DNA from: a bacterium
GTDB lineage: Bacteria; Elusimicrobiota; Elusimicrobia; UBA1565; UBA9628
Length of the DNA: 64,000 nt
NCBI GenBank assembly: GCA_021846045.1
Contig: JAJZCM010000001.1
Span: forward strand, 54,457-118,456
Direction: 5' to 3'
Shown: positions 1 through 64,000 of the stretch, piece by piece
Layout of the letters: the number at the start of each line of letters is the position of its first letter
How positions within the stretch are numbered: position 1 is the stretch's first letter
Program-made: the position numbers and the translations under genes
The notes under the pieces: model-generated
The model's input: the letters and a program-made list of their open reading frames with translations, nothing else
Told to the model about the DNA's origin: nothing
The model's database searches: none

Positions 1-205
1 ATTTGAAGACCGGGGGAGCCGCGGGTTCAAATGGGGTTAAATCCGCCGCAACCGGTTACAAAAAAAATGGAAGTTCCATGCCGCAGTTAAAAAAAATAAA
101 TCCCATCGCGCAGCCGGTTCCGGGGCAAAATGGAACTCTCCTTCAGTCTTTCCGCGGTCCGACAGTTTTTCAAGGAACTCAGGACAAGCAGCCGCCGCCC
201 AATCC

Positions 206-1579
206 CTAATTTTTTAGGAGATGTAGGAGACCTTCTCCGGTTTTTCGGATATCCCCCGCTCCGAGAGTCAAGACGACATCGCCGCTTTTAAGCGATTTGG
301 ACAGCTCTTGAGCGCCGGGATAGGGGGCGCAATGAACGCCGTTTCTTGCCACCGAATCAAGAATCAGGCGAGAACTGACCCCCGGGATGGGCTTTTCACC
401 GGCGGGATAGATATCAGTGATGAAAACTTGGTCAGCATTCTTAAAGGCTGGGCCGAATTCTCCAGCCAAAAGTTTTGTTCGCGAGTAGCGGTGCGGCTGG
501 AAGACGACGATGACGCGCTTGGCTTTCCAAAGATTTGAGACCGCCGCGAGGGTCGCTTTGATTTCGGTCGGATGATGTCCGTAGTCATCAACGAACTCAA
601 CTCCCCGGGCGCGTCCGATTGTGTCCAGGCGGCGCCCAACACCCTTAAATTCCGAAAGCCCCGCGGCCAAAAGTTTGAGATCAAAGCCGAGAAAGTGTCC
701 CGCCGCGAGAGCGGCGAGGCTGTTGAGGACATTGTGCTTTCCAGGAACTGAGAGATGAATTTGGATCATCTTTTTCCCTTTAAAGACAGCGTCGAAGTTG
801 GAACCGTCCTTGGCCAGATGAATATTGTTGGCTGTCCATTCGCTTGATTTCCCAAACCCGTAAGTGATGACCGGCTTTGAAAGCGAGTTGGATATTTCTT
901 TAAGCAATGGGTTGTCCGCGCAGAGAATGGCCGCGCCGTAAAAGGGAAGGCGACTGAGGTGCTCGATAAAAGAAGCCTTGAGGGCTTCCATTGTTTTGTG
1001 AAAGTCGAGATGATCGTTGTCGATATTAGTGACAATCGCGACCAAGGGGGAGAGGCGGACAAAGGAACCGTCGGATTCATCCGCCTCGGCGACGAGATAA
1101 TCGCTGGCGCCAAGGCGCGCGCCGGCATGGATGTTTTTAAGCCGTCCGCCAATAATCATGGTGGGATTAGCCTTGGCCGCGCTCAAAGCCATCGCCGTCA
1201 TCGAGGTCGTGGTCGTTTTTCCATGCGAGCCCGCGATGGTGATCGTTTTTTTCATGCGCCCGATTTCGGAAAGCATCTCCGCTCTCGAAATGATGGGGAT
1301 GCGCTTTTTTTCGGCTTCTAAAACCTCGGGGTTTCGGGGAGACACCGCCGAGCTAATGACAACGACTTGCGCGCCCGCGATATGAGAGGATTTGTGGCCG
1401 TAAAAGATTTTCGCGCTAAGGCTTTTGAGCCTGCGGGTGGTTTCGCTCTCTTTTATATCCGAGCCGGAAATCTGGTAACCGAGATTTAAAAGCACTTCGG
1501 CGATGCCGCTCATTCCGACGCCGCCGATGCCGACGAAATGGATGCGCTTAACGAATGCGCTCATGAAGTCCGTGGTCAT
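206..1579 (-). CDS. murC: UDP-N-acetylmuramate--L-alanine ligase
   Basis: Mur-ligase motifs are present: HFVGIGGVGMSGIAEVL near the N-terminus and GSHGKTTTTSM (P-loop). I placed the start at the internal Met (MTTDFMSAF...), which gives a TAATG stop/start overlap with the upstream TPR gene. The longest ORF runs to 1624. Confidence 0.9.
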   Translation of the reverse strand: MTTDFMSAFVKRIHFVGIGGVGMSGIAEVLLNLGYQISGSDIKESETTRRLKSLSAKIFYGHKSSHIAGAQVVVISSAVSPRNPEVLEAEKKRIPIISRAEMLSEIGRMKKTITIAGSHGKTTTTSMTAMALSAAKANPTMIIGGRLKNIHAGARLGASDYLVAEADESDGSFVRLSPLVAIVTNIDNDHLDFHKTMEALKASFIEHLSRLPFYGAAILCADNPLLKEISNSLSKPVITYGFGKSSEWTANNIHLAKDGSNFDAVFKGKKMIQIHLSVPGKHNVLNSLAALAAGHFLGFDLKLLAAGLSEFKGVGRRLDTIGRARGVEFVDDYGHHPTEIKATLAAVSNLWKAKRVIVVFQPHRYSRTKLLAGEFGPAFKNADQVFITDIYPAGEKPIPGVSSRLILDSVARNGVHCAPYPGAQELSKSLKSGDVVLTLGAGDIRKTGEGLLHLLKN

Positions 1580-3336
1580 TAGGGGCGTCCTTTGCGGGGC
1601 TGAACGGTCGGTTTTAAAAGCCACTTGAGCCCTTCTTTCGCCGTTTCGTTTTGGGGGTCGAGGGCAAGAGCTCTCTTAAGATATTTGACGGCGTCTTTTT
1701 CATTGCCCATGATGATGGAGGCAACCGCGCGCCCCAGCCAAGCGACATCATTGGCGGGGTCAAGGCGGCAGGCTCGTTCAAAGTCGTCTAAGGCTTCGGG
1801 CCCTTTGCCCAAGGTTGCGTATCCTAGCCCTTCCTCGGTCCACCAATCGGTTTGATCGGGATGGTGAACGGTTTGTCCGGGCCGCGGCAAAATTTCGGAA
1901 ACCAAATCCATCCACCCTGTTCCCATGATCCAAAGCCCTAGGTCGTTGCCGACTGCGTGCGGCTGATAAGAAACGTTGAGCGGATTGTTTGTGGGCCGCG
2001 GGCCGCCGGTTGAGACGTGCTCCAGGTTTTTATAAGTCAAGTTCATCCCGAATCGCACGTTGGAATTGGGAGGCGCTTTATTGAGCGTCTGCCTTAAATT
2101 TTGAATGATTTGGGCGATTTCGGCTTTTCTTTCTTGGGCGGAGCCTGCATGGATGGGGTATTCACGCTGAACGGCTTGGGGGGAGGCTTGCGCGTTTCCC
2201 AATTTTTTCTCCAATTCCCGCTTAAGAGACGATTGGCTTTCATTATCGGCCAGTTTGAGTTTGGGCTTGGGCATGAAGACTACTTCGACTTGTAAAATCG
2301 CGCCTTGATTAAGCGGAATGCGATTAAGATTCTTTTTAAAGACGTTCAAGGGGTCGTTGGAGGGAGTTTTCGGCTGAGGTTTGGCCGTCGGACCGTGGTT
2401 TTTCGCCGGCTTTGCCGGTTTTTGTTTTTTTTGCGGGCTGTTTTTTGATTTTCCGCCCGAATAAGAAAGCGAAAGCCGCAGTCCTGGGCCGCCTTCTTTC
2501 GGCGTGAGGTCAAAAGCTTGAGCCATGACTAAACGCGCGTCTTTATATTTGTTTTCAAGCAGATACAGGTGCGAGAGCAAAAGGCGGGCGACGGAATCCC
2601 TTTCTTTTAAATCCACGGCATGGCTGAAATCATCCATGGCCTTGTTGTAGTGATGGTCTCGCACGGCCATCGACCCCATCTCCAGAAGCGCATCCTCGTA
2701 ATCGGGAAAAAGTTCAAGGGCGGCGGCGAATTCATCGGTGGCTTCCGTGTAGCGCCCGAGCCGGCGATACAGCATTCCCAATTGATAGTGGTAAAGGGGA
2801 TATTTGGGGTCAAGGCTCACCGCGTCCCGGAGGTGTTCCAGCGCATCCTGAATTTTTCCGAGAGTTTCCTCGACAGAACCCAGGTTCATCTGGATATCGG
2901 GCCTAGAGGGGTTGAGTTTAGCCGCGGTCTTAAATTCTTGGTAGGCGCCTTGGTTGTTGCCTTCCCAGGCCAATGAGATTCCAATCAACATATAGACCTG
3001 GGCGCTTTTGGGATCCAACTCAAGGCTTTTTTGGTATTCTTCAAGCGATTTTTGAACTTGACCAAGCCAATAGTAGGCGACTCCCAGCATCATGTGGGCC
3101 TTGGGGTCCTGCGGGTTATTCGCGACCGCGCGGCCGAATTCTTCCGCCGCGATGTCATAATGCCCGCGCTGTAAATATTCAGATCCCACATATTCGTTGC
3201 GGCCCGCTTGAGACGCCATGATCTGGTCCCAAATAGTGTCTGAACCGGCTTGACTCGCGCTGATATCGGCTTTGGCCGCGAGGGGGAACAGAAAGCCAAG
3301 GATGAGCGCCAAGGATAAAATGCGCGGAATAATTTT
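1579..3336 (-). CDS. secreted TPR-repeat protein (signal peptide KKIIPRILSLALILGFLFPLAAKA, then multiple TPR units)
   Basis: There is a long run of TPR-like 34-aa units (AHMMLGVAYYWLGQ, AQVYMLIGISLAWEG, YHYQLGMLYRRLGRY...). It lies in the same frame as the upstream rdgB with no stop codon between them, and no canonical start codon is visible at the signal peptide. Start unresolved. Confidence 0.55.
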   Translation of the reverse strand, partial: KIIPRILSLALILGFLFPLAAKADISASQAGSDTIWDQIMASQAGRNEYVGSEYLQRGHYDIAAEEFGRAVANNPQDPKAHMMLGVAYYWLGQVQKSLEEYQKSLELDPKSAQVYMLIGISLAWEGNNQGAYQEFKTAAKLNPSRPDIQMNLGSVEETLGKIQDALEHLRDAVSLDPKYPLYHYQLGMLYRRLGRYTEATDEFAAALELFPDYEDALLEMGSMAVRDHHYNKAMDDFSHAVDLKERDSVARLLLSHLYLLENKYKDARLVMAQAFDLTPKEGGPGLRLSLSYSGGKSKNSPQKKQKPAKPAKNHGPTAKPQPKTPSNDPLNVFKKNLNRIPLNQGAILQVEVVFMPKPKLKLADNESQSSLKRELEKKLGNAQASPQAVQREYPIHAGSAQERKAEIAQIIQNLRQTLNKAPPNSNVRFGMNLTYKNLEHVSTGGPRPTNNPLNVSYQPHAVGNDLGLWIMGTGWMDLVSEILPRPGQTVHHPDQTDWWTEEGLGYATLGKGPEALDDFERACRLDPANDVAWLGRAVASIIMGNEKDAVKYLKRALALDPQNETAKEGLKWLLKPTVQPRKGRP

Positions 3337-3894
3337 TTTGAGAGCGAGAGACCGGTGACTGATGGAATTTTTTTCTTCCGGCTTCATTTCCGCGAAGGTT
3401 TTTTTGAGAGAAGGAACAAAGAAAACGGGATCATATCCAAATCCCTGATTTCCCTTGGGCGCATCCGTAATGAAGCCCTCGATTCGGCCCTCGACCATCT
3501 CGATTTCGCCTTCAGGGCTTGAAAGGGCCATGACGGTGCGAAAGACGGCTTGCCGCTTTTCTGCGGGCGTTTGTGAAAGATTGTGGAGAAGTTTTTTGAT
3601 GTTGTCTTGAAAAGAAGAGCGGTCTCTAGCGTAGCGAGCGGACAAAACCCCGGGAGCCCCTTGAAGGGCTTCAACCTCAAGGCCGGTATCATCGGCCAAG
3701 GCCCAAAGCTTCGTTTGCAAGGCCGCTTCCCGCGCTTTTTTTGCCGCATTGCCCTCAATTGTCGGCTGATCTTCGACAGTCTCGGGGAGAAACGGGAAAT
3801 CCTTGAGAGAGAGAACTGAAAGTTCAGGCCCTAGCATTTCTGAAATTTCCCTTTCTTTATGCCGGTTTGTCGTTGCCAGTAAAATTCGCTTCAT
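3328..3894 (-). CDS. rdgB: dITP/XTP pyrophosphatase (RdgB/Ham1 family)
   Basis: N-terminus MKRILLATTNRHKEREI, with FGYDPVFF and a SHRSLAL C-terminus typical of the Ham1/RdgB family. The ORF continues in frame into the TPR protein. The 3' boundary is assigned by homology length (~190 aa). Confidence 0.8.
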
Positions 3895-3934
3895 CGTGTT
3901 TGATAAGGCGTCGAGAAATTGTAACATTTCTAAG

Positions 3935-4219
3935 ATGAAAAGGGGATTGGCGCTCTTGTTGATTTTGGGTTTTTTTGGATGCGCGGAATTGGGTTTTAAA
4001 GCGCCCCTTCAAGATTCCGCTCTCAGGGGCTCGATTATGTCCGCCTTGAGACGGCAAAAAGGCCTCGACCTATCCCATGTTGATGTGGATGTCGACGCGG
4101 GCTCTGTCGTCATCAGCGGAATGGTGGATTCCGTCCAGCAGGAAAAGCTGCTTGAGGACGTCGTCTACCATGTTCGCGGAGTTAAGGAGCCGGCGTTCAA
4201 CCTTGCCGTCAAAGAATAG
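3935..4219 (+). CDS. small lipoprotein with BON-like (OsmY-type) C-terminal domain
   Basis: MKRGLALLLILGFFGC is a lipobox-type signal. The C-terminal VDVDVDAGSVVISGMVDSVQQEKLLEDVVYHVRGVKE resembles a BON domain. An RBS-less internal ATG of the 3803 ORF was chosen. Confidence 0.5.
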   Translation: MKRGLALLLILGFFGCAELGFKAPLQDSALRGSIMSALRRQKGLDLSHVDVDVDAGSVVISGMVDSVQQEKLLEDVVYHVRGVKEPAFNLAVKE

Positions 4220-5174
4220 CTTAAAAAATATCCTTGCTTGGTATCTTCGCCACCGCAGGCCAATGCCGTGGCGGAAACATCCTTCTCCCTATCGAACCTG
4301 GGTTTCCGAAATCATGCTTCAGCAAACGACAGTGGCGTTTGTTATTCCATATTTTGAGCGCTTTATGAAAAAATTTCCCGACATCCGAGCCTTGGCGAGC
4401 GCGAAAGAAGAAGAGGTTTTAGCTTTGTGGGCGGGCCTGGGCTATTACTTACGCGCCAAAAACCTGCTTTTAACCGCGAAAAAAATAGTCGCCGAACATG
4501 GAGGGGCGTTTCCGGATGATTTTGACTCCGTCATTTCCTTGCCCGGGATTGGACGCTATACGGCGGGAGCGATTCTCTCAATCGCGTTTCAAAAGCCCTA
4601 TCCGGTTTTAGATGGAAACGTATCCCGAGTCTTTTCCCGCCTAACGGCTCAAAACAAAACTCAAGGGCGCCTATGGGAGATGGCTGAGAAATTCTTGGAT
4701 CGCGAGAGCCCCGGGGATTGGAATCAGGCCTTGATGGAATTGGGAGCGACGATATGCGCGCCTGAAAATCCTCATTGCGGGAGATGTCCGGCCGCTTTTT
4801 CGTGCAAGGCTTTCAAGGCAAAAACCCAGAATCTTTTTCCCGCGCCCAAGATTAAAAAACCATTCGTGAAATTAAACTGGAACTTTTTGTGGATTGAAAA
4901 AGGAGAAAAGGCTCTTCTGTGGAAGCGAGGCGAATCGGAAAAGCTTTTAAAAAATCATTGGGGGCTTCCGGAAGTCGGGCAAATTAACGCCGAAGTTGGC
5001 GCGCTGCTTAAATCCGGAATGCACACAATTACCCATCACCAGATTCGAGTTCGGGTTTACCAAGGGAGTTTAAACGAAAAAAATCCAGCGCCGGCAAAAT
5101 GGGCGCCGAAGCGGGACTTGTCTCGGTTTTTAGTTTCTTCCCTTTGGAAAAAGTGCTTGCCGGAGGGGAATTAA
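4170..5174 (+). CDS. mutY: A/G-specific adenine DNA glycosylase
   Basis: WYLRHRRPMPWR..PYRTWVSEIMLQQTTVAFVIPYFERF is the canonical MutY N-terminal region. The HhH-GPD segment LPGIGRYTAGAILSIAF and the 4Fe-4S cysteine cluster C..C..C are present. The start overlaps the BON gene; an alternative start is at 4263. Confidence 0.85.
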   Translation: MFAELRSRRSTLPSKNSLKNILAWYLRHRRPMPWRKHPSPYRTWVSEIMLQQTTVAFVIPYFERFMKKFPDIRALASAKEEEVLALWAGLGYYLRAKNLLLTAKKIVAEHGGAFPDDFDSVISLPGIGRYTAGAILSIAFQKPYPVLDGNVSRVFSRLTAQNKTQGRLWEMAEKFLDRESPGDWNQALMELGATICAPENPHCGRCPAAFSCKAFKAKTQNLFPAPKIKKPFVKLNWNFLWIEKGEKALLWKRGESEKLLKNHWGLPEVGQINAEVGALLKSGMHTITHHQIRVRVYQGSLNEKNPAPAKWAPKRDLSRFLVSSLWKKCLPEGN

Positions 5175-7075
5175 CTCGTTTTCAAAAACAAGGCGGCTAG
5201 CGGCGGAAGGGTTAAGTTGATTGAGTAGGGCTGGTTGTGAAACGCGATATTTTCCGCCCAGACGCCGCCCAAGTTTCCCATTCCGCTTCCGCCGTATTCG
5301 ACGGAGTCGCTGTTTAAAATTTCTTTCCAGTATCCCTCTTGCGGGGCGCCGACGCGGTAATTAATCCTTGGGACCGGAGTCAGGTTTAAAACGACAATGA
5401 TTGTCTCGCCATCTTTTGATTTTCTTTTCCAGCTTAAAACGCCAGCGTTGGAATCGGCGCAATCGATCCATTCAAAACCTTCCGGAGAACAATCGTTTTG
5501 ATGGAGCGCGGGCTCTTCCCTGTAGATTTTATTGAGCATCTCAACCCAGAGTCTGATGCCCTCATGCTCTTTGTATTGAAGCAAGTGCCAGTCGAGGCTG
5601 TGGTCGTGAGTCCATTCGTTCCATTGCGCGATTTCCGCGCCCATAAATAGAAGTTTTTTTCCGGGTTGGGCGTAGAGGTCGGCGAAAAGAAGCCTTAAGT
5701 TGGCGAATTTTTGCCACAAATCTCCCGACATTTGGTTGATTAAAGAGCCTTTCCCATGGACGATTTCATCGTGCGACAAGGGCAAAACAAAGTTCTCGTG
5801 CCAGGCATAGAGCATACGGAAGGTGAGACTGTTGTGATGATATTTTCGGTGAATCGGGTCTTTTTGGAAGTAGCGGAGGCTGTCATGCATCCAGCCCATA
5901 TCCCATTTGTAGCCAAAACCCAGCCCTCCGCAGGAGGTGGGGCGGGAAACCATCGGCCAAGCGGTGGACTCCTCAGCGAACATTTGAATTCCCGGGTGAT
6001 CGAGATAGGCCGTTTCGTTGAGCGTCCTCAAAAAAGAAATAGCTTCGAGATTCTCGCAGCCGCCGTAGCGGTTGGGAATCCAGTCGCCGTTTTTTCGGGA
6101 ATAGTCAAGATACAGCATTGAGGCGACGGCGTCGACCCGAAGACCATCGGCATGATAGGTGTCCAGCCAAAACATCGCGCTCGACAAAAGAAAACTTCGA
6201 ACTTCGTGCCGGCTGTAATTAAAGACGTAGCTGCCCCAGTCGGGGTGAAACCCCTGCCTAGGGTCGGAATGCTCGTAGAGGTGCGTGCCGTCAAAAAGCC
6301 CGAGGCCGTGGCCGTCGGTGGCGAAATGGGAGGGGACCCAGTCCAAGATGACGCCGATTCCATGCTGGTGTAGAGAATCGATGAGAAACATGAAATCCTG
6401 CGGGGTTCCGTATCGGGAGGTGGGCGCGAAATAACCCAAGGTTTGATATCCCCAGGATCCGTAAAAAGGGTGTTCCATGACCGGTAAAATTTCGACATGG
6501 GTAAAATTCATCTTGCGCAAATATTCCGGCAAGATTTTCGCCATCTCGCGGTAGCTGAGAGACCTTTGGTTTTCTTCCGGCACTTTTCGCCAGGATCCCA
6601 AATGCAGTTCGTAAATCGCCTGTGGAGCCTCCAACGAATTTTTATGGGCGCGGGAATTAAGCCAATCCTGGTCGTTCCATTCATAGGACAAATCGCGGAC
6701 TATAGAGGCGGATTTGGGAGCGACTTCAAAATGAAAACCGAAAGGGTCCGCTTTCTCCGCTTCAAAATTTAAGTCCCTGGAAACGATTCGATATTTATAG
6801 GCGGAACCATCTTTTGCCTCTGCGACGAAGCCTTCCCAAATTCCTGAATTTCCGCGTGGAAATAAAGGGTGGCTCGCGCGCCGCCAGGAGTTGAAGTCTC
6901 CCATCACGTAAACCGCGCTCGCGTTCGGCGCCCAAACGGAAAAAAAGACTCCGTCTTTTTTATCGGAGGGGTGCGCGCCGAGTTTCTGGTAAATGCGGCG
7001 GTGCGTGCCCTCGTTAAAGAGATGCAGGTCCTCGGCGGTCAAGAGGCTGTTGAACAAACCCAAATTGCTGTGCAT
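5171..7075 (-). CDS. glgB: 1,4-alpha-glucan branching enzyme
   Basis: A 634-aa GH13 branching-enzyme pattern is visible, with the CBM48 region FSVWAPNASAVYVMGDFNSW and catalytic-region motifs GFRVDAV / HDE. Confidence 0.9.
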   Translation of the reverse strand: MHSNLGLFNSLLTAEDLHLFNEGTHRRIYQKLGAHPSDKKDGVFFSVWAPNASAVYVMGDFNSWRRASHPLFPRGNSGIWEGFVAEAKDGSAYKYRIVSRDLNFEAEKADPFGFHFEVAPKSASIVRDLSYEWNDQDWLNSRAHKNSLEAPQAIYELHLGSWRKVPEENQRSLSYREMAKILPEYLRKMNFTHVEILPVMEHPFYGSWGYQTLGYFAPTSRYGTPQDFMFLIDSLHQHGIGVILDWVPSHFATDGHGLGLFDGTHLYEHSDPRQGFHPDWGSYVFNYSRHEVRSFLLSSAMFWLDTYHADGLRVDAVASMLYLDYSRKNGDWIPNRYGGCENLEAISFLRTLNETAYLDHPGIQMFAEESTAWPMVSRPTSCGGLGFGYKWDMGWMHDSLRYFQKDPIHRKYHHNSLTFRMLYAWHENFVLPLSHDEIVHGKGSLINQMSGDLWQKFANLRLLFADLYAQPGKKLLFMGAEIAQWNEWTHDHSLDWHLLQYKEHEGIRLWVEMLNKIYREEPALHQNDCSPEGFEWIDCADSNAGVLSWKRKSKDGETIIVVLNLTPVPRINYRVGAPQEGYWKEILNSDSVEYGGSGMGNLGGVWAENIAFHNQPYSINLTLPPLAALFLKTS

Positions 7076-7251
7076 GATTTCTCCCTGCTCGTGAAAGTAA
7101 AACCCATTCGCCCTATTTTACATAATAGCCCCTTTCTTTATAATCTTAAGGTCGAGACAATGCCGATCTTATGAGCTATTGGAAGCGGCATAGTGTCATG
7201 TGTGATATTTCTAAATGAGCGCGATGCGTGATTAGGCCTGTGAGAAAAATC

Positions 7252-7343
7252 GTAACTACTCACGTCACCCCGACGAAAGTCGGGGTCCAGTTTCATGAAA
7301 CACCGGATTCCGGCTTTCGCCGGAATGACGAACCTGAGCGGTT
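7252..7343 (+). repeat. RPE/MITE-like double-hairpin dispersed repeat, copy 1
   Basis: Sequence GTAACTACTCACGTCACCCCGACGAAAGTCGGGGTCCAG...GGATTCCGGCTTTCGCCGGAATGACGAACCTGAGC. The same ~90-nt unit recurs at 31711, 39392, 45691, 45889, 54707 and 57294. Confidence 0.85.
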
Positions 7344-8842
7344 GATTTCCGATGAGAGGCCTGAACTGCATTTCTAAGCCGTGAGATTACCTCTGAGTTA
7401 ATATCTTCCAAATTCAGTTTCCAAGCCCAGTTTCCGGAGGTCGTTGCCGGAATGTTCATTCTCGCTTCCGATCCGAGGCTTAAAACGTCTTGCATCGGAA
7501 TAATGGCTGTGTTGGCCGGCGAATCCAAAAGGGCTTGGATGAGCTTCCAATGATTCTCAGGATCAGATTTTGAGCTATCGGCGTAGACAAGCGCCCGCTT
7601 GACTTCTTCTTGAGGGCCGTTTTGGAGCCAGCCGTTGAGCGTGTCGTTGTCATGCGTTCCGGTGTAGGCGACGGAGTTCGGCGCATAATTTTTAGGCAAA
7701 AATTTTTCTTCGCCGCCAAAGGAAAATTGAAGAATGTTCATGCCGGGAAGATGAAACTCATCTCGCAATCGGTAGACGTCGTCGCCGGCAACGCCTAGAT
7801 CTTCTGCGATGATTTGAAATTCCGGCATCTGGGGGAGAATCGAGGAAAAGAAATCCGATCCCGGACCCTGGACCCATTGGCCTTTGACGGCGGTTTTTTC
7901 TCCGGCCGGAATGCGCCAGTAGCGGCAAAAGCCGATAAAATGGTCCAGGCGCACAGCGCTAAAACGTTGAGCGGAAATTTTAAGGCGATTTTTCCACCAT
8001 TCATAGCCGGATTCTTTTAGGATATCCCAACGATAAAGGGGGTTTCCCCAGAGCTGCCCGGTTTTTGAAAAATAATCAGGGGGAACTCCGGAAACTGCGA
8101 TTGGAGAACCTTGTTTGTCCAAATCGAAAATATTTTGGTGCGCCCAGACGTCCACGCTGTCTTGGGAGACGAAGATTGGGATGTCTCCAATTAGAGATAT
8201 TCCTTTTTCCTCGCAGGCGCTTCTGAAGCGTTTCCACTGCCGATCGAAGAGAAACTGCTCGAATTGATAGTAAAACGAGGTTTCGCCTAAAAAATGAAGA
8301 AGGTCTCTTTCCCAAAAGCGGAAATTGCGGGCGCGAATTTGTTCCGGCCACTCGGCCCAGGGCTTTTGCTTAAAACGCTCTTTAAGCGAGGAAAACCATG
8401 CGTAATCGTTGATCCAGAAGGATTCCCGGTCCAAAAACGAGTGAAATTCAGCCCAGCTTCCGGGGGGATTTTCTTTTTGAAAACGGGAAGAAGCCAGTCG
8501 TAAAACCTTTTCTTTTTCCATCAATGCTTGAGCTGAGCTCAAGCCTCTGAATGCGGGAATTTCCGCGCGGTTCAGAAATCCTTCTTCCGCCGCCAGATCA
8601 AGATTGATAAAAGAAGGGTTTCCGGCAAAAGCGGAGACGCTGCTGTAGGGAGAATTTCCAGTGCCCGTGGGATTAATTGGGAGCATTTGCCAGTATTTTT
8701 GCCCGGTCTCGGATAAAAAATCGATGAAACGGCGCGCCGTGGGGCCCAAATCCCCAGTTCCGACTTCCCCGGGCAAAGAACTGATAGGGAACAATACCCC
8801 GCAGAAACGATTAGTAAACAGGCTCAAATTTTCTTTTCTCAT
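7265..8842 (-). CDS. malQ: 4-alpha-glucanotransferase (amylomaltase)
   Basis: GH77 motifs are present: LPINPTG..SPYSS, GDIPIFV and HDNDT. The last ~25 codons and the stop codon are supplied by the repeat element (…AQVRHSGESRNPVFHETGPRLSSG*). Start chosen at MRKENLSLF. Confidence 0.85.
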   Translation of the reverse strand: MRKENLSLFTNRFCGVLFPISSLPGEVGTGDLGPTARRFIDFLSETGQKYWQMLPINPTGTGNSPYSSVSAFAGNPSFINLDLAAEEGFLNRAEIPAFRGLSSAQALMEKEKVLRLASSRFQKENPPGSWAEFHSFLDRESFWINDYAWFSSLKERFKQKPWAEWPEQIRARNFRFWERDLLHFLGETSFYYQFEQFLFDRQWKRFRSACEEKGISLIGDIPIFVSQDSVDVWAHQNIFDLDKQGSPIAVSGVPPDYFSKTGQLWGNPLYRWDILKESGYEWWKNRLKISAQRFSAVRLDHFIGFCRYWRIPAGEKTAVKGQWVQGPGSDFFSSILPQMPEFQIIAEDLGVAGDDVYRLRDEFHLPGMNILQFSFGGEEKFLPKNYAPNSVAYTGTHDNDTLNGWLQNGPQEEVKRALVYADSSKSDPENHWKLIQALLDSPANTAIIPMQDVLSLGSEARMNIPATTSGNWAWKLNLEDINSEVISRLRNAVQASHRKSTAQVRHSGESRNPVFHETGPRLSSG

Positions 8843-9938
8843 AATTTGCCCGGACGATAGAGACCAGATCGTTGGTATTATCGCCCTTATCATCGAAACG
8901 AGTCATCCCGATAATTCCATCGTACTCGGTTTCCCTGAGGGTCGCGATCATTTTTTTGCGGTCAAACCCCGCTTTCTGAAAGGCCGCGAGAGATATTTTG
9001 GCCGCTTCATAGGCATAGATATCGTAGGTGCGTGGGGTGGTTTTAAATAAGGAGCGATATTGAGAGATAAAGGGATCGGCGCCGGGAAGGAAATCAACGG
9101 GAACCCCACTGATGACAAAATAGGCTCCGTTGGAAGCGGGGCCGGCGAGCTTAAATAAAGTGTCTTCCTTGGATGCTCCGCCTGAAAAAAAGGTTATACC
9201 CAGACGGTTATCACGAAGAGATTTGAGAATGTTTGCCGCTTCCGGGTAAAACCCACCGAAGAAAAGGCCCTGCGGCTTTGAAGCCTCAAGCGCGCTTATG
9301 AGCCCTGAAAGATTGGGCGGGTTGGGGGGAAGAGCGACAAATCCTAGAATTTTTCCACCTTCTTTTTTAAAATCTGAACCAAAGGCTTCTGAAAATTCCA
9401 TTCCGTAAGAGCTTTGATCGTCAACAATAAAAAACGAATGGATGCCGAGACGGGAATAAGCAAAATGAGCGGCGAATTTCGCCTGGGATAAATCAGTCGG
9501 CGGCATGCGGAAAATACTTTTTTTCCATTTCCAAGAGGGGCTTTTTTGCTGGGCGGTGAGAACGCTATTGGCGGCAGAGGGCGTGATCATGGGAATTAAG
9601 GATTCGGCGTAGACAGGAGCCGCGGCTAAGCAAGAATCCGAAGTAAAGTCTCCGATGACGGCAAAGACTTTTGGGTTTTCCGTTATTTGCCCAGCAGCCT
9701 TGACCGCTCCTTGGGGCGTTCCTTGATCGTCGTAAGCGCGGACAACGATATTCCAAGAATTTTCATCGGAATCATTGAACCCCGAAGCGGCTAATTTAAC
9801 GGCGCGGACGATGCCGCCGCCTTCGGCGCCGATAGGACCGGACAGCGGAACGGCAACGGCCAAAATGGCATTGGGTTTGGGGTTTGAGCAAGCGAGGATA
9901 ATCCCCGCGGCCAAAAGGAGCGGAAAAACTTTTCGCAT
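8811..9938 (-). CDS. periplasmic substrate-binding lipoprotein, LivK/branched-chain amino acid ABC-type (type I PBP)
   Basis: A lipoprotein signal (MRKVFPLLLAAGIILAC) is followed by a Leu/Ile/Val-binding-protein-like fold pattern. No permease or ATPase genes are adjacent. Confidence 0.65.
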   Translation of the reverse strand: MRKVFPLLLAAGIILACSNPKPNAILAVAVPLSGPIGAEGGGIVRAVKLAASGFNDSDENSWNIVVRAYDDQGTPQGAVKAAGQITENPKVFAVIGDFTSDSCLAAAPVYAESLIPMITPSAANSVLTAQQKSPSWKWKKSIFRMPPTDLSQAKFAAHFAYSRLGIHSFFIVDDQSSYGMEFSEAFGSDFKKEGGKILGFVALPPNPPNLSGLISALEASKPQGLFFGGFYPEAANILKSLRDNRLGITFFSGGASKEDTLFKLAGPASNGAYFVISGVPVDFLPGADPFISQYRSLFKTTPRTYDIYAYEAAKISLAAFQKAGFDRKKMIATLRETEYDGIIGMTRFDDKGDNTNDLVSIVRANYEKRKFEPVY

Positions 9939-9992
9939 TGGCCCTATTGTATCACTTGGCCGAAGCATAACGTCTTTCCTAGAGACGTTTCG

Positions 9993-10090
9993 GCACGCTC
10001 TCGCTTCGCGAGCAAGGAACGCAGGCGCGTGCCTAGAATCTTTCTCATAGATGCCCGCGCACGCTCTCGCTTCGCGAGCAAGGAACGCAG
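9993..10090. repeat. two identical 32-nt direct repeats (GCACGCTCTCGCTTCGCGAGCAAGGAACGCAG) separated by a 34-nt spacer; each contains a CTCGC-TTC-GCGAG hairpin
   Basis: Direct read of the intergenic region between the LivK-like gene start and the glycine-zipper gene stop. Confidence 0.7.
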
Positions 10091-10117
10091 TGAAAAGCGG
10101 TTCGTTTTAGGCTTTAG

Positions 10118-12130
10118 TCATGAGGCTGGAGACCCTGGTGGCATCGGAGATTTTGACGGCGGAAGCGCCGGTTTAGAAGGAGCCGGATTATTTTTGTCGT
10201 TTGCGGAATTTTTTGTCGAGAGCTGAGTTTTCTTAGAAGAAGATTCTTTGTTTGTTAAATAATCTCGCCCAGCGGCGATTGCAGCTCCAATAACTGCTCC
10301 CGCAGCGCTTCCTATGGCCGCCCCCGGAAGACCGCCCGTCATGGCGCCAAGGATTCCACCCGCAACTCCGACAATCGCCGATCCTTTGAGCATGTCTTTG
10401 ACGTAACTGGTCTTTTTAGGGAGGGAACTTTTGGGCTTTTCTTGTTTGGCCGCGTGGTTTTTTTGGATTGAAGGTTTCCGCATTTTGGAGTTACCCGCAG
10501 TTTTTTTAGAAGGAGTTTGGTTGGGCGTGACCGCTGCCGAAGGCCCGCTCTGCGATAGTGCAGAATCCGACTTATTCTGGGCGAGCTGATTGCCAATTGC
10601 GTTACCGTACGCCATTGTTTTTTGTTTGTTCAAACCGAACGTATCTTTCGGCGTTGGTTGTGGAGATGTGGTGGCGAGGATGCCTCCAGCGGCGATTGCA
10701 GCTCCAATAACTGCTCCCGCGGCGCTTCCTATGGCCGCCCCCGGAAGACCGCCCGTCATGGCGCCAAGGATTCCACCCGCAACTCCGACAATCGCCGCCC
10801 CTTTGAGCATGTCTTTGACGTAGCTGGTCTTTTTAGGGAGGGAACTTTTGGGCTTTTCTTGTTTGGCCGCGTGGTTTTTTGGGGCGGCTTTGTGATGAAT
10901 TGAAGGTTTCCGCATTTTGGAGTTGCCCGCAGTTTTTTTAGAAGGAGTTTGGTTGGGCGTGACCACTGCCGAAGGCCCGCTCTGCGATAGTGCAGAATCC
11001 GACTTATTCTGGGCGAGCTGATTGCCAATTGCGTTACCGTACGCCATTGTTTTTTGTTTGTTCAAACCGAACGTATCTTTCGGCGTTGGTTGTGGAGATG
11101 TGGTGGCGAGGATGCCTTCTGAATTGGGAGAAGACGCAATCGGCGCGGGGGGCTGGAGAGGCTTGGACGGCCCGCCATTGCTTAGGGGGCCAGCTGCAAG
11201 CCCGATTCCGGCTCCAAGGACGGCGGCGGTGATGATCAATCCTGGGGCGGCTCCAAATCCCGTGACCATCAGTCCCGCGGCCAAACCCAAAAGAAGGCCG
11301 GTGGCTATGCGGGAAGTGGCGATATAGTGGCCGACTTTATTAATTCCACCCCAAAGTTTAGCGAAAAAACCGGGTTTTGATTTCTTGGGTTTGTCGGACG
11401 GCGCTTTAGGCGCCGGCGGTGCGGCCACTGGTTTATTAACGTCTTGAGTGAAAGGATTTTGGTTGGAGGTTTGAGATTTCCCACTGGAAGGCGGCGCTGA
11501 TGGGGTTGTGGGGGTTCCTCCAGATGCGTTGGCTTGGCCTTGGGTTTGAGTGGCGAGATTTCCCATTCCTTTTGTTGGTGGGGGCGTCGGGGTTCCTTGA
11601 GCGGCGGTGGATTTGGCAGCTTGGCGGGCTGAACCCATTGCCGCCGACCCTGCGACTTTCTGGTTCAGGGCTTGTCTTCCTTCATTACCCATTCCTGAAT
11701 TGGCTGGATTGGGAGTTGGTCTGGCAATGGAGTCATCCAATTTTTTTTTCTCAGCCGCCGTGGGTTTATATTGTGCAAGAGCCCAAAGAGGAGAACCGGG
11801 CGCGTATTCGGTTATAATGGGCCAGTGATTGGTTATATTGACATTCCTCAGAACCATTCCATGCTTACCAGTTCCTTGAAGAATCGCTTGAGCAAATTTG
11901 CGGCGCGCTTGATTGTCAGCGGCCTCTAGGGCCAATGACTTATCATCCACGCGGGAGACGGAACCGCAGGCATAATAAATGTCCCCTTTCGGATGGATCA
12001 AATGTTTCGGGGATTTTATGCATTCCTGCATTAAGTCATTCGGTGTTGGATTTGCCCAAGAGCTGACTGGAAACAGGCCTAGAGCTAAAATCGGAAAAAC
12101 CGTGGAGATAATCGCGAGTTTCAGTTTCAT
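10118..12130 (-). CDS. secreted low-complexity glycine-zipper repeat protein (N-terminal globular domain, P/T/S/Q-rich linkers, repeated GxxxG membrane-like segments)
   Basis: Signal peptide MKLKLAIISTVFPILALGLFPVSSWA, then a ~100-aa globular domain, then a long compositionally biased region with two ~139-aa near-identical repeats. Each repeat ends in GAAIVGVAGGILGAMTGGLPGAAIGSAAGAVIGAAIAAGG. Start set at the Met preceding the signal peptide. Confidence 0.6.
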   Translation of the reverse strand: MKLKLAIISTVFPILALGLFPVSSWANPTPNDLMQECIKSPKHLIHPKGDIYYACGSVSRVDDKSLALEAADNQARRKFAQAILQGTGKHGMVLRNVNITNHWPIITEYAPGSPLWALAQYKPTAAEKKKLDDSIARPTPNPANSGMGNEGRQALNQKVAGSAAMGSARQAAKSTAAQGTPTPPPTKGMGNLATQTQGQANASGGTPTTPSAPPSSGKSQTSNQNPFTQDVNKPVAAPPAPKAPSDKPKKSKPGFFAKLWGGINKVGHYIATSRIATGLLLGLAAGLMVTGFGAAPGLIITAAVLGAGIGLAAGPLSNGGPSKPLQPPAPIASSPNSEGILATTSPQPTPKDTFGLNKQKTMAYGNAIGNQLAQNKSDSALSQSGPSAVVTPNQTPSKKTAGNSKMRKPSIHHKAAPKNHAAKQEKPKSSLPKKTSYVKDMLKGAAIVGVAGGILGAMTGGLPGAAIGSAAGAVIGAAIAAGGILATTSPQPTPKDTFGLNKQKTMAYGNAIGNQLAQNKSDSALSQSGPSAAVTPNQTPSKKTAGNSKMRKPSIQKNHAAKQEKPKSSLPKKTSYVKDMLKGSAIVGVAGGILGAMTGGLPGAAIGSAAGAVIGAAIAAGRDYLTNKESSSKKTQLSTKNSANDKNNPAPSKPALPPSKSPMPPGSPAS
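10268..11103. repeat. near-perfect tandem duplication, ~417-bp unit x2 (one 18-nt indel), inside the glycine-zipper gene
   Basis: Units 10268-10685 and 10686-11103 are almost identical at the nucleotide level. The antisense shadow ORFs 10339..10596 and 10756..11028 are 95% identical. Confidence 0.85.
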
Positions 12131-12256
12131 TATTGGCGCCTCCCGCCTTCGCCTTATAAATGTAATCCCATCCCCGCGTCCTGTCAAGGGCCTTTTTAAT
12201 TTTTTACTAATTTTTTACTTTTCAAGTGGGGCTGAGAATTTGTAACTTTACAACAC

Positions 12257-13909
12257 ATGGAACGATGGACAATTAAGGAAGACCCTAACGCCGCGGACCC
12301 GCAACGCCACTCCCTTCTCATCGCGGGAGATAAATCGGATTTGCAGAAAATTATTAAAAAATTCGGCAAACTGTGCGGACGTCCGACCACAATGGGCGCT
12401 TCCGGCGACTATAATCTGTGTCTGCCGCTTCATCATTTGACCGAGAAAATTCAGAAAGAACTTGGGGAGTTTTTAGATTTGATGACGCCGCAAAAGCCCG
12501 TTTCCAAGGCCGTGAAGGAATCAGAGCCTCAAGAACCTGCGGTTTCGGCCCTTGAATATCCAACACCTCAGGAATCGCCAAAAGAAGAGTCTTTGCCCAC
12601 TCCAGGATTAGAGCTTGAAGTTTCTCCCGCGCCGCAACCGGAAGAGCCAAAGAAAGAAATTCCAGTTATTGAGACCGCGCCTTCGGCTTTGCCGCCCTTG
12701 GAGTCCTTGGCGACCCCGGCGGTGATTCCGGATCCTTTGAAGAATTTGGAAACTCTCAAAATCGGCTCCCATAATCGTTTCGCCCATGCGGCGGCAATTT
12801 CCGTCGCCGACGCCCCCGGGTCCATGTATAATCCACTTTTTATTTACGGGCCTCCGGGTTCGGGAAAAACACATTTGTCCCATGCCTTGGCCCAGGAAAT
12901 ATCAAAAAATCTGGGTGAAAATACCGTTTTATTGACTTCAGGCTGGAAACTGTCGGCGTCCACGGTTTCTGCCTCCAATGCGGCCCATTCCCTTTGGTGG
13001 GATAAAATGTCCGCGCATTTCAAAGTCATGATTATTGATGACCTTCACTTAATGGCTTTGACTGAGCAAAATCAGGGATTGATTGAGAAGATGATTTCCC
13101 AGTTTTTATCGGAAGGACGCCAACTGGTGGTCACCGCCGTTTATCCTCCCAAGGCATTGGAGTCTCTGGCCCAAAGGCTTAAGATTTCTTTTACGGCGGC
13201 GCAGGCTTCTTCCTTTGAAATGAAGCCCGCGCCGCCGTCTATCTCGATGGAGGAGTTCAATGACTTTATTCGAGGGAAAGATTTAAATGTGTCCGAAGAA
13301 GAATCAAAAATGCTGCTAGAGCGACTGTCCGCATTTCCTTTGGAGGCTCATTTGTGGGCTCGGCGGTTAGTTCGTTTTCTGGATTTGGGCGTTTCGTTGG
13401 GACAGAGTCCTAAAATCAAGGCATTATTGCCGGCGCTTTTTGATCTTGCATTGCCGGAAGAGGCGAAGGCGCTTCCGGATCCGTCCGACATGGCGAAGGT
13501 CAGCCATTTCCTTTTTCCAAAGGCCAAGGCGGAATCCTTGCCCATTACCTGGTTTTTCCCTAAAGGTTCGGATTCGATGGTCGCATGGGCGCAAATGATG
13601 TTTTTTCAATCCATGGCCGATATGGGAATTTCGCGTTCCTATCGAAACCTTCCGCCGCAGCCGTATGACCCCTCCCAGCCGCTGGGCCTTCCGTTTAAAA
13701 TCGGGGAAATCTGCCGGAGATTGTCTCCGAGAGCCGTGGTCCTTTTGGGGCCGCCTCCACAAACTCCATTGGGAGAAAGAGAGACCGAATGGATTCATGC
13801 GACGCGGCATGTTTTAGGAGCTATGGGAGTTGCGTCTGCGCATATTCCCTTTCAAGGAACTAAAGTCTACGCTTATTTCTTGAGGGCTCATCTGGACATG
13901 ATGCCATGA
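12257..13909 (+). CDS. DnaA-like AAA+ ATPase paralog (domain III only; no DnaA domain IV)
   Basis: SHNRFAHAAAISVADAPGSMYNPLFIYGPPGSGKTHLSHA matches the DnaA/Hda domain-III N-terminal region and Walker A. The Walker B/sensor region MIIDDLHLMA...LVVTAVYPPK is present. A P/E-rich N-terminal linker and a ~200-aa C-terminal extension lack the DnaA-box-binding signature. Confidence 0.6.
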   Translation: MERWTIKEDPNAADPQRHSLLIAGDKSDLQKIIKKFGKLCGRPTTMGASGDYNLCLPLHHLTEKIQKELGEFLDLMTPQKPVSKAVKESEPQEPAVSALEYPTPQESPKEESLPTPGLELEVSPAPQPEEPKKEIPVIETAPSALPPLESLATPAVIPDPLKNLETLKIGSHNRFAHAAAISVADAPGSMYNPLFIYGPPGSGKTHLSHALAQEISKNLGENTVLLTSGWKLSASTVSASNAAHSLWWDKMSAHFKVMIIDDLHLMALTEQNQGLIEKMISQFLSEGRQLVVTAVYPPKALESLAQRLKISFTAAQASSFEMKPAPPSISMEEFNDFIRGKDLNVSEEESKMLLERLSAFPLEAHLWARRLVRFLDLGVSLGQSPKIKALLPALFDLALPEEAKALPDPSDMAKVSHFLFPKAKAESLPITWFFPKGSDSMVAWAQMMFFQSMADMGISRSYRNLPPQPYDPSQPLGLPFKIGEICRRLSPRAVVLLGPPPQTPLGERETEWIHATRHVLGAMGVASAHIPFQGTKVYAYFLRAHLDMMP

Positions 13910-15330
13910 GCTTGGGAATTCTAAAAGATATCGCCTGGCTCGGCGCCGGATTTGTTTTAGGAGCGGGCGGGTCCTTGTTTTTGAGGGAAACTTTTTATAA
14001 AGACGAATTGGATTCCCAGGGTTTAAAAGAAGAATTAACGGAAACTCAAGTCCGCCTTGACGCGAAATCCCGAGAAATTAAAACCCTTCAAGATACCGTA
14101 CGATCCGCCGCTTCTCCTACGGATTTGACGGCGGCGCTGGCGGGAATCGTTTCGATCGTGACTCGGCACATGGAAGTGGATTTGGTCGCCTTTTTACTCT
14201 TGGATGAAGCCTCCCAGGAATTGGTCACTCGGCCCGGGGCTTACGGCCTTGAGAAGGAGGAGCAGATTTACAAAATATCGCTGATGGATGAAAACGCTTC
14301 CTCGGTTCGGGTTTTTAAGACAGGGAAGCCTTTCGTCGCGGGAGACGCTCAAGCCGACCCCGGCGTCATCACGCATTACGCCAAATTATGGGATATTCGC
14401 TCTTTAATCGTCGTTCCGGTCAGCAAACAAGGGCATTCCTGGGGTGTGATGCGGGTTGGTAGCCGCAAGCCTTATGCGTTTACCCAAGAGCATGTGGATC
14501 TGATGGGAGCAATTGCCGAGGATGCGGCGATTATCATTGAGATGTCGGTTCTAAATCAGCAATTACTTTCGGATAGGGAACAATTAAGGGCCTTAAGCCG
14601 TATGAAAGATGAGTTCGTTTCAACCGTCAGCCATGAGTTTAAGACGCCGCTGACAACGCTGGCGGGTTTTTTGGGGCTCATGCTGGAAGGGGAAATCGGC
14701 CCCGTCAGCGAGGATCAAAGACGATTTATGGTGATGGCTAAAAACGCGGTAGAGAGGCTTTCGAACATGGTTTCTGATTTATTAGACATTTCCCGACTTG
14801 AATCGGACATGAAAATGGAGCTGAAGCGTTTTTCTCTAACCCCATCGCTCTCTTCTATTATTGAAGCTCACAACCTTGAAGCGACGGCGGCCAAAAAGGA
14901 AATTCATCTCGATTCTCCCAAGAATTTGCCGGAAGCCCTCGCCGACCCAAAATGGATTTCGGTCGTCGCTGAGAATTTGATATCGAATGCGCTGAAATTT
15001 ACCAAACCGGGCGGACGCATCAGCGTTTCCGTTTTTAATAAAGGAGATTGCATCGAGACGATTATTGAAGATGACGGCATCGGCCTTCCACAAGAGGCGC
15101 TCTCCCATATCTTTGAAAAATTTTACCGGGCTTCAAACGCGCGGGAATTGAATATCTCGGGGACCGGCCTTGGCCTTGCGATATCAAAAAAAATTATCGA
15201 TTTACACGGCGGACGTTTATGGCTTGAGTCTTCCTTGGGAAAAGGAACGAAAGCTCATTTCGTCATTTATTCTGTCAACCGTTATGGCGGCCCCGGCCAA
15301 AACAGAACGGAAACAATGCAGGAGGCTTAA
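13906..15330 (+). CDS. GAF-domain sensor histidine kinase
   Basis: One N-terminal TM helix, a GAF-like region, the HisKA motif VSHEFKTPLTTLAGF, and HATPase_c (G-box GTGLGLAISKKII). It starts with an ATGA overlap onto the upstream gene. Confidence 0.85.
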   Translation: MSLGILKDIAWLGAGFVLGAGGSLFLRETFYKDELDSQGLKEELTETQVRLDAKSREIKTLQDTVRSAASPTDLTAALAGIVSIVTRHMEVDLVAFLLLDEASQELVTRPGAYGLEKEEQIYKISLMDENASSVRVFKTGKPFVAGDAQADPGVITHYAKLWDIRSLIVVPVSKQGHSWGVMRVGSRKPYAFTQEHVDLMGAIAEDAAIIIEMSVLNQQLLSDREQLRALSRMKDEFVSTVSHEFKTPLTTLAGFLGLMLEGEIGPVSEDQRRFMVMAKNAVERLSNMVSDLLDISRLESDMKMELKRFSLTPSLSSIIEAHNLEATAAKKEIHLDSPKNLPEALADPKWISVVAENLISNALKFTKPGGRISVSVFNKGDCIETIIEDDGIGLPQEALSHIFEKFYRASNARELNISGTGLGLAISKKIIDLHGGRLWLESSLGKGTKAHFVIYSVNRYGGPGQNRTETMQEA

Positions 15331-15331
15331 T

Positions 15332-16882
15332 ATGTTAGCTCATGTCAGTTCTATGGGACTGCGCGGCATTGAAAGTTATCCCGTTTTGGTCGAACTTGAT
15401 TTATCCAACGGACTTCCGGGGTATACAACGGTCGGCCTGCCCGATGACGCGGTTCGGGAGTCGCGGGATAGAGTCATTTCGGCGGTTAGAAACTGCGGCT
15501 TTAATCTTCCGCAAAAGAGAATTACCGTTAATTTGGCTCCGGGACAATCGCGAAAGGAAGGTAGCCATTTTGATTTGCCTATAGCCTTGGCCCTCTTGAC
15601 GGCTTCAGGACAAATTGAGTCGGAGAGTTGGGAGGGAAAATACTGCTGCATCGGGGAATTGGCTTTAGATGGGACGATGCGTCCGGTTCGAGGCGCTCTA
15701 TCGATGGCCATGAGGGCGCGGCAGGAAGGGTTTAAAGCCATGATTGTTCCCAAGGCAAACGCCGCGGAGGCGAGAGCGGTCGGTATTGACGTAATTCCGG
15801 GCGCCACCTTAAGGGAAATCGTGGATTTTCTCAGCGCCCCTGAATTATCCCAAAGAGATTTTGCTTTTTCAGACCCCTTTGAGGATGTCTTTCCCGCGCA
15901 AAAAGAGGAGAGAAGTCTGGAAGACATGGCGGATGTCAAGGGACAGGTTTTGGCAAAAAGAGCAGCGGAGATTGCGGCCGCCGGCTTTCACAACTTGATT
16001 GTGATGGGGCCTCCGGGAATTGGAAAGTCAATGCTGGCCCGCCGCCTGCCCGGAATTTTGCCACCCATGAGCCGGGGAGAAATTTTAGAGGTGACGCGCA
16101 TTCATTCGGCAAGATCGAAAGAAGGTTCCGGCCTTGTCGCTCGGAGACCCTTTAGGGACCCGCATCACAGCGCCTCTTTGGTTTCCCTAGTGGGCGGCGG
16201 GCCGGGGGTTAAGCCTGGAGAAGTTTCCCTGGCGCATGGAGGAGTTCTCTTCCTAGATGAAGTCCTTGAATTCAACAGGACCGCCTTGGAATCTTTGCGT
16301 CAGCCTCTGTCGGATTTTAAAATTACGATCTCAAGGGCTAAGGACTGCGTGGAATATCCCGCGCGCTTCATTTTGGTCGCGGCGCTCAACCCTTGTCCCT
16401 GCGGGTTTAGGGGACATCCGACCAAACCTTGCATCTGCAGTCCCAAGGCCGTTTCAAGTTACCTTTCCCGAGTTTCAGGGCCTTTGCTTGACCGAATCGA
16501 TCTTCAGGTTGAAATGTCTCCCCTTGACTTTTCCGATTGGGCCGCTCAAACTAACAGGATGCCTGAATCTTCCGCTGAAATTAGAAAGCGGGTCGTTTGC
16601 GCCCGCCAAAAGCAGCAAGAACGGTTGGGCAGAGAAGACTTCGCGGCAAACGCCTACTTAACGCAAGGCGAAATCAAACGGCATTGCGTTCTTTCCTCCA
16701 GCGCCCTGGACGCTTTGAGGCAAGCCGCTCAGAAATTTGACCTATCGGCTCGGGGTCTGGACCGTGTTCTCAAGGTTTCTCGCACGATTGCGGATTTGGA
16801 GGACTCTGATTCCATTGAGATAAGACACATAGCCGAGGCCATGAATTACCGGGCTTTGGATAAAGAGAGGAATTCCTTATGA
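15332..16882 (+). CDS. comM: Mg-chelatase-like AAA+ ATPase ComM/YifB
   Basis: N-terminal Lon-like/ChlI domain (SMGLRGIESYPVLVELD), Walker A GPPGIGKSML and a C-terminal MgChelatase_C region. GGAGG RBS at 15321-15325. Confidence 0.85.
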   Translation: MLAHVSSMGLRGIESYPVLVELDLSNGLPGYTTVGLPDDAVRESRDRVISAVRNCGFNLPQKRITVNLAPGQSRKEGSHFDLPIALALLTASGQIESESWEGKYCCIGELALDGTMRPVRGALSMAMRARQEGFKAMIVPKANAAEARAVGIDVIPGATLREIVDFLSAPELSQRDFAFSDPFEDVFPAQKEERSLEDMADVKGQVLAKRAAEIAAAGFHNLIVMGPPGIGKSMLARRLPGILPPMSRGEILEVTRIHSARSKEGSGLVARRPFRDPHHSASLVSLVGGGPGVKPGEVSLAHGGVLFLDEVLEFNRTALESLRQPLSDFKITISRAKDCVEYPARFILVAALNPCPCGFRGHPTKPCICSPKAVSSYLSRVSGPLLDRIDLQVEMSPLDFSDWAAQTNRMPESSAEIRKRVVCARQKQQERLGREDFAANAYLTQGEIKRHCVLSSSALDALRQAAQKFDLSARGLDRVLKVSRTIADLEDSDSIEIRHIAEAMNYRALDKERNSL

Positions 16883-17379
16883 AGATGCTTTTGTTTTTTT
16901 GTCTGTGGCCGTCTCAAATTCTTCATGCGCAAACCGTCTCCAGCGCTTCAATCGTTTCTAATTCGGTTGAGCAGTCCGTGATCGAAAGTTTATCGGTCTC
17001 GGAGCCGCCGGGACTGGCGGAACAATTCCCTTCGGCCAGAAGATTTAAAGCGCCTTTGAAATGGGCGGCGGACGGTTGGGTTTTAGAGAAAAAAGCGTCC
17101 GAAATAAAAGAGACCGATCAATTTCAGCTGATGAGTCCGCCCGGCGCTCGGGTGGACGCGCGTCTTAGAAAAGGGGTTCGGGTCTCCGTCAATGACCAAT
17201 TAACCATTTACCGGGCGGCTTCTCGCCATGAAAAAGACTTAGACGTCCATGCGCGCTATTTGTTTAAAGTCGGAACGGCCAAGGTCGTCAAGATTCTCGG
17301 CCCTTCCCGCTGCCAAATCAAGATTGAAATTGCCAACGGCGCAGTTGAAGACGGGGATCTGATTAAAAAGGATTGGTGA
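16879..17379 (+). CDS. hypothetical secreted protein
   Basis: Signal-peptide-like N-terminus, no recognisable motif. Sits between comM and dprA. Confidence 0.4.
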   Translation: MKMLLFFCLWPSQILHAQTVSSASIVSNSVEQSVIESLSVSEPPGLAEQFPSARRFKAPLKWAADGWVLEKKASEIKETDQFQLMSPPGARVDARLRKGVRVSVNDQLTIYRAASRHEKDLDVHARYLFKVGTAKVVKILGPSRCQIKIEIANGAVEDGDLIKKDW

Positions 17380-18497
17380 TGAATTCTTTAGACCCCGTCT
17401 CCGAGAGGGCTTTGAAGCTCAACTCGGCTTTTAATTTCCCTCCCGACGCCAGGAGAAAGATATTAAAGGAATTTGGAAATTCTTTGTGGGATAAACCGGC
17501 GGAGACTTGGTCCGAAGTCTCGGGACTGTCCTACGCATCGGCCGATAAACTCAAGCAAGAGGCGTTTTCTTTTGACGCCCCAAGAGAGTTCGAGCGCGTT
17601 CAGTCTCTCGGGGCGAGGGTTCTTTTTGACTGGGAAAAAAGTTATCCCGAAATTCTCAAAACTCTTCTTCACGCGCCTTTGGCGATTTATGTGATGGGCG
17701 AAATGTCTGAAACCAATTCCTTGGCCATCGTAGGAACGCGCACCCCTACTTCTTATGGACGGAGAATGGCCGCCCGGTTTTCGCGAGAGGGGGTTTCTTC
17801 GGGGCTGACGATCGTCAGCGGCTTGGCCAGGGGAATTGATACCGAAGCGCATCGGGCGGCGGTTGAGAATGCGGGAAAAACTTGGGCGGTTTTGGGCTCG
17901 GGATTCTTGAATTTATATCCTGCGGAGAACAAAAAATTATCCGATCAGATTGTAGAAAACGGGGGATGTTTGATCAGCGAATTTCCGCTTGAAACCAAGC
18001 CCTGGCCCGCTTGTTTCCCCATGCGAAACCGGATTATTTCCGGTCTTTCCTGGGGCGTGATGGTGGTGGAGGGAAAAGAAAAATCTGGTTCCTTGATTAC
18101 CGCGCGAATCGCGGCGGAACAAGGGCGGGCGGTTTTTGCGGTTCCCGGCCCGATTGATTCTCCCCTGAGCGAGGCGCCCCATCTTTTGATTGCGCAAGGA
18201 GCTAAATTAGTTTCCCATTTTAACGATGTGTTGGAGGATCTGCCGCCCTCATGTTTTAAAGAAGAAATGAAGCCTTCCGAACAAGTTTTTTTCGCGCCTG
18301 AATTTCCACGGGCCCTTTCCTTGACTAAGCGTAAAATTCTACAATTCATCGGTTCTCAGGTCCTGGGACTAGAGGAGATCGGCGTTGGATGCGGCCTTGA
18401 TTTTCCCAGCCTTTCCTCGGATTTGTTTGAACTTGAAATGGATGGATTGATTATCAGCGAACCAGGACAACGTTATGCCATTAAAAAAAGAAACTAA
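17373..18497 (+). CDS. dprA: DNA processing protein A (Smf)
   Basis: Rossmann-like DprA core: AIVGTRTPTSYG, GLARGIDTEAHRAA, RNRIISGLS. Confidence 0.85.
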   Translation: MVMNSLDPVSERALKLNSAFNFPPDARRKILKEFGNSLWDKPAETWSEVSGLSYASADKLKQEAFSFDAPREFERVQSLGARVLFDWEKSYPEILKTLLHAPLAIYVMGEMSETNSLAIVGTRTPTSYGRRMAARFSREGVSSGLTIVSGLARGIDTEAHRAAVENAGKTWAVLGSGFLNLYPAENKKLSDQIVENGGCLISEFPLETKPWPACFPMRNRIISGLSWGVMVVEGKEKSGSLITARIAAEQGRAVFAVPGPIDSPLSEAPHLLIAQGAKLVSHFNDVLEDLPPSCFKEEMKPSEQVFFAPEFPRALSLTKRKILQFIGSQVLGLEEIGVGCGLDFPSLSSDLFELEMDGLIISEPGQRYAIKKRN

Positions 18498-20835
18498 AAA
18501 AAAGAAAGTCAAAACAGACGGCGCAAAAAAAACAAAAAGCGGTCAAGAAACATCGCTTCTGATCGTTGAGTCGCCGGCCAAGGAACGGACCATTTCCCGC
18601 CTATTAAAAGGAAATATCATCGTCAAAAGCTCTTTCGGCCATGTGCGGGATTTGCCGGTAAGAAAAATGGGGGTTGACGTCCATAAGGGCTTTCAGCCGG
18701 AATACGTCGTTTTGCCGCGCGCCAAGAAAGTCATCTCGGAGCTTAAAAAACTGGCGGATAAGTCGACTTATGTTTATCTCGCGACCGACCATGACCGCGA
18801 AGGAGAATCCATCGCTTGGCATTTAAGCGACATTCTCCATTTGAATTCCCAAAAGGCTCGCCGGATCACCTTTCATGAAATCACTTTGCCGGCCATCAAG
18901 GAAGCTCTTGCCTCGCCTCGGGACATTGATCAGCATTTAGTGGGCGCTCAGCAGGCTAGAAGAATCATAGACCGCTTGGTCGGCTATGAACTTTCTCCCT
19001 TGCTGTGGGAGAAAATTAAAAAAGGCTTGTCCGCTGGACGGGTGCAATCGGTGGCGGTTCGGCTTTTGTCGGAAAGAGAGAAGGAGATTAAATCTTTCGT
19101 TTCGGAGTCGTTTTGGATCGTGCAGGTTCTCTTAAAAAAGGACGGTTTCCCGGCTTTTCTCGCTGATTTGACTTTGTGGAAGAGCGCAAAAGTCGAGCAA
19201 ACGAAAACTTTTAATCTTTTTGCCGAGCCTTACCGAGTTCGCATGAGCTCTCTTAAAAGTGAGGCAGACGTCAAGGAAGTGGAAAAAGACGCCTCTTCCA
19301 ACGCTTTTACGGTGATTGCGGCCGAGCGCAAGGAATCTCGCCGGCGTCCGGCTCCGCCTTTTTCAACGAGCGCTCTTCAACAAGCGGCTTCGACGAAACT
19401 GGGCTTTACGGCCGAGCGCACGATGCGGACCGCGCAATCTCTCTATGAGGGTATTGATTTGGGAAACGGAGAAACCGTCGGTCTGATTACTTATATGAGA
19501 ACTGATTCGTTTTTCGTTTCCAAAATCGCGGCCAACGAAGCGTCCGCTTTCATTAAAGACCGTTTCGGCGCAGATTACGCTCCGGATTCACCGCCGGTTT
19601 ACCAAACAAAAACCATGGCCGCTCAGGAAGCCCATGAAGCCATTCGTCCGACCAGCATCTTAAGAACTCCCGAGGAATTAAAAAGCCGCATTAATTCCGA
19701 TCAGGCGAAACTCTACGACCTGATCTGGAAAAGATTTGTCTCAAGCCAAATGAGAGAAGCCGTTTACGATACGCTGGCCATCGATATTAAAGGGTCGGGT
19801 GAAGCCGTTTTTCACGCCTCGGGCCGGGCGCTTAAATTTGAAGGTTTTCTTAAAGTCTATTCGATAGACAAAGAGGACTCGGAAGAAAATGAGGAAAATG
19901 AAAATTCTCAAGACCGGCCTTTGCCGCCTCTGCAAGCGGGGGACGCTCTGCAGTTAACGCAATTTAAGCCTGAAATGAAGAAAACCGGGCCGCCTCCTTT
20001 TTATAACGAGGCGAGTTTGATTCGGACGATGGAAAAACATGGCATAGGGCGTCCCTCAACTTATGCGCCTACGATTAAGACCATCGTCGATCGCGGATAT
20101 GTGCGCAGGCAGAAAGACCGCCAGCTTCTGGTCACCGAACTGGGGAACTTGGTCACCGATAAGCTCAAACAGCATTTTCCGGATGTCGTCAGCTTGGGAT
20201 ATACCGCCGAAGTCGAGGAGCGCCTGGATAGAATCGCGGAAGGCGTTGAGGAATGGAACGGGGTCATTGCGGATTTTTATAAGCCTTTCTCTGAATCCGT
20301 CAAAAAGGCCTCTTCGGAAATGACGGTGTCCCGTATTGAACCCAAACAAACCGATGAAATCTGTCCCTTGTGCGGCAGCCCGATGCTTTTGCGCGAAAGC
20401 CGCTTTGGGCAATATATTTCGTGCTCGCGTTTTCCCGAATGCAAGGGTAAAATAGCTCTAAACGCGGAAGGAAAAAAGCTTGAGCCGGAGAAGACCGATG
20501 AAATATGCGATGTTTGCGGAAAGCCCATGGTCATCCGAACCGGCAGGAAGGGCCGCTTTATGGCGTGTTCCGGTTACCCGGCCTGTAAGAATACATTCTC
20601 CTTGGACGCGGAGGGCAAAAAGGTCATGGATTCTCGGCCGCTTCTTACCAGCCGTCCTTGCGACAAATGTCAAAAGCCCATGTGGATTAGAAAAGGAAAA
20701 CGCGGTTTTTTCCTAGCGTGTTCGGGCTTTCCTAAATGCCGGAATCTGAAACCTTTATCAAAAGAAGAAGGGCAGTCATTACGCAAGGAAGCGGAAGCGG
20801 ATTTCGCCAAAAACCGAGGGTTCGGAAAGAAATAG
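18475..20835 (+). CDS. topA: DNA topoisomerase I
   Basis: TOPRIM (LLIVESPAKERTI, ATDHDREGE), the catalytic Tyr region, and three C-terminal C4 zinc-ribbon motifs (CPLCGSPM..CSRFPECK etc.). Confidence 0.9.
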   Translation: MPLKKETKKKKVKTDGAKKTKSGQETSLLIVESPAKERTISRLLKGNIIVKSSFGHVRDLPVRKMGVDVHKGFQPEYVVLPRAKKVISELKKLADKSTYVYLATDHDREGESIAWHLSDILHLNSQKARRITFHEITLPAIKEALASPRDIDQHLVGAQQARRIIDRLVGYELSPLLWEKIKKGLSAGRVQSVAVRLLSEREKEIKSFVSESFWIVQVLLKKDGFPAFLADLTLWKSAKVEQTKTFNLFAEPYRVRMSSLKSEADVKEVEKDASSNAFTVIAAERKESRRRPAPPFSTSALQQAASTKLGFTAERTMRTAQSLYEGIDLGNGETVGLITYMRTDSFFVSKIAANEASAFIKDRFGADYAPDSPPVYQTKTMAAQEAHEAIRPTSILRTPEELKSRINSDQAKLYDLIWKRFVSSQMREAVYDTLAIDIKGSGEAVFHASGRALKFEGFLKVYSIDKEDSEENEENENSQDRPLPPLQAGDALQLTQFKPEMKKTGPPPFYNEASLIRTMEKHGIGRPSTYAPTIKTIVDRGYVRRQKDRQLLVTELGNLVTDKLKQHFPDVVSLGYTAEVEERLDRIAEGVEEWNGVIADFYKPFSESVKKASSEMTVSRIEPKQTDEICPLCGSPMLLRESRFGQYISCSRFPECKGKIALNAEGKKLEPEKTDEICDVCGKPMVIRTGRKGRFMACSGYPACKNTFSLDAEGKKVMDSRPLLTSRPCDKCQKPMWIRKGKRGFFLACSGFPKCRNLKPLSKEEGQSLRKEAEADFAKNRGFGKK

Positions 20836-21714
20836 TGAGGGAGCATATTGTCGATTTTTTATCCTATTTGAGGGGAACCCGCCGATATTCCGCCCATACC
20901 CTAAGAGCGTATGACTTCGACTTAAATGAGTTTGTCGCGGTTTCGCAATTGCAGTCTCTTGCCGGGATAGAACGGGGGCTTATTCGCGCTTATATCGCCG
21001 ACCTTCAAAAGAAGAAAAATCTTTCACGCAATAGTCTCCTGAGGAAGATTTCCGCCGTGCGTTCGCTGACCCGGTTTTTACTCGAAAGAAACTTAATTTC
21101 CGATTCCCCTTTTGTCGGCCTCATTCTTCCTAAAAAAGAGAAGCTGCTTCCCAAATTTATGACGGAAGATGAAGTGTCGGCGCTCTTGGAAACATCCTCT
21201 TCCGGCGTGGGCCGATCTTTGTTAAGAGACCGCGCCCTTTTAGAAATTCTTTATTCCACGGGCGTTCGTCGCGCGGAATTGTCCTCTCTCAACATAGGAG
21301 ACGTTGATTTTAACGGGGGCTTTCTTCGCGTGTTTGGGAAAGGATCGCGGGAACGGGTCGTTCCGGTGGGCAACCAAGCCTTAAGCGTTCTGCGCTCTTA
21401 TCTTGATTCAAGGCCTTCAAGACATGGGGGAGATCCTTTGTTTTTCAACGCTAGAGGAAGCCGCCTTTCGGAACAGGGAATCGCTTTAATCATAAAAAAA
21501 TGGAAAAACAACCTGCATTGGCCCAAAAGATTGACTCCGCATATGTTTCGGCATAGCTTCGCGACGCATCTTCTGAACGCAGGCTGCGATCTGCGTTCTT
21601 TACAGGAAATGTTGGGGCATAAAAATCTCTCCAATACCCAGATTTACACCCATGTTTCCCTGGAGCGCCTTAAAGAGGTTTACGGAAAGTCCCATCCTAG
21701 AGCGCGGTCTTCGC

Positions 21715-21725
<11 letters not shown>
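20835..21725 (+). CDS. tyrosine recombinase XerC/XerD family
   Basis: N-terminal SAM-like domain (HTLRAYDFDL) and the catalytic region HMFRHSFATHLLNAGCDLRSLQEMLGHKNLSNTQIYTHV. A GTG start overlaps the topA TAG (TAGTG). Confidence 0.8.
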
Positions 21726-24734
<3,009 letters not shown>

Positions 24735-24737
24735 TTC

Positions 24738-25094
24738 ATGAGAACCTGGCCTAAAGACAAAGTTGCCTTGGGCCTTGTGGTAACAGCCGTTTTGTTGGAG
24801 TTAGTTTTTGGGCTTACAGGACTGACTTGGGGATTGCCGAACGAGTCCCGTTTTGTCATCTTCCCTCCGGCCATGCTTTCCGATTCCAAAATGCCGGAAA
24901 ATCTTGAGGTGAGCTGGAAGAAAATTTATCAAGGGGTCAAGCAATCACGACGAGAAGATAGCGATGAGTTAATGCCGAGTATTAAAGGACTTGCGGAATT
25001 TAAGCCGTTCTCTTTAGGGCCGTTCGCGATGGACCCTCATTACTACATCAATACCGCGATGAGAATCTTTAAGTTAAAAGCTCAAAAATCTTAA
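24738..25094 (+). CDS. small membrane protein; possible N-terminal remnant of a GT-C (ArnT/PMT-like) glycosyltransferase
   Basis: One TM helix and WGLPNESRFVIF, which resembles the conserved WGLPN..DE N-terminal motif of the GT-C at 45850. Confidence 0.3.
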   Translation: MRTWPKDKVALGLVVTAVLLELVFGLTGLTWGLPNESRFVIFPPAMLSDSKMPENLEVSWKKIYQGVKQSRREDSDELMPSIKGLAEFKPFSLGPFAMDPHYYINTAMRIFKLKAQKS

Positions 25095-25155
25095 TGCCTT
25101 TCCGTTTAGGCTCCGTGACAGAATAATGCGAGCCCTGAGAGTATCGTGGGAAGGG

Positions 25156-26220
25156 CTATCGGCAAATTTGCGACCAATCGGGGTTTGCTTGGGCAAACTT
25201 GGCGATCTCCGATAGAATGTTCTGAATCTTGACTTGAGGCTTCCAATTCCAGGCCTTTTGGGCGCGAGAAGAGTCCAAGACCATCCATGGAATATCAAAA
25301 GGGCGGTTTCGAGGATCGGCCTTGACCGTGTTCTCTCCCAAGCGTTCTCCGCACCAAGAAGATAATTGCGCGAGCGACATGCTGTTTTCCAAACCGCCGG
25401 AAACGTTGAGGATTTTGAGAGCCGAATTTTTTGGAGATCGAATTTGCTTTTCCAAAAGAGAGGCCAAATCGCGAGGATGCAGGCAATCGCGGACTTGATA
25501 GCCCTTTCCGTTAAATCCGATATAGCGGAGCGGGCGTTTTTCCCGCCAAGCATGAATCCAATAGCTGAAAATTCCTTGTTCTGCGCGGCCGAACTGCCCA
25601 GCCCCGGACAAAACGCCGCAGCGATTGATGAAAACGGGGAAATTAAAAATCTCTCCATACTCCAAGGCAAGGGCCTCGGACACGAGTTTGCTTGTCCCGT
25701 AAAGAGACAAGGGGGGGCGCGTGGAAAAATCCTCGTTGACGCCTTTCAGGCTCAAGCCCTGGGGCCAGGAAGAGGATTTTTTAGGGTAAAAGGCCTCATT
25801 TTTGGCCTTGACTGTCAAACTCTCAAGCGATTTAATCGAATAGACGCGGCTGGTGCTGAGCAAAATAAATCCCGCCTTTTGGACTTTGCAGAATTCAAGC
25901 ATGTTGAGCGTTCCCATCAAATTGTGTTCGATTGTCTGTCGGCTGGATGTTTGGCCGTCAATTCCAGCTAGGACGCTGGGATTTGCGGCCGCGTCTATGA
26001 TCCAGTCCACCGCGGGTAAGGTCTCAAAATCACTGGGAATTCGAATGTCGCCGTGAAAAAGTGGAACACCCCACTGTTTGAGAAATCTGCGGTTGAGTTC
26101 GCTTCCCGGACGGATGAGATTGTCAAAACCGAGGATTTCGTGATTAAGCCCTTCTTCTTTCCAGACTTTAATGATGGAACTTCCGACAAACCCGCAGGCG
26201 CCGGTGATTAGAATTTTCAT
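25156..26220 (-). CDS. NAD-dependent epimerase/dehydratase (extended SDR; CDP-sugar 2-epimerase-like)
   Basis: [13 protein letters not shown] Rossmann motif and a YxxxK region. Confidence 0.8.
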
Positions 26221-27287
26221 GCTGGAATTTTTTTCAGCCTGTTGCGCCAGGAATCGGCGATCTCGCGAAAGATATCGTCAAGAGATTTTGCAATGTCCCA
26301 GTTGGGATAATGCGTCTTCATTTTTCTTAAATCGCTGTAATAGCAGATGTGGTCGCCGATACGGTTTTCATCGAGGTAGACGTATTTCTGTTTTTTTCCG
26401 CTCAAGGCCGAGACCTTTTCGAAGGCTTCAAGAATGGAGCAGGCGTTGTTTTTTCCGCCGCCGAGATTATAAACTTCTCCGCATCTGGGGGATTTTGCGA
26501 ACTCATGGATAAAGGCCGCGACGTCTTCCGAATGGATATTGTCTCGAACCTGCTTTCCTTTATACCCATAAACCTTGTATTCTCTTTCCTCAAGATTGCA
26601 CTTGATGAGATAGCTTAAAAAACCATGCAGTTCGACGCCCGAATGGTTGGGGCCCGTTAAGCATCCGCCTCTAAGGGCGCAGGTCGGCATGTTGAAATAT
26701 CGCCCATATTCTTGGACCATGACGTCCCCGGCTACTTTTGAGGCCCCGAAGATGGAATGCTTCGATTGGTCAATGGAAAACGTTTCCGGAATTCCGTTTT
26801 GATATATCGGATCATCATAATCCCAGCGCGTTTTCAATTCCTTCATTTTGATGGCGTTGGGGAGATCACCGTAAACTTTATTGGTCGACATGTGGATGAA
26901 GGGAGACTCGCGGCAGAAACGCCTGGCGGCTTCAAGCAAATTGAGCGTTCCGACCGCATTGGTGTCGAAATCATCAAAAGGAATTGCGGCGGCGCGGTCA
27001 TGGGAGGGTTGGGCGGCGGTATGGACGATGATGTCGGGCTTAATTTCCGATAAAAGCTTTAAGACGTTTGCCCGATCGCGGATATCAAGTTCGTGGTGGG
27101 TGAAGTCCGAGAGAGTTCCTTCAAGCCTTTTTTGATTCCAACGCGTGTCGCCCGAATGTCCAAAAAAAACCGCGCGTTGGTTGTTGTCCAAGCCTTCGAC
27201 CTTGAAACCGCGCTTCCCAAAATAAATGCAAACCTCGGAGCCGATTAAACCTGAGGAGCCGGTCACGAAGACCTTCTTTTTTTTCAT
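26217..27287 (-). CDS. NAD-dependent epimerase/dehydratase (extended SDR)
   Basis: [13 protein letters not shown] Rossmann motif. Overlaps the downstream SDR gene by 4 nt. Confidence 0.8.
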
Positions 27288-27330
27288 TACGATATCTAAC
27301 GATATTTACCCGCCTTTTTGCTAGGATTTC

Positions 27331-29901
27331 TTGATGCCGACCATGGTTAAAGATAAGATTGCCTCGCTTAAGAAATCTCTTGAGCTTCAGTCCTTTCTTC
27401 ATAAATCCATGATTTGGTGGCTTCCGCTTCTCTATTTTTTAATTTCTTCTCTTTTCTATTTACGGACATACGATTCCGCTCAGGTCAAGATTACCATCAT
27501 GCAAATGGGGGGATTGGCGCTTTTGACCCTGTGGGTCAGCCGCTTGATTGAATCGGGCGGCGCCGCGCTCAGCCGGGAAGACCTGGTTTGTCTGTCTCCG
27601 TTTTTGGCGTATCTTTTGGTCGGAATTCTTTCCTTCATCCATGCGCCTTACCGAATGGCGAGCGTGGACTTTTTCATCCGGCATTTTTTCTTTATGTCGG
27701 TGGCTCTTATCGTTATCTATGAATTCGACGCCGAAGCGTCAGAGCGTTTGACAAAAATACTCATTTGGACGGCCTGGGTGGCGGTCGGATACGGGTTTCT
27801 CCAGGTCATTGATACCCATTTCTTTCCTCCCGGAGTGGGGCACGGCATCGATCCTTTCATCTGGCGCATGGCCTTTGGCGATCGAGTGTTCTCAACTTAC
27901 GGTAATCCCAACTTTTTCGCGGACTTTTTAGTCATCATCTTCCCCATCTTGTTGTTGCGCTATCTCAAAGGGCGCCGGATGTCCTTGATTCCCTTGATGT
28001 TGATGCTCTTGGTTGATCTCTATTTTACGGGGACCAAGGGGGCTTGGGTGGGTTTTGGAATCGTGATTGTCGTTTTTTGCGTGATCGCCTTCATCTATTT
28101 TAAGGAAATTATTCAGCCGTATCGAAAGTATTTGATTGGGGCGGCAATTGCGGTCTTGCTACCGTTCTCATATATATTCATGAAGGATTTCACGACGCGC
28201 CTGGCTTCGGTTAATTTCCGCTTGTTTACCTGGGAAGCCACTTGGGAAATGATCATGACCCAGCCCTTTATCGGGACCGGCGTGGGGAGTTTTCCTCCGG
28301 TTTATCCTGCTTTTAGGCGCCCGCCGATTTTTCATATCGAGGCCAAGCATAATACGGAAACCGATCACGCGGAAGACGAGTATTTGGAAGAGTTGTTCGA
28401 CAATGGAATTCTGGGCTTTGGCGTATTTTTGTGGTTGATCATCAGCACCTTGGTCGTCGGTTTTAAGTCTCTAGGGCAGATGCTGGATGTTTCCCACTCA
28501 TCAAAAGATAAAAAAATTCCGCCGAGGGTCTTTGACCTTTTGGGCTACATGATCGCGTTTATCGGCATGTTGTGTCATAATTTTTTCGACGTGAGTCTCC
28601 GTTTTGTCTCTTCGGGGGTTTATTTGGGCCTTTTGCCTGGGATGATCGTAAATCTCTCCCGAGGAAAGGGCCTTTATGAATCGCATACTCTTCAGGAAAA
28701 AAATGTCAAACCGGGCGAAGCGGCTCCGGAGTCGTTTTGGAAAACCCTGTCTGAGTTCTTAATCTGGCCGGTTCGTTTGGCTGCCTGGGGCGGGCTTTTC
28801 TATATCGCCTTCTTGATTCTGACTCAATTTAACGCCTTGCAGGGCCCTATTGATCGCCTAACGATGGGAGGGGAAATTCTTCAGTGGTGGCTTTCTTGGG
28901 GAACCTTATTGGCTTGCGTTCTTGGATTGGGATTTGTTTTTTTTCGACTGATCCTTCTGTCGGAGAATCCCTTTGTCGGGGCGCTCATCTTGTCGGCCCT
29001 GCCGATTCTTTATACTTTTTGGGGTTATTTTAAAGCCGATATCCATCACAATATCGCCATCTATTTTTCAAAGGAACATGATTGGGATAAGGCCTTGTCC
29101 GAATATCAAACGGTGCATCGCCTCGATCCTAATTTTGCGATGGCGCTCTACTTCATGGGGAATGTCTTCAACGACCGGTTTAATATGCAAAAAACTTATA
29201 ATCCTTCCTGGGGAGACAAGAACAACGTTTCGCGGGATGATTATGAGCGCGCCTTGGACGCCTATAATGAAGTTCGCAAGCTTTCCCCCAATTACGTTCA
29301 GATGCATTATCAGGTGGGCGTCCTTCATCTTAAGCGCGCCCAGTGGGCGATAGACCACGGTCATCCCGAAGACGCGTTGACGTATTTTAACCGCGCGCTG
29401 ACCCGCTTTAAGCTTTATAAGACCATTGATCCCGTCTTTGGGCCCAATTTCCTGAGAATAGGCCAGGTCTATATGATGGAGCATCGCTATGCGGACGCGG
29501 TCAAGGCCTACCAAGAATATATTTTGGCGGATAAATGCGCGGTTGATCCTTCCTTGATCGTCAAGCCTTTCCTTAGAAAAACCATTCTCAGTTATCAAAC
29601 CTATGTTCATGTCCCCGGAATTCCCTATCCGGTTCATCGTCACCCCGCTCCCGACAAGCATGCGGAAGGGGCCGAGGTTTACACCAGTTTGGGGAACGCT
29701 TATTTTATGATGAATAATTTTGAGGCGGCCAAGGCCGCTTACCAGGAAGCTCTTCAATATGATCCAAATTTTGCCCAAGCTCAACATAACATAGCCGCCG
29801 TCTCGCTGCGGCTTAAAAATCCAAAAGGGAAGCCCTTGCTCCAAAATCCTTCAGAAGCTTCTCCACATTCTTCCGGCTATGAGATCATTCAGAAAAAGTA
29901 G
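27331..29901 (+). CDS. Wzy_C (O-antigen ligase / PglL-type oligosaccharyltransferase-like) polytopic membrane protein with C-terminal TPR domain
   Basis: More than 10 TM helices and the Wzy_C-like loop PFIGTGVGSFPPVYPAFR...HIEAKHNTETDHAEDEYLEELFDNGILG. The C-terminal ~350 aa are TPR-like. Confidence 0.65.
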   Translation: MMPTMVKDKIASLKKSLELQSFLHKSMIWWLPLLYFLISSLFYLRTYDSAQVKITIMQMGGLALLTLWVSRLIESGGAALSREDLVCLSPFLAYLLVGILSFIHAPYRMASVDFFIRHFFFMSVALIVIYEFDAEASERLTKILIWTAWVAVGYGFLQVIDTHFFPPGVGHGIDPFIWRMAFGDRVFSTYGNPNFFADFLVIIFPILLLRYLKGRRMSLIPLMLMLLVDLYFTGTKGAWVGFGIVIVVFCVIAFIYFKEIIQPYRKYLIGAAIAVLLPFSYIFMKDFTTRLASVNFRLFTWEATWEMIMTQPFIGTGVGSFPPVYPAFRRPPIFHIEAKHNTETDHAEDEYLEELFDNGILGFGVFLWLIISTLVVGFKSLGQMLDVSHSSKDKKIPPRVFDLLGYMIAFIGMLCHNFFDVSLRFVSSGVYLGLLPGMIVNLSRGKGLYESHTLQEKNVKPGEAAPESFWKTLSEFLIWPVRLAAWGGLFYIAFLILTQFNALQGPIDRLTMGGEILQWWLSWGTLLACVLGLGFVFFRLILLSENPFVGALILSALPILYTFWGYFKADIHHNIAIYFSKEHDWDKALSEYQTVHRLDPNFAMALYFMGNVFNDRFNMQKTYNPSWGDKNNVSRDDYERALDAYNEVRKLSPNYVQMHYQVGVLHLKRAQWAIDHGHPEDALTYFNRALTRFKLYKTIDPVFGPNFLRIGQVYMMEHRYADAVKAYQEYILADKCAVDPSLIVKPFLRKTILSYQTYVHVPGIPYPVHRHPAPDKHAEGAEVYTSLGNAYFMMNNFEAAKAAYQEALQYDPNFAQAQHNIAAVSLRLKNPKGKPLLQNPSEASPHSSGYEIIQKK

Positions 29902-31708
29902 CCGCAAATTTCTTCCCGCTCTTTTAATCGCCTTTGCGGCTTCTTTGACCGCCGCTGTCAGGGCGGCAACTTTTCCCGCGACCGACGAGGCCGTTTTTTC
30001 TCCGATGCAAGAGGAAATGGCGCGTTCGCTCAAAAATTTGAAAGAGGGAGATTTTGGGCCGCCTTATTTTATCGCTTACCGCATGGTCGTTGGCCGGGGA
30101 ATGGATATCTCGGCGTCTTTTGGCGGAGTTGTATCCGAAAACAAATATCATTCCCAGACTCTTTTCTCCGAAGTCAGATATGGGAATAAAAAAATGGATA
30201 ACACCTCGATTCAATATCAGGGGCTGAGCGCAGAGGCGCCGCTCAGCGGAAAAGAATTACGCGAGAATTTATGGATATTGACGGATAAGGCCTATAAGGA
30301 CGCGGTTGCCGGATATCTGGAAAAAAAAGCGAAACGGGTTACGGAATTTAGAGCGGAAAATCTGCCGGATTTTACCGATGAACCCTCGACGCGTTCCTAT
30401 GAGCCTCAAGAGGCTCCGAGTTTTGACGATGCCGCAGCCCGTTCCCTCGTTAAAAATTTAAGCCGGCTTTTGCGTTCCTATCCTTATATTTATCATGGGA
30501 CTGTGATTTTGCATTTAGGATGGTCGCGCCGGTACCTTTTGACCTCCGAGGGGACCAAGGTCTCGGGGCCGTATGAGAATTTGCCCAATTACCTCAGTAT
30601 TGACGTCAATTCTCGAGCGAAAGACGGGCTTAAGGTCAGCAATTACCGCGAGTGGGTTTTTAAAGATATGAAAAGTCTTCCGCCTCGGGAGAAACTAGCA
30701 AGAGCCGTGAAGCGCTTGGCGCTTGAGCTTAAAGAGTTGAGAGACGCCCCCTTAGAGACACCCGTCGCCGCTCCGACAATTTTGGATCCGGAAATGACGG
30801 GGGTCTTGTTTCATGAAGCGTTGGGACACAAGTTAGAGGGGGAGCGGCAAAGGGATCCCTTGCAAGGGCAAATATTTAAAGGCATGGTCGGCAAAAAAAT
30901 TATTCCAAGTTTCTTGTCAGTTATTGACGACCCAACGATGAGTTTTTTTAAAGGCGTTTCGCTTCACGGTCATTACCGGATTGATTCCGAAGGCGTCCCA
31001 TCTGAAAGAGTCGTTCTGGTTCGCAATGGTATTTTGGAAAATTTCCTGATGTCGAGATGGCCGCTTAAGGATTTTTCCCATTCAAACGGGCATGGGCGGG
31101 CTTCTTCAAGACTTCGTCCCTTGGGGCGCATGGCGAACTTGATGATTGAGGCTAAAAATCCTCTAAGTCCCGCCGCGCTTAAAAATAAATTACTGAAGCT
31201 GCTTCGCTCGGAACACAAGCCTTACGGCTTTAGGATTGTGGGCGCTTACGGCGGAGACAATCCAAGCGAGAGAACCCAGGCTCAGACGCTGCAGCTTCGG
31301 CCGCGTTTAGTTTACCGAATTTCGGCCAAGGACGGAAAAGAGACCTTGGTAAGAGGCGTTAAAATCGTCGTGACCCCCTTGGTCGTTTTAAACCGCATTT
31401 TGGCGGCTTCAAACGACGAGGCCCTCTCAAATCCTTACTTTTGCGGGGCGGAATCAGGATGGGCGCCGGTCGATCAAATCGCTCCGAGCGTTTTAGTTTC
31501 GGAGCTTGAGTTTGAGCGTCTGCCTGAAAATCGCTTAAAACCGCCGATTTTGCCCTCTCCGTTGACACATTTGCTAAAGCACGGAGAGGACGCTTGGCCT
31601 CCAGCCTTGATCGCGCCCTCTCCGTTGACACATTTGCTAAAGCACGGAGAGGACGCTTGGCCTCCAGCCTTGATCGCGCCTTCTCCGTTGACGCATGGAA
31701 AAAATTGA
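29879..31708 (+). CDS. secreted TldD-like metallopeptidase (HExxGH present)
   Basis: Signal peptide, then a TldD/PmbA fold pattern with HEALGHKLEGE. The C-terminus is extended by a 63-nt tandem duplication. Confidence 0.7.
   Translation: MRSFRKSSRKFLPALLIAFAASLTAAVRAATFPATDEAVFSPMQEEMARSLKNLKEGDFGPPYFIAYRMVVGRGMDISASFGGVVSENKYHSQTLFSEVRYGNKKMDNTSIQYQGLSAEAPLSGKELRENLWILTDKAYKDAVAGYLEKKAKRVTEFRAENLPDFTDEPSTRSYEPQEAPSFDDAAARSLVKNLSRLLRSYPYIYHGTVILHLGWSRRYLLTSEGTKVSGPYENLPNYLSIDVNSRAKDGLKVSNYREWVFKDMKSLPPREKLARAVKRLALELKELRDAPLETPVAAPTILDPEMTGVLFHEALGHKLEGERQRDPLQGQIFKGMVGKKIIPSFLSVIDDPTMSFFKGVSLHGHYRIDSEGVPSERVVLVRNGILENFLMSRWPLKDFSHSNGHGRASSRLRPLGRMANLMIEAKNPLSPAALKNKLLKLLRSEHKPYGFRIVGAYGGDNPSERTQAQTLQLRPRLVYRISAKDGKETLVRGVKIVVTPLVVLNRILAASNDEALSNPYFCGAESGWAPVDQIAPSVLVSELEFERLPENRLKPPILPSPLTHLLKHGEDAWPPALIAPSPLTHLLKHGEDAWPPALIAPSPLTHGKN
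31555..31698. repeat. 63-bp tandem duplication (2.3 copies), each unit holding an 8-bp-stem hairpin CTCTCCGT..ACGGAGAG
   Basis: Units 31555-31617 and 31618-31680 are identical, followed by a partial third unit. Encodes PSPLTHLLKHGEDAWPPALIA x2 at the C-terminus of the TldD-like protein. Confidence 0.85.
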
Positions 31709-31710
31709 CA

Positions 31711-31772
31711 GCTCCGGAATCCAGAAGATCGCTGCTCTGGACCCCGACTTTCATCGGGGTGACGTGAGTTGT
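31711..31772 (-). repeat. degenerate/partial copy of the double-hairpin repeat family
   Basis: CCCCGACTTTCATCGGGGTGACGTGAGTTGT (reverse orientation, stem with a C-to-T change) plus a CCGGAATCCAG remnant. Confidence 0.6.
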
Positions 31773-31773
31773 T

Positions 31774-32712
31774 ATGGAAAAAATTGACATGGAACAAGTC
31801 TCTTCTGTAACTTTGGAGGAATTGCCCTGCAATTTGTGCGGTTCCAGAGAGAGCGCCGTTTTATACCAGCGGCCTTATCTGACTCCGCATGACCAGAAAG
31901 TCGGAGCTTTTGCCGCGACGACCGATGAATTTCTCAATTACGGACGCATTGTTTCTTGCTTAAAATGCGGTTTGTGTTATACCAATCCCCGTCCCACGGC
32001 CGAGGCCATTCTTTCCGGCTATGGAAATTACGTGGATGAAAGCTATCTTTTGGAAAGCTCAAGCCGTTCAATTAACGCCCATTTGAGCCTTAATACCATT
32101 CGGCGGTTCACTTCAACGGGCAAGCTCCTTGAAGTCGGTTCTTCCGTCGGTTATTTTCTCAACGCGGCCCGAACCGATTTTGAAGTGACGGGCCTGGAGC
32201 CTTCCCGTTGGGCCGCCGAAGAGGCGCGGAGAAGATTTAAAGTCGAATGTTATCCCGAATCGCTCGAAAACCCAAGCAGCATCCAGGGAAGAAGTTTTGA
32301 TGTGGTCGCCATGTCGGATGTCGTTGAGCATCTTCTGGATCCGAAATCGGCGGTTCTCTCTTGTCGAAATTTTTTAAAACCTGGGGGGATTCTCTACCTT
32401 CTGACGCCCGATATCGGAAGCCTTTCGGCCAAGTTGATGCGCGGCTATTGGTGGGGGCTTCGTCCCGCCCATATTTATTATTTTTCAAGACAAACGATGA
32501 CGCAAATGCTCATGGGAAACGGGTTTGAAATATTGACCATTAAATCCTTCGGGCGAATTTTCTCCTATTCCTATTGGCTGAGCCGGTTGAAGAACTACCC
32601 AAAATCAGTTTTCCTTACGGTTGGCGGGGTAATCAAAGCCCTTGGCCTTGAAAATAAGCTGGTCTATATTGATACACGGGATTCAATGGAAATATGCGCG
32701 AGAAAAAGGTAA
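31774..32712 (+). CDS. class I SAM-dependent methyltransferase with N-terminal C4 zinc ribbon
   Basis: CNLCGS...CLKCGLC, then LEVGSSVGYF (motif I) and VVAMSDVVEHLLDP. Confidence 0.75.
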   Translation: MEKIDMEQVSSVTLEELPCNLCGSRESAVLYQRPYLTPHDQKVGAFAATTDEFLNYGRIVSCLKCGLCYTNPRPTAEAILSGYGNYVDESYLLESSSRSINAHLSLNTIRRFTSTGKLLEVGSSVGYFLNAARTDFEVTGLEPSRWAAEEARRRFKVECYPESLENPSSIQGRSFDVVAMSDVVEHLLDPKSAVLSCRNFLKPGGILYLLTPDIGSLSAKLMRGYWWGLRPAHIYYFSRQTMTQMLMGNGFEILTIKSFGRIFSYSYWLSRLKNYPKSVFLTVGGVIKALGLENKLVYIDTRDSMEICARKR

Positions 32713-34031
32713 ATCAGGCGTCTTTAAAAATTGCCTGCGTTCCTTGCTCGCAAAGCGAGAGTGTGCGCGGGCGTCTAGGGGGAAGATTTTGGGCACGCGC
32801 ATGCATTCTCTTTTTCGCATTCATCCTGAGAAGCGCCTACGCTTTTTACGCTTACAATCATACGTTTAAGGAATATAAGACCGAAGGCCAGCAGGTATCG
32901 GCGCTTGATCCGGATGGATACAATCGCCTGGGCGTCGCCTTAATTGAGCGCGGGGAACTTTCCCTGACGCCGGGCCGTCTTGAAACTTCCCGCGAGCCTT
33001 TTTATCCCCTTTTGTTGGCGGCGGTCCATTTCTTTTTCGGGCTTTCACCCATCGTGGGGATTACGCTGAATGTCTTGATCGGAGTTTTGTGTTGTTGGAT
33101 GACGTATGCGGTCACTCTCTCTGTTTTTCAAAATGAACGGGTGGGGCTTTTTTCTCTCTTGCTGGCGGCTTTTTTTCCGGAATGGATTTATTTTTCCGCG
33201 ACGATGTTTCGAGAGCCGTTGATCATCCTTTTAAGCTTGATTTGGATTCTCCTGTGGCAGAAATACTCTTCCTCGAGGAATGGGTGGGCTTATGCCGGGA
33301 TGGGAACGGCCTTTGGGCTTCTCTGTTTAACCCGTTCTCCTTTCATCCCCATAGGGGGCGCTTTTGCGCTCTTGGCCGCCTCAAAAATAAAACTTAAAGA
33401 TTGGGCTCGGACCATTGGAATTTTCCTTTTGTGCGCTTTTGTTCTGGAAGGAATATGGACGTACCGCAACGAGAGAATCTTAAAGAGATGGGTCGCGGGG
33501 GCGAGCATGGGGGGCTCGGTCATGTATTTATCCCTTCTCTATAATTACTCGCGTCCGGACATTCCCCTTGAATACCCGCTGGGTGCGGGAAAAGACCCCG
33601 TTATTTCTGTGGTCCTTGCCCGGCATTTGACCTTGGATCAAGCCGAGCCTATTTTTTATCAGTCCTGTCTTAAAATTCTCATCCATCACCCGCTGGTTTT
33701 TTGGGACGCTTTCATCCATAAGGTTATGAAACTCTGGCGGCCTTACCCCAATCCTGGATGGAAATATCCGCATTCACTTTTCGCTCTTTCATCTCTCTCT
33801 TTGATCGGGCTTTTCTCGGGTGGTGGAATCATGCTTCTAGGTCTTTGGGGAAGCGTTTTGGCGTGGAGAAATGGATATCCTATTGGATTTTTAATCCTGT
33901 TTCCGATGCTCATGTCGGTGGTTTACGGGCTTTTTTGGGCCGTGATGCGCTATCACACAACTTTAATGGTGGGGGTCATTCCTCAGGCGGCCTACGCCTT
34001 AGACGCGCTGCTCTCAAGAAAAGAATCATGA
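32694..34031 (+). CDS. GT-C membrane glycosyltransferase (ArnT/PMT / GT39-83-like)
   Basis: Polytopic protein with an N-terminal periplasmic loop GYNRLGVAL..REPFYPLLLA, typical of polyprenyl-phosphate-sugar-dependent GT-C enzymes. Start uncertain. Confidence 0.65.
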   Translation: MREKKVNQASLKIACVPCSQSESVRGRLGGRFWARACILFFAFILRSAYAFYAYNHTFKEYKTEGQQVSALDPDGYNRLGVALIERGELSLTPGRLETSREPFYPLLLAAVHFFFGLSPIVGITLNVLIGVLCCWMTYAVTLSVFQNERVGLFSLLLAAFFPEWIYFSATMFREPLIILLSLIWILLWQKYSSSRNGWAYAGMGTAFGLLCLTRSPFIPIGGAFALLAASKIKLKDWARTIGIFLLCAFVLEGIWTYRNERILKRWVAGASMGGSVMYLSLLYNYSRPDIPLEYPLGAGKDPVISVVLARHLTLDQAEPIFYQSCLKILIHHPLVFWDAFIHKVMKLWRPYPNPGWKYPHSLFALSSLSLIGLFSGGGIMLLGLWGSVLAWRNGYPIGFLILFPMLMSVVYGLFWAVMRYHTTLMVGVIPQAAYALDALLSRKES

Positions 34032-35674
34032 AAAAATTATTATGTCTGGGACTTTTAATTCTCCCTTTCTCTTCTTTCGCTCAAGATTCCACTATTGGCG
34101 TCGTGGTTTCTTCTGAAATAGCGAAGGCCATGACCCATTTGCAGGAGCCGGGATATCCGCTGCCGTATTTTATTTCCATCAATGTTTCGGATGTGGATAA
34201 TTGGGACTCGGAATGCGATATGGGCGCCCTGAATTGGTCCGAGCATTGGCGGGGGCGTTCGTTTTTTCCTGATGTTCGCGTCGGCAGCTATGCCTTGGAT
34301 AATCACCGCAATCCCGTGCCCCTTGGAGTCCTAGGCTCGTGGATTTCAATCGACGATAATCCGTTTGCTTTAAAACACGATCTTTGGTTGGGGCTTGATG
34401 AGTCCTACAAATCCGCTTCGGCCGGGTTTTTACGGAAAGAAGCCCAACGGGTCAGGGATGGAAAAAGGGAATATGACACCGACGACCTTTCCCATGAAAA
34501 ACCGATCATTAGCGCCGCTTCATTTCCCGCCGTTGGCGGCGGAACTTCTTTTTATCGCCAGATGAACCGCATTTGCCGCTCGGTCAGCGCCGTTTTTTCC
34601 CAGAAGCCTTCTTTAATTCAGGGGAATGTCTCGGTGGAACGAAGAAGCGTTCTTTCCCGTTTTTATAATTCCGAGGGAAGCCGAATTCACTCATCGAGGG
34701 ATATTTTTCATATCGAACTCAATATCGCGGCGGTTTCAAAAGACGGGATGAAGCTTTATTCAGAGCGTAATTTTATCTCCTTGTCAACCATGACTCTGCC
34801 GTCTTCCGATGTGATGGAAGCGCAAGGCAGGAAGATGTTGTCGGAAGTGGGAAAACTCTTGCTCGCTCCTTCCACTTCTCCCTTTAATGCTCCGGCTTTG
34901 ATTGACCCAACAGTTACTTCCGCCATTGTTTCATCTTTAGGCCTTAATTTTTCCGGTGAGTCCGCGCGCAATCCCTCCGGTGCCCAGATATTCAGAGGAA
35001 AAGTCGGCGACATTGTGTTTTCCAAGGATTTAACCCTGATTGACGATCCCATGGCGCGGTTTTTTAAGAAAACGCCTCTCGTCGGTTTTTATTCTTATGA
35101 TGAGGAAGGGGTGAAAGCCCAAAAGGTTCTTTTGGTTGAGGATGGGCGTCTTAAAAATTTCCTCCTGTCGCGTTATCCGGTCATTGGCTTTCCGCATTCC
35201 AACGGACATGCCAGAGGCGAGGCGGGGGCCTATCCGCGCGCGATGCCGAGCAATCTTTTCTTGGAAGCTAAACATGGGTATTCGCATGCTAAATTGATGA
35301 AGATTTTGCTCAAAGAGTTGAGAAAAGAAGGCAAGCCCTATGGGCTTTGGATTCGGAAAGTGCGGTCTTTTGTCCGAGAAAACAGCGCCGCGGGCGAAGA
35401 GTCTTTGCGGATCATGCCGGAACTGGTCTATCTCGTTGACGCCAAAACTGGAAAATTAACCTTGGTGCGGGGGTTGGATTTGGTGGGAACGCCTCTTGGA
35501 TTTCTCAATCATGTTTTGGGAGAGGGAAATGACATGACGGCGATCGGCCACCGGATTGGATGGGTGCCCATGTCGGTGGTCGCGCCAAGCTTGGTTTTGT
35601 CCCAGGTTGAACTCCAAAGATCGAAAGAACCTCCGGTGAATCCGCCCATTTTACCCTCGCCGCAGTCGCCTTGA
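34028..35674 (+). CDS. secreted PmbA/TldE-like protein (paralog of the 29879 gene, HExxGH absent)
   Basis: Signal peptide MKKLLCLGLLILPFSSFA. It is collinear with the TldD-like protein, including the shared C-terminal motif PPILPSP, but lacks the zinc-binding HExxxH. ATGA overlap with the upstream gene. Confidence 0.7.
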   Translation: MKKLLCLGLLILPFSSFAQDSTIGVVVSSEIAKAMTHLQEPGYPLPYFISINVSDVDNWDSECDMGALNWSEHWRGRSFFPDVRVGSYALDNHRNPVPLGVLGSWISIDDNPFALKHDLWLGLDESYKSASAGFLRKEAQRVRDGKREYDTDDLSHEKPIISAASFPAVGGGTSFYRQMNRICRSVSAVFSQKPSLIQGNVSVERRSVLSRFYNSEGSRIHSSRDIFHIELNIAAVSKDGMKLYSERNFISLSTMTLPSSDVMEAQGRKMLSEVGKLLLAPSTSPFNAPALIDPTVTSAIVSSLGLNFSGESARNPSGAQIFRGKVGDIVFSKDLTLIDDPMARFFKKTPLVGFYSYDEEGVKAQKVLLVEDGRLKNFLLSRYPVIGFPHSNGHARGEAGAYPRAMPSNLFLEAKHGYSHAKLMKILLKELRKEGKPYGLWIRKVRSFVRENSAAGEESLRIMPELVYLVDAKTGKLTLVRGLDLVGTPLGFLNHVLGEGNDMTAIGHRIGWVPMSVVAPSLVLSQVELQRSKEPPVNPPILPSPQSP

Positions 35675-35720
35675 CAGAAAAGAATGTCTCTGTTACACTA
35701 ACTTAGGACACGGAGGAATC

Positions 35721-35939
35721 GTGGAAAAACCTCAGGAATTGCTTTTTGTTATAGAAGAATCGCCTGGAGGAGGCTATATCGCCTCGGCCCTTGGCCCAAG
35801 CATTGTTACTGAAGCCGATGATTGGGAGTCGCTTAAAAAACGGATATCCGATGCGGTTTTGTGCCATTTTGAAGATCCGGCATTTCGCCCTCGCATCATT
35901 CGGCTTCATGCGGTCAAGGATGAGTTTTTGGCTTTATGA
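35721..35939 (+). CDS. hicB: HicB-family antitoxin (UPF0150-like, short form)
   Basis: LLFVIEESPGGGYIASALGPSIVTEADDWESLKKRISDAVLCHFED matches the HicB N-terminal RNase-H-like fold pattern. 4-nt overlap with the downstream hicA. Confidence 0.55.
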   Translation: MEKPQELLFVIEESPGGGYIASALGPSIVTEADDWESLKKRISDAVLCHFEDPAFRPRIIRLHAVKDEFLAL

Positions 35940-36178
35940 GGCTTCCCCGCGATATTGGGGGAGAGGAACTGGCCCGCCTGCTTATTCGCTATGGTTACAT
36001 GGTGACCCGCCAAACTGGCAGCCATATTCGACTAACAACTCAGCGAGAGGGAGAGCATCATCTGACGATTCCAGCGCATACTGATCTTCGTTTAGGGACG
36101 CTTAATTCTATCCTCCAAGAAGTGTCTCGGCATATCAAGAAAGATAAGAACGACTTAATTCAAGAATTATGGCCGTGA
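35936..36178 (+). CDS. hicA: HicA-family mRNA interferase toxin
   Basis: GYMVTRQTGSHIRLT...HLTIPAH.DLRLGTLNSILQ fits the YcfA/HicA dsRBD-like motif set (GSH, P.H, GTL..IL). Confidence 0.65.
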   Translation: MRLPRDIGGEELARLLIRYGYMVTRQTGSHIRLTTQREGEHHLTIPAHTDLRLGTLNSILQEVSRHIKKDKNDLIQELWP

Positions 36179-36199
36179 CTGGGGAGTGAGGGTGTTTTA

Positions 36200-37222
36200 A
36201 TGTCGGATTCTCCGTTTTTTTCAATTGTCTTACCCACCTACAATCGCGCCGTGATGTTGCCGACGGCACTTGAAACTCTCCGTCGCCAAACATTTACTGA
36301 TTTTGAAGTTTTAATTGTTGATGATGGATCCACCGATAATACTCCTGAAATTGTTAAGACTTGGACGCAGGACTCGCGCTTCAAATATAAATTCTTAGAT
36401 CATGTCGGCAATATGCCATGCCGGAATAAAGCCCTTGAAATGGCTTCGGGGATATGGATTACCAATATTGATTCCGATGATCTTTGGCTGCCCAATAGGC
36501 TTGAGAAATTTGCGGCATATATTCAGCGGCATCCACAGGTGGGATTTATTTTCTCGAATGGGTATCTTTACCGGTTTGGGCGTATTATTGGGGTGGATTT
36601 TGATCCGTTGAAATCGCTTCCCGAGGGGAAAATGGCGGGGCATTATGCCGTGGGAAGATCGGGATTGCCGTATCTGACCACAAATCTCGCGATTCCCAGG
36701 GCTCTTTATGACAAATATGGCCATTATCGCAAAGATATGGTGATTCTCGACAATGAACTCTATGCGCGGATGCTCGCCGATGGAGTTGAAGTGGGCATTA
36801 TCTATGAGCCTTTGGCTATTCGCAGAATACATGGAGGCCAGGTTACTCATCAGTGGCTTGGCTCCTATCCGGAATCAATTGAAGCCCTAAAAGCCGCAAA
36901 GCCTTCTGCCGAGGTTTTTGATCAGGAGAAACTCAATCTTGTCCTAGAATTTTCTGATTACCTATGGCGTAATTTAGAGGGGAAAAAAGCGCGCTGTTTT
37001 ATGCTGGAAGAATTGGGAGAGAAGGCCCCAAAAACACGGCTTTATTTTCTTACTTTTATCCCGGCTCCCCTGCTGTTTTTAGCTAAAAAATTACGGAGAC
37101 TGTATTTAATCCTCATCCATTCCCCGATTTTTGCGAGCCCTGAGACCAAAAAAATATACCAGTTTCTTAATCCCTTGTTGATCAGCGAGGGAATTCGCGA
37201 GAGAGATAGTTGGTCGAGTTGA
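36200..37222 (+). CDS. GT2 glycosyltransferase
   Basis: FSIVLPTYNRAVML, VLIVDDGSTD, NIDSDD (DXD). Confidence 0.8.
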   Translation: MSDSPFFSIVLPTYNRAVMLPTALETLRRQTFTDFEVLIVDDGSTDNTPEIVKTWTQDSRFKYKFLDHVGNMPCRNKALEMASGIWITNIDSDDLWLPNRLEKFAAYIQRHPQVGFIFSNGYLYRFGRIIGVDFDPLKSLPEGKMAGHYAVGRSGLPYLTTNLAIPRALYDKYGHYRKDMVILDNELYARMLADGVEVGIIYEPLAIRRIHGGQVTHQWLGSYPESIEALKAAKPSAEVFDQEKLNLVLEFSDYLWRNLEGKKARCFMLEELGEKAPKTRLYFLTFIPAPLLFLAKKLRRLYLILIHSPIFASPETKKIYQFLNPLLISEGIRERDSWSS

Positions 37223-37233
37223 AGATCGTCGAT

Positions 37234-38784
37234 TCAATCAGCGGTGGCAATGCTTTTATTAAAAGAAACTCTCAAAATATTGGATGGTAAAATGGTTTGT
37301 TGCCCCATCGAGTGCTCGTATCTTTGAGGGGTTCGGCTTGGATTGAAGGGAATTTTTAGTTTTTGACGAACATCGGATTCCGTTTGATTGCGGAGCTTCA
37401 CTAAATCCTCAGCCGAGACGTAATCAGTATAAACAAAGGATTGATACCCGCCGTTGGGATCGCCTTTGTAGTAATCGGCGACTTCGGTGTAGTCCACTTC
37501 CTGGGAAAAAAGGCGATCTCCATTTTTCTTGTAAGTATAAACCCATAGATTCCTCTTGCCGGGGTCCTGAACTGCATGATCGTAATAGGGAGTTCCTGGG
37601 TAAGTGGTGATAATAGTCACGTCAAAATCATCGGGTTTGACTTCCAAAAGCCAGTCGCGCGTGTCTCGAATAGTCTCTGGCGATTCCCCTGGATGTCCGA
37701 TGGACATTAAGGCTTTTATCTTAAGTCCATGTCTGCGGGCGATTTCAACGCAGCGGGTATTTTCTTCCCGCGCGGCTTTTTTGTTGATATTTTGAAGAAT
37801 TCGGGGAGACCCAGATTCAAAACCGGTCAATATCCAACGAAAACCCGCTTTCCGCATCGCCTCGGCTTGTTCATCAGTAAAAAGCTGAGACTTAATAAAG
37901 CCCCTGAGGCGAAATTCAACGCCCAATTGGTCTTGGAGAGAACATATTTCACGCATCAGTTCGACCATTTTGGGATTGACGTTGAGTTCGTCATCATAGA
38001 GCATAAATCCGCGTACCCCGTAATCGCGGAACATTTGCTTCATTTCAAGAACGATGTTCTCGGTCGTCCGCATTCGTATTCGGCGCAGCATCGGAGATTC
38101 TCGCCCTCCGCAAAATCCGCATTCGAAAGGGCATCCAAGCTGCGCGATTAAAGACAACGCCCGCAGGCCTTCTATCTCATAGCGGTAGCTGTCAACGTCC
38201 ACAAGGCGTCTGGCGGGAAACGGCAATTCCGTTAGGCGCGCATTATTTAAAAAGAGCGGAGAATGCGGATCGTCGGCGTCGACGAGTTTTGGGGGATTCT
38301 CGCTTAAGGCGGAAAAAATCGCCTCCTCACCGTCTCCAGCAACTAAGATATCATAAAGTTCGGCCAGCTTTTGATAGGCGAGAGTCGCACGGCCCTCTAT
38401 CCCGCGACGTTTCTCTCCTTTGTAAGCGGCATTGACTAGAGTGATATGCGGTCCGCCGAGAATAATGCGCGCGCGTGGAGATTGGGCGCGTAAAACGCGC
38501 AGTATTTTGGTCGAAGCCGGGAGTTGTGGAGTTGTGGCGGTCAGTCCGAAAAATCGGGCTTTTGACGATGAGGCATGAAGGGCCGCGACTTCTTCATAGT
38601 TTTCGACTCCGGACAAGTCCAGCATTTCGACCGCATATCCCTCGCGCTCTAAAACGGCCGCGACCTTGAGTATGCCTAAAGACATAAAAACGCGCTCATC
38701 CAGCAAGAATAAAGAGGGCGGGACAATGAGGCAAACAGTTTGTCTTTCTCGACTATTGCGGGTGGAAGTCGCTCCGGCAAGCAT
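37234..38784 (-). CDS. B12-binding domain radical SAM protein (class B)
   Basis: N-terminal cobalamin-binding Rossmann region (CLIVPPSLF...GILKVAAVLEREGY) and the radical-SAM cluster motif CPFECGFCGG. Start chosen at an internal Met; the longest ORF runs to 38874. Confidence 0.75.
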   Translation of the reverse strand: MLAGATSTRNSRERQTVCLIVPPSLFLLDERVFMSLGILKVAAVLEREGYAVEMLDLSGVENYEEVAALHASSSKARFFGLTATTPQLPASTKILRVLRAQSPRARIILGGPHITLVNAAYKGEKRRGIEGRATLAYQKLAELYDILVAGDGEEAIFSALSENPPKLVDADDPHSPLFLNNARLTELPFPARRLVDVDSYRYEIEGLRALSLIAQLGCPFECGFCGGRESPMLRRIRMRTTENIVLEMKQMFRDYGVRGFMLYDDELNVNPKMVELMREICSLQDQLGVEFRLRGFIKSQLFTDEQAEAMRKAGFRWILTGFESGSPRILQNINKKAAREENTRCVEIARRHGLKIKALMSIGHPGESPETIRDTRDWLLEVKPDDFDVTIITTYPGTPYYDHAVQDPGKRNLWVYTYKKNGDRLFSQEVDYTEVADYYKGDPNGGYQSFVYTDYVSAEDLVKLRNQTESDVRQKLKIPFNPSRTPQRYEHSMGQQTILPSNILRVSFNKSIATAD

Positions 38785-38872
38785 AAGCGAATTATAGTAA
38801 AATGGAAATCCCTTTATGCTGCTACGAGAACGATTCCCAAGTCCGAGAGAACGCAAGAACAGGGCCGTTTTC

Positions 38873-39487
38873 ATGGACAGAGACGGTGTGATTATTAAAG
38901 AAGTAAATTACCTCTCGCGCCTTGAGGATATGAAAATTATCTCCGGAGTTGCGGATTCGATCGCGAAACTGAGAAAAGCGGGCTTTAAGATGATAGTTAT
39001 CAGCAATCAGTCGGCCGTCGCTCGCGGACGCCTGAGCCTTTTTAAACTTCATAAAATTACGCGCGTTTTACTCCAAATGATTCGGGAAAAAAATTCCAAG
39101 GCTTGCATTGACGCCGTTTACTATTGTCCGCATCATCCTGATTTCGGCAAACCCTGCTCTTGCCGGAAACCCGGGATTGGGCTTCTCCTTAAAGCGCAAA
39201 AAAAATTCAACATTGATTTGAAATCCTCCTATTTTGTCGGAGACTCAAGCGCCGATATCCTAACGGCTCGGCGGGCAGGATGCGTTCCTCTGCTGGTGAA
39301 AACGGGGAAAGGTGGAAAAGACGGACTCTACAAGGCAAAGCCGAAAAAAATATTTAAAAACCTTTCCGAGGCTTCCCGCTGGATTTTAACTGCTCAGGTT
39401 CGTCATTCCGGCGAAAGCCGGAATCCAGTTGGAAACCTGGACCCCGACTTTCGTCGGGGTGACGTGAGTAGTTGCGCTGGATTTTAA
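38873..39487 (+). CDS. gmhB: D-glycero-D-manno-heptose 1,7-bisphosphate phosphatase (HAD-IIIA)
   Basis: FMDRDGVI (DxD), ISNQS, YYCPHHPDFGKPCSCRKP (Zn-binding Cys cluster), FVGDSSAD. The last ~28 codons and the stop codon come from the repeat element (AQVRHSGESRNP...). Confidence 0.8.
   Translation: MDRDGVIIKEVNYLSRLEDMKIISGVADSIAKLRKAGFKMIVISNQSAVARGRLSLFKLHKITRVLLQMIREKNSKACIDAVYYCPHHPDFGKPCSCRKPGIGLLLKAQKKFNIDLKSSYFVGDSSADILTARRAGCVPLLVKTGKGGKDGLYKAKPKKIFKNLSEASRWILTAQVRHSGESRNPVGNLDPDFRRGDVSSCAGF
39392..39475 (-). repeat. double-hairpin dispersed repeat copy (reverse orientation)
   Basis: GTTCGTCATTCCGGCGAAAGCCGGAATCC...TGGACCCCGACTTTCGTCGGGGTGACGTGAGTAGTTGC. Confidence 0.85.
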
Positions 39488-39491
39488 AACA

Positions 39492-40190
39492 ATGAAAGTA
39501 TTGATTGTCGCCGGCGGATTTGGAACCAGGATGCGTCCCTTGTCCCAGGATATTCCAAAGCCGATGCTCAAAATTTTTGAAAAGCCGATTTTGGAGCATC
39601 TCATTATTTGGCTTCAATCTTCTGGCTTTAAAGAGATTACTCTTTGTTTGGGGCACAAGGCGGATGTCGTGTCCAATTATTTCGGAAAGGGAGAGACATG
39701 GGGGGTCAATCTTGAGTATTATATCGAAACAGAACCGCGTGGAACGGCCGGATGCGTGCGGGATACGTGCGGTAATTTAACAGAGGACGTTCTGGTTGTT
39801 TATGGTGATTTGTTTATTTCGATGAATTTGAAACCGTTTTTGGACTTTCATGCCGAAAACTCCGGTTCTGCCGCGAGCTTGATTCTCTTTAAGACCGATC
39901 ATCCTCGGGATTCCGACTTAGTGCGTCTTGAAAACAGCCAAATTAAAAATTTTTACCGCGACCCAGAGGCTGAAGATTCGAAACATTTGGCTTGCGCGGC
40001 CGTCTGGGCGTTGAGAAAGCCGATTCTGGACTTGATTCCAAAAGACCGGCCTTCGGATTTTGGACGGGATATTTTCCCTCAAGCGCTTAAGAGAGGGCTC
40101 AGTTTGTCCGGATACGTCACGGCTGAAATCCTGGCGGATTTGGGAACCCCTGAGCGTTTTTCCGCTTTTGAAAAAAGGCGTTTGCAATGA
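39492..40190 (+). CDS. hddC: sugar-1-phosphate nucleotidyltransferase, D-glycero-alpha-D-manno-heptose 1-phosphate guanylyltransferase-like
   Basis: LIVAGGFGTRMRPLS..PKPM is an NTP_transferase signature. Its position between gmhB and hddA supports the HddC assignment. Confidence 0.65.
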   Translation: MKVLIVAGGFGTRMRPLSQDIPKPMLKIFEKPILEHLIIWLQSSGFKEITLCLGHKADVVSNYFGKGETWGVNLEYYIETEPRGTAGCVRDTCGNLTEDVLVVYGDLFISMNLKPFLDFHAENSGSAASLILFKTDHPRDSDLVRLENSQIKNFYRDPEAEDSKHLACAAVWALRKPILDLIPKDRPSDFGRDIFPQALKRGLSLSGYVTAEILADLGTPERFSAFEKRRLQ

Positions 40191-41158
40191 TCATTTCTCG
40201 CACGCCTTTTAGAATCAGCCTTGCCGGAGGCGGCACCGATCTTAAGGAGTTTTACCGGCATGAACACGGCGCCGTATTATCTTTTGCCATCGATAAGTAT
40301 ATGTATATCACCGTCAATCACTATTTTGATGAATCGGTGTTTTTAAAGTATTCAAAAAGCGAGTTGGTTGATTCCGCCTCTCGAATACGCCACCCTCTAT
40401 GGAGAGAGTGCTTGATTCAAAGCGGTCTCCATTGCGGAATAGAAATGACTTCGATGGCCGATATTCCGGGCGGCACGGGACTGGGTTCTTCCTCAAGCTT
40501 TACCGTTGGCACGCTCCATGCCTTATCGGCTTTTAAGGGCGAGTTTCGCACCGCTGAAGAGTTGGCCCGCGGCGCCTGTCGTATTGAAATTGAACGCCTG
40601 AAAGATCCCATCGGAAAGCAAGATCAATACATCGCCGCTTATGGCGGCTTTCAATTCATCGAGTTTCTGCCGGATGAAAGCGTGAAAGTTAATCCTGTCA
40701 TTCTTAGCGAGAAAACGCGCGAAGCCCTTTTTAGCCGGATGATTTTATTTTATACGGGAATGCGTCGCAGGGCGGGAACGATACTTAAAAAAGCTCGCAG
40801 CAATTTCTCGGAAAACATGGAGAGCCTCAGGCGCTTAAGAGAATTAGCCTATTGGTCCAAGGAAAGAATCCAAAAAGGAGACGTGGATTCAATCGGCCCG
40901 GTTTTGCGTGAAAGTTGGGAAATTAAAAAGTCCTTGACCGGGGAAGTGACTAACGAGGTGATTGATCAAATTTATAGAAGAGCTCTCAAGGCTGGAGCCG
41001 TGGGCGGGAAAATTCTCGGAGCGGGCGGTGGGGGGTTTCTACTTCTTTTTTGTCCTCCGTCTAAGCGTTCATCCGTTATCGGTAACCTTAAAAACTGGCG
41101 GCATATCCCATTTAAATTTGAACCGGAGGGGTCGAAAATAATCCATGTCAGCCGCTAA
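40187..41158 (+). CDS. hddA: D-glycero-alpha-D-manno-heptose 7-phosphate kinase (GHMP kinase)
   Basis: RTPFRISLAGGGTDL and the GHMP motif PGGTGLGSSSSF. ATGA overlap with hddC. Confidence 0.8.
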   Translation: MIISRTPFRISLAGGGTDLKEFYRHEHGAVLSFAIDKYMYITVNHYFDESVFLKYSKSELVDSASRIRHPLWRECLIQSGLHCGIEMTSMADIPGGTGLGSSSSFTVGTLHALSAFKGEFRTAEELARGACRIEIERLKDPIGKQDQYIAAYGGFQFIEFLPDESVKVNPVILSEKTREALFSRMILFYTGMRRRAGTILKKARSNFSENMESLRRLRELAYWSKERIQKGDVDSIGPVLRESWEIKKSLTGEVTNEVIDQIYRRALKAGAVGGKILGAGGGGFLLLFCPPSKRSSVIGNLKNWRHIPFKFEPEGSKIIHVSR

Positions 41159-41771
41159 AAAGATAACTTCCACCCGTCCGGGGGCTTTCCATCTCATTGG
41201 CCCGGGCGGCTTGCCGGCCGAGGATTTTGCCGCTTGGTATCGGACGGAGTCTTTTCGGCAGTGGCAAAGCCTCGATTTAAAGGCAATTTCCAGTCTTGCG
41301 AAAACAATCGAGAAGGCGGAAAAAGAAAATCGGGAAATTTTCGTCATGGGAAACGGGGGATCGGCCGCGACGGCTTCTCATTGGGCGACGGATTTTTCCA
41401 AGACGGCGTATGTTGCGGGACATCCAATGATTCGCTGTCGTTGCCTGTCTGAAAACATCCCTTATTTGACGGCGATCGGCAACGACCTATCTTTCGACGA
41501 CTTTTTTAGCCGTCAGTTGGAAAACATTTTAAACCCCGGGGACCTGGTTATTTTAATATCGGGAAGCGGAAATTCAAAGAACCTCATCAAGGCTTGCCGA
41601 TTGGCGAAGAAGAGAAAAGCCCAGACCGCTGGAATCCTGGGCTTTGATGGCGGGCGTTTAAAAAACATGGTTGATTTAAAGATTATCGTGCCTTCCAATC
41701 AATACGGCGTCATTGAGGATATGCACATGGCCATTGGGCACATTTTGACGTTTTATTTAAAACAGAGATAA
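41145..41771 (+). CDS. gmhA: phosphoheptose (sedoheptulose-7-phosphate) isomerase, SIS domain
   Basis: VMGNGGSAATASHWATDF, ILISGSGNS and a C-terminal HMAIGHIL. Confidence 0.8.
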   Translation: MSAAKKITSTRPGAFHLIGPGGLPAEDFAAWYRTESFRQWQSLDLKAISSLAKTIEKAEKENREIFVMGNGGSAATASHWATDFSKTAYVAGHPMIRCRCLSENIPYLTAIGNDLSFDDFFSRQLENILNPGDLVILISGSGNSKNLIKACRLAKKRKAQTAGILGFDGGRLKNMVDLKIIVPSNQYGVIEDMHMAIGHILTFYLKQR

Positions 41772-41776
41772 ACGAC

Positions 41777-42745
41777 ATGCGCGTTTTAATGACGGGAGGA
41801 GCAGGCCTTGTGGGAAATGCCTTAACGAGGCTTCTTCTTAAAAACGGCGCACGGGTCTTTTGCGTGGACAATCTTTCTCTGGGGACTCGCCGTCATCTCG
41901 CGGAGTTTCAAAATAATTCTGATTTTGAGTTTGAGGAGTTGGACGTCAGCGTTTCCAGCTGGCACAAAAAGATTCAAGGCCGAAACTTTGATTTGTTGGC
42001 GCATCTGGCTGCAAATTCCGACATTTCCTTGGGAAATTCCCGTCCCGAAATGGATAAGAGCCGCACCTGGGACACGACTTTTGAGGCCTTGATGGCCGCC
42101 CGTGAAATGAAGATTCCAAAATTTATTTTCAGTTCTAGTTCTGCGGTCTACGGGGCAAACCCCGTCATGCCGACGCCGGAGGCTTCTCCAAATCTTCATC
42201 CTGTTTCCATTTACGGCGCCGGAAAGCTGGCTTCCGAGGCTTTCATCAGCGCTTTTGTTGAAAATTACGGGCTCAACGCCTGGATTTTTAGGTTTGGCAA
42301 CGTTGTTGGCGAAAAACTAACCCATGGCGTCATTTATGATTTCATCGCGCGCTTGCGAAAAAACTCAAATGAGCTCAATGTCTTGGGAAACGGGTTTCAA
42401 ACAAAAACCTACATTGATGTGGAAGATTGCGTTTCCGGCATTTATCTGTCTCTTGAGAAAAGCCCGGACGGTTCACGCCACCAAGAAAAATTTCAGATTT
42501 TTAATTTGAGTACTGAAGGGGCCACATCGGTCAGGCAAATTGCCGAAGAGTCTTGCCGGGCTTTAAATCTTAAAACCTGCAAGGTCAACTATCAGAATTC
42601 TCCCATCGGATGGGTGGGGGATGTTCCTAAAACCAGCCTTGACGTGTCCAAGATTAAGCGCTGCGGTTGGCGGCCCCGGCTTGATTCAAACGCCGCAGTG
42701 CTTAAAGCGATTCAAGATTACGCCGCGTGGTCTAAGGGCTCCTAA
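41777..42745 (+). CDS. NAD-dependent epimerase/dehydratase (extended SDR)
   Basis: VLMTGGAGLVGNAL, with the YGAGK (YxxxK) motif. Confidence 0.8.
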   Translation: MRVLMTGGAGLVGNALTRLLLKNGARVFCVDNLSLGTRRHLAEFQNNSDFEFEELDVSVSSWHKKIQGRNFDLLAHLAANSDISLGNSRPEMDKSRTWDTTFEALMAAREMKIPKFIFSSSSAVYGANPVMPTPEASPNLHPVSIYGAGKLASEAFISAFVENYGLNAWIFRFGNVVGEKLTHGVIYDFIARLRKNSNELNVLGNGFQTKTYIDVEDCVSGIYLSLEKSPDGSRHQEKFQIFNLSTEGATSVRQIAEESCRALNLKTCKVNYQNSPIGWVGDVPKTSLDVSKIKRCGWRPRLDSNAAVLKAIQDYAAWSKGS

Positions 42746-42748
42746 ATC

Positions 42749-43438
42749 ATGATCTCAGGGAAAAAAATTAGTTTGATTTTGCCGACCCTTAATGAGGCGG
42801 AGGGGCTGGGTTATTTAAAGGAGAAAATTCCCTCTTCGATTGACGAGGTTTTGATTGTTGACGGCGACAGCCGCGACAAGACCAGGGAAATTGCTGAGAG
42901 TTTCGGCTGGAAAGTCGTCGTTGAAAAACGCCACGGCTACGGACGCGCGTATAAGACGGGGTTTGAGCAGTCTCAAGGCGATATTATCGCGACTGCCGAC
43001 GCCGATGGGACCTATCCCGTTGAGGATATCGAGTTCTTAGTTCAAGAGCTTTTAACCGCCGATCTTGATTTTATTTCCTGCTCCCGTTTTCCTTTAAAGG
43101 ATTCTCAAAGCATGAACGGGCTCAATCAGGTTGGGAATTTGATGATTACTTGGGCGGCTCAGGTCTTATGGCTTCACCCTTTCAGCGATATCTTGTCCGG
43201 CATGTGGGTTTTCAGACGAAGCGTTCTTAGTCAATTGGTCTTGAAAAGCGACAACTGGAATTTTTCCGAAGAAATAAAATTGCGCGCTTATGAAGCCCTG
43301 AAAGACAAATTTAAGGAAATTCAAATTTCTTACCGCAATCGCTTGGGGGAGACCAAACTCATGCCCTGGAAGGTGGGCTGGGAAAACATTCTCTATATGA
43401 TCGGCATGAGACTAAGGGCTCGCAACGAAATAATATGA
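42749..43438 (+). CDS. GT2 glycosyltransferase, DPM1/ArnC-like
   Basis: ISLILPTLNEAEGL, VLIVDGDSRD, ATADADGTYP. Confidence 0.8.
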   Translation: MISGKKISLILPTLNEAEGLGYLKEKIPSSIDEVLIVDGDSRDKTREIAESFGWKVVVEKRHGYGRAYKTGFEQSQGDIIATADADGTYPVEDIEFLVQELLTADLDFISCSRFPLKDSQSMNGLNQVGNLMITWAAQVLWLHPFSDILSGMWVFRRSVLSQLVLKSDNWNFSEEIKLRAYEALKDKFKEIQISYRNRLGETKLMPWKVGWENILYMIGMRLRARNEII

Positions 43439-43461
43439 CCATTTGGGAAGCCCAGATGGAG

Positions 43462-43499
43462 TTGTCCACCTCGTCCACAGTTATCCACAGTAATTCACA
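43462..43499 (+). promoter_or_regulatory. array of four head-to-tail DnaA-box-like 9-mers at exact 10-bp phasing, one perfect TTATCCACA
   Basis: GTTGTCCACC TCGTCCACAG TTATCCACAG TAATTCACAG. It lies in a ~230-bp apparently noncoding gap between two GT2 genes. Confidence 0.45.
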
Positions 43500-43535
43500 G
43501 AAAGAAAAAGAAGTAAAAAGGAGGAATGGCCTACA

Positions 43536-44402
43536 ATGGCTTTCTTCTTCTCTTCAAACGACAACAGCAAAGACCAGCTCAAATCAGGTCAACCGTGGCC
43601 CGAAGAACTGGGAGTGCCTCATTGGGAATATCCTTACTTTTTATCTCAGGCAAAGGTCAAAGGAATCATCTTGAAGTTTTCAATCGTCATCCCCATTTAT
43701 AACGAAGCCGCCACGGCCAAAACTCTTATTGAAAAAGTCATTACCGCCGAGGTCCTCGGGCTCGAAAAAGAAATCATCATCGTAGAAGGCGCGTCCACGG
43801 ACGGAACGCGAGAAATCGCGCGTGAGTTTGAAAAAACGCCCGGCGTTCGCGTTATGTATGAAGAGCGTCCTTCCGGTAAAGGCAATGCCGTCAAAAAAGG
43901 GCTTTCCGCCGTTACCGGAGATTATATTCTAATTCAAGACGGAGATTTGGAATACGATGTCGCCGATTACCCGAAACTTCTTAAGCCTCTAATTGAAAAT
44001 CAAGCCGACGTTGTTTATGGATCTCGCGTTTTGCGCTCGCCGCAAAGCTGGCAGTTCAGGCGTTTTTCCGGTTTTGAGAGATTTTACGGTTTTTTCGTCA
44101 ATTTCGGCGGCGTTCTCTTTACCAATCTTTTTAATTTTCTCTATGGAACGCATTTAAGCGATGTAGCGACTATGTTTAAGATTTTTAAGGCCGATGATTT
44201 GCGAAGGATAAGCCTTAAGAGTTGCGGCTTCGACTACGATTGGGAAATTTCCGCCAAACTGGCAAAGAATAAGTCCACTCGATTTAAAGAAATTCCTGTT
44301 TTTTATAGAGCGCGTTCCCGCGCAGAGGGGAAGAAAATCAGGTTTTGGAGAGATGGGCTTAGCGTGTTTATCGCGATTTTGCGCTACCGATTTTCTGATT
44401 GA
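43536..44402 (+). CDS. GT2 glycosyltransferase, DPM1/ArnC-like
   Basis: FSIVIPIYNEAATA, IIIVEGASTDGT, ILIQDGDLEYD. The ATG at 43536 adds an atypical 47-aa N-terminus; the real start is probably the TTG near 43672, preceded by AAAGGA. Confidence 0.75.
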   Translation: MAFFFSSNDNSKDQLKSGQPWPEELGVPHWEYPYFLSQAKVKGIILKFSIVIPIYNEAATAKTLIEKVITAEVLGLEKEIIIVEGASTDGTREIAREFEKTPGVRVMYEERPSGKGNAVKKGLSAVTGDYILIQDGDLEYDVADYPKLLKPLIENQADVVYGSRVLRSPQSWQFRRFSGFERFYGFFVNFGGVLFTNLFNFLYGTHLSDVATMFKIFKADDLRRISLKSCGFDYDWEISAKLAKNKSTRFKEIPVFYRARSRAEGKKIRFWRDGLSVFIAILRYRFSD

Positions 44403-45667
44403 AAATGGAGTGAGAGAAGATAAGAAAATCCAAGAATTAAAAACGGCATTATCGGCAAACGGTATCGCATTTGGCTGACACTCACCATGTGAACTCCGAA
44501 TGTCATAGCGATAAAAAGCACGATGGGGTAGAATATCCGCCGTTCCTTGTTAAAAAGCTGCCAAGTTCCCCACAACCCGCCTATAATTAGCCAAGGCTCG
44601 AAGAAAAAGCTGATCGTAATGAGCGTTCCCCGCCTTAAGCCAATTGATGGATGATTTGCGGGATTTTGGAAATAAACTTTGTTCATGCGCGGATAAAAAC
44701 GCCAAAAATTAAGGCTTTTTAGAAGCCATTGATGAATCACTGCCTCGGGATGGGTGAGCATAAAACGGATGGCCGCTCTCCAATAAAGATTATCTTGATC
44801 GTGCGCTGAAAGGCGGGAAGCTTGCGCAAAAAGGGGGGTGCCTTTCAAATAGTGCATGGCGACTTGCGTGTCTTGTTCGTTTAAATCAAAAAGGAGCGTG
44901 CCATGCAAGAGGCTAATTCCTCCATGGCTATCCAAGGAAAAAGAGCCCGTTTCGATGCGGTTTCTCAAAGACCATGAAATTAGAAGGAGAGCCCAGAAAA
45001 AAGAAGACCAAAGGAGGCTTAAAAGAATCGGGCGGCTCCTCAGAGACGCAAAAATTGCGATGAGCCATATTCCGACCATGATGACCGCGCCTTCCGGGCG
45101 CGAAAGAGCGGCCAGGCCCAACGAAATTCCCGTGGCGGCGGCGTTCAAAAAACTTGCTTTTCCCTCGGACATCATTTGACATAACCGCCAGATTCCAAAA
45201 GTCATAAAAACAAGATAAGGAGTTTCCGAGAGCATCATTCCCCCATAATAAATGAAAAAGGGATAAACGGTAGAAATAAGTAGCGCGATTTTTCCGGCAA
45301 GTTTGGAACGGGTCAGCTTTTCAGTCATTTGCCAAACGGTCCAGACTAAAGCCATGTCAGGAATGAGAAGGCCAAGCCGGGCATAAAGAGGACGGTCTCC
45401 AAAGAGGCGAAAGAAAATAGAGAAATAAAAGGCTGGGATGGGGGAACCTGCCGAAGCGTTGGTTTGGCTGCCAAAAACGTTAAATTTCATCAAATTGAGG
45501 GCCGCTTGATGATAACCCGTTTCATCAATTTGATAAAAGCCGTTTCCTAGTTTTAAGGCGAAAATAAAACGAATCAGGAATGCCGCTAGAAAACAGGCCC
45601 AAGGCGGGATTTTTTCAATAAATCCAAAAATCTTCTTTAATGACGATGTATAATTGGACGTAAGCAT
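44384..45667 (-). CDS. GT-C membrane glycosyltransferase (ArnT/PMT-like)
   Basis: Polytopic, with an N-terminal loop YQIDETGYHQAAL typical of GT39/83 enzymes. Confidence 0.65.
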   Translation of the reverse strand: MLTSNYTSSLKKIFGFIEKIPPWACFLAAFLIRFIFALKLGNGFYQIDETGYHQAALNLMKFNVFGSQTNASAGSPIPAFYFSIFFRLFGDRPLYARLGLLIPDMALVWTVWQMTEKLTRSKLAGKIALLISTVYPFFIYYGGMMLSETPYLVFMTFGIWRLCQMMSEGKASFLNAAATGISLGLAALSRPEGAVIMVGIWLIAIFASLRSRPILLSLLWSSFFWALLLISWSLRNRIETGSFSLDSHGGISLLHGTLLFDLNEQDTQVAMHYLKGTPLFAQASRLSAHDQDNLYWRAAIRFMLTHPEAVIHQWLLKSLNFWRFYPRMNKVYFQNPANHPSIGLRRGTLITISFFFEPWLIIGGLWGTWQLFNKERRIFYPIVLFIAMTFGVHMVSVSQMRYRLPIMPFLILGFSYLLSLHFQSENR

Positions 45668-45690
45668 TCAGCGAACCCGTCCTGCAAAAG

Positions 45691-45776
45691 TCGTCACCCC
45701 GACGAAAGTCGGGGTCCAGGCCCACGCGAAAGTCTGGATTGCGGCTTTCGCCGCAATGACGGGTGAGTTTGCCGAA
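45691..45776 (+). repeat. variant copy of the double-hairpin repeat; stem 2 carries compensatory changes (TTGCGGC-TTTC-GCCGCAA)
   Basis: GTCACCCCGACGAAAGTCGGGGTCCAGG...TGGATTGCGGCTTTCGCCGCAATGACGGGTGAG. Confidence 0.8.
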
Positions 45777-45849
45777 TATCTACAATTGGACATTGACTTG
45801 GCACAGCCTATATAGACTATACTTATCCTAGGCCTCCTTCACAAATAAA

Positions 45850-47670
45850 ATGCCTGTCTTTAATCTTAAAGTATTTAATAAAAAGTCGGTAACTACTCAC
45901 GTCACCCCGACGAAAGTCGGGGTCCAGAGCAGCAATTTTCTGGATTCCGGCTTTCGCCGGAATGACGAACCTGGGCAGTTACAAAAGTCGTTTTGTATTG
46001 TAGTTGTTTTCCTTATTGCCTGGGGGTTGCGTGTTCTGGGCGTTCGATGGGGGCTTCCCAATATTTTTAACGGCGATGAGCCGCATTTTCTTAATCTCGC
46101 GGTTTCCTTTGGGCGCGGCTCTTTAAAGCCCTATGCTTTTAAATATCCGACTCTTTGGCCGTATTTTTTGTTTGTGTGTTATGGATTTTACTTTCTCTTT
46201 TGGTCTGGACTCGGGCTCTTGCATGGGATTACGGCTTTTGCCGGACTTTACGCTTGGCATCCGACGGGATTTTATCTCATCGCCCGCTTGGCGGCCGGTC
46301 TTCTTTCCATGGCCGCCGTTTTTGTCCTTTATCAAACGGGGAAAGAAGTAGAGGAGTTTTCCTGGGCATGGGTTTTTGCCGCTTTCGCTCCGCTTCTTAT
46401 TTATTCGGCTCACGAGGCGAAAGCCGACAGCCTGATGTTTTTCTTAATTTGTCTAGGCTGGCATTCGGCGGTGAAATTCTTTAAATCAGGGATGAGGAAA
46501 GATCATTTTTTTTCCGCCTTCTTTTTCGGGCTTGCGTTTTCAAGCCAGTTTACCGCTCTTCCGGCTTTAAGCGCGCTACTGGCTTTGGACTTTATTTCTC
46601 CAAAAAATACGCCTATAATCTGGGCCTTGGAGTCCGTTGGGATTTTTTCTCTGGCGTTTGTCTTGGGTTCTCCCTACGCAGTTTTTGATTTTCATAATTT
46701 CTGGTTCTGGATCCATATGCACAATCCCGAGGCGATGAACTCTCTTCGCTTTTGGACGAGACTAAGCGTGGCCAAGCGCCTCGGGCTCAATTTGCTGGGC
46801 TTTGAAGGATTTAATTGGGGGGCGGGGATTTTGGCTCTTTGGGGGCTTATTTCGTTTTTCTATCTTGATTTTAAGATGGCTTTGTTTCTTTTGTTTCCGG
46901 TTGCGCTTTCTTTCCTTGTCTTGGTTAATAATCCCGATGGAGGAGTTCCAAGATACTTGACTTCTGTTTTCCCGGCGCTTGATTTTATGGCCTCAGCGGG
47001 AATATTTTTCTTGTTAAAGGGAAAAAATCGGGCTTGGAAAACGATCATGGGCGGGCTAATCGCATCTTTTATTTTTTTCCCAGCTATTCTCAATGCTTGG
47101 AAGCGGGATAGGTTCATGAGACTTCCGGATACTCGAATGGAGGCGGAAAATTGGATATCAAAAAACATTCCCCAGGGGTCGGTTATTTTGGCTGATGAGC
47201 CCGATACCGAACCGAGGCTTTTAATGAATAAAGAAGAAGTGACGGCTTTGGCCGAGCGTACGAAACAGAATGGATCGCCCCGAAGTCGTCTTTATTTTGC
47301 CATGGCCCAAACTCATCCTGGGGGGGGGTATTGGGTTTACCGCATCAAGCGCTCTTCTTGGGATTTAGACATTTTCTTTACGGGGGAGGCGGATCTCTCG
47401 CAGAAAGATTCTCCCATGCTGAATATTTCCAAAGGGGTTGAGAGCGCCCGAGAGGCGGGAGTTCAATACGTCATCACTTCAAGTCAAGGCGTCAATCTAA
47501 AAAGAGCCATTGAGTTGCGAAATTTTTTTGATCAGCTGGGGTCAAAGGCTATTTTGCTTAAAGAATTTGATCCGGTCGCCGGGAAAACCGCCGGCCCGGT
47601 TCTCAAGGTATACCGGTTACCTGAGGCCCCAAATGGGGTGCCATTGCGGAATGAGCCGCGCCTCTTTTAA
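45850..47670 (+). CDS. GT-C membrane glycosyltransferase (ArnT/PMT-like)
   Basis: WGLPNIFNGDEPHF N-terminal loop and more than 10 TM helices. The ATG at 45850 reads through the repeat element in frame ([13 protein letters not shown]...); the true start may lie downstream of the element. Confidence 0.65.
   Translation: MPVFNLKVFNKKSVTTHVTPTKVGVQSSNFLDSGFRRNDEPGQLQKSFCIVVVFLIAWGLRVLGVRWGLPNIFNGDEPHFLNLAVSFGRGSLKPYAFKYPTLWPYFLFVCYGFYFLFWSGLGLLHGITAFAGLYAWHPTGFYLIARLAAGLLSMAAVFVLYQTGKEVEEFSWAWVFAAFAPLLIYSAHEAKADSLMFFLICLGWHSAVKFFKSGMRKDHFFSAFFFGLAFSSQFTALPALSALLALDFISPKNTPIIWALESVGIFSLAFVLGSPYAVFDFHNFWFWIHMHNPEAMNSLRFWTRLSVAKRLGLNLLGFEGFNWGAGILALWGLISFFYLDFKMALFLLFPVALSFLVLVNNPDGGVPRYLTSVFPALDFMASAGIFFLLKGKNRAWKTIMGGLIASFIFFPAILNAWKRDRFMRLPDTRMEAENWISKNIPQGSVILADEPDTEPRLLMNKEEVTALAERTKQNGSPRSRLYFAMAQTHPGGGYWVYRIKRSSWDLDIFFTGEADLSQKDSPMLNISKGVESAREAGVQYVITSSQGVNLKRAIELRNFFDQLGSKAILLKEFDPVAGKTAGPVLKVYRLPEAPNGVPLRNEPRLF
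45889..45982 (+). repeat. double-hairpin dispersed repeat copy
   Basis: GTAACTACTCACGTCACCCCGACGAAAGTCGGGGTCCAGAGCAGCAATTTTCTGGATTCCGGCTTTCGCCGGAATGACGAACCTGGGCAGTTAC. Confidence 0.85.
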
Positions 47671-48336
47671 GAGAGATTGGGCTTGCCTGAGAAATTTAAT
47701 CGCCAAGGCCGGTTTAATTGTCCTGACCTCCCTGATGGGAGTTGCGGGTTGAAGGATGAGCGGAATATCAGGAGAGCTTTCTTGTAAAATGCGGATGACT
47801 TGTCTCCACTCCGCTTCGGTCGTCTTATCGGTCAAAATGACCTTGACAAAAGATTTTTTAGGAATCAACCGCAAAAATTCCAAGTGTTCCGACCAAAGTT
47901 CTCTTCCAGTTGATGACGGCAGTTTGATGTCCATTGCAACGATATCGCAGAGGTCCCGGACTTGTTTAAAGGCCTCGACGCGCGTTCCGTTGGTTTCCAA
48001 GTAATTTAAAAGACCTTCTTTCCTGACCCAAGGCATGACGCTTAAAAGAAAAGGGACATGGAGCAAAGGCTCTCCGCCCGTCCAGGAGAGGGATCTGTGG
48101 TTTTTCTCGCTTTTGAGCCGAGACACCTCCGAATGAAACTGATTTAACTCCATGACTTCTCCGGAGGGAATCGGAATTGTCCTCGGCTCGTCGCAATAAT
48201 CGCAGTGGAGATTGCATCCCCCAAAACGCACGAAGATTTGCCTTTCTCCAAGATAGATTCCTTCACCTTGAAGGGAAGAAAAGATTTCGACGATTCGAGC
48301 TGAAGCGGAATTTGAAAGATTGATTGAGCCGGACAT
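47617..48336 (-). CDS. queE: 7-carboxy-7-deazaguanine synthase (radical SAM)
   Basis: FVRFGGCNLHCDYCDEP (CxxxCxxC) and the QueE-type N-terminus IVEIFSSLQGEG. Confidence 0.85.
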   Translation of the reverse strand: MSGSINLSNSASARIVEIFSSLQGEGIYLGERQIFVRFGGCNLHCDYCDEPRTIPIPSGEVMELNQFHSEVSRLKSEKNHRSLSWTGGEPLLHVPFLLSVMPWVRKEGLLNYLETNGTRVEAFKQVRDLCDIVAMDIKLPSSTGRELWSEHLEFLRLIPKKSFVKVILTDKTTEAEWRQVIRILQESSPDIPLILQPATPIREVRTIKPALAIKFLRQAQSLLKEARLIPQWHPIWGLR

Positions 48337-48338
48337 TT

Positions 48339-49010
48339 TTAAAGAGCGGGATCTTTTATTTTAGCGATCAAAAAACCCTTGGCCCTTAGTTTGCAGGAAT
48401 CGCACTGTCCGCAGGGGTGTTTTTTTCCAGCGTAGCAAGACCAGGTGAGCTTCAGGGGGACATTAAGATTAAGAGCCAGACGCACGATTTGTTCTTTGTC
48501 GAGATGAAGAAGAGGCGACAATATCTTAATCGGGCTTCCCATGACGCCGCTCTTCGTCCCAAGGCGGGCCAAGCGCTCAAAAGCGTTGAGATAAGCGGGG
48601 CGGCAGTCGGGGTATCCGCTGTAATCAAGAGCGTTGGCTCCGATGACGATGGCTTGCGCCCCAATGGCGTCAGCCAAAGATAGAGCCAAAGATAAAAAAA
48701 CGGTGTTCCGACCTGGAACATAGGTAGACGGAATAGGCCCGCGGCCTATTTTTGAAAGAGGCAAATTCGGCAATTTTTTAGTTTTGTCAGCGAGCGAACT
48801 TGCTTTAAGCCAGGATAAATTCAAGCGAATTTGATGGGTTTTGATTTTCGCTTGTCTAGCCACGGCACGCGCCGAAATTAATTCGCGTTGATGCCGTTGT
48901 CCGTAGAAAATAGACAACCCTTGGCAGTCATAGCCTCGCGCTTTGGCCCAGTAAAGGGCAGTTGAGGAATCAAGTCCTCCGGATAATAGAACGACGGCTT
49001 TCTTTTTCAT
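48339..49010 (-). CDS. queC: 7-cyano-7-deazaguanine synthase
   Basis: KAVVLLSGGLDSST PP-loop and the C-terminal Zn site CGQCDSC. Start at MKKKAVV gives a TGATG overlap with the upstream exonuclease gene. Confidence 0.85.
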   Translation of the reverse strand: MKKKAVVLLSGGLDSSTALYWAKARGYDCQGLSIFYGQRHQRELISARAVARQAKIKTHQIRLNLSWLKASSLADKTKKLPNLPLSKIGRGPIPSTYVPGRNTVFLSLALSLADAIGAQAIVIGANALDYSGYPDCRPAYLNAFERLARLGTKSGVMGSPIKILSPLLHLDKEQIVRLALNLNVPLKLTWSCYAGKKHPCGQCDSCKLRAKGFLIAKIKDPAL

Positions 49011-49597
49011 CACCGCGTGGAAGGATTTTTGAATTCCCGGCAAAATTTATCAAGTTCAGTCGGGTCCTTGGAAAGATTTTCATAGCGCTTTGTTTGGGCC
49101 CAGAATACTTCCCAAGCGGCTCGGACGTCCTCGTCAGCCCTATGCGCCCCATCCAAATTTTTTCCGCAGTAAAATTGGTAGGCGGCCGACAAATTTCGGC
49201 GTTCCATTCTTCGGAAAATGACCAGGGCATCAATGAAATTTCTTCCATCCATGAAAAAGGGAATTTCCGCGCGGTTAAATTCCGTTTGGAGAATGGGGAT
49301 GTCGAATTGGATGATGCCGTATCCTCCGATATCGGCTGTTCCAATAAAATCGCGGATTTGAGTGCCGATTTCCTTGAAAGTCGGGGCGTCTTTTACCATG
49401 TCGTTGGAGATGTGGTGAATGCGAAAAGACGGCTCGGGAATAAAGGTTTCCGGATTAATAAAAGACGAGAACGATTTTTCAACGCCGTTGGTCTCCATTT
49501 TGATCATGGATATCTCAATAATGCGGTCGGTGGCGGTTGAAAGCCCAGTGCTCTCGATATCCATGAAAACCAAGGGTCTTTTTTGATTTTTCAGCAT
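49010..49597 (-). CDS. DEDDh 3'-5' exonuclease (DnaQ/RNase T-like)
   Basis: Exo I FMDIESTG, Exo II HHISNDMV, Exo III GAHRADEDVRAA. Confidence 0.75.
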   Translation of the reverse strand: MLKNQKRPLVFMDIESTGLSTATDRIIEISMIKMETNGVEKSFSSFINPETFIPEPSFRIHHISNDMVKDAPTFKEIGTQIRDFIGTADIGGYGIIQFDIPILQTEFNRAEIPFFMDGRNFIDALVIFRRMERRNLSAAYQFYCGKNLDGAHRADEDVRAAWEVFWAQTKRYENLSKDPTELDKFCREFKNPSTR

Positions 49598-50913
49598 AGG
49601 GCCAGTTTTTCCGCGCATTTCTTTCCATCCATGATCGCTTCTTCCATGAAAGAATATTTCCAGGCGCCGTAACGCCCGATTGACTCCACTTCGTTTTTTG
49701 CGAGGAATGGAAATAGTGTGTTCAAGGCTTTTGTTCTCTTAAAATCATAAACGACATATCCGCATTTGATCGGCAACCACTCTTTGATGATTACCCGATT
49801 GTCAGACCTTAATATTTTACAATCCCTGAGAGCCTTTAGCGCGAGAGATTCCATATGGGATAAGCGAACCTTAGTTTTTGAGTCTCTTGAAAATTCAACA
49901 TACAGAGAACTTGAACCCGCAGGCGCGTTGGAGGAAGCGAATTGATTGTAAAACCCAACCCGGTAGAAGGGATATTTTTTTTCAGGAAAATAAATCCAGT
50001 GTTTTCCCGGCATGAGGTTTCCGGAAACGCCGAGGTTGAGGCAATAAACGGAATTAGAGGACAAATTTTCGGCCGCGCTTAGAACGCGGGCGGGAGTTTC
50101 CTTGCAAAGAGAAATAAAATCAGTCAATGGAACGGTGTTAACCAAGCGTTTAAAAGAAACTATTCCCAGGTTTTTAACGAGCGCCTCTTTTGTCTTTAAA
50201 TTAATCCAGATGGCTTCACTGCTCAAAAGCAACTGGTTTTTCTTGAGGCGTTGGGATAAGGCGTTCGGCAGAGATTGAATGCCGCCTTGTCTAGGGTAGA
50301 CAAACGAGGCGTTGTATCCAAAAGCCTTCGTTTGGTCCATCAGAGCTCCATAGAGGACTTCGGAAACCTTGGGCGCGGGCACAAAACGGCCTTGCCATTC
50401 CGTCGTCATGGTCGAAAGTTTTCTTTGCCAAAGTTTTTCATTGTAGGGAAACAGGAAATGTTTGCAGATTCCATCTCCAAAAGTCCGAAGCGCCCAATCC
50501 TTGAAAGAGACCTGCGTGGTTTTTCTCGCAGTCTTAGTGGGGCGGTGGACGGTTTTAAGAAATCCAAGGAGACACTCGTCAATCACGGAATCCGGAAGGC
50601 CGTAGGTGTTGGCTTGGAAGGGGTAGCGCGTCAAAACCTCATGCGAATAAATCCAAGAACTGCGCTTAATCTCGCGCAAATTACCTTTTAGTAAGTCTTG
50701 GATCAGTTTTTTCCCATAGGGATCGTGAAGATGGAGAAGGTGCCCAGTAAAATCGAAGGTAAACCCTTTTCTAAATATCGAAGAGGCGGCGCCGCCGGGA
50801 TATTTTTCTTTTTCGACTATTAAGGCCGAAAGCCCTGAATTTTTATTAAGGTGATAGGCGGTCGATAGTCCGGCAAGGCCGCCGCCTAAAATTAAGACAT
50901 CGGTTTTAATCAT
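49591..50913 (-). CDS. FAD-dependent oxidoreductase (amine-oxidase fold; UDP-galactopyranose-mutase-like C-terminus)
   Basis: VLILGGGLAGLSTAY dinucleotide-binding motif. The C-terminal GRYGAWKYSFMEEAI resembles the Glf C-terminal GRLAEYKYYDMHQ. Confidence 0.6.
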   Translation of the reverse strand: MIKTDVLILGGGLAGLSTAYHLNKNSGLSALIVEKEKYPGGAASSIFRKGFTFDFTGHLLHLHDPYGKKLIQDLLKGNLREIKRSSWIYSHEVLTRYPFQANTYGLPDSVIDECLLGFLKTVHRPTKTARKTTQVSFKDWALRTFGDGICKHFLFPYNEKLWQRKLSTMTTEWQGRFVPAPKVSEVLYGALMDQTKAFGYNASFVYPRQGGIQSLPNALSQRLKKNQLLLSSEAIWINLKTKEALVKNLGIVSFKRLVNTVPLTDFISLCKETPARVLSAAENLSSNSVYCLNLGVSGNLMPGKHWIYFPEKKYPFYRVGFYNQFASSNAPAGSSSLYVEFSRDSKTKVRLSHMESLALKALRDCKILRSDNRVIIKEWLPIKCGYVVYDFKRTKALNTLFPFLAKNEVESIGRYGAWKYSFMEEAIMDGKKCAEKLALC

Positions 50914-51952
50914 CGTAAATTACGACGTGGGCAAGCATGCGGCTTAGGAGTAAAAGGGGAACAATTAATATTCCGTAGAGAATGATCGCGCCCATCAGAT
51001 GGATTTGCGTCGCTAGGAAACCGAAAAATCCAAGGAAAGCCGCTATTGCCGCCGCAATGAGAACGACTTGAAGACGGGAATACCCCATTTTTTCCAAGCG
51101 CAAGGCGAAGTGGTCTTTGGAGCCCATGAAAGGCGATTTTCCCTTCATCAGCCGAAGAACCATGACAAACAGCGTGTCATACATGGGGACGAGTAAAATT
51201 AAAATAGGCGCGTAGACTCCGGCCGGGTTGATGTCGGAATAGCGGGTTCCCAAAGAAACGCAGGCAAGCAAAAAGCCCAGAAGGAGGCTTCCGGAATCGC
51301 CCATAAAAATTTTTCTTTTTTTTGAAAAATTCCAGGGCAAAAAACCGAGGGCCGCGCCGGCGAGCGCGGCGGAGGCGAAGTTGACGTAGAGTTCTTCCGA
51401 CGGAAGGGAAATAAGAAGAAATCCCATCGCGGCTATCGCCGCCTGGCTTGCGCAGAGGCCGTCCATGATATCAATGATGTTGAGCGCATTAGTGATTCCG
51501 ACAATCCAAAGGAGCGTCAAAAACGCGGCGACGTAGTTGGGGGAAATAAAGCGAATGCGAATGCCGTTAAATAAAACAATCGAGGCGGCCGCGAACTCAA
51601 TTAAGAATTTAACGCGGTAATCGAGGCCTTTAGGCTTGTTGATGTCGTCAAAAATCCCGCAGGCGAAAATCATGCTTCCACCGATGAGAAGGGCTCTCAG
51701 GCTGTGCAGAGTTCCAGTGGGAAATCGCGTCCAAAAACGAAGAAAAATCAAGGTTAGCGAGTAGGCGATGTAAAGAGCGATTCCACCTACGACCGGAGTC
51801 GCGACTTTATGAGTTTTGATGGGAGAAGACGGGCGATCGACCCATCCCAAGGCCAAGGCGATTTTTCGAGCCAGCGGAGTTAAGGCGAAAGATAAAAAAA
51901 AGGATGAAAAGACCGCAATCGCGTAGAGGCGCCAGTTGTCAATTTTTATCAT
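50906..51952 (-). CDS. polyprenyl-phosphate N-acetylhexosamine-1-phosphate transferase (MraY/WecA family, GT4)
   Basis: Polytopic, with the NALNIIDIMDGL motif characteristic of MraY/WecA. Confidence 0.8.
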   Translation of the reverse strand: MIKIDNWRLYAIAVFSSFFLSFALTPLARKIALALGWVDRPSSPIKTHKVATPVVGGIALYIAYSLTLIFLRFWTRFPTGTLHSLRALLIGGSMIFACGIFDDINKPKGLDYRVKFLIEFAAASIVLFNGIRIRFISPNYVAAFLTLLWIVGITNALNIIDIMDGLCASQAAIAAMGFLLISLPSEELYVNFASAALAGAALGFLPWNFSKKRKIFMGDSGSLLLGFLLACVSLGTRYSDINPAGVYAPILILLVPMYDTLFVMVLRLMKGKSPFMGSKDHFALRLEKMGYSRLQVVLIAAAIAAFLGFFGFLATQIHLMGAIILYGILIVPLLLLSRMLAHVVIYDD

Positions 51953-53980
51953 TTAGGGTTCATTAAGGGAAAAAAGCATGCAGCCGCTAGAACGGTAAAG
52001 AAGGGGGGATTTTTTAAGAAGGTCTCTGAGGCGGATTTTGCCTTGCGGAGACAACTTTCCCAAGGAATCTCCCAGGCGAATCATTTCTTGCGGAACCCAT
52101 AAAATTTCAGTGATTCCTTGCCGCTTAAGATGCGCGGCAAGTTCTTTCTCGCTAGAGGCGAGGTTTGAGTCGTCAATGAAAAAGTTCGGCGAGAAAATGG
52201 ATGAGGCGATGGAACCCGCCGGAGCGTAATAGCTGCGCTCTTCACCCATAATCAGAATCTTATCATTTCGCTTCGCCTGCTCAGCGGCGTAATGCGCGCA
52301 GGGGTAATAAAGGAGTTTTTGAGACAGATAGTCCGTTCTGGTTTTCAGTCCCAGCAAGGTTTCTCCTCCATTAAAAACCCCGAAATTAACAAAGAGAAAT
52401 AAAAGCAAATGCGTCAAAATAATCAAAGAGATTGCCGAAGTTAAAATAATTTGTGTTGAACGGTCCAGACGTTCCTTGAGTTTGAGAAGCGCGTTTCCGG
52501 CCAACAGACAGAGAAGAGGGCAAAGAGCGATTAAAAATCTCAAAACAACGCCGGTCAAAAACCAAATCAGGATATAAACTAAAGAAAATACGACTAAGCG
52601 CTTTAAAAAAAGATTCTTTCTGGAAGCCCAAACGGCCAAAGGCAGGGACCAGAATAAAATTTCCCAACCAAGTCCGCCCAAGACGTCCATTCCGCGCCCG
52701 AAATGAAGGCTGTTGGTTAAAAGCATCACGGGAAAATCAGCCCAGCGCCGGTAGTTAAGCCCGCTGCGGTATTCGGCAAGGGCGTTGAAATAATTATGAG
52801 CGATTTCTTTATTCCATCCGATTTGTGAGGCCTTAAAGAAAGGGTTAAAGAACGGAAAAAAGGGATTGCCGACTTCTATCCAATTTTTGAGCATCCAAGG
52901 GGAGAAGAGAATCGTCACGATTGCGGTAAATAGCGCCGCGTCTTTGAGCGCTTCCTTCCTTGATTCCGATGGAAAAAAAACGCGGCTCCACAAGGTCATT
53001 CCTAAAATTCCCGCCGTAATCCCCGCGTAGTATTTGGTTCCCAAGGCCAGCCCGCAAAACACGGCCGACAAAATCAGCCAAGCCTTGGAACCTGAGGAAG
53101 TCGAGCGTATTTCTTCCCAGCGAAGAAATGAGAGGACCGAAGCCGTAGTCCACAACATCACCAAGGGTTCAACGTAAGAAGAGGCGGATAAAAGCATTGC
53201 CGAGCTTTGCGTAACAAGTAAAAGAATCGACAACATGACCGCTTTGATGGGAATTTCAAGCTGGGCGATTTCAAAAATCCACCAGGCGCTCAGAAAAAGC
53301 GAAACCCACATGAACATTTGAGCGAGAATGTCCGATTTAAACAGCAGCGATAAGGTAAACAGCATCTCGCCGTTTTGTGGGAAATGGCTGTAGAGAAGCC
53401 AAGGCAGTTTGACCAGCCCATGGGCTTGAACATAGGCGGCGGCTAAAGGTAAATGATAGACCAAGGAATCATACTGATGTGGGGGAATTAAACAGCACCA
53501 AAGAACGAGCAGAAGGGCGAAAAAAACGATCAGGGATTCAAAAGGGTTGCCGGTCAGAATTTTTTTCGGGGAATTAAATGCGCGAAAAAGGGCTTTTAAT
53601 TCCGCAAATCCCAGAATCCAAAGAATGGAGAGAAGTAAAGTCAGGGTGAGGGGGGTCAGATAATGAATGGCGGCAAGAAAAAAAACGCTCAGGCTTAAAA
53701 TTCCCAGTCCTAATGTCGCGCCGATCAAGGTTTTTTGCGAGGGGCTGATATCAGAAAAACCAAGCAAGGTAACTATCAGGCGCCCGGCTCCCGAAGCGGC
53801 CGATAAGATGAGTAACAGTTCCATGAAAGCTGCAAATCCAGGGAAAAAGGGAAATAAAAAATAGGAGCCGAACGTATAAAGGGAGAAAAAGAGCGTTGCA
53901 AGGGCTGCGCCGAAAAAAAATAATTTTCCGTCTTCGGTCATCTCAAAGCTTCTGGGCTTTTGGGCTGGGGGGAGAGCCAT
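51953..53980 (-). CDS. large polytopic membrane protein, probable GT-C fold glycosyltransferase
   Basis: About 14 TM helices, the early loop [17 protein letters not shown], and a C-terminal soluble domain. The family assignment is tentative. Confidence 0.5.
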
Positions 53981-54696
53981 TTGAAGTGAACAAGCCCCAG
54001 ACGATGGGGAATGTATTGAGAGATAATTTTGAGCGTGGAAAGTCCGTAGATTACGCTTCTTTTAAAATTAATGGAGGAGGCTTCGGGAAAGTATCTTGCG
54101 GCCACGGGAATATCTCCAATTTTAAGGTGGCAGGCCGCGGCCTGAAGCAAAAACTCCTGGTCAAAGACGAAATCGTCGGAATTGTCCTGCCAGCGGATTG
54201 TTTCAAGGCATTTCCGGGAATAGGCCCTTAAGCCTGAATGCCATTCCCCTAAGTTTTGACCCGTGCAGGTGTTTTCAAGAATGGTGAGGAAACGGTTGAA
54301 GACATATTTATACAAGGGCATTCCGCCCTCCAGCGCTTCCCACCGGGTTCTGATGCGGTTTCCCAAAACGACGTCGCAGATTCCGTTTTTAATGAGAGAA
54401 ATCATGATGGGCGCCAGTCTTGCGTCATATTGATAGTCCGGATGAATCATGATGACGACATCGGCCCCGCGTTTAAGAGCTTCTAGGTAGCAAGTCTTTT
54501 GATTGCCGCCATAGCCCTTGTTTTTTTCATGGACGATGGTGGTTAGCCCCAGTTTTTTTGAAAGGGCGGCGGTGCCGTCTTTGGAGCAATCATCCACCAG
54601 AATAATCTCGTCTACGCTTCCTAGCGGGATGTCAAAAACGGTCTTTTCCAAGGTCTTTTCCGCGTTGTAAGCGGGTAAAACCGCGATCGTTTTCAT
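53938..54696 (-). CDS. GT2 glycosyltransferase, DPM1/ArnC-like
   Basis: [24 protein letters not shown], and a DXD region. Confidence 0.8.
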
Positions 54697-54706
54697 GATT
54701 TTTGTT

Positions 54707-54798
54707 AACCACTCACGTCACCCCGACGAAAGTCGGGGTCCAGAGCAACAATTTTCTGGATTCCGGCTTTCGCCGGAATGACGAACCTGAGCAGTTAT
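54707..54798 (+). repeat. double-hairpin dispersed repeat copy in a divergent promoter region
   Basis: ACCACTCACGTCACCCCGACGAAAGTCGGGGTCCAGAGCAACAATTTTCTGGATTCCGGCTTTCGCCGGAATGACGAACCTGAGCAGTTATG. Confidence 0.85.
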
Positions 54799-54911
54799 GA
54801 TTTTTGTAAGAAATTAGCAATATGAATCTGCGACGATTACGTATAGGATAGCATAAGCCTACGTAAGGAAGGCTTGAAATAAATTAGGGCTTCTGTTATA
54901 ACTCTACAGAC

Positions 54912-56204
54912 ATGTCTATGGGATTACCTCAGGATTGGGAAAGAATAGGGCTAGGAGGGGTTGAATCCATTAATAATTTGGATACGGCTCGCATGACCTT
55001 GCGTTGGGCGCTTGAACGCTTAAGAGCTCTAGAAGAAAAAAATAACGCTTTTGAAAAGAAAACCAAGGAATTTGGGGATATCAAGGAAAAGATTGATGAA
55101 GAGAGAAGCGCCCTCAAACGCGCCTTATCCGTCCGCGAGGAAGAAGAAAAGTGGCGAGATGATTATTATCAGCGGCTCAGACAAAGAATTCAGAGTTTAG
55201 TCTCAGAGAAACTCTCGGGAAATTCAAACGCCGTTTCCATTGCTTCCCGAGAGTTGGAATTGGCGAGGCTTGAAGAAGAAAACCATCAGCGGCGTCTGGC
55301 CTTGGAGAAAGAATATTCGGTCAAGATGAGATCTGGTCAGGCGGAATATGAACGCCTTAAAGCGTCGTTGGATTCTCAGGCTAAGAATCAAGCCGAACAG
55401 TGGGAAAAGGCGGAAGCGGAGCGCCAAATTCGTTTTAACGAATTCATGACGCAACAGCGAGGGCTGTTGGAAATGCAAAGCCGGCAAGTGGAAGCAGAGT
55501 CGGCGCGCGTGGCGTCTTGGAGAATGGATCAAGCGTCCGCATCGTGGGCGGTGGAAAAAGAGAGTCTTCTCAAAGAGATTGCGCAATTGAAGGAAAAGGA
55601 AGGAGATTTACGCCGCAAGCTGCATGCGGAAGGGCTTGCCTTGGATAGCGCGAGAGAAGAGGCGCTCAATATTTCAAGATCCAGCGAAATTCGCCTTCGG
55701 CACATAGAGGAAGAACAAAAGGTCTTCGATAGGGAACAAGAGACGATCAAGGCCGAAGCCAATCTATGGCGGCTTAAATCCGGGGAAGGATGGTCTTCGC
55801 TCGCGGAGATTAAAAAAAAGTGCGTTGAGCTTGAAAATCAGCTTAAAGAGTCTCAGACCCTTTGCTCGGAAGAAGCGGCTAAAAGAAAGGCGGCCGAGGA
55901 AAGATTTCAGGTTTATGAACGGAGTTGGTCGAAAAGGCAAACAGATTTAGATCTTATTGAGGAATCTCTTCTTAAGAAATTTAAAGACCTGGAAGATGAG
56001 GTGTCCCGCAGGGACCGCGTTTGGAAAGACCGTGAAGATTTCATGCGTAAACGCGATCAAAACTGGCATAATCGTATAGAAGAATGGCAGTCGATGATGC
56101 AGGAAAAGTCCGAGGGCGTAGAAAAGCTCAGGTCTGAACTGCTCGAAGCCGTTCGAGGCTATATCAAGAGAAAAAAAGGGGAAGAACATGGAAATGGAGA
56201 ATAG
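54912..56204 (+). CDS. long coiled-coil protein (E/K/R-rich)
   Basis: A heptad-rich charged sequence runs through the protein, with no enzymatic motif. Confidence 0.55.
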   Translation: MSMGLPQDWERIGLGGVESINNLDTARMTLRWALERLRALEEKNNAFEKKTKEFGDIKEKIDEERSALKRALSVREEEEKWRDDYYQRLRQRIQSLVSEKLSGNSNAVSIASRELELARLEEENHQRRLALEKEYSVKMRSGQAEYERLKASLDSQAKNQAEQWEKAEAERQIRFNEFMTQQRGLLEMQSRQVEAESARVASWRMDQASASWAVEKESLLKEIAQLKEKEGDLRRKLHAEGLALDSAREEALNISRSSEIRLRHIEEEQKVFDREQETIKAEANLWRLKSGEGWSSLAEIKKKCVELENQLKESQTLCSEEAAKRKAAEERFQVYERSWSKRQTDLDLIEESLLKKFKDLEDEVSRRDRVWKDREDFMRKRDQNWHNRIEEWQSMMQEKSEGVEKLRSELLEAVRGYIKRKKGEEHGNGE

Positions 56205-57045
56205 GGTCAATTCGGAGGGGTTTGAGAATCCTCATCAGAGACTTGACGAGATATGGACTAGGCTCAGCGAGGTTTGTCGGAAGCTCTGGCAAGAAGATTC
56301 TCCTGCCGCAGTGGGTCTTGAGGCCATTGTCGAGGAATTTAAAGGCGAGGTCCGGCGTTTAGGACAGGCCTTGGCCGCATCCCAGAAAACTCTTTCGGAG
56401 CAAAAATACATGCTCTCAAAAGAGTTCAACGAGTTTTTCTCCGATCAAATTCTGGAACTAAAATCCCAGATTAGCCGCGGTTCGGTCCGCATTTCGGCTC
56501 TTGAGAAAACATTGGCCAGCCGCGACGCGGAAATCGGCAATCTCCTGAAGGCCTTGGCGGATAAGGAGGCGGAGAACGTCAAGTTTCACGATGAGTATCT
56601 CAAAGCCGCTTCCCAATCCGATGAAATGCAGGCTCGGAAAATGGAGGTTTTTTACCAAGAACTTAAAAATAAGGAATCCGAGCTTGAAAAGACTTGGGAA
56701 AATAGAAAAAAAGCGCTGGAAGAAGATCATCGTCAGCACATTGAATCTCTTCAGAAGAAAGAAAGCGCTCTTGAAGGAAAGTTTTCCCAGAGGGAAAAAG
56801 AGCTTCGAGAATTCCAGGAGCGTTTGATGCAGGAGCGCATGACTTGGGAATCGCAGACTCTCCAGCAGCGTGAGATATTCAATAAGAGAGAAGAAGATCT
56901 GAAGAAGCAAAGCCAAGACCTATTAAGCGAATACAAGATAAAGCAGGACGAGTTGCAGCGCATCAAGGATGGCATGAAGTCGGAAATCGTGGAACTTGTC
57001 CGTCAGTACCAGGCGAGGCTTAAGGCGCAGTCGGCTGTAAGCTAG
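56188..57045 (+). CDS. coiled-coil protein
   Basis: Charged heptad-rich sequence. Overlaps the upstream gene by 17 nt. Confidence 0.55.
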   Translation: MEMENRVNSEGFENPHQRLDEIWTRLSEVCRKLWQEDSPAAVGLEAIVEEFKGEVRRLGQALAASQKTLSEQKYMLSKEFNEFFSDQILELKSQISRGSVRISALEKTLASRDAEIGNLLKALADKEAENVKFHDEYLKAASQSDEMQARKMEVFYQELKNKESELEKTWENRKKALEEDHRQHIESLQKKESALEGKFSQREKELREFQERLMQERMTWESQTLQQREIFNKREEDLKKQSQDLLSEYKIKQDELQRIKDGMKSEIVELVRQYQARLKAQSAVS

Positions 57046-57107
57046 TTTTGGGCGGAGCTGGAGAAAAACTCCGGCTCCGCTTTCCGTTTAATTCGAGAAT
57101 TTGCCCA

Positions 57108-58448
57108 ATGGAAAAAAAATCCGCCGAAGAAGCCGCTTTGGCCGGGCTTGAGGAGATTAAAAAAGAATATTACTCCCGCTTGGACTCTATTGATTTGAGT
57201 TTTTCGAGTCTCAAGGAAAATAAGTCTTCCCGCGATTACTTCTCGGATATCTTGACGGAGGAACCTCCAAGTTTATTGGAGATTCCTCCGGTCGTAACTA
57301 CTCACGTCACCCCGACGAAAGTCGGGGTCCAGAGCAACAATTTTCTGGATTCCGGCTTTCGGCCGCTTTCCAACGAACTTGGAAGCGGCGCTTCCTCCCC
57401 AATGCTCGGTCGCCGGAATGACGAACCTGAGCAGTTACCGCCGGTTAAAGAAATAATCCCGCCAAAACCTAAAGTCAATTTTTTCCCCGAATTTACGGAT
57501 GAGCCGGTTAGCGCCGCGGGTGAAAATAAGAATGAGGAAACCCAGTCTTCATTCATTATGAATGCGCCGGTGGAGAAGGAAACGCCTTTAGCCCAGGCGG
57601 ACGCGATTGCCACGCGCTTGGAAAATCTCCCCGTCTTGGGGCGCTCTTTCTCATTTTACAGTTTGCTTGTCTCTGGGGCGCTTCTTGTTGGCGCTATCTC
57701 TTGGGTGGGCTGGAATGCGTGGTCATCCTCATGGAAATCTTCTCTTCCTTTTGGCGAGCCGGTTGGCCTTGCCGCTGTTGGGGACAATCTGGCGTCTTTG
57801 GATCCCGCTGATAATCTTATTTATACCCTCAAAGGCTCTTCAGGAAAACCGCTAGGAAAATATCCTTTCGTTTGCGATCATGCTTCAGGGTTTGCCGGCT
57901 TTCAAAACGAGTTTTGGTGTTCAGAAGCTGACAAAGGCGATGTTCGGCGTTATTTCTTGGTCAATGGAAATGAGTATGAACTTCAGAGGGTTTATAAGAC
58001 TTTTGGAACCAAAATTGGAGCGCTCTATTCGGATGGAAATTATTTATGGGGCGCGGATGCGACTAGCGGGAAAATTTTTCAGTATTTAATTGTTAAGGCC
58101 CTGACGGGGATTCTTTTAACGCCCATTGACCGTTTTACCCTTCCCGATATTTCCCCGGCAGGACTTTATGCGTCTAATGGAATTTTATGGGTTTTAGACG
58201 CCAAAAGCAGGAGAATCAAGCGCTTTAAAATCTCGGTTTCAAAAGCGGAGCCCATTGATTCTTATGATCTAAACCAAAAGATAAAAGCGCTTGGCGCTCT
58301 TGCGGGGCTGTCCGTTAATGGGGAAAGAGTTTATATTCTAACCCGCCATCCCTCCAGAATTTTCAGCTTCGATCTTAAAAATTTGCCTCATCGCCGGTCG
58401 CCGATACATTTCCCAAGGGCGCCCGCGACGCTCGGCCTTCGGCCTTGA
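57108..58448 (+). CDS. membrane-anchored protein with C-terminal beta-propeller-like (NHL/SMP-30-like) domain; carries an in-frame repeat-element insertion
   Basis: Disordered N-terminus, one TM helix (FSFYSLLVSGALLVGAISWVGW), and C-terminal repeated strand motifs (LYASNGILWVLD, VNGERVYILT). The element at 57294-57439 is translated in the sense orientation. Confidence 0.5.
   Translation: MEKKSAEEAALAGLEEIKKEYYSRLDSIDLSFSSLKENKSSRDYFSDILTEEPPSLLEIPPVVTTHVTPTKVGVQSNNFLDSGFRPLSNELGSGASSPMLGRRNDEPEQLPPVKEIIPPKPKVNFFPEFTDEPVSAAGENKNEETQSSFIMNAPVEKETPLAQADAIATRLENLPVLGRSFSFYSLLVSGALLVGAISWVGWNAWSSSWKSSLPFGEPVGLAAVGDNLASLDPADNLIYTLKGSSGKPLGKYPFVCDHASGFAGFQNEFWCSEADKGDVRRYFLVNGNEYELQRVYKTFGTKIGALYSDGNYLWGADATSGKIFQYLIVKALTGILLTPIDRFTLPDISPAGLYASNGILWVLDAKSRRIKRFKISVSKAEPIDSYDLNQKIKALGALAGLSVNGERVYILTRHPSRIFSFDLKNLPHRRSPIHFPRAPATLGLRP
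57294..57439 (+). repeat. double-hairpin repeat copy with a nested 51-nt palindromic insertion inside stem-loop 2, within a CDS
   Basis: ...GGATTCCGGCTTTCG[GCCGCTTTCCAACGAACTTGGAAGCGGCG...CTCGGT]CGCCGGAATGACGAACCTGAGCAGTTAC. The insertion is itself an inverted repeat (GCCGCTTTCCAA / TTGGAAGCGGC). Confidence 0.85.
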
Positions 58449-58460
58449 CCGCGACGCTCT

Positions 58461-58844
58461 TCATTCAGCGACTCCCCTTTGACGCAAAACAGCCTTCACC
58501 CGCGCTAGGAATTCTTCCTTCTTATAGGGCTTGGCGATGAAGTCGTCTACTCCAAAGTGAAGGGCTTCAAGCTCGGATTCCGTTTGAGAGTTGACCGTTA
58601 GCATGATAATCGGAGTTTTTTTAAGAGAGGGGTCATCTCTAAGTTTTCGACAGAAAGTTTCTCCGTCCATCTTCGGCATTTTCCAATCCAAGAGGATCAG
58701 GTCGGGCTTGAATTTTTTGGCCGAAATAAGAGCTTCCGCTCCATCTTTTGAGCAGAGAACCTCAAACCCTGAAGACTTGAGTATGTCTTGGGCGATCAAG
58801 CGATAATCTTCCTCGTCGTCTACGACCAAGGCTTTATGGGGCAT
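58461..58844 (-). CDS. single-domain response regulator (CheY-like receiver)
   Basis: LVVDDEE, with phospho-acceptor DLILLDWKMPKMDG and a K-containing C-terminus. Confidence 0.85.
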   Translation of the reverse strand: MPHKALVVDDEEDYRLIAQDILKSSGFEVLCSKDGAEALISAKKFKPDLILLDWKMPKMDGETFCRKLRDDPSLKKTPIIMLTVNSQTESELEALHFGVDDFIAKPYKKEEFLARVKAVLRQRGVAE

Positions 58845-58853
58845 ATATTTCTC

Positions 58854-60239
58854 CTATGCTGCTTTTTCTACGGCTTTAAGAGTGAAGGAAAACGCGCTTC
58901 CTTTGCCGGGAGTCGAGCGGACCGCAACCTTTCCTCCATGGGCTTCAACGATGGACTTGACGATATAAAGCCCGAGGCCCGTGCCGCGTTCGGCTGGAGA
59001 CAGTCCTTGGGCATTGCTGTTCTTGCCTTGAGTAAAGGCTTGGAAGAGTTTCTTTAAGTCTTCTTCCGTCATTCCTTTCCCGTTATCCTGAACTGAAAAT
59101 TCAAAAAATCGCTCGTTTCCTTCCCTGAATTTTTCGGCTTTGAACTTGATTCCGCCGTTTTCAGGCGTGAATTTGAGAGCATTGGAGATAAGGTTTGAGA
59201 AGACTTGCCGGATTCTGTCGGGGTCGGCCATTGCCACTGATTCTTCGGGTATTTCGTTAGATAGTTGGACATTGTGTTCCTTGGCTTTCGGGCCAAAAAG
59301 GCTGAGCAAATCCGCGACAATAGGAGCAATGGCGGTGGGCTGGGGGGAACAGGTAAATTTACCTTGTTCGATTTTAGCCGCGTCCAAAAGTTGATTGATG
59401 AATTGTTCAAGCCGTTTCGCATTCTTTTCAATGCGATCCACATAGTCTAAGGATTGTTTTGAGGCGGGGGTTTCTTCCGCGTTCAATTTGTCTTTGATCA
59501 GGTCGGCAAGACTAATCATCGCGCCCAATGGAGTTCGCAATTCATGGGTGACGGATGAGACGAAGTTTTTCTTCATGGTGTCGAGTTCTTTAAGCTTTTC
59601 AGACATTTGATTAAAAGAATAAGCGAGAGCCCCGATTTCGTCTCTTGAGTTCCACTCAAGTTTTGCGCCTAAATGTCCGCTTCCCACTTGAGAAGCCACT
59701 TGCGCCAAGGATTTGAGCGGCAGGGTCAAGGCCCAGGCCGAAACCCAAGCGAGCAGGGTTCCAAAAATAATGGATAGGAGCCAAATTTTTAGAATTACCT
59801 GCACGAGTTTCGCTTTTGACTTGGCCAGCGCTTTATGAAGTATTGAGCGGTCAATGTAGAATTGCATGACCACGTTGCGCTTTGGGTTTTCCGGCGATGC
59901 GATATCAAAACGCCTTTCCTCGATGTCGGCGGATTTGGAAAGTTTGCCCAGTTCTATGTTTTGGATCATGGGAGGGTAATTCCAGGCGATCTTGGCGTAA
60001 GAGAGGGCCGGATATTGGGCTTTGAGGAAGTTGATATAGCTGACCAGTTGGAGCTCGTCTTTTTGAAGAAGAGCGTCCAAGGCCACTCTTTGAGCCGAGT
60101 TCTCGACCACGCGCGCTTGATTTTTTAGATCCTCTTTCTGAATGGCGCTGACGGAGACGACGATTCCGTAGCTGAGAATGGTCATCGTCCCCGTCAGTAG
60201 AAGGGTGGTCGTCAGGATGAATTTGCCTCCAATTTTCAT
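58854..60239 (-). CDS. sensor histidine kinase (TM-HAMP-HisKA-HATPase_c)
   Basis: HAMP region, then H-box VTHELRTPLGAM, and N/G boxes (GTGLGLYIVKSIVEAHGG). Confidence 0.85.
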   Translation of the reverse strand: MKIGGKFILTTTLLLTGTMTILSYGIVVSVSAIQKEDLKNQARVVENSAQRVALDALLQKDELQLVSYINFLKAQYPALSYAKIAWNYPPMIQNIELGKLSKSADIEERRFDIASPENPKRNVVMQFYIDRSILHKALAKSKAKLVQVILKIWLLSIIFGTLLAWVSAWALTLPLKSLAQVASQVGSGHLGAKLEWNSRDEIGALAYSFNQMSEKLKELDTMKKNFVSSVTHELRTPLGAMISLADLIKDKLNAEETPASKQSLDYVDRIEKNAKRLEQFINQLLDAAKIEQGKFTCSPQPTAIAPIVADLLSLFGPKAKEHNVQLSNEIPEESVAMADPDRIRQVFSNLISNALKFTPENGGIKFKAEKFREGNERFFEFSVQDNGKGMTEEDLKKLFQAFTQGKNSNAQGLSPAERGTGLGLYIVKSIVEAHGGKVAVRSTPGKGSAFSFTLKAVEKAA

Positions 60240-62275
60240 TGGAGTCCTCCAGCTTGAGACTCTTCGGCGCGCACTCTTTGAAGGGCTCTTTGCGCCGGCA
60301 CGTAGTCCGGCGCGACATTCAAGAGCTTTTGGAAGACGTTTTCGGCCTCTTTCAACCGGCCTTCGGCGTAGAAGGTGACTCCAGCCTGATAGAGATTTTC
60401 TATTTCTTGGGGCGAGACGCTTGCTTTTTTGACCTTCTTGAGCTTACCTCTCTTTTGAGCTGCCACTAGGTTTCTCAACGCGTCTAGCGCGGCCTCAATT
60501 TTCTTCAAGGAGTCCGGATTGGTCTCGTACTCATGAGATTTTCTGAAGGCCCATTGCGCCTTTGGATACTCTTTAAGCGCATAATAGGCCGCGCCCATGC
60601 GGAGATACGCTAGGGCATTGGTCGGATCAATCTTGACGACGCCCTCTCCCATGGCAATTACTTTATCATATTGCTTGAGATCGAGATTGACCTCCATGAG
60701 CGATAGGGCGCCTTGGAGATATTGATCTTTCGGAGTCTCCGCTTGCGCCGCTTTTGGAGCGGCCGGAGCCGGCGTTGGGGCTTCTTGAACGGAAGGCTGA
60801 ACCGGCGTCGGCTTTTGCGGCAGTTCACCGCTCAAGGCTTTCATCGCTTTCAACATATCCTTCAGTTTTTGATCATTGGGCGAAAGTTTTATCGCATAGT
60901 TAACGTGCTTCAAGGCTTTTTTGTCGTCTCCACTCAGGAAGTGAATAATTCCGACATAGAGAGAAGCATTGACGTCGCTTGAGCCGAAGTCCTTGAGCTC
61001 GGGATAAACGTTGGCGACAACCGCGAGTCTCGCTTGGGTTTCTGACAGGACTAGGTCTTTAGGACTGAGAGAAATTGCTTGATTAATTCGGTCCAAGGCA
61101 AGGGCGAATTTTCCTTGTTCCGCGTCGTCATGAGCTTGCTTGACAAAGTTGGCCACCGCGTCTTGTTCGAATCGGAGGAGGCGTCCCTCTTGGAATTTGA
61201 ATTTGGGCGTTCCAACTTGAGCCAATTCGCCGGTATTTTCAAGCAGCGCCTCTCCGTATGAGGCGTGTTCTTCCGGAGATTCGCCGAATCTAAAACTCAT
61301 GCCGAATCTCTGGGTGCCGTAAGCGCTCATCGAGATTCCAGACAACGGGAGTTCAAAACCGTAATCGAACTGCATTTTAAATATTCGGTATGAAAGACCC
61401 ATGGAGATTTGTCTGAAACTTAAGCTTCCTTCGCTGAGTCCGCCTCTGAGTCCAAAAGTTCCGTGCGCCAATGTGGGGAACCATTTCTCGGCCCCCAAGG
61501 AGATGATTTCACCCATCGTCATCGTCGGCTCTTGGATGATGTCGTATTCTCCGGTCAGAGTTGTAAACGGCGTTCGATAGGCCGCTCCAAATTTATAATC
61601 GCGAGCCAATGTTTCTCCCTGAGCCGGATCAAAAGCGATATTCGGCTCGAAGATATGTTGGCTGGCAAATCCGAAGTCCCAGTTGGCCAGCGGGCGGTAG
61701 AGAAGTCCCATGTCCATGTCGAAATTAGTCCTCGTGGTTTGATTGAGCACCGGATCCACGCTTCCAGTATTTGCGATCCCGGTCGGTCCCAGAGGCGAAC
61801 TGGCGAGAGTTCCCAGTCCGCTGAGCGAGCGATCGAGATATTTCAGCGTGAGCCCACCGTAGAGATGCCCGGGCAAGAGCCCTTGAGTATCAATTTCCCG
61901 CCCGTAAGAAGCGTAAATGCTGCTTTCTTGGTAGAAACCATTGAGGGCAAAACGGTTATACCCAAGTCCCAGCGTTCCTTGTCTTCCTTCATCGATCGGT
62001 TGAGCGTAACCAAAAAATGAGTTGGAAAGGTTGGAACTATCGGTCAGACCCGGATAGAATTGGGCATAGGTTGTAACCAATTCTGCGCGATCAAGCGTCG
62101 CAAGTCCGGCAGGGTTGTAATAGATGTCGTAAGCGTCATCGGCTACCGCCGTAAAGGCGTTCCCCATGCCAACGGCGCGCGCGCTGACCCCTAGGTCGTC
62201 ATAGGCGGCCTGAAGCCGGCGGGATACCAACATTCCCGCAGCAAGTAAAATTAAAATTTTTGTTTTATTTTTCAT
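60236..62275 (-). CDS. outer-membrane beta-barrel-like N-terminal domain (YNPAG motif; PorP/SprF- or PorV/FadL-like) fused to C-terminal TPR repeats
   Basis: Signal peptide, then GMGNAFTAVADDAYDIYYNPAGLA and alternating amphipathic strands ending in an aromatic residue (SFRFG). The C-terminal 300 aa are TPR-like. Confidence 0.5.
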   Translation of the reverse strand: MKNKTKILILLAAGMLVSRRLQAAYDDLGVSARAVGMGNAFTAVADDAYDIYYNPAGLATLDRAELVTTYAQFYPGLTDSSNLSNSFFGYAQPIDEGRQGTLGLGYNRFALNGFYQESSIYASYGREIDTQGLLPGHLYGGLTLKYLDRSLSGLGTLASSPLGPTGIANTGSVDPVLNQTTRTNFDMDMGLLYRPLANWDFGFASQHIFEPNIAFDPAQGETLARDYKFGAAYRTPFTTLTGEYDIIQEPTMTMGEIISLGAEKWFPTLAHGTFGLRGGLSEGSLSFRQISMGLSYRIFKMQFDYGFELPLSGISMSAYGTQRFGMSFRFGESPEEHASYGEALLENTGELAQVGTPKFKFQEGRLLRFEQDAVANFVKQAHDDAEQGKFALALDRINQAISLSPKDLVLSETQARLAVVANVYPELKDFGSSDVNASLYVGIIHFLSGDDKKALKHVNYAIKLSPNDQKLKDMLKAMKALSGELPQKPTPVQPSVQEAPTPAPAAPKAAQAETPKDQYLQGALSLMEVNLDLKQYDKVIAMGEGVVKIDPTNALAYLRMGAAYYALKEYPKAQWAFRKSHEYETNPDSLKKIEAALDALRNLVAAQKRGKLKKVKKASVSPQEIENLYQAGVTFYAEGRLKEAENVFQKLLNVAPDYVPAQRALQRVRAEESQAGGLQ

Positions 62276-62279
62276 GGGT

Positions 62280-62675
62280 TTACCTCACCACCACCACGGT
62301 CCCGCTATAAATTTGGCTTTCGACCGCTATTTGGTAAATATAAACTCCGCTGGCGACGATACTGCCGCTGAGTCCGCGTCCATTCCAGGAGACGTATTGG
62401 GGTAAAAATCCGCCTTGGGGACAACCAGTTCCCGCCGCCGGTTGATTGCCGCTCATTTGCGCGACCTTGGATCCTCTCATGTCGTAAATGGTTCCAATAA
62501 TTCCTGAATCGGCGGGGTTATCAAAGCAAAAGAGAATGGTCGAATTAGGACCGCCGGAAGAGGGGGTAACGAAGCGGCTTAAAGGGCCGTAGAATTTCAC
62601 GCTCCCATTTTGGGCTTTAGGATTATTCAGCATTAAAGCCACCAGCGCTGCCGCTAAAACTAATTTTCTTGCTTT
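62280..62675 (-). CDS. small secreted protein with C-terminal sorting domain (T9SS CTD / FlgD-Ig-like)
   Basis: Signal peptide; C-terminus VASGVYIYQIAVESQIYSGTVVVVR. Confidence 0.5.
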   Translation of the reverse strand, partial: KARKLVLAAALVALMLNNPKAQNGSVKFYGPLSRFVTPSSGGPNSTILFCFDNPADSGIIGTIYDMRGSKVAQMSGNQPAAGTGCPQGGFLPQYVSWNGRGLSGSIVASGVYIYQIAVESQIYSGTVVVVR

Positions 62676-62692
62676 CATGTTAGTCTCCTTTT

Positions 62693-64000
62693 TCACCGGG
62701 CTACCACCACGGTTCCGTTAAATATTTTTCCGCCGCCCTTGATCTGGTATATATAGACCCCGCTGGCGACGACAGCGCCGTTGGAAGACTGTCCATTCCA
62801 CTGGAGCTGGTTTCCACCGGGTCCGCTTTGCATATTGGCGACAAAGTCGCCTCTAACGTCAAAAATCTTTCCGCTAACTGAAACGTTGTTGGGGCCTGGA
62901 TCGTAGGTAAAAATAAGAACTGAATTGAGGCCTCCGGAAGTCGGCGTGATAATCCGGCTTGAAATATTTGAGATGTCAAAAACTGGAGAAGAAGTCGTGC
63001 GGTAGAGGCTTCTAATTTCAAAGGTTCCCAGATTGGGAGTTTCAACGTTGACAGTATGCTCCAGGAAGTTGATGGTTCCGTAAAGCTTGTTGAACTGAAT
63101 CCCGTTATCCCAATACATACCCATGTCTTGGGCGTTATAGTTCGATAGGGCCGGAATATCGGACGGAATGGGTTGTCCCCCAGAGTCAAGGATGTAGGCC
63201 AAGGAGATCGTTGCTGGGGATGAGAAATGGAAGTCGGGAATAATTTTATTGTTAACCATTGGCGTAAAGCTTGCCGAGCGCAAGACTCCTTCAGCTGAGC
63301 TTTGCGGCAGGAATGAGCGGGCGATTTGTACGTCACCGCCGTAAGAATTATGGGCGTGGTTAAGTTCAGAAATCTGATCGGCATGGAGCGTGATTCCGCT
63401 TAAGCAATCGTCGAGATAATAAGTCTGGTCGCCGGCGTAGGAAATTGTCGCTGCCGTCGTGGAAATTCCTAGGGAGTTAAAGGATTTTACTTGGTAGTAG
63501 TAGAGGTTTCCACCCATATTGTCGGTGAAAGAAGTGGCGGCATAAGCTTGGCTTGATAATAAGACGGTGTTGGGATCGCAGGCAATCGTAGACCGGAAAA
63601 TTTCATAGCCTTCAATTTCTCCTGCGCTTGGGGTCGTCGTGCTGACGAAAGAGACTCCGTCTCCAAACTGGGTTGTTTGAGACCAGGTGAGCGTGATGCT
63701 GGAACCAGTGATGTCGGCCACAACACCCAAGGGCTCCATTGGAAGAATAGTGGTGGGAACCGCTGAGACCGGGCTTGAGGGCGAGCTTTGCGAACCGCCC
63801 TGAATGACGGAAGTGATTTCATAGTAATAGGTGCTAAAGGGCGTCAGCGGGTAATCAATATAAGAGGTTGTCGTGGTCGTGGCAATTGAGATAAATCCAG
63901 TTCCGTTTTGGGTTGAACGGTAGAGATCGTAATAAATCAGGTTTGACGCTCCGGTATCTGTGCTGCTGAGAGCGCTCCAATTAATCAGATTTTCATCCAG
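62693..64000 (-). CDS. large surface protein with FN3-like repeats and C-terminal sorting domain (5' end beyond window)
   Basis: The frame stays open to the window edge. LTWSQ-type FN3 signatures are present, and the C-terminus VASGVYIYQIKGGGKIFNGTVVVAR is paralogous to the CTD of the 62280 gene. Confidence 0.5.
   Translation of the reverse strand: MDENLINWSALSSTDTGASNLIYYDLYRSTQNGTGFISIATTTTTSYIDYPLTPFSTYYYEITSVIQGGSQSSPSSPVSAVPTTILPMEPLGVVADITGSSITLTWSQTTQFGDGVSFVSTTTPSAGEIEGYEIFRSTIACDPNTVLLSSQAYAATSFTDNMGGNLYYYQVKSFNSLGISTTAATISYAGDQTYYLDDCLSGITLHADQISELNHAHNSYGGDVQIARSFLPQSSAEGVLRSASFTPMVNNKIIPDFHFSSPATISLAYILDSGGQPIPSDIPALSNYNAQDMGMYWDNGIQFNKLYGTINFLEHTVNVETPNLGTFEIRSLYRTTSSPVFDISNISSRIITPTSGGLNSVLIFTYDPGPNNVSVSGKIFDVRGDFVANMQSGPGGNQLQWNGQSSNGAVVASGVYIYQIKGGGKIFNGTVVVAR

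Follow-up and report, generated by a model that had tools for sequence, protein, structure and literature searches.

Double-hairpin repeats flanked by 10-bp duplications in an uncultured Elusimicrobia genome are, by sequence, CGTC-1 REPs

INTRODUCTION

The short repeats described here are closest to the CGTC REPs, which were surveyed by Di Nocera, De Gregorio and Rocco in 2013 (BMC Genomics 14:522; PMC3733652). In that survey a CGTC-1 element is defined by an unpaired CGTC (or TGTC/CCTC) tag, an 8-bp stem, a 4-nt loop and a CCA tail, and its stem ‘almost invariably’ opens with A-T. CGTC REPs occur mostly as head-to-head dimers with the tags outside, often as heterodimers, and are sometimes intragenic and in frame. 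All CGTC-1 dimers of Halothiobacillus neapolitanus lie within an outer palindrome that is never seen alone. The same authors placed the dRS3 elements of Neisseria among the CGTC-1 elements, and RPE-6 and RPE-4 of R. conorii among the CGTC-1 and CGTC-4 REPs, respectively (PMC3733652). As late as 2007, NIMEs were regarded as a peculiarity of Neisseria.

As to the spread of CGTC REPs, and hence of dRS3 and some RPEs, the survey of 2013 reported neither a dedicated transposase nor a RAYT flanked by CGTC units (PMC3733652). Later work proposed RAYT-driven spread for the dRS3-type REPINs of Neisseria (bioRxiv 10.1101/2021.07.10.451892). In this study we analyzed a family of double-hairpin repeats in a 64-kb stretch of DNA from an uncultured lineage, hereafter the window, and compared it with these systems.

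RESULTS

Copies of the repeat in the window

When the window was searched with the 27-mer of hairpin 1 (GTCACCCCGACGAAAGTCGGGGTCCAG) at no more than one mismatch, seven matches were obtained, with none expected from shuffled sequences (n = 100). Hairpin 2 gave five matches in the window, again with none expected by chance. A general repeat finder also picked up the family. Using a profile made from full copies, nhmmer returned exactly the same seven copies and nothing further in the window. A sequence-only reading of the same DNA had listed at least seven dispersed copies, and all of the copies listed there were recovered. That reading also called their density unusual, a view that is not supported: one copy per ~9 kb is ordinary in REP-carrying genomes, in which families span tens to thousands of units. 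The seven copies comprise five full copies, one truncated copy and one variant without outer arms (Table 1).

Table 1. Copies of the repeat in the window, with element bounds taken as TAAC...GTTA
Feature	Position	Strand
Full 92-nt copy (outer arms and CGTC-1 hairpin pair)	7253-7344	+
Truncated copy, 69 nt, right half missing or diverged	31706-31774	-
88-nt copy, spacer 4 nt shorter	39387-39474	-
Bare hairpin pair, no outer arms	45691-45762	+
Full 92-nt copy	45890-45981	+
Full 92-nt copy	54706-54797	+
Long variant, 143 nt, 51-nt module within the hairpin-2 loop	57295-57437	+

The window corresponds to the reverse of ~2.4-66.4 kb of contig DAHZHZ010000002.1 in the metagenome-assembled genome (MAG) GCA_027401925.1. 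Independent assemblies and samples share these copies and their sites, at 99.4-100% identity, so the repeats are real and not an assembly artefact. Several short-read contigs (L072, L074 and L080) end within repeat copies, as is expected of true multi-copy repeats.

Anatomy and predicted folding

Each unit contains two inverted hairpins with unlike stems, set within short imperfect outer inverted repeats. The order is TAACTACTCA / CGTC-ACCCCGAC-GAAA-GTCGGGGT-CCAG / ~14-nt spacer / CTGG-ATTCCGGC-TTTC-GCCGGAAT-GACG / AACCTGAGCAGTTA. In the outer repeats TAACTRCTCA pairs with TGAGCAGTTA, and the pairing runs on into the inverted hairpins. Outer arms were found only in the company of hairpin cores. 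Read on the tagged strand, CGTC stands before the stem in hairpin 1 of all seven copies and in every intact hairpin 2. Both hairpins have a 4-nt loop that reads GAAA on the tagged strand, and CCA(G) follows the stem in every copy. The stem of hairpin 2 (ATTCCGGC/GCCGGAAT) has 8 bp with A then T first and fits CGTC-1 fully. That of hairpin 1 (ACCCCGAC/GTCGGGGT) also has 8 bp, with A first and C rather than T second. All copies in the window are head-to-head dimers. The double hairpin and its pseudo-twofold symmetry, with one GAAA loop on either strand, had thus been read correctly from the letters. The stems, taken at that time to be 7 bp, are 8 bp including the A-T closing pair, and the unit given as ~90 bp measures 92 nt (94 nt with the flanking G and C).

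As single-stranded DNA, the unit is predicted to form a four-way junction of the outer stem, hairpin 1, a central TCCAG/CTGGA stem and hairpin 2 (z -5 to -7); this fold results from the difference between the two stems. As RNA, the two halves are predicted to pair via G-U into one long hairpin (z -5 to -9). Folding, another check suggested in the sequence-only reading, therefore gives stable predicted structures in both forms. Covariation was examined across the hairpin-2 partners of an invariant hairpin 1 in many genomes, a set restricted beforehand to partners with 6 or more of 8 pairs. Substitutions in both strands of the stem were seen at six of its eight pairs, and pairing was kept in 96% of cells. 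The loops of partner hairpins in other genomes are GAAA, GGAA, GAAC, GCAA and similar. In the window, the 45691 copy has a compensatory C-G to G-C swap in the stem of hairpin 2 (ATTGCGGC/GCCGCAAT), a change that would disrupt the pairing of the long hairpin. The covariation appears to favour local hairpins.

The hairpins are not followed by a T-run on the 3′ side, and no tRNA or tmRNA was found. Rfam gave no family at gathering score and only sub-threshold matches at permissive thresholds. One of the latter, the FtrB small RNA, was set aside; its consensus merely contains a hairpin of the CGTC type.

Gene context and in-frame copies

Each copy was placed with respect to genes, and the contexts named in the sequence-only reading (divergent promoter regions, gene 3′ ends and ORFs read in frame) were all found. 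Copies 45691 and 54706 lie in divergent intergenic regions, copy 31706 lies between two same-strand genes, copies 7253 and 39387 overlap gene 3′ ends, and copies 45890 and 57295 are in frame within called ORFs. Relative to transcription, copies are found in both orientations.

At the first 3′ end, an antisense frame of the 7253 copy provides the last ~26 codons and the stop of a 4-alpha-glucanotransferase gene (7265-8893, - strand). In the 542-residue product the GH77 domain stops at residue 496, and the tail coded by the element thus falls outside it. The 39387 copy is inserted in the last codons of a HAD-phosphatase (GmhB-like) gene (38816-39487), in whose product the HAD domain stops at residue 186 of 223, with the element tail again outside the Pfam domain. 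Deletion of this element together with one 10-mer restores the ending ...RWILKQ and its stop, as well as an ATGA overlap with the next gene. At 31706, gene 29879-31708 stops and gene 31774-32712 starts within the target (ATGGAAAAAATTGACA on the + strand). Since the duplicated target holds both signals, the two genes are intact. Hairpin 1 of this copy has one loop-side change and hairpin 2 is without its second half.

The N-terminal tail of a 606-aa PMT_2-like membrane protein (45850-47670) contains the 45890 copy in frame, and the gene caller includes it. Element and duplication together amount to 102 nt, or 34 codons. The 57295 copy is in frame in a variable linker of a 446-aa protein (57108-58448), where the insertion of the long variant amounts to 153 nt, or 51 codons, and the flanking 10-mers both encode P-P-V. 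Homologues of this protein (P0002-P0004, P0006 and P0007) are without the inserted peptide. A second contig of this genome (L076) also has the long variant in frame, in the N-terminal part of an MFS protein (P0009; 10117-10260), and an Ank-caspase protein has an in-frame copy between its two domains. At least four proteins (446-aa, 606-aa PMT_2, MFS and Ank-caspase) thus hold in-frame copies, all in the same frame, which bears out the earlier comparison with the in-frame residence of Rickettsia RPEs. The sense strand of the element has one stop-free frame, and the antisense frames have stops near the element end. The element-bearing parts of proteins are disordered or terminal, and the copies at 3′ ends bring a stop via antisense frames. 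The 48-aa element peptide is present in P0001 and P0009. We found no literature on peptide strings such as VIPAKAGIQ. A HMMER search against cluster representatives gave 20 weak matches, several with four to six matched stretches, from a query too short to inform.

Target duplications and an empty site

Direct repeats of 10 bp border five of the six armed copies. The two repeats are identical (10/10) at 39387 (AAATCCAGCG), at 54706 (TGATTTTTGT, 54696-54705 and 54798-54807) and at 31706 (ATTTTTTCCA on both sides). At the truncated 31706 copy the direct repeat runs to 16 nt, and the repeat length there is ambiguous at 10-16 nt. At 45890 the flanking 10-mers agree at 8 of 10 positions, with an exact AAAAGTCG core, and at 57295 they agree at 7 of 10. 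No recognisable target duplication was found at the full copy 7253 (2/10) or at the L076 copy, and none was found at the bare dimer 45691. The dimers of two other genomes (JAEZXS and CAVYOS) are also without recognisable target duplications. Since the bare dimer and these dimers lack duplications, a staggered-cut route may belong to the armed subfamily only.

The left duplication at 54706 overlaps the start codon of a glycosyltransferase gene (53938-54696, - strand) and is directly followed by the element. A related assembly, GCA_021836825.1 (L085), is syntenic with the window over the glycosyltransferase and coiled-coil genes. At the corresponding site (L085 1390-1430) its sequence is GTTTTCATGGTTCTTGTAAGAAATTAG, with a single 10-mer and no element, which identifies an orthologous empty site. 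The orthologue of the 446-aa protein in this assembly has a copy of its own at another position; this independent insertion is more decayed and has a duplication of 9/10. New sites were entered with a 10-bp target duplication, and the active form in this genome is the 92-nt dimer with the outer inverted repeats TAACTRCTCA ... TGAGCAGTTA.

All assemblies are nearly identical and no presence/absence polymorphism was found among strains, so there is no sign of recent activity. An Elusimicrobia MAG (L008) that shares the outer arm was considered as an orthologue of the 39387 site and rejected, as the neighbouring gene differs.

Modules and the search for an enzyme

Contig L076 has, at 12290-12400 and 15200-15255, a spacer module that lies between hairpins (12267-12440 and 15176-15304) and recurs in inverted form as the 51-nt module of the long variant. 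These two units are the only ones that resemble dRS3-RS-dRS3 units. The inverted module shared with their spacers suggests that units are rebuilt from modules, as in NIMEs and BIMEs.

The Pfam tables show no transposase for the window or L076, and none turned up in the ~750 kb fetched. A RAYT homologue was likewise absent from the ~86 kb seen of this genome and from ~750 kb of other loci around CGTC hairpins. On L076, a candidate insertion sequence consisting of an HTH_Tnp_1 gene and a 534-aa ORF lies between two composite units. We rejected this candidate: the ORF encodes a low-complexity membrane protein, there are no matching ends, and the right-hand composite unit falls inside the Ank-caspase gene.

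Distribution beyond the window

The exact 28-nt hairpin 1 was found at 69 loci in a species-representative genome collection, three of which are complete chromosomes. By record title, they belong to Omnitrophica, Elusimicrobia, Patescibacteria, Gemmatimonadales, several delta-proteobacterial and Thermodesulfobacteriota lineages and many Alphaproteobacteria. A contig titled ‘Rhodothermales’ (L009) is probably mis-binned, since its flanks are nearly identical to those of Gemmatimonadales loci. The unchanged hairpin is thus present in at least six phyla, candidate phyla included, far exceeding the range in the 2013 survey (five phyla, mostly Alphaproteobacteria). Its identity across phyla calls for horizontal spread or strong constraint at the sequence level.

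An inverted partner hairpin lies no more than 140 nt away in 60 of 78 occurrences of hairpin 1 (window plus the 69 loci). The sequence outside the CGTC...GACG core differs between genomes. The JAEZXS MAG has a longer palindromic shell, and the CAVYOS and Omnitrophica MAGs have mosaic arrays. Among the fetched loci, the left arm of the window copies is shared only by the Elusimicrobia MAG mentioned above. In two metagenome scans the 37-nt left end had 0 matches and the 20-nt right end matched two uninformative fragments; a phage collection gave no match. The best protein matches among the fetched loci were to an Omnitrophica MAG, at 45-53% identity.

DISCUSSION

Judged by its sequence, the family is a CGTC-1 REP in the form of a head-to-head heterodimer; tag, stem length, loop, tail and dimer arrangement all agree with the class. 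The sequence-only reading had found no named repeat class for it, and this no longer stands. It had also considered that the unit might belong to an already described family with a known function; this applies in part, to the class but not to a function or a mobilising enzyme. The likeness that it saw between this dispersed, structured and pseudo-symmetric family and the RPEs of Rickettsia is supported by the contexts of the copies. This likeness is probably one of kinship, not only of analogy, since RPE-6 and RPE-4 were themselves classed as CGTC REPs (PMC3733652). The window therefore does not hold a new type of repeat, and the main value of the analysis is the classification. What this family adds is clear target duplications of 10 bp, together with the empty site of a related genome.

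We favour, with a probability of about 70%, the view that the repeats are small non-autonomous mobile elements with a CGTC-1 heterodimer core, moved in trans by an enzyme that makes staggered cuts. The enzyme would be encoded elsewhere and would be a DDE-type transposase or similar that cuts with a 10-bp stagger, not a single-strand transposase of the RAYT/IS200 type. The armed unit would be its substrate, and the conserved hairpins, folded as a four-way junction in single-stranded DNA, would serve as a recognition or structural module. Only harmless copies would survive, which would explain the intergenic, terminal and disordered distribution. Recombination would also reshuffle the modules, giving rise to the long variant and the composite units. 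The clean 10-bp duplications, the empty site and the 102-nt (3n) insertion all point to such a mechanism, and the family offers a concrete system in which to seek the enzyme.

An unlikely explanation is that the repeats are REPINs, in which a REP doublet is copied via single-stranded DNA by a single-copy RAYT (Y1 HUH, IS200/IS605 type) encoded elsewhere. The spacing of the two inverted REPs (14-20 nt) fits this explanation, as do their C-GAAA-G loops, which are of a kind that forms very stable DNA mini-hairpins. Transposition of the IS200/IS605 type leaves no target duplication, and the bare dimer 45691 has none; a RAYT route is possible for bare dimers. The armed copies, by contrast, have 10-bp duplications and an empty site exists, which argues against a single-strand mechanism of the RAYT type. 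In Neisseria, the REPIN master sequence ATTCCCGCGCAGGCGGGAATC has the same type of hairpin, and its decay tracks frameshifted Group 2 RAYTs (bioRxiv 10.1101/2021.07.10.451892). However, the RAYT of N. gonorrhoeae is directly flanked by hairpins of the GTAG type with a dRS3 pair merely beside these, no RAYT homologue was present in the ~750 kb around CGTC hairpins, and Di Nocera et al. saw no RAYT flanked by CGTC units (PMC3733652). The duplications, the absence of a RAYT from this DNA and the GTAG-flanked gonococcal RAYT together favour a staggered-cut enzyme.

The repeats could instead be signals in RNA or DNA that the host has selected, such as an mRNA stabilising or processing hairpin, a small RNA, or a gyrase or IHF site, and be kept for their function rather than as selfish DNA. 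Many REPs have been argued to act as RNA elements (Di Nocera et al., PMC3733652). The very stable predicted folds (z -5 to -9), the G-U pairing that permits one long RNA hairpin, the position of several copies directly after genes, the recurrence of one identical 28-nt hairpin across six phyla or more and the hairpin of this type in the FtrB consensus of Rfam are all consistent with this idea. It is nevertheless improbable as the main explanation. The copies face either way with respect to transcription and are found within coding sequence as well as in divergent promoter regions, the hairpins are without a following T-run, no Rfam family was found at gathering score, and family size varies widely among species. 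Above all, the duplications and the empty site mark the copies as insertions. A role as host signal would be compatible with mobility as a secondary role.

It is very improbable that the repeats are targets of a recombinase and spread by recombination rather than transposition, in the way that dRS3 serves the IS110-type transposase of filamentous phages. Although Nf/MDA phages integrate at dRS3, which is also a proposed recombinase site, and the units are mosaic with shuffled modules, no IS110-type or phage genes lie beside any copy, the sole recombinase of the window is a XerC/D-like integrase ~10 kb from the nearest copy, and site-specific recombination leaves the 10-bp duplications of unrelated targets unexplained. 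An artefact of assembly, which the sequence-only reading had considered, or a chance similarity is extremely improbable, as nothing apart from the metagenomic origin of the genome speaks for it, zero copies are expected by chance, independent assemblies and samples share the copies at the same sites, the flanks are unique with intact gene context, and short-read contigs break at the copies.

Movement of the armed unit by a staggered-cut enzyme may be extended to the whole class. In this wider form, CGTC-type REP dimers would be moved by a transposition system that makes 10-bp staggered cuts, recognises the hairpin pair and is shared across phyla, and the stop-free design in multiples of three nucleotides would be an adaptation to colonise coding sequence. 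We consider this a doubtful speculation. If true, the sharing of the system between phyla would explain the identical 28-nt hairpin in distant lineages.

Comparison with known systems

The family shares with the CGTC-1 REPs the tag, the 8-bp stem, the 4-nt loop, the CCA tail, the arrangement as head-to-head (hetero)dimers and the in-frame copies, as well as spacers of 20-100 bp or less and an occurrence in several phyla; no transposase gene was found beside the repeats in the window, on L076 or in ~750 kb of loci. It differs in that the stem of hairpin 1 begins with A-C instead of A-T, the uncultured host lineage is not among the phyla of the 2013 list, and the copies have 10-bp target duplications, which are unmentioned in the 2013 paper (PMC3733652). 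The H. neapolitanus dimers in their 41-bp palindrome are similar in that the outer inverted repeat never occurs on its own. The outer arms found here are of other sequence and length (10-14 nt), and target duplications were not reported for that family.

With dRS3/NIME of Neisseria, the family shares the hairpin type, the combination of modules as mosaics and, in N. gonorrhoeae, the extended flanks GTCA..TCYAG and CTGGA..TGACGAA. Gonococcal DNA contains CGTCATTCCCGCGCAGGCGGGAATCTAG ..55 nt.. CTGGATTCCCGCTTTCGCGGGAATGACGAA, with the same architecture and flanks as the window. The dRS3 pattern is ATTCCCN8GGGAAT (a 20-bp inverted repeat), whereas hairpin 2 of the window reads ATTCCGN8CGGAAT and is one compensated pair off; one of the fetched loci (L048) has the exact pattern (ATTCCCGCTTGCGCGGGAAT). 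In Neisseria, dRS3 alternates with RS elements of 50-150 bp in long intergenic arrays, whereas the units of the window are single dimers with ~14-nt spacers and outer arms, often in coding sequence. Rickettsia RPEs resemble the family as palindromic repeats of ~100 bp that lie in frame in unrelated genes and add a conserved peptide. The link to RPE-6 and RPE-4 is taken from their classification in PMC3733652; the remaining RPE families, RPE-1 included, are of greater length and have no relation to CGTC hairpins.

The REPIN/RAYT system is similar in that an inverted REP doublet is the replicating unit, and the Neisseria REPIN has the same hairpin type. The two inverted REPs of a REPIN can form one hairpin, as in the predicted RNA fold with its G-U pairs. 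REPINs, treated by Bertels and Rainey in 2011 and in a preprint by Park et al., are proposed to move via RAYT without target duplication, unlike the family described here, which has 10-bp duplications and no RAYT in the DNA scanned. From MITEs such as Correia, ERIC and QMITE the family differs in that its interior, not its ends, is conserved across phyla, and that no parent insertion sequence with matching ends was present in the DNA seen. Like MITEs, its members are small, have terminal inverted repeats and a duplication of fixed length, have no coding capacity for a transposase and occasionally give in-frame fusions, and the empty site by which a MITE is recognised is present in the syntenic assembly GCA_021836825.1.

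Other repeats and features of the window

In addition to the hairpin element, the window holds a further dispersed repeat family with a unit of ~55-75 nt (...GCACGCTCTCGCTTCGCGAGCAAGGAACGCAG), as well as tandem repeats within two genes. Coordinates are collected in the table. A partial third unit of the 63-bp duplication reaches to about 31700, and the duplication lies at the 3′ end of its gene, where the peptide PSPLTHLLKHGEDAWPPALIA is repeated. The truncated copy of the element directly adjoins it. The copy number of the 417-432-bp repeats probably differs between assemblies, since L081, another assembly of the same organism, has a 531-aa product called for this gene and the alignment is gapped at the repeats. 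The DnaA-like gene (Bac_DnaA domain) notwithstanding, there is no sign in the window of a replication origin switch, as the GC skew is positive over all 64 kb.

Repeats and related features in the window and in L076
Feature	Location	Strand	Setting
Second family, first of tandem pair	9973-10026	+	Intergenic
Second family, second of tandem pair	10039-10090	+	Intergenic
Second family, inverted copy	32733-32808	-	Within called N-terminus of PMT_2-like gene 32694-34031
63-bp perfect tandem duplication	31552-31677		TldD/PmbA-like gene 29879-31708
417-432-bp tandem repeats	10269-11117		689-aa ORF, gene 10118-12187 (-)
DnaA-like gene	12257-13909
Composite unit (hairpin/~100-nt spacer/hairpin)	L076 12267-12440		Contig DAHZHZ010000003.1
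Composite unit (hairpin/~100-nt spacer/hairpin)	L076 15176-15304		Contig DAHZHZ010000003.1

We also compared the intergenic region at window 54697-54911, which holds a copy of the element, with its counterpart in a relative (L087 7534-7780). There, another inverted-repeat pair, CTTAAGGTCGGGACAATGCCG / CGGCATTGTCCCGACCTTAAG, lies on both sides of the conserved promoter-region sequence. The comparison suggests that this region is a recurrent landing place for small palindromic elements.

Database entries

The consensus of Rfam RF02748 (Francisella small RNA FtrB), which was compared with window 45843-45991 (-), includes a CGTC-1-like hairpin, GUCAUUCCCGCGUAGGCGGGAAUC; consequently, this family may have been built in part on a REP of the CGTC-1 class. 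Among the loci with an exact hairpin 1, L009 is a 3.2-kb contig binned as Rhodothermales, and its hairpin flanks are near-identical to Gemmatimonadales contigs when compared with L025 and L032. L009 is probably mis-binned, so that phylum counts taken from MAG titles call for caution. The sequences of dRS3, the Neisseria repeat of this class, and of RAYT, the transposase proposed for REPINs, were drawn from L075 and L084 (NZ_CP119140.1), complete N. gonorrhoeae chromosomes of 2.17 Mb that are classed as plasmids in the plasmid collection. The RAYT is frameshifted, with GTAG-type hairpins directly on its flanks.

Composite hairpin units

L076, another contig of the same MAG, carries two composite units. 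The second is in frame in a 476-aa protein, where it separates Ank and caspase domains. The spacer module is found again, inverted, in the long variant of the element at window 57295-57437. In their arrangement, the L076 units look like the dRS3-RS-dRS3 composites of Neisseria.

Follow-up and report, generated by a model that had tools for sequence, protein, structure and literature searches.

The glycine-zipper 2TM lipoproteins are Sec-exported envelope proteins of diderm bacteria with lengths of roughly 70–220 residues. A Gly/Ala-rich two-helix hairpin of ~40 residues with GxxxGxxxG periodicity is found in SlyB, YfgH, OsmB, YiaD, Pcp and the Rickettsia 17-kDa antigen, and 2TM glycine-zipper proteins have been described as oligomeric stabilizers of the outer membrane (bioRxiv 10.64898/2025.12.22.696046). 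The 670-residue protein described here is encoded in a 64,000-nucleotide stretch of DNA, hereafter the window, and shares with them this type of hairpin and the export. However, it is without a lipid anchor, besides two such hairpins it contains a third one that is far more conserved and more hydrophobic and follows an amphipathic helix, and it carries an additional, putatively SHS2-like N-terminal domain and more than 350 residues of basic disordered linker. A second group that invites comparison is that of the size-variable repeat surface proteins, such as streptococcal alpha C/Rib and mycoplasma Vsa/Vlp, which consist of long, near-identical tandem units joined in frame. Homologous recombination between the units of these proteins gives deletion alleles composed of the 5′ part of one unit and the 3′ part of another (A5′-B3′), and their lengths differ among near-identical genomes. 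The present protein resembles them in having in-frame tandem units within an exported protein and, as assembled, alleles of different length. It differs from them in that it has only two units, that the unit contains a membrane hairpin and not a soluble domain, and that no sorting signal was found (LPXTG, PEP-CTERM and a beta-barrel domain were all absent from the Pfam and NCBIfam scans).

The coordinates of the gene and its features are listed in Table 1. The initial MKLK is common to the protein and its homologues, and the mature protein is basic with a pI of 10.2. The signal peptide consists of MKLK and a hydrophobic core (Kyte–Doolittle maximum of 2.13) and would be cleaved at SWA/N, where the family retains Ser at −3 and Ala at −1. 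Export by a signal peptide, as proposed in the first-pass annotation, is supported. The peptide ends with ...FPVSSWA/NPTP and the first cysteine of the protein is residue 37, so that the lipobox Cys at +1 that characterizes SlyB, YfgH and OsmB is absent. Because it is without a lipobox, the protein is not an SlyB-type outer-membrane lipoprotein. Rfam and tRNA scans of the whole window were empty.

Table 1 Features of the gene for the 670-residue protein and their positions in the window.
Feature	Position	Strand	Description
Promoter-like sequence	12187-12159	(-)	sigma-70-like TTGACA-17-TACATT; consensus match only
Shine-Dalgarno sequence	12144-12139	(-)	GGGAGG, 8 nt before ATG; read from sequence
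Complete ORF	10118..12130	(-)	670 aa + TGA stop; ATG start; identical to database protein P0018
Signal peptide	12053..12130	(-)	aa 1-26; predicted SPase I site SWA/N; hydropathy and family conservation
N-terminal globular domain	11756..12052	(-)	aa 27-125; putatively SHS2/Lpp20-like
Linker 1	11381..11755	(-)	aa 126-250; pI 10.3; P/T/S/Q/K/A-rich; predicted disordered (pLDDT <50)
Conserved core	11183..11380	(-)	aa 251-316; cationic amphipathic helix (PGFFAKLWGGINKVGHYI), then Gly-rich hairpin (aa 275-316)
Repeat unit A	11117-10686	(-)	432 nt, 144 codons; conserved short helix, basic linker, hairpin A
Segment in unit A only	10881..10895	(-)	15 nt, in frame; HHKAAP in A, Q in B; placement ambiguous by a few nt
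Gly-zipper helical hairpin A	10685..10804	(-)	aa 443-482; 7 GxxxG
A/B junction	between 10686 and 10685	(-)	head to tail, in frame; GCCGCTGG / AGGCATCC, also written GCAATCGCCGCTGG / AGGCATCCTCGCC
Repeat unit B	10685-10269	(-)	417 nt, 139 codons; same module as unit A
Gly-zipper helical hairpin B	10268..10387	(-)	aa 582-621; 7 GxxxG; AF2 helices 578-596 and 604-626, low confidence
C-terminal tail	10121..10267	(-)	aa 622-670 (RDYLTNK...); basic, K/S/P-rich

Structure prediction supported the folded N-terminal domain of ~100 residues that had been suggested earlier (pLDDT of 86.7, with the element order α-β-α-β-β-α). The domain has two invariant cysteines, Cys37 and Cys55, and the pair is consistent with a periplasmic disulfide. 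Among proteins with an SHS2-like fold, Lpp20 (HP1456), FlgP, FlgT, Tip-alpha, FTT_1539c and dodecin exhibit no sequence similarity to this domain. A Foldseek search of the predicted fold against the PDB returned nothing significant, and sequence searches of PDB chains detected no relatives of the protein among solved structures. Homology searches that used the N-terminal domain only, with either an alignment or one sequence as the query, gave no matches and are uninformative, as known family members were also missed.

The linkers are of low complexity as described earlier, with P, T, S, Q and K accounting for 51–61% of their residues. The conserved core has an identity of 79–83% (~80%) across the family, compared with 9–63% in the other regions of the mature protein, and its amphipathic helix has a hydrophobic moment (muH) of 0.46. 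The hairpin at residues 247–335, which the first-pass annotation had not singled out, is the most conserved part and probably a key part of the protein. It contains 5 GxxxG motifs, a number equaled in 91 of 5000 shuffles. Hairpins A and B each contain 7 GxxxG motifs per 40 residues, which was matched in only 19–25 of 5000 composition-preserving shuffles (19 for hairpin A), and the turns of the hairpins are MTGGLPG and GFGAAPG. The GxxxG-rich hydrophobic stretches are therefore more periodic than their composition gives, and at the motif level they have the repeated GxxxG, the two adjacent hydrophobic helices and the short turn of glycine-zipper 2TM proteins. In the K/S/P-rich tail that forms the C-terminus, the motif R/W-D/N-Y-x-K-N-K is conserved in the family. 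The full-length AF2 model has a mean pLDDT of 41 and is uninformative beyond the N-terminal domain, including the packing of the hairpins.

A likeness to the 17-kDa antigen and YMGG-type lipoproteins had been proposed, and it holds for the GxxxG hairpin motif but extends neither to the lipobox nor to the curated HMM cut-offs. Gly-zipper_YMGG (PF13441) matched residues 441–481 with 21.1 bits (E = 2.6e-4), below the gathering cut-off of 28.9. Of 11 family members, only 3 matched it at E < 0.01, and none scored as high as the cut-off. Gly-zipper_Omp (PF13488) and Rick_17kDa_Anti (PF05433) were both absent from the hmmscan results for Pfam-A up to E = 10, a negative to be read with the HMMER filters in mind, which drop most matches above E ~0.1. 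Other weak similarities, to the PdsO N-terminal region (E = 2.3e-10) and PRK11280 (E = 1.1e-5), were also below the curated cut-offs, and no Pfam or NCBIfam family passed its cut-off. By analogy, membrane-embedded self-association is plausibly common to the glycine-zipper 2TM proteins and this protein.

The in-frame tandem duplication of the module comprising the linker and the glycine-zipper hairpin is confirmed. Direct alignment of units A and B gave 7 mismatches over 417 aligned positions (98.3% identity) and one indel, and 98% identity over 417 nt is far beyond chance. TRF did not report the repeat at the locus, and the direct alignment is unambiguous. The near-perfect duplication noted in the first-pass annotation is thus real, but the units are of 144 and 139 residues and not both of 139, and the indel is of 15 nt and not 18 nt, changing I-HHKAAP-K to I-Q-K. 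Of the seven substitutions, five leave the encoded residue unchanged and two replace it (pS of 0.049, pN of 0.0064, and pN/pS of 0.13), which indicates that both copies are real coding sequence, and both have been under purifying selection since the duplication. At synonymous sites the copies have diverged by 4.9%, compared with a strain-to-strain divergence of 0.04–0.09%; the duplication therefore predates the separation of the strains. The term “evolutionarily recent” is accordingly appropriate relative to the family, whose other members have a single module, but not relative to the strains. Phase variation, which had also been suggested, does not fit units that are joined in frame and whose lengths (432 and 417 nt) are each divisible by 3. 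Since the unit length is a multiple of 3, a change in copy number alters the size of the protein and not its expression, and it would neither shift the frame nor switch a promoter as in a contingency gene. The A9 run at 11741–11749 is identical in all four assemblies, in which this region shows no differences. The exact 30-mer across the A/B junction was not found in JGI metagenome contigs.

Three sister assemblies (L001, L008, and L009) have flanks 99.9% identical to the window and contain one copy of the module each as opposed to two in the window, so that four alleles of 670, 531, 526, and 526 residues are found in four assemblies. The sister assemblies are deposited under GCA_027330785.1, GCA_027401925.1 and GCA_027401875.1. 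Because each of the four has its own flanking SNPs, they represent independent genomes. Each single-copy allele can be read as a chimera of the 5′ part of unit A and the 3′ part of unit B; in L001, variants of unit A occupy the 5′ part and variants of unit B the 3′ part. L009 departs from a pure unit-B allele at a single site. As this site may be a SNP, the reading of the three single-copy alleles as three crossover points was dropped for L009. Such A5′-B3′ chimeras are predicted both by recombinational deletion and by collapse of the repeat in a short-read assembler. As de Bruijn paths through the two-copy allele, the L008 and L001 alleles are obtained at k ≤ 153 and k ≤ 58, respectively, and the L009 allele only at k ≤ 40 or by collapse plus one SNP; 15 k-mers (k = 55) of the L009 allele have no counterpart in the two-copy allele. 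The contig names of related MAGs of this series give 3.7–6x coverage. The copy-number variation anticipated in the first-pass annotation is thus supported by three near-identical assemblies with one copy, but the same pattern is explicable as assembler collapse.

On balance, we lean towards a Sec-exported, strongly basic cell-envelope protein whose hairpins would serve as a membrane-associated, self-associating scaffold and whose module was duplicated in frame. One illegitimate recombination in the species of the window probably duplicated the last module (432 + 417 nt). The added unit would contribute two helices, and the duplication was probably tolerated because this even number keeps the downstream sidedness unchanged. 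The hairpins would be inserted into an envelope membrane or rest on its surface and would self-associate by glycine-zipper packing. They would anchor the putatively SHS2-like domain and the polycationic linkers in the periplasm, acting as a scaffold or stabilizer of the envelope. This role would be analogous to that of SlyB and YfgH without the lipid anchor, an analogy drawn from resemblance, as family membership failed. The extra module would add one oligomerization or anchoring hairpin and ~100 residues of reach. The 98%-identical units would be substrates of homologous recombination, and the single-copy alleles would be the deletion products, arising in cells or in the assembler. Every hairpin has Lys/Arg-rich flanks, with 7 positive residues in the 30 residues before the core hairpin. 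These flanks would be periplasmic if the signal peptide is cleaved, and an inner-membrane hairpin would therefore violate the positive-inside rule. To our knowledge, no pathway inserts a non-lipidated α-helical hairpin into the outer membrane, and both points count against the proposed model. A crude insertion energy, obtained as a simple sum on the Hessa scale, also weighs against it, since no helix came out as better than marginal (+1 to +3.9 kcal/mol); the estimate did not settle between inner membrane, outer membrane and soluble states.

Three other explanations were weighed. That the two-copy structure of the window was created during assembly, for example by concatenation of two strain haplotypes, would suit a MAG-type contig whose three sister assemblies have one copy; it is nevertheless extremely unlikely, as the junction sequence is not in a single-copy genome and a k-mer-based assembler should be unable to make it. 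Moreover, the synonymous bias of the substitutions (5:2) together with the in-frame 15-nt indel is a signature of evolution, the A-type 5′ and B-type 3′ variants of L001 are expected from a two-copy template, and the same 670-residue product is independently on record as P0018. The protein could also be a size-variable surface or envelope antigen, in line with the view of the first-pass annotation, in which one or two copies are true, selectively maintained states generated by RecA-type unequal crossover and, by altering length or epitopes, serve evasion of phages, predators or host immunity. The four alleles between near-identical flanks, their chimeric composition, the SNPs marking independent genomes and the unmatched k-mers of L009 all argue for it, as do the faster evolution of the gene compared with its neighbors (45–55% versus 70–85% amino acid identity), the independent copying or conversion of the C-terminal module in other lineages (142 nt at 97.2% in L003, and 150 nt at 97.3% between adjacent paralogues in L010), and the replacement of the N-terminal domain by a different type in P0008–P0010. 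We consider it unlikely, however, because collapse gives identical chimeras for L008 and L001 at the k values above, L009 may be collapse plus a SNP, and the 3.7–6x coverage of related MAGs counts against it. The timescales also conflict, with 4.9% synonymous divergence between copies and less than 0.1% between strains, and it would be odd for a long-lived two-copy allele to have been lost recently by three independent deletions that each reached consensus frequency. In addition, there are just two copies, and an in-frame repeat is unable to turn the gene off.

A secreted membrane-damaging toxin or bacteriocin, whose amphipathic helix and zipper hairpins would enter a target membrane in the manner of glycine-zipper effectors and E492-type microcins, is in keeping with the high pI and a weak NCBIfam match to E492 microcin (E = 1.7). 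The helix motif (GFFAKLWGGINKVG) recurs in P0012 and P0013, repeat proteins resembling eukaryotic antimicrobial-peptide precursors, and membrane-damaging toxins of the glycine-zipper type have been described (PMC12955049). We regard this explanation as very unlikely: the gene is single-copy at a conserved chromosomal locus among housekeeping-type genes in five divergent genomes, the locus has neither an adjacent small immunity-like gene nor a secretion-system gene, and 670 residues with long disordered linkers are unlike known microcins. The database matches are weak, concern low-complexity sequence, and do not pass any curated cut-off.

That a fast-evolving gene for an exported protein undergoes intragenic tandem duplication is well-known biology, of interest for the lineage and otherwise ordinary. 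A broader and doubtful reading is that the family is built from exchangeable modules, namely two N-terminal domains, an invariant anchor hairpin and a copyable glycine-zipper module, and that hairpin number is a true, selectively maintained polymorphism. If so, recombination within and between paralogues would yield a variable scaffold of the envelope in which a hairpin embedded in the membrane, and not a soluble domain, is repeated. A real difference in copy number would provide a clean natural case of an envelope protein in which recombination changes how many membrane hairpins are present, and a first handle on the envelope architecture of Elusimicrobia, a phylum for which we know of almost no experimental cell biology. 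If the difference is due to assembler collapse, caution is indicated, since three of the four public MAGs of the population would misreport the gene by 139–144 codons with the ORF still intact.

The family appears to be small, without Pfam assignment, and limited to a clade of uncultured Elusimicrobia-type bacteria represented by MAGs. Five representatives were found at E < 1e-10 among 1.84 billion proteins, and family peptide patterns had no matches in JGI metagenome contigs. A match in Lachnospiraceae (L007) was rejected as a relative, having 30% identity over 106 residues of low-complexity or transmembrane sequence. A single module is present in all ten homologues (44–55% identity) as well as in P0011, a distant member, and the two-module form is specific to the lineage of the window. 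The family is unannotated, and its combination of a putatively SHS2-like domain, the highly conserved core and the Gly-zipper module would allow it to be established as a new one. The gene for the DnaA-like ATPase is transcribed divergently, but a functional link with it was rejected, as ~4.5 kb separate the two genes in L002. The conserved locus comprises genes for HK, the DnaA-like ATPase, the exported protein, Peripla_BP_6 and MalQ.

The tandem duplication within the envelope-protein ORF is real: units A and B lie head to tail and in frame, and direct alignment gave 7 mismatches in 417 aligned positions plus one 15-nt indel. The near-perfect duplication of the first-pass annotation is thus present, with an indel of 15 nt rather than 18 nt and units of 144 and 139 aa rather than two of 139 aa. 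A TRF run on the window did not report the A/B repeat. Synonymous changes account for five of the seven substitutions (pS 0.049, pN 0.0064, ratio 0.13), and the indel keeps the reading frame. Both copies are genuine and constrained, because such a synonymous bias and an in-frame indel are not expected from sequencing or assembly errors, and because a k-mer assembler would be unable to create the A-B junction from single-copy reads. The identical 670-aa product (P0018) is separately on record, its source being a 122-kb NCBI contig. A TTG start (689 aa) was rejected, as it begins within the -35 box and every homologue starts at MKLK.

Features of the envelope-protein gene, its repeat alleles and other elements in the window
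Feature	Position	Strand	Remarks
Envelope-protein ORF	10118-12130	minus	670 aa from ATG
GGGAGG	8 nt upstream of envelope-protein ATG	minus	read from sequence
Sigma-70-like TTGACA-17-TACATT	12187-12159	minus	upstream of envelope-protein gene
Unit A	11117-10686	minus	432 nt; at six variable positions: T, C, T + insert, C, GG, C
Unit B	10685-10269	minus	417 nt; at six variable positions: C, T, C without insert, T, AT, T
L001 allele			six positions: AAA-BBB
L009 allele			six positions: A-BBBBB
L008 allele			six positions: all B
A9 homopolymer	11741-11749	minus	
DnaA-like neighbor	12257-13909	plus	550 aa
~50-nt element	9973-10024 and 10039-10090	plus	two copies 66 nt apart
~50-nt element, third copy	32735-32780	minus	22 kb off, 2 mismatches
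63-nt tandem repeat	31552-31696		2.3 copies, 97% match

The signal peptide consists of the n-region MKLK, a hydrophobic core and SWA/N, with Ser -3 and Ala -1 conserved in the family. Structure prediction of the N-terminal domain (residues 27-125), a check proposed in the first-pass annotation, gave a confident AF2 model (pLDDT 86.7, pTM 0.81) with alpha-beta-alpha-beta-beta-alpha order and two invariant cysteines. In comparison with the set of FlgP, Lpp20, dodecin and FlgT, which have an SHS2-like fold in common (PMC12222027), the modeled fold is likely, though not established, to be SHS2-like; neither Foldseek against the PDB nor sequence profiles confirmed it. The linkers (P/T/S/Q/K 51-61%, pI ~10) have AF2 pLDDT values below 50. 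The best-conserved region of the family is residues 247-335 (KPKKSKPGFFAKLWGGINKVGHYIATSRIATGLLLGLAAGLMVTGFGAAPGLIITAAVLGAGIGLAAGPL...PPAPIASSP), different from the hairpin quoted in the first-pass annotation. It is 79-83% identical in every member, compared with 9-63% in other regions of the mature protein, and comprises an amphipathic helix of cationic character (muH 0.46) and, after it, the hairpin with the highest hydrophobicity in the protein. The duplicated module is composed of a conserved short helix with the pattern TMxxxxAIxxQLxQNK, a linker of basic character and a hairpin of 40 aa. GxxxG pairs number seven in each of these module hairpins, a count that was matched in 19-25 of 5000 shuffles and is above the composition expectation. 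The A9 homopolymer, a potential slippage site identical across the four near-identical assemblies, codes for the invariant KKK of an EKKKLD motif directly after the N-domain.

Searches with glycine-zipper HMMs, also proposed earlier, placed the envelope protein outside the known families. Gly-zipper_YMGG was the sole Pfam family of this type matched, scoring 21.1 bits where the cut-off is 28.9, and reached E<0.01 in only 3 of 11 family members. The NCBIfam matches (PdsO N-terminus, PRK11280, TagQ, ssl2009 and E492 microcin) were far under their cut-offs and covered only the zipper. SlyB, YfgH, OsmB and YiaD are outer-membrane lipoproteins in which a 2TM zipper drives oligomeric rings (bioRxiv 10.64898/2025.12.22.696046). 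The motif is common to these proteins and the envelope protein, but they have a lipobox while the envelope-protein signal peptide has none; an oligomerization principle is plausibly shared.

With a cleaved signal peptide and an even number of helices in the hairpins, the soluble parts would all be periplasmic. Lys/Arg residues nevertheless flank every hairpin, and a crude estimate of insertion energy by simple addition came out marginal (+1 to +3.9 kcal/mol). The previously proposed surface exposure is not supported by these analyses. Possible locations include the inner membrane, weakly anchored from the periplasmic side, and the inner leaflet of the outer membrane by SlyB-like insertion; self-association without full insertion is also possible. 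We favor a membrane-tethered periplasmic scaffold.

The Elusimicrobia envelope-protein family is unannotated and combines the probable SHS2-like domain with three Gly-rich hairpins, a variation on a familiar theme. Only ten relatives came from a full-length search. One of them is 100% identical over its own length yet 531 aa long; the others are 44-55% identical (529-605 aa). A conserved-core profile against 1.84 billion representatives gave five proteins at E<1e-10. Two core-profile matches (P0012 and P0013) are secreted, eukaryotic-looking repeat proteins with repeats such as KR-SKAGNFFKKLWGGIKKVGKAVIGAVL-RR. Each resembles a precursor that would yield several antimicrobial peptides, and their likeness to the family core helix, which is limited to the cationic amphipathic motif, is probably convergent. 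The relatives' loci are in MAGs named Elusimicrobia bacterium or merely "bacterium". Four have the gene order of the window: histidine kinase, DnaA-like AAA+ ATPase, envelope-protein gene, Peripla_BP_6 binding protein and 4-alpha-glucanotransferase. Across loci, the neighbors are 70-85% identical at the protein level and the envelope protein 45-55%; the gene thus evolves fast although its chromosomal position is stable. The DnaA-like neighbor, transcribed divergently from the envelope-protein gene, matches the Bac_DnaA ATPase domain (E 1.7e-28) over residues 164-313 only; its N-terminal region is acidic and Pro/Glu-rich, and its long C-terminal part lacks a Pfam match. It is DnaA-like, yet not canonical DnaA, and its place beside the histidine kinase is conserved across the related genomes that were examined.

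No internal repeat was found in other family members; the duplication therefore arose within the species lineage of the window. Copying or conversion of the same C-terminal module is seen elsewhere. L003, a related Elusimicrobia MAG, has a 142-nt stretch from the 3' end of its homologue (11480-11621), encoding the second zipper helix and an RDYLKNK tail, that recurs 2.7 kb downstream (14163-14304, 97.2% identity) within a short 80-aa ORF. The C-terminal module was thus partially duplicated there too, independently and in dispersed form. A JGI contig (L010, 13-6562) holds four adjacent paralogues, the first being P0011, truncated by the contig end. The 150-nt 3' ends of genes 1 and 2 are 97.3% identical compared with 72-87% in other segments, which suggests gene conversion. 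Genes 2-4, without a Pfam match, have an alternative Cys-containing N-domain (SQKPYCLQ...FKIN), as in the family proteins P0008-P0010. These copies and the alternative N-domain indicate that the family evolves by module exchange.

The 90% cluster of the protein (n=4) contains the 670-aa form of the window, a 531-aa form (L001) and two distinct 526-aa forms (L008 and L009). The flanks of the latter three are 99.9% identical to the window, and private SNPs in each mark them as assemblies made separately from one population. The repeats vary at six positions (alignment columns 153, 193, 220 with the adjacent 15-nt indel, 295, 319-320 and 397), and all single-copy alleles are a 5' part of A plus a 3' part of B. 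This is the exact product of unequal crossover between the units, and module exchange is the main argument for such real module-number polymorphism, the more interesting reading. The same alleles arise equally from an assembler that enters via the upstream flank, passes the repeat once and leaves to the downstream flank. A de Bruijn graph built from the two-copy allele contains L008 as a valid path for every k up to 153 and L001 for k up to 58, a range that covers the maximum k commonly used (55). For L009 the limit is k=40; since this allele departs from pure B at a single site, however, collapse together with a SNP accounts for it as well. Contig names of same-series sister MAGs give 3.7-6x coverage. 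Synonymous divergence between A and B is 4.9%, whereas strains differ by <0.1%; "recent", as the duplication had been called, thus holds relative to the family only. Since the two-copy allele persisted much longer than the strains have diverged, three independent recent deletions reaching consensus frequency would be surprising. The graph paths and this timescale make assembler collapse somewhat the more probable explanation. The copy-number variation suggested earlier is seen as a difference between assemblies, with real polymorphism somewhat behind, and phase variation is unsupported because copy-number change keeps the frame.

SNPs among the four assemblies are clustered (window 16705-16804, 12668-12871, 13675-14001 and 2683-2782) and shared in a mosaic manner (three by L001 and L009, two by L008 and L009), which suggests recombination among strains of the population. 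The ~50-nt element (...GCACGCTCTCGCTTCGCGAGCAAGGAACGCAG), which has a short palindrome, occurs twice in the 149-nt spacer between the envelope-protein stop and the next gene. It was found in 0 of 100 shuffles, with none expected by chance, and may be REP-like or terminator-associated; folding of the spacer is unremarkable overall (z = -1.5). The 63-nt repeat (63 = 3x21), at the 3' end of ORF 29879..31708, is a second near-perfect intragenic repeat of in-frame length in this genome.

Follow-up and report, generated by a model that had tools for sequence, protein, structure and literature searches.

A predicted exported TldD-like protein and its degenerate paralog are encoded within an envelope glycan locus of Elusimicrobia

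The window analyzed here, a 64,000-nucleotide stretch of DNA from an Elusimicrobia genome, contains a glycan island, with GDP-heptose-pathway-like genes among its members, and harbors a run of forward-strand genes that are the subject of this work. The run opens with a Wzy_C–TPR gene (27331–29901), followed by gene A (29879–31708; 609 aa), predicted to encode an exported TldD-like zinc metallopeptidase; a class I SAM methyltransferase (MT) gene (31774–32712); a PMT_2/ArnT-like GT-C glycosyltransferase gene (32694–34031); and gene B (34028–35674; 548 aa), predicted to encode an exported, degenerate TldD-like paralog. The original prediction described A and B as flanking MT and GT-C with overlapping stop and start codons. 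Such overlaps are found between MT and GT-C (19 nt) and between GT-C and B (4 nt), as well as between Wzy_C–TPR and A (23 nt), but not between A and MT, which are separated by a 65 to 80 nt spacer carrying an inserted repeat element. The open reading frame enclosing B extends from 33758 to 35674, but B itself starts at the ATG of position 34028, which overlaps the stop codon of GT-C as ATGA; translation from this position yields a 548-residue protein, in agreement with the lengths of the database proteins P0121 and P0122. The true start of MT is probably 31789, and the version found in locus L052 is called as a 307-residue protein. The only small genes near A and B are a HicB/HicA pair.

A scores 91.7 bits against PF19289 (PmbA_TldD_3rd; Pfam gathering cut-off of 22 bits) and is matched by phmmer to Escherichia coli TldD (5nj5_A; E = 5e-14), and its AF2 model (pLDDT of 86.7) finds 5njf_A as the best Foldseek match (E = 6e-31; TM of 0.79). 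The zinc ligands H312, H317, and C522 and the catalytic E313 are all present and aligned with those of E. coli TldD in the phmmer and MAFFT alignments. The HEALGH motif (residues 312–317; 30812–30829) pairs with HEAVGH of the E. coli protein, and C522 (31442–31444), the third zinc ligand, is part of an fCGAESG sequence that pairs with the Cys-containing vCGKEG; both HEALGH and CGAESG are invariant in 54 A orthologs, that is, A keeps the TldD zinc ligand that lies outside the histidine motif. These similarities fall far below the NCBIfam TldD equivalog cut-offs (54.5 versus 513 bits for NF008006 and 70.1 versus 635 bits for NF040952), and A is thus classed, on profile scores, as a distant TldD subfamily member rather than an equivalog. 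Pfam also has models for TldD/PmbA domains 1 and 2, and these match neither A nor B.

B likewise scores well above the PF19289 cut-off (89.3 versus 22 bits), and its AF2 model (pLDDT of 89.9) returns E. coli TldD and TldE as the top Foldseek matches. As predicted originally, HEALGH is restricted to A: the aligned position in B reads SSLGLN, and the entire zinc site (HExxxH plus Cys) is absent from B and from 46 of 46 aligned B orthologs, while the fold is retained. A and B are, as also proposed, collinear end to end, sharing 32% identity over 545 columns (BLASTP; E = 6e-86). When each model was searched with Foldseek, all 16 significant matches were TldD/PmbA-family chains, with E. coli TldD ranking first and no other structures reaching significant E-values (≈520–540 columns; target TM of 0.72–0.80); on the strength of these models, both proteins are predicted to adopt the complete multidomain TldD/PmbA fold. 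The proposed division into an active TldD-like protein and an inactivated paralog is therefore borne out, with the ligands kept in A and lost in B, and both models matching E. coli TldD/TldE. The C-terminal PPILPSP motif (31541–31561 in A), recognized previously in both proteins, closes each TldD-like module of this secreted subfamily and is kept in A and B orthologs, many of the latter carrying PPP in place of PSP.

Less secure is the description of B as PmbA-like. B finds no match to the PmbA/TldE equivalog model NF008268, a profile built from the B family scores higher with TldD than with PmbA (31.3 versus 24.7 bits), and B is 32% identical to A versus 18% to TldE. In a neighbor-joining quartet analysis, 111 of 200 bootstraps pair TldD with TldE and A with B, versus 14 of 200 that pair A with TldD and B with TldE, support that is weak and open to long-branch effects. 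We therefore do not assign B as a PmbA/TldE ortholog and regard it, from these comparisons, as a degenerate TldD-like paralog that is not demonstrably orthologous to PmbA. Because B lies closer to TldD than to TldE, and because A and B share 32% identity versus 18% for E. coli TldD and TldE, a separate duplication probably gave rise to this inactive partner.

The A–B pair proves genuine and is conserved widely. In most of 43 Elusimicrobia loci surveyed, the A stop codon overlaps the B start (by 1 to 28 nt in ≈24 of 36 loci), and the two genes are immediate neighbors in most Elusimicrobia. In other phyla, dozens of fusion proteins of ≈1100 aa carry a single signal peptide and an A-like module (HEILGHRLEG, CGAESG) followed by a motif-less B-like module, with a PPILPSP-type motif at both the junction and the end. 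These natural fusions, together with the overlapping A and B frames in ≈24 loci, support the assignment of A and B as a TldD/E-like two-module unit, and by analogy with the E. coli enzyme the two proteins would form a heterodimer.

The conserved partner of this pair is the Wzy_C–TPR gene upstream, which the original prediction had not included. Its product is an O-antigen-ligase-like, multipass membrane protein (PF04932 at 63.9 bits versus a cut-off of 31.7) with ≈13 hydrophobic segments, an acidic loop of 75 residues (285–359), and a C-terminal TPR domain matching several TPR families; these features agree with the 12 or more transmembrane segments and large periplasmic loop expected of Wzy_C proteins. 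In most loci Wzy_C–TPR precedes A, and in ≈20 of these the two overlap by 20 to 29 nt, such that the widely conserved core order is Wzy_C–TPR, A, and B with overlapping frames. The proposed four-gene module A–MT–GT-C–B, on the other hand, is limited to the close clade of the window (L001–L005 and L052), where MT and GT-C lie between A and B with the overlapping frames preserved. MT (Methyltransf_23; 79.6 bits) harbors an N-terminal four-Cys (CxxC...CxxC) motif and no hydrophobic segment and is predicted to be cytoplasmic; its homologs are found near A and B in L012, L015, L017, L044, and L048. GT-C has at least eight hydrophobic segments and a marginal match to PF13231 (PMT_2; 28.3 versus a cut-off of 26.1 bits), and a sequence search for a homolog of solved structure found none; it is 27% identical (E = 3e-20) to the GT-C portion of P0050, a protein in which this domain is joined to an A ortholog. 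Fusions of this kind occur in some genomes. Distant Elusimicrobia also have GT2, GT-C, and MT genes next to the A–B pair, the order of MT and GT-C varying, and one distant locus opens with a DegT-type aminotransferase and a GT2–PMT_2 fusion. A functional link of MT and GT-C to A and B is thus plausible, as both recur as neighbors and GT-C is fused to A in some genomes, but they do not constitute a fixed module.

Both proteins have signal-peptide-like N termini, in keeping with the export proposed originally. In A, residues 1 to 29 (29879–29965), ending in AAVRA ahead of an Ala, read MRSFRKSSRKFLPALLIAFAASLTAAVRA followed by AT by inspection and contain a hydrophobic segment at positions 11 to 29; in B (34028–34081), inspection and hydropathy identify MKKLLCLGLLILPFSSFA followed by QD. 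Similar N termini occur in nearly all orthologs of A and B, with the A pattern present in about 40 orthologs, and in GT-C::A fusions the polytopic GT-C domain comes before the signal-like hydrophobic segment. Some orthologs carry RR in the n-region, and, as the signal peptides were judged by eye, A may be exported by the Tat pathway. A and B would therefore differ from the cytoplasmic TldD/TldE heterodimer in location, with the periplasm the most likely compartment.

Among known systems, E. coli TldD/TldE (PmbA; MEROPS M103; PDB 5NJ5) is like A/B in the full-length fold of both subunits, in the restriction of the HExxxH-plus-Cys zinc site to one subunit, and in pairing an active with a degenerate subunit. 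A and B are ≈70 to 100 residues longer, and whereas E. coli tldD and tldE lie ≈1 Mb apart, their Elusimicrobia counterparts are adjacent and overlapping in a glycan operon. The secreted tandem "metallopeptidase TldD-related proteins" (≈1100 aa) of Eisenbacteria, Planctomycetota, Gemmatimonadota, and Deltaproteobacteria are 30 to 38% identical to A and share with A/B the signal peptide, an A-like module containing HExxGHRLEG and CGAESG ahead of a B-like one that lacks both, and the PPILPSP-type motif that closes each; they differ in joining both modules in one chain and in genomic contexts that, where examined, are not glycan loci but contain sulfatases and a TPR protein, a TonB-dependent receptor, or ammonium transport genes. 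A literature search found no reported function for these proteins. Three-component periplasmic glycosylation systems (GtrB/ArnC-type GT2 plus GT-C) and Wzy_C ligases or O-oligosaccharyltransferases share domain types with the genes flanking A and B, and are likewise expected to act in the periplasm; to our knowledge, none has been described with a TldD/TldE-type hydrolase component, and a literature search for one was likewise empty. Finally, LmbIH/LmbQ and CcbIH/CcbQ of the lincosamide clusters, likened to A/B here by description only, are divergent PmbA_TldD-superfamily pairs of the N-deacetylase branch in a sugar-handling pathway, LmbIH/LmbQ being encoded in an amino-sugar antibiotic cluster (PMC4351081); unlike A/B, these are cytoplasmic enzymes of actinobacterial secondary metabolism.

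We favor, at a probability of roughly 55%, a model in which A and B form an exported, most likely periplasmic, two-module zinc metallopeptidase of the TldD/TldE type that is tied to envelope glycosylation. In this model, A would supply the only active site (H312, E313, H317, and C522), and the inactivated B would close off the chamber in the way that TldE does with E. coli TldD. If the complex works like the solved E. coli enzyme, for which a "pencil sharpener" model has been described (PMC10885120), a narrow channel would restrict entry to linear, unfolded chains, which would be shortened step by step until they reach a modification too bulky to pass. Such an activity could trim or clear a protein or peptide that lacks stable structure and is linked to envelope glycosylation; for example, a glycosylated acceptor might be cut back until the glycan stops the enzyme, or an unglycosylated acceptor might be removed. 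This trimming role is suggested by an operon shared with Wzy_C–TPR, amid GT2, GT-C, MT, and sugar-nucleotide genes. The peptidase chemistry is assigned by analogy, and the link between substrate and glycan is presumptive: no candidate substrate gene was found, and the operon contains none. Processing of a microcin or RiPP leader was set aside, given the absence of precursor or modification genes nearby and neighbors devoted to envelope glycan synthesis; the precursor peptide gene envisaged in the original prediction was not found among the nearby small open reading frames.

The main rival concerns chemistry. ArnD in the ArnC/ArnD/ArnT pathway and the periplasmic deacetylases of exopolysaccharide operons provide a precedent for a periplasmic amidohydrolase, and A/B might similarly act as an amidase, N-deacetylase, or deformylase on an amino sugar within a glycan that is still growing or is attached to lipid. 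The embedding of A and B in, and their translational coupling to, glycan-assembly genes (small GT2, GT-C, and Wzy_C), the GT-C::A fusions, and the distant locus with the DegT-type aminotransferase and GT2–PMT_2 fusion all fit this proposal, as does the LmbIH/LmbQ pair. Moreover, the TldD/TldE family includes N-deacetylases, according to the title of Vobruba et al. 2022 cited in PMC10885120, and peptide-bond hydrolysis by A/B is therefore not guaranteed. We nonetheless consider this activity unlikely, as the ligand set of A and its flanking residues are those of the peptidase TldD, the fused relatives of other phyla lie outside glycan loci, and the glycan island of the window showed neither an aminotransferase nor an N-acetyltransferase. 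The location of these relatives also means that a glycan-related substrate is at best specific to Elusimicrobia; general periplasmic peptide breakdown may be the ancestral role.

A second rival casts A/B itself as an oligopeptidase of general use in the periplasm, acting on nutrient or turnover peptides and sharing no substrate with the glycan operon, in which it would lie through coexpression with envelope genes or historical accident. The occurrence of tandem-fusion relatives in many phyla and in unrelated settings, in one case next to a TonB-dependent receptor, the tolerance of E. coli TldD/E for sequence in unfolded peptides (PMC10885120), and the lack of a substrate gene in the operon are all compatible with such a role. 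However, the Wzy_C–TPR/A overlap persists across Elusimicrobia lineages at only ≈50% identity, GT-C::A gene fusions exist, and one clade has gained MT and GT-C exactly at the A/B boundary while retaining overlapping frames, a combination that is hard to explain without selection for co-function and that renders an accidental association doubtful. It is far less probable still that A and B are acceptors of Wzy_C–TPR acting as an O-oligosaccharyltransferase, with the PPILPSP serine as attachment site and the TPR domain binding the tail. The Wzy_C domain is common to WaaL and PglL-type O-oligosaccharyltransferases, and genes for the latter often adjoin those of their targets (PMC3643930); an invariant Pro/Ser motif marks the end of both A and B, and in the clade of the window the tail containing it has been expanded by tandem duplication, tripling the serine as APSPL. 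Yet PPILPSP appears structural, since it is also found in fused relatives with no Wzy_C neighbor and forms the intermodule junction; PPP replaces PSP in many B orthologs, and no feature marks Wzy_C–TPR as an O-oligosaccharyltransferase over a ligase or polymerase.

The expanded tail of A corresponds to a 63-bp tandem repeat present in 2.3 copies (31552–31696; TRF score of 276, 97% matches), which encodes a disordered 21-residue repeat; residues 572 to 609 are modeled with pLDDT below 50. The ortholog in L052 (P0001) is 100% identical to A except for one repeat copy fewer. Between A and MT lies a 79-bp insertion (31711–31789) that is flanked by a 16-nt direct repeat (31695–31710 and 31774–31789) and is missing from L001 and L004. 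This insertion holds a REP-like palindrome (31740–31763), of which seven copies are found in the window versus zero expected.

The TldD-like gene A (29879-31708, + strand, 609 aa) and its paralog B (start ATG at 34028, + strand, 548 aa) encode collinear proteins that are 32% identical across 545 aligned columns (E 6e-86), and both score above the Pfam cut-off for PmbA_TldD_3rd. In a phmmer search of PDB sequences, A matches E. coli TldD (5nj5_A, E 5e-14), with "lfHEALGHkleg" opposite "llHEAVGHgleg" and "fCGAESG" opposite "vCGKEGQ" of the E. coli protein; on this alignment of the HExxxH motif and the Cys, A retains the active-site Glu together with the full set of three zinc ligands. H312, E313, H317, and C522 of A are invariant among 54 orthologs. 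B reads "SSLGLNFSGE" at the HEALGH columns and has no Cys, and both sites are missing in 46 of 46 aligned B orthologs. AlphaFold models of A and B (pLDDT 86.7 and 89.9, respectively) were compared with the PDB using Foldseek, and for each model the significant matches are 16 TldD/PmbA-family chains only, E. coli TldD first, in alignments spanning ~520-540 columns with a target-normalised TM of up to 0.80. Since these matches run over the whole length, the N-terminal halves, for which Pfam matches nothing, are TldD-like as well. The original prediction of an active TldD-like protein beside an inactive paralog is thus upheld, including the zinc ligand outside the HExxxH motif (C522 aligns with the TldD Cys): judged by the ligand set, A is a predicted TldD-type enzyme and B its dead copy.

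B had been described as PmbA-like (PmbA is TldE), which suits its role; as a statement of ancestry it is not demonstrable from profile scores, identities, or a quartet analysis. The NCBIfam PmbA model does not match B, and the TldD models match it weakly; a profile built from 46 B orthologs scores 31.3 bits against TldD and 24.7 bits against PmbA. Identities over trimmed alignment columns are 32% for A-B, 22% for A-TldD, 18% for B-TldE, and 18% for TldD-TldE. In neighbor-joining, the quartet (TldD,TldE)/(A,B) is recovered in 111 of 200 bootstraps (55%) and the orthology topology in 14 of 200, with both E. coli sequences long-branched. Because the quartet reaches only this bootstrap level, we lean toward, rather than report as a result, a separate duplication and inactivation that gave B independently of TldE. 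If so, B would mark a second origin of the active/inactive pair.

Signal peptides had been proposed for both proteins, and by inspection and hydropathy the N-termini of A (MRSFRKSSRKFLPALLIAFAASLTAAVRA/ATF) and B (MKKLLCLGLLILPFSSFA/QDS; slashes mark the putative cleavage sites) do run from a basic n-region through a hydrophobic core to a small-x-small cleavage motif. Similar N-termini recur in essentially all A and B orthologs (43 genomes) and in fused relatives. In four database fusion proteins, the A module is preceded in the same chain by a polytopic GT-C (PMT_2/ArnT-like membrane glycosyltransferase) domain, and the signal-like segment of A is kept as a hydrophobic connector. We infer that A and B are exported, most likely by the Sec route; the Tat route may serve A, since RR occurs in the n-region of some A orthologs. 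A lipoprotein assignment for B was rejected, as Cys6 is too near the N-terminus and unconserved.

The loci compared, 43 in all, come from GTDB species representatives that all belong to the Elusimicrobia; A and B are neighbors in nearly every one, and the A stop overlaps the B start by 1-28 nt in about 24 of the 36 informative loci. At E <= 0.001, an exhaustive HMMER search with A retrieved 5030 clusters (50% identity), of which 965 pass E <= 1e-30; among the top matches are dozens of ~1100-aa proteins to which A aligns twice. These tandem fusions consist of one signal peptide, an A-like module (HEILGHRLEG, CGAESG), a "KPPILPSPFHD" junction, and a B-like module without an HExxxH-type motif, which closes with the same Pro-rich sequence; they are found in Eisenbacteria, Planctomycetota, Gemmatimonadota, and Deltaproteobacteria, where they are annotated just as "metallopeptidase TldD-related protein." Gene fusion in this fixed order argues strongly, if indirectly, that A and B make up one two-module unit, like TldD/TldE in the crystal structure. 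Three fusion loci (L049, L050, and L051, encoding P0416, P0444, and P0458) lie in mutually unrelated contexts, none of them glycan: sulfatases with a DUF5107-TPR protein, a TonB-dependent receptor, and P-II with an ammonium transporter. Another database protein, P0324 (875 aa), has a pseudouridine-synthase-like N-terminal region, a signal-like segment, and a TldD-like module, and is probably a gene-calling or assembly artefact rather than a true fusion. About half of the B orthologs (L006, L009, L013, L017, L018, L020, L029-L031, L041, and other loci; proteins P0129, P0143, and P0150) carry an extra domain of ~110 aa past PPILPPP, with no Pfam match and with a conserved "YRARYxDGWPDEGPR" at its end; B of the window is without it.

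The original prediction placed a methyltransferase and a GT-C gene between A and B in a four-gene module and omitted the upstream partner, an O-antigen-ligase-like Wzy_C-TPR gene (27331-29901, + strand; 856 aa, Wzy_C domain followed by TPR repeats), whose stop is overlapped by the A start by 23 nt. The methyltransferase gene (31774-32712, Methyltransf_23 family) and the GT-C gene (32694-34031), like A and B, lie on the + strand; the PMT_2 match of the latter is marginal but above threshold, and comparison of its sequence with solved structures gave no meaningful match. The B start overlaps the GT-C stop as ATGA, and the length of B from this start is that of database proteins P0121 and P0122 (548 aa). 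Only the window's close clade (L001-L005, 75-90% identity, and L052) has the A-methyltransferase-GT-C-B order, with partial orders elsewhere (A-GT-C-B in L007, L011, and L017; A-methyltransferase-B in L012). The widespread arrangement in Elusimicrobia is Wzy_C-TPR, A, B, and the Wzy_C-TPR stop overlaps the A start by 20-29 nt in ~20 loci with just ~50% protein identity. The bracketing of the two genes by A and B therefore reflects their insertion, in one lineage, into a more ancient A-B pair, and what survives of the module is recurrence: methyltransferase, GT-C, and small GT2 genes return beside the pair in varying order, as in L047 (GT2, GT-C, Wzy_C-TPR, A, B), L048 (methyltransferase, GT-C, unannotated protein, epimerase, GT2, A, B), and L044 (GT2, GT2, methyltransferase, Wzy_C-TPR, GT-C::A fusion, next gene). 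Homology between the GT-C protein of the window and the GT-C domain of the A fusion extends along the entire window protein (27% identity, E 3e-20). Given this recurrence and homology, the association of A and B with periplasm-acting glycosylation genes in Elusimicrobia is real.

The genes sit in an envelope-glycan island that contains a GT2 gene at 23955, two minus-strand epimerase/dehydratase genes, and the genes from Wzy_C-TPR to B, and that further comprises another GT2 gene, a B12-binding radical-SAM enzyme, HAD, nucleotidyltransferase, GHMP, and SIS genes, an epimerase, two GT2, and two PMT_2 GT-C genes. Four consecutive genes (38816-41771) encode a HAD phosphatase, a nucleotidyltransferase, a GHMP kinase, and a SIS isomerase, a domain set that we take to resemble the GDP-glycero-manno-heptose pathway; HAD and nucleotidyltransferase genes recur close to A and B in many Elusimicrobia loci. 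The radical-SAM enzyme (37234-38874, - strand) has 70-73% identical copies in L026 (4329-5852) and L033 (4491-5963), each adjoining a GT-C gene a short way upstream of the Wzy_C-TPR, A, and B genes. The two PMT_2-type GT-C genes, ~9 kb downstream, are divergent (44384-45667, - strand; 45850-47670, + strand).

In E. coli TldD/E, metal is bound by TldD only and the chamber is completed by TldE; unfolded chains alone thread in, and cutting proceeds step by step as far as a bulky modification that cannot enter (PMC10885120). By homology, A and B would most likely be a closed-chamber zinc peptidase that, in contrast to E. coli TldD/E, would act in the periplasm. From the operon coupling we infer both what it cuts and why it lies among glycan genes: in Elusimicrobia, the pair would trim or clear an unstructured polypeptide tied to envelope glycosylation. 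The known natural substrates of TldD/TldE are largely limited to microcin B17, CcdA, and a small number of RiPPs (PMC10885120). A scan for precursor-peptide-like ORFs near A and B, a check proposed with the original prediction, found none; the sole small genes nearby are a HicB-like gene and a HicA gene (Pfam HicA_toxin; 35721-35939 and 35936-36178), a toxin-antitoxin pair inserted between B and the downstream GT2 gene, and RiPP-type processing was rejected.

A review on TldD/TldE N-deacetylases, cited in PMC10885120, reportedly describes an N-deacetylase branch of the family, and LmbIH/LmbQ are a PmbA_TldD-family pair in an amino-sugar antibiotic cluster (PMC4351081). Hydrolysis of a sugar amide, with A and B acting as an N-deacetylase or deformylase, is accordingly the main rival; it would also suit the glycan context of the pair. 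A general periplasmic oligopeptidase having no substrate in common with the glycan genes comes next, and is supported by the sulfatase/TPR, TonB-dependent receptor, and ammonium transport settings of the fused relatives in other phyla. A minor reading makes A and B themselves the targets, glycosylated by the adjoining Wzy_C enzyme at the serine of their common C-terminal PPILPSP motif, as PglL-type O-oligosaccharyltransferases have a Wzy_C domain and are often encoded beside their targets (PMC3643930); yet relatives that lack a Wzy_C neighbor have the motif too, and it forms the fusion junction, so that it looks structural, and we downgraded it as a sorting or glycosylation signal. A bolder and less likely reading is that in Elusimicrobia the chamber is integral to periplasmic glycosylation, either as a glycan-gated "pencil sharpener" that shortens a glycosylated polypeptide up to the sugar or as an amidase/N-deacetylase threading a lipid-linked or nascent glycan, and that its inactive partner also arose independently of TldE; either mode would be undescribed for this ubiquitous and physiologically poorly understood protease family.

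TldD/TldE are present in most bacteria, and the fold, chemistry, and active/inactive pairing of A and B are those of the known family. Our literature search on periplasmic, secreted, or Tat-exported TldD/TldE and on links to O-antigen ligase or Elusimicrobia returned nothing relevant; that literature does not describe the export of the pair, the probable separate origin of its inactive member, the single-chain fusions, or how tightly the pair is linked to glycosylation genes. The observation of the pair is solid, and the exported TldD branch is large, occurring as overlapping gene pairs or single-chain tandem fusions in several phyla. The Elusimicrobia link to envelope glycosylation genes, including the GT-C fusion, offers a testable handle on a non-cytoplasmic role. 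Were the glycan link true, the pair would be a new enzyme type in bacterial envelope glycan or glycoprotein assembly; were it false, the exported branch would still be an unstudied class of periplasmic peptidases.

A 63-bp tandem repeat (31552-31696, 2.3 copies, 97% matches) encodes a disordered 21-aa repeat tail (…APSPLTHLLKHGEDAWPPALI…) at the A C-terminus; P0001, from another assembly (L052), has exactly one copy fewer and is otherwise 100% identical to A. The tail is diverged in 81-84% identical relatives (P0002, L001, and L002) and missing from L003-L005. A REP-like palindrome, GACCCCGACTTTC(A/G)TCGGGGTGAC, occurs seven times in the window (7264-7287, 31740-31763, 39440-39463, 45693-45716, 45901-45924, 54717-54740, and 57306-57329) against zero expected from shuffles. 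At least two copies, 31740-31763 in the A/methyltransferase gap and 45693-45716 in the short spacer of the divergent GT-C genes, fall between called ORFs; the copy at 45901-45924 lies within the beginning of the second of these GT-C ORFs as called. The copy beside A is held in a 79-bp insertion (within 31695-31789) flanked by a 16-nt direct repeat, ATGGAAAAAATTGACA; L001 and L004 are without the insertion, and there the A stop abuts the methyltransferase start. The 16-nt duplication leaves both reading frames intact and also makes 31789, rather than 31774, the likely methyltransferase start. The close relatives L001-L004 have nothing that corresponds to the HicB/HicA pair. Promoter and terminator counts over 27000-36400 are no different from those of shuffled sequence, and the best promoter-like site of this interval, and the only good one, is at 35671-35699, just upstream of hicB.

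Follow-up and report, generated by a model that had tools for sequence, protein, structure and literature searches.

The C-terminal tails of GmhB and MalQ in an Elusimicrobiota genome were encoded by two copies of one dispersed palindromic repeat. This repeat is very likely a selfish, non-autonomous MITE with a core of two CGTC-tagged REP hairpins, and the tails would be a tolerated by-product of its insertion near stop codons. The analysis covered a stretch of 64,000 nt (the window) and 61 kb of extra loci from the same lineage. The tails of both enzymes, as quoted in a preliminary description of this DNA, were found at the ends of the ORFs at 38816..39487 (plus strand) and 7265..8893 (minus strand), and their translation is predicted from these ORFs.

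Insertion of the repeat at the 3′ end of gmhB

The gmhB-like gene (38816..39487, plus strand) encoded a HAD-IIIA phosphatase of 223 aa including the element-derived tail, and the Pfam assignment (HAD-IIIA/GmhB-type) agreed with the PDB matches. It headed a heptose-nucleotide operon, in which genes for an NTP-transferase, a GHMP kinase, and a SIS isomerase were located downstream. The element copy at its 3′ end (39387..39475, plus strand) was composed of TAACTGCTCAGGTT, the CGTC hairpin 1, an 8-nt spacer, hairpin 2 with GACG, and TGAGTAGTTGC, and was 4 nt shorter than the canonical form at the spacer. A 9-bp duplication, GCTGGATTT, flanked the copy, with its left copy at 39378..39386 and its right copy at 39476..39484, 98 nt apart on the plus strand. 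The right copy encoded part of the terminal ...CAGF.

An unoccupied site was found on three contigs (L001–L003) of a conspecific strain, which read ...CCCGCTGGATTTTAAAACAATG... with 98.6% nucleotide identity on both sides and contained GCTGGATTT only once. When the two alleles were compared by blastn, the unique inserted DNA was 39390–39474. The native gene ended in ...WILKQ, as did the GmhB orthologs, and its TGA stop codon overlapped the ATG of the next gene at 39492. In-silico excision of the copy gave exactly ...WILKQ followed by the stop. The insertion removed residues KQ and added a tail of 32 aa, whose coding region (39389..39487, plus strand) included the stop codon TAA at 39485–39487. 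This TAA was native flanking DNA past the right duplication copy, read in a new frame outside the element, and was located 4 nt upstream of the downstream ATG. As a result of the 4-nt shorter spacer, the frame changed part-way through the copy and the internal TGA was skipped. The tailed protein (P0001) was present on five contigs from independent assemblies. The earlier suggestion that a selfish repeat had replaced the end of gmhB was thus confirmed by the unoccupied site, the orthologs, and the excision, and the ancestral stop codon was located.

The malQ copy

The malQ ORF (7265..8893, minus strand) encoded a GH77 4-alpha-glucanotransferase, for which Pfam and PDB matches agreed, and ended, with its tail, in ...HRKSTAQVRHSGESRNPVFHETGPRLSSG. 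In other annotations, malQ encoded 525 aa with the start Met at 8842. The element copy at the 3′ end (7252..7344, minus strand; CAACCGCTCAGG...GAGTAGTTAC) was the most diverged one (84–87% identity), with a spacer sequence of its own and no recognisable target duplication. The tail-coding region (7265..7343, minus strand) comprised 25 aa, TAQVRHSGESRNPVFHETGPRLSSG, and the stop codon TGA at 7265–7267 within hairpin 2.

The Pfam GH77 match stopped at residue 496 of 542, and the Thermus amylomaltase (502 aa) was aligned to its last residue, 2 aa short of the tail start. MalQ orthologs ended at the junction or at most 6 aa from it, two of them (P0122 and P0123) with ...ARRIS. A conspecific MalQ (P0264) ended in ...KSTA without 23 of the 25 tail residues. 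The same tail, in a protein with one residue different from the MalQ of the window, was found in P0263 on four contigs. At the DNA level, the malQ 3′ flank was compared with orthologs of 77–87% identity, and this alignment was uninformative. At the conspecific malQ locus, homology ended 8 nt inside the left end of the element and a different downstream gene followed, so that this locus was not a clean unoccupied site. On contig JAKBPQ010000196.1, malQ adjoined a GT9 gene. The missing duplication and the rearranged conspecific junction indicate that at least one further rearrangement took place in the history of this copy. An insertion of the repeat past the conserved fold of MalQ, also claimed in the preliminary description, was supported at the protein level only, by the orthologs, the solved amylomaltases, and the conspecific protein. 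Neither the GmhB nor the MalQ orthologs carried homologous tails.

Architecture of the element

The repeat was 92–93 nt long, and element and 9-bp duplication together amounted to 102 nt, or 34 codons. Its core was a head-to-head (HH) heterodimer of two CGTC-tagged REP hairpins in an inverted pair, and each module consisted of CGTC, an 8-bp stem, a GAAA loop, and a CCAG tail, a layout that fits the CGTC-1 type. In the canonical copy, a spacer of 12 nt lay between the modules, and both were surrounded by the outer inverted repeat TAACTRCTCA of 10 bp. Both modules started with CGTC (CGTCATTCCGGCGAAAGCCGGAATCCAG, with CGTCACCCCGACGAAAGTCGGGGTCCAG on the other arm), and the 8-bp stems, ATTCCGGC/GCCGGAAT and ACCCCGAC/GTCGGGGT, both enclosed a GAAA loop. 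Position 2 of the second stem was C-G, not T-A, a variant that was also frequent in other phyla. The element had the unpaired CGTC tag, the 8-bp stem with a 4-nt loop, the CCA-type tail, and the dispersed HH dimers of CGTC-1 repeats, and the tags faced outward in every full copy. It also had the terminal inverted repeats, the fixed-length duplication of variable sequence, the occupied and unoccupied sites, and the small size without room for a transposase gene of bacterial MITEs. The tetranucleotide GTAG was present in the right outer arm.

The arms were complementary over about 40 bp, and the RNA was predicted to fold into a hairpin of ~40 bp with −48 to −54 kcal/mol (z −5.7 to −7.8). Fully complementary stem variants were found in 133 of 137 hairpin modules from many phyla, and a compensatory stem change was located at 45736–45760. 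On this evidence, the structure is the conserved feature. In the six-frame table, one orientation contained a fully open frame, and the other contained one stop per frame, either TAA at the first codon or TGA after 25 or 27 codons. In the window, one hairpin motif was present 5 times and the other 7 times, far above the 0 expected from shuffles, and 14 copies were found in about 125 kb of the lineage (window and extra loci). In the window, no Rfam family was found at gathering thresholds, and no tRNA was found.

Target duplications and other copies

A 9-bp duplication flanked 10 of the 11 subfamily-1 copies, with a perfect match in five and one or two mismatches in five; the malQ copy was the exception. 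The spacing of the duplications was fixed at 102 nt, and was 98, 79, and 153 nt in indel variants. A/T runs were the target in 7 of 10 cases against a background of 12.6% (p = 4e-5), and the compared duplications had no common motif beyond these runs. The insertion-site preference considered in the preliminary description was therefore found for A/T runs, but not for gene ends as such.

A copy with a 23-nt internal deletion (31706..31775, plus strand) had the duplication GGAAAAAAT at 31697 and 31776 and was inserted between two intact genes. The TGA stop codon of the upstream PmbA/TldD-like ORF was the first codon of the degenerate terminus (TGAC), and the ATG of the downstream ORF (31774) was located at the right-hand end and extended into the second duplication copy. 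The Chunjie MITE of Geobacter uraniireducens (Chen et al. 2008, cited in PMC5896051) reportedly inserted at a gene junction within an operon and left the operon undisrupted. The junction of gmhB with the NTP-transferase gene and the junction at 31.7 kb resembled that case, whereas the sequences were unrelated.

A canonical copy at 45889..45981 (minus strand; duplication CGACTTTT(G/T)) was read through in the only fully open frame and lengthened orf45850, which encodes a polytopic membrane protein, by 34 codons inserted in-frame behind residue 13. Another canonical copy (54705..54797, minus strand), with the perfect duplication CAAAAATCA in copies 102 nt apart, immediately preceded the start codon ATG of a gene for a family-2 glycosyltransferase (53938..54696), and the same spacer was found in 13 contigs. 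A composite copy (57294..57437, minus strand) had a further 51 nt nested within the hairpin 1 loop and a degenerate duplication, AACCGGCGG and GACCGGAGG. It was located in-frame within orf57048, where 153 nt were inserted in total, and the same composite was found in P0259. A divergent copy of a second subfamily (45680..45790, minus strand), with the stem change TTGCGG/CCGCAA and different outer ends, was located in a divergent intergenic region upstream of orf44384. In-frame copies that were read through inside proteins were found in a YdjC-like protein, a 6-phosphogluconolactonase-family protein, YidD, orf45850, and orf57048. These internal copies had the opposite orientation to those at gene ends, because only that orientation has a fully open frame. 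In-silico excision made the ORFs intact again in 7 genes.

The duplications, the unoccupied site, and the target bias show that insertion of the element duplicates 9 bp of the target and favours A/T runs, and the element was presumably moved in trans by a staggered-cut transposase. The large ORFs and Pfam matches of the window and the extra loci (L138, L140, and L142) yielded neither a transposase nor a longer element bounded by these termini, and the mobilising enzyme is therefore suggested by the duplication only. When further unoccupied sites were searched for through neighbouring genes, the element was present in all 13 contigs and no second clean pair was obtained. A metagenome scan with the right terminus gave three matches, of which only L135, a small element, was related, and the subfamily was essentially absent from that collection. 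In 51 CGTC dimers of other phyla, neither duplications (7–11 nt) nor outer inverted repeats exceeded the control level.

The shared tail

A third enzyme of the same lineage, GidB/RsmG, had the same tail and the same TGA. It ended in ...CRKA followed by TAQVRHSGESRNPEDRRSGPRLSSG, had lost residues GD on insertion, and was flanked by the perfect duplication GTCGGAAAG. The C-terminus of RecO was derived from a sister subfamily. The tails of MalQ and GmhB were identical over 14 aa only, TAQVRHSGESRNPV. Both copies were entered in the same phase, with the terminal TAAC/CAAC beginning at codon position 2, and in the same gene-relative orientation. Because of the sense orientation and the phase NTA-ACT, all three tails read TAQVRHSGESRNP.... 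MalQ and GidB would terminate at the internal TGA of the element, and GmhB would continue to the TAA beyond the duplicated target. Each of the three genes was struck about 0–6 codons before its stop codon, exactly 2 in gmhB and gidB, with the precise junction in malQ presumed.

The preliminary description had assigned the same tail, stop codon, and reading frame to GmhB and MalQ. The tails did come from the same repeat and the entry phase was identical, but the frame shifted part-way through the shorter gmhB copy, which limited the identity to the 14 residues. The stop codons were not the same, since that of MalQ was located in hairpin 2 and that of GmhB outside the element. The designation of the element as antisense to the genes was an arbitrary label for a near-palindrome.

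When proteins were searched exhaustively for the 32-aa tail of GmhB, 7 matches were obtained, mostly junk ORFs across REP arrays, and the query was too short to be informative. With a concatenated query of all six frames, the matches in real proteins were confined to the fully open frame, so that no census of tail frames could be drawn from them. Peptide strings such as PAFAGMT had no match in the literature.

The shared tail would arise merely as identical DNA is read in one phase, and would be tolerated rather than needed. After insertion, only harmless copies would last, either those read in the open frame within permissive loops or N-termini, or those in the last few codons of a gene, where any state may be harmless. 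All four copies at 3′ ends had the sense orientation, and all three tail-giving copies had one phase. This uniformity was somewhat above the prediction of a purely neutral filter; two copies agree in orientation and phase by chance in 1 of 6 cases.

A non-accidental origin of the shared phase and orientation was also considered. In this explanation, the insertion machinery ties orientation and cut position to codon phase via a target motif. Alternatively, positive selection acts on the TAQVRHSGESRNP... tail or on the sense RNA hairpin at the mRNA 3′ end, which might serve, for example, in stabilisation, degradation, or regulation. The insertions in malQ, gmhB, and gidB were independent and agreed in orientation and phase, and the copy at the 3′ end of orf29879 was also in the sense orientation. 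The left flanks of malQ (TCGGAAAT preceding CAAC) and gidB (TCGGAAAG preceding CAAC) were similar, the hairpin was slightly more stable in the sense-strand RNA (−52.3 kcal/mol) than in the antisense RNA (−48.3 kcal/mol), and tailed alleles were kept in several assemblies. However, the sample was tiny. With 3 to 5 truncating states, gidB as the sole independent test gave p ~0.2–0.33, and at least three of four copies in one of 5 truncating states gave p ~0.14. Moreover, the tail was dispensable, since the conspecific GmhB was tail-less and the conspecific MalQ lacked most of it. The tails diverged past 14 aa, the other duplications had no motif beyond A/T runs, and no signal was called in a terminator scan at the gmhB and malQ copies. 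We consider this explanation unlikely, and the frame preference or tail selection proposed in the preliminary description was not demonstrated, although GidB shared the phase.

It is just as improbable that the tails are rarely or never present in mature proteins because the ~40-bp hairpin stalls ribosomes or is cut by an enzyme such as RNase III. This would lead to non-stop mRNAs and to rescue by tmRNA, and the insertion would mainly lower or modulate expression. The hairpin was indeed very stable, with the stop codon inside it (malQ and gidB) or right after it (gmhB), and the same idea was proposed for the QMITE2-extended EnhC (PMC5896051). In contrast, the in-frame copies located internally in genes of an essential type (6PGL family, YidD, and YdjC-like) imply that ribosomes pass through this hairpin.

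REPIN/RAYT systems consist of GTAG REP doublets that are associated with a RAYT gene and are not known to create target duplications. Spread of the element as a REPIN-type doublet by a RAYT (an IS200/IS605-like tyrosine transposase) or by recombination, instead of as a cut-and-duplicate MITE, is very improbable. The inverted doublet of REP hairpins with one long fold, the GTAG of the outer arm, and the CGTC dimers of other phyla, which had neither duplication nor outer inverted repeat, were in line with such spread, whereas the tag next to the hairpin was CGTC, not GTAG, and the search of about 125 kb revealed no RAYT-like gene. The 9-bp duplications with the matching unoccupied site contradicted this reading, which was rejected; we know of no target duplication created by single-strand Y1 transposition (IS200/IS605). 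Integron attC sites, which mark cassette boundaries in an array beside an integron integrase and have no target duplication, were considered for the ...TAAC and GTTA... ends. They were rejected on the basis of the single, dispersed copies in and between housekeeping genes and the 9-bp duplications. The only tyrosine recombinase was XerC/D-like and adjoined topA and dprA. An artefact, such as a frameshift or an assembly error that hid an upstream stop codon, or an ancestral shared extension was rejected as next to impossible, because proteins with the same tails recurred in independent assemblies, the orthologs and solved structures had no tails, and an unoccupied allele exists.

Comparison with known elements

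The probable selfish MITE with a CGTC REP-dimer core was compared with described repeats. Neisseria dRS3 and Rickettsia conorii RPE-6 belong to the CGTC-1 family of CGTC-tagged REPs (Di Nocera, De Gregorio & Rocco 2013, PMC3733652). Its members have an 8-bp stem with almost invariable A-T pairs at the first and second positions and form mostly HH dimers; a dedicated transposase has not been found for CGTC REPs, and duplications are not reported there (PMC3733652). The element shared with CGTC-1 the CGTC tag, a stem starting with A, the 4-nt loop, the CCA tail, the outward tags, and the heterodimer stems. It was likewise dispersed in multiple copies, often beside the 3′ ends of ORFs, and some intragenic CGTC-1 dimers encode 20–30 aa (PMC3733652). 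For the present element, no transposase was found in the window and the extra loci. Some dimers of H. neapolitanus are also located within a longer palindrome (PMC3733652). Unlike CGTC-1, the element had a 10-bp outer repeat, a 9-bp duplication, and a demonstrated unoccupied site, its second stem began with AC and not AT, and it was found in Elusimicrobiota, which are absent from the phyla given in PMC3733652.

As far as later accounts (PMC10969869, PMC3733652) describe the Rickettsia palindromic elements of Ogata et al. (2000, 2002), these are inserted in-frame and non-destructively in unrelated housekeeping genes, and RPE-4 and RPE-6 are given there as bearing the CGTC tag (PMC3733652). The in-frame insertion into functional genes resembled these descriptions, and the link in sequence is the published assignment of RPE-6 to CGTC-1. 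The first-reported elements, according to the same accounts, were ~150 bp long and came from obligate intracellular Alphaproteobacteria, whereas the present element was ~93 nt long and came from an environmental Elusimicrobiota MAG.

QMITE2 of Coxiella burnetii is a MITE of 150–190 bp with a GTAG REP that is a target of IS1111 (Wachter et al. 2018, PMC5896051). It is also a small MITE with a REP palindrome, has variable direct repeats of 7–11 nt, and is located mostly at the 3′ ends of ORFs (PMC5896051). In the Dugway strain, the last 33 aa of EnhC come from a QMITE2 copy inserted in-frame, directly followed by the stop codon (PMC5896051), an outcome like that in GmhB. In contrast to QMITE2, the present element had a CGTC tag and provided the same tail to three enzymes rather than extending one gene. 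Repeat-derived 3′ extensions are thus already documented in Rickettsia, Coxiella, and other bacteria, with further precedents (PMC3184786, PMC10969869), and the Elusimicrobiota case is a new example.

Implications

The gmhB locus is a clean, datable case of a selfish palindromic repeat that edits protein ends. The native stop codon, the residues lost and gained, and the preserved downstream junction can be read from an occupied and an unoccupied allele of one species. For annotation, stretches such as TAQVRHSGESRNP..., ...VIPAKAGIQ..., ...WIPAFAGMT..., and ...LDSGFRRNDEPEQL in such genomes are repeat-derived, whether C-terminal, N-terminal, or internal, and are unfit as conserved domains or for homology inference. 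The duplication and the outer inverted repeat bear on how CGTC-tagged REPs move. The 10-bp outer repeat, the 9-bp duplication, the A/T-run bias, the presence and absence within a species, and the 34-codon length that suits coding sequences give the element an active appearance. It is tentatively proposed that this CGTC-tagged REP dimer may be a recently active, duplication-generating MITE in this Elusimicrobiota lineage. If this is true, the enzyme that moves CGTC and RPE elements could be sought through an IS that has TAACTRCTCA termini and makes 9-bp duplications, and the Rickettsia-style decoration of proteins would operate in free-living bacteria.

Two enzymes extended by one repeat

The gmhB ORF (38816..39487, plus strand) encoded a GmhB-type HAD-IIIA D,D-heptose-1,7-bisphosphate phosphatase and the malQ ORF (7265..8893, minus strand) a GH77 4-alpha-glucanotransferase, both identified by Pfam and PDB comparisons. 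The C-terminal tails of the two enzymes were encoded by copies of one repeat, the MalQ ORF ending in SHRKSTAQVRHSGESRNPVFHETGPRLSSG before its stop. Since the ORF ends and the repeat copies encoding them were confirmed, the tail sequences and coordinates of the preliminary description were correct. The two tails, described there as the same, agreed for 14 residues and differed beyond these. The stop codon was not shared: MalQ terminated at a TGA within hairpin 2 of the element, while the TAA of GmhB (39485-39487) lay in native sequence, directly after the second copy of the flanking duplication and 4 nt before the downstream ATG, and was therefore not provided by the element.

Within the window the two hairpin motifs of the element occurred 5 and 7 times, compared with none in shuffled sequence. 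The consensus of the aligned copies was TAACTGCTCAGGTT-CGTCATTCCGGCGAAAGCCGGAATCCAG-N12-CTGGACCCCGACTTTCGTCGGGGTGACG-TGAGTAGTTA(C), composed of two inverted hairpin modules and a 12-nt spacer between them, within a 10-bp outer inverted repeat (TAACTRCTCA). The single strand folded into one hairpin of ~40 bp (-48 to -54 kcal/mol, z -5.7 to -7.8). As the element is a near-palindrome, the term antisense, previously applied to it, was arbitrary. In one orientation each frame contained one stop, either TAA at the first codon or TGA after 27 or 25 codons, and the 25-codon frame read TAQVRHSGESRNPENCCSGPRLSSG. The other orientation had one frame that was open throughout (30 residues).

Insertion into gmhB

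The origin of the gmhB tail by insertion was proved directly. The unoccupied site, with GAGGCTTCCCGCTGGATTTTAAAACAATGAAAG uninterrupted, was present in three contigs of one strain (GCA_021829385.1 and two ENA assemblies), which shared 98.6 % DNA identity with the window on both sides of the site. At this site the window carried an additional 98 nt bordered by GCTGGATTT, and in silico removal of the element and one flank restored the end SRWILKQ and its stop. The closest orthologs (90, 78, and 75 % identity; 183–185 aa) terminated in ASRWILKQ. The native TGA formed an ATGA overlap with the start codon of the NTP-transferase gene downstream. The insertion displaced the stop and the two codons before it, and the downstream start-codon context was preserved because of the duplication. 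The translation frame entered the element in phase NTA-ACT and read TAQVRHSGESRNPV, shifting frame within the element and avoiding the internal TGA because the spacer was shorter.

Probable insertion into malQ

At malQ the evidence was at the protein level, and the tail probably arose by insertion as well. Orthologs with 76–78 % identity ended in ARRIS, level with the left edge of the element in the alignment, and others were 6 aa longer. The solved Thermus amylomaltases (500–502 aa) aligned to their last residue, 2 aa short of the start of the tail, and the Pfam GH77 match ended at residue 496 of 542. The malQ-glgB spacer holding the element was 120–200 nt longer than in relatives, and this copy was the most diverged one, with no recognisable duplication. 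In the conspecific strain MalQ (P0264) ended in HRKSTA, and DNA homology ended 8 nt into the left end of the element, followed by a different, convergent gene. These 8 nt may be a remnant of the element left after rearrangement or native sequence. Whichever their origin, 23 of the 25 tail residues were absent from the conspecific enzyme, so the tail is dispensable. The remodelling of protein termini by a selfish repeat was real and was read correctly in the preliminary description.

Apart from the element, the malQ-glgB spacer also contained ~175 nt of unique sequence (7076-7251), compared with a total spacer of 42–72 nt in relatives. A strong sigma-70-like match, TTTACA-16-TATAAT (11 of 12), was located at 7117-7144 on the plus strand, opposite to malQ and glgB.

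Target duplication and site preference

The element is mobile and duplicates its target. Over the window plus a further 61 kb from the same lineage, a 9-bp duplication flanked 10 of 11 copies of this subfamily (five perfect, five with 1–2 mismatches), and could be 8–10 bp as the element boundary is ambiguous by ~1 nt. The direct repeats of canonical copies were exactly 102 nt apart, so that with a 9-bp duplication the unit of insertion was 102 nt, or 34 codons. Among indel variants the spacing was 98 nt at gmhB, where the spacer is 4 nt shorter, 79 nt with a 23-nt internal deletion, and 153 nt with a 51-nt nested insertion. No transposase was found in the ~125 kb of the window and extra loci, so it is the duplication that points to mobilisation in trans by an enzyme making 9-bp staggered cuts.

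The suggested insertion-site preference was borne out as a bias towards A/T runs: seven of ten duplicated targets contained a run of at least four A or T, compared with 12.6 % of all 9-mers (binomial p=4e-5). The suggested frame preference is possible but was not established (p~0.14 to 0.33). The terminal TAAC started at codon position 2 in all eight translated copies; in five antisense copies this was the only open frame, and thus reflects selection. Among the five truncating states possible at 3' ends, three copies occupied one state (the tails) and one had a stop at the first codon; at least three of four copies in one state gave p~0.14, and gidB as the sole independent test gave p~0.2–0.33. 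The A/T-run preference combined with purifying selection in a compact genome suffices to account for the copies at gene boundaries.

Other copies at gene ends and within genes

Coding sequence was overlapped by 10 of the 14 copies found. In L142, an additional locus of the same lineage, gidB/rsmG ended in LILCRKA followed by TAQVRHSGESRNPEDRRSGPRLSSG, with orientation, phase, and internal TGA as in malQ and a perfect duplication, GTCGGAAAG; its native end was presumably CRKGD. In the same locus a sister subfamily supplied the last ~37 aa of RecO (SLGPRESLDSGFRRNDGQEFASL), and the recO stop still overlapped the glyQ start codon (ATG). The deleted copy at 31.7 kb was located in a former 17-nt overlap of two genes, both intact because the duplication left one stop at the left and the ATG of the other gene at the right. 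Opposite-orientation copies were read through in the open frame midway along a YdjC-like and a 6-phosphogluconolactonase-family protein, N-terminally in YidD and orf45850, and also in orf57048; in silico excision left an intact ORF in each case.

This second subfamily shares the CGTC hairpins but has different outer ends (right end TGACGAATYGTAAAGAGACTTA); it was found at window 45680-45790 and in two further loci of the lineage (L140, 14190-14290; L142, 2330-2440, the copy at the end of recO). The copy at 57294-57437 carried a nested 51-nt insertion (CCGAGCATTGGGGAGGAAGCGCCGCTTCCAAGTTCGTTGGAAAGCGGCCGA, 57361-57411) in the loop of hairpin 1, and this insertion contained small palindromes of its own and a CCGA direct repeat. 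As the same composite was translated in the unrelated protein P0259, it is itself multi-copy.

Neighbouring repeats and strain variation

Directly upstream of the deleted 31.7-kb copy, a perfect 2 x 63-nt tandem duplication (31552-31677) repeated a 21-aa unit (PSPLTHLLKHGEDAWPPALIA) in the 3' end of the PmbA/TldD-like ORF 29879..31708, whose product was 609 aa compared with 548 aa for the conspecific homologue (L001). A separate short repeat family, TCTTTC...GCACGCTCTCGCTTCGCGAGCAAGGAACGCAG, with a GCTCTCGC/GCGAGC hairpin, had a tandem pair of copies upstream of ORF 8811..9968 (9973-10090) and one inverted copy (32733-32808), and was also present in the conspecific strain (L143, 20-51 and 2972-3013). 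Tandem direct repeats of ~417–432 nt (93–97 % identical) at 10269-11117 suggest that ORF 10118..12187 (689 aa), whose product had no Pfam match, encodes a protein with long internal repeats.

From the PmbA/TldD-like gene to gmhB, gene content differed between the two conspecific strains, which were 98.6 % identical elsewhere: the window (35656-38980) contained a GT2 gene and a radical-SAM gene, and L001 (1981-3135) another, different GT2 gene. The two gmhB genes did not align over their 5' ~165 nt. The region appears to be a strain-variable cassette for glycan synthesis, and a recombination breakpoint appears to lie within gmhB.

Relation to known repeats

Each hairpin module fitted the published definition of family 1 CGTC-tagged REPs, which have a CGTC tag, an 8-bp stem with A as its first base, a 4-nt loop, and a CCA tail, with outward tags in the HH dimer (PMC3733652). 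Neisseria dRS3 and Rickettsia RPE-6 are counted among the members of this family (PMC3733652). Among the matches listed from species-representative genomes, the same 28-nt module occurred in Chloroflexota, Alpha-, Beta-, and Gammaproteobacteria, Thermodesulfobacteriota, Omnitrophota, Verrucomicrobiota, Gemmatimonadota, Binatia, Bipolaricaulota, and other Elusimicrobiota, with fully complementary stem variants in 133 of the 137 modules listed. In the 51 testable CGTC dimers from other phyla, flanking duplications of 7–11 nt did not exceed the control level, and beyond the tags no inverted repeat was found. One related metagenomic element (L135) had the same outer termini with different CGTC hairpins inside. 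Seven loci from Thermodesulfobacteriota and 'delta' MAGs (L022, L025, L037, L049, L083, L104, and L126) held the same CGTC-1 dimers within another outer inverted repeat, (C)TCGTAAAAAGTC...GACTTTTTACGA(G). It appears that lineages differ in the termini with which they have wrapped the same hairpin core.

Extension of gene 3' ends by repeats is an established category (PMC3184786), and in-frame RPE fusions have been reviewed (PMC10969869). In Coxiella strain Dugway the last 33 aa of EnhC derive from a QMITE2 insertion, with the stop immediately downstream (PMC5896051). Both the class of the element (CGTC-REP, RPE-like, MITE) and the phenomenon are known. New are the host lineage for the CGTC class, the same tail on three enzymes, and a CGTC dimer that sits inside an outer inverted repeat, has a 9-bp duplication, and has an unoccupied site within the species.
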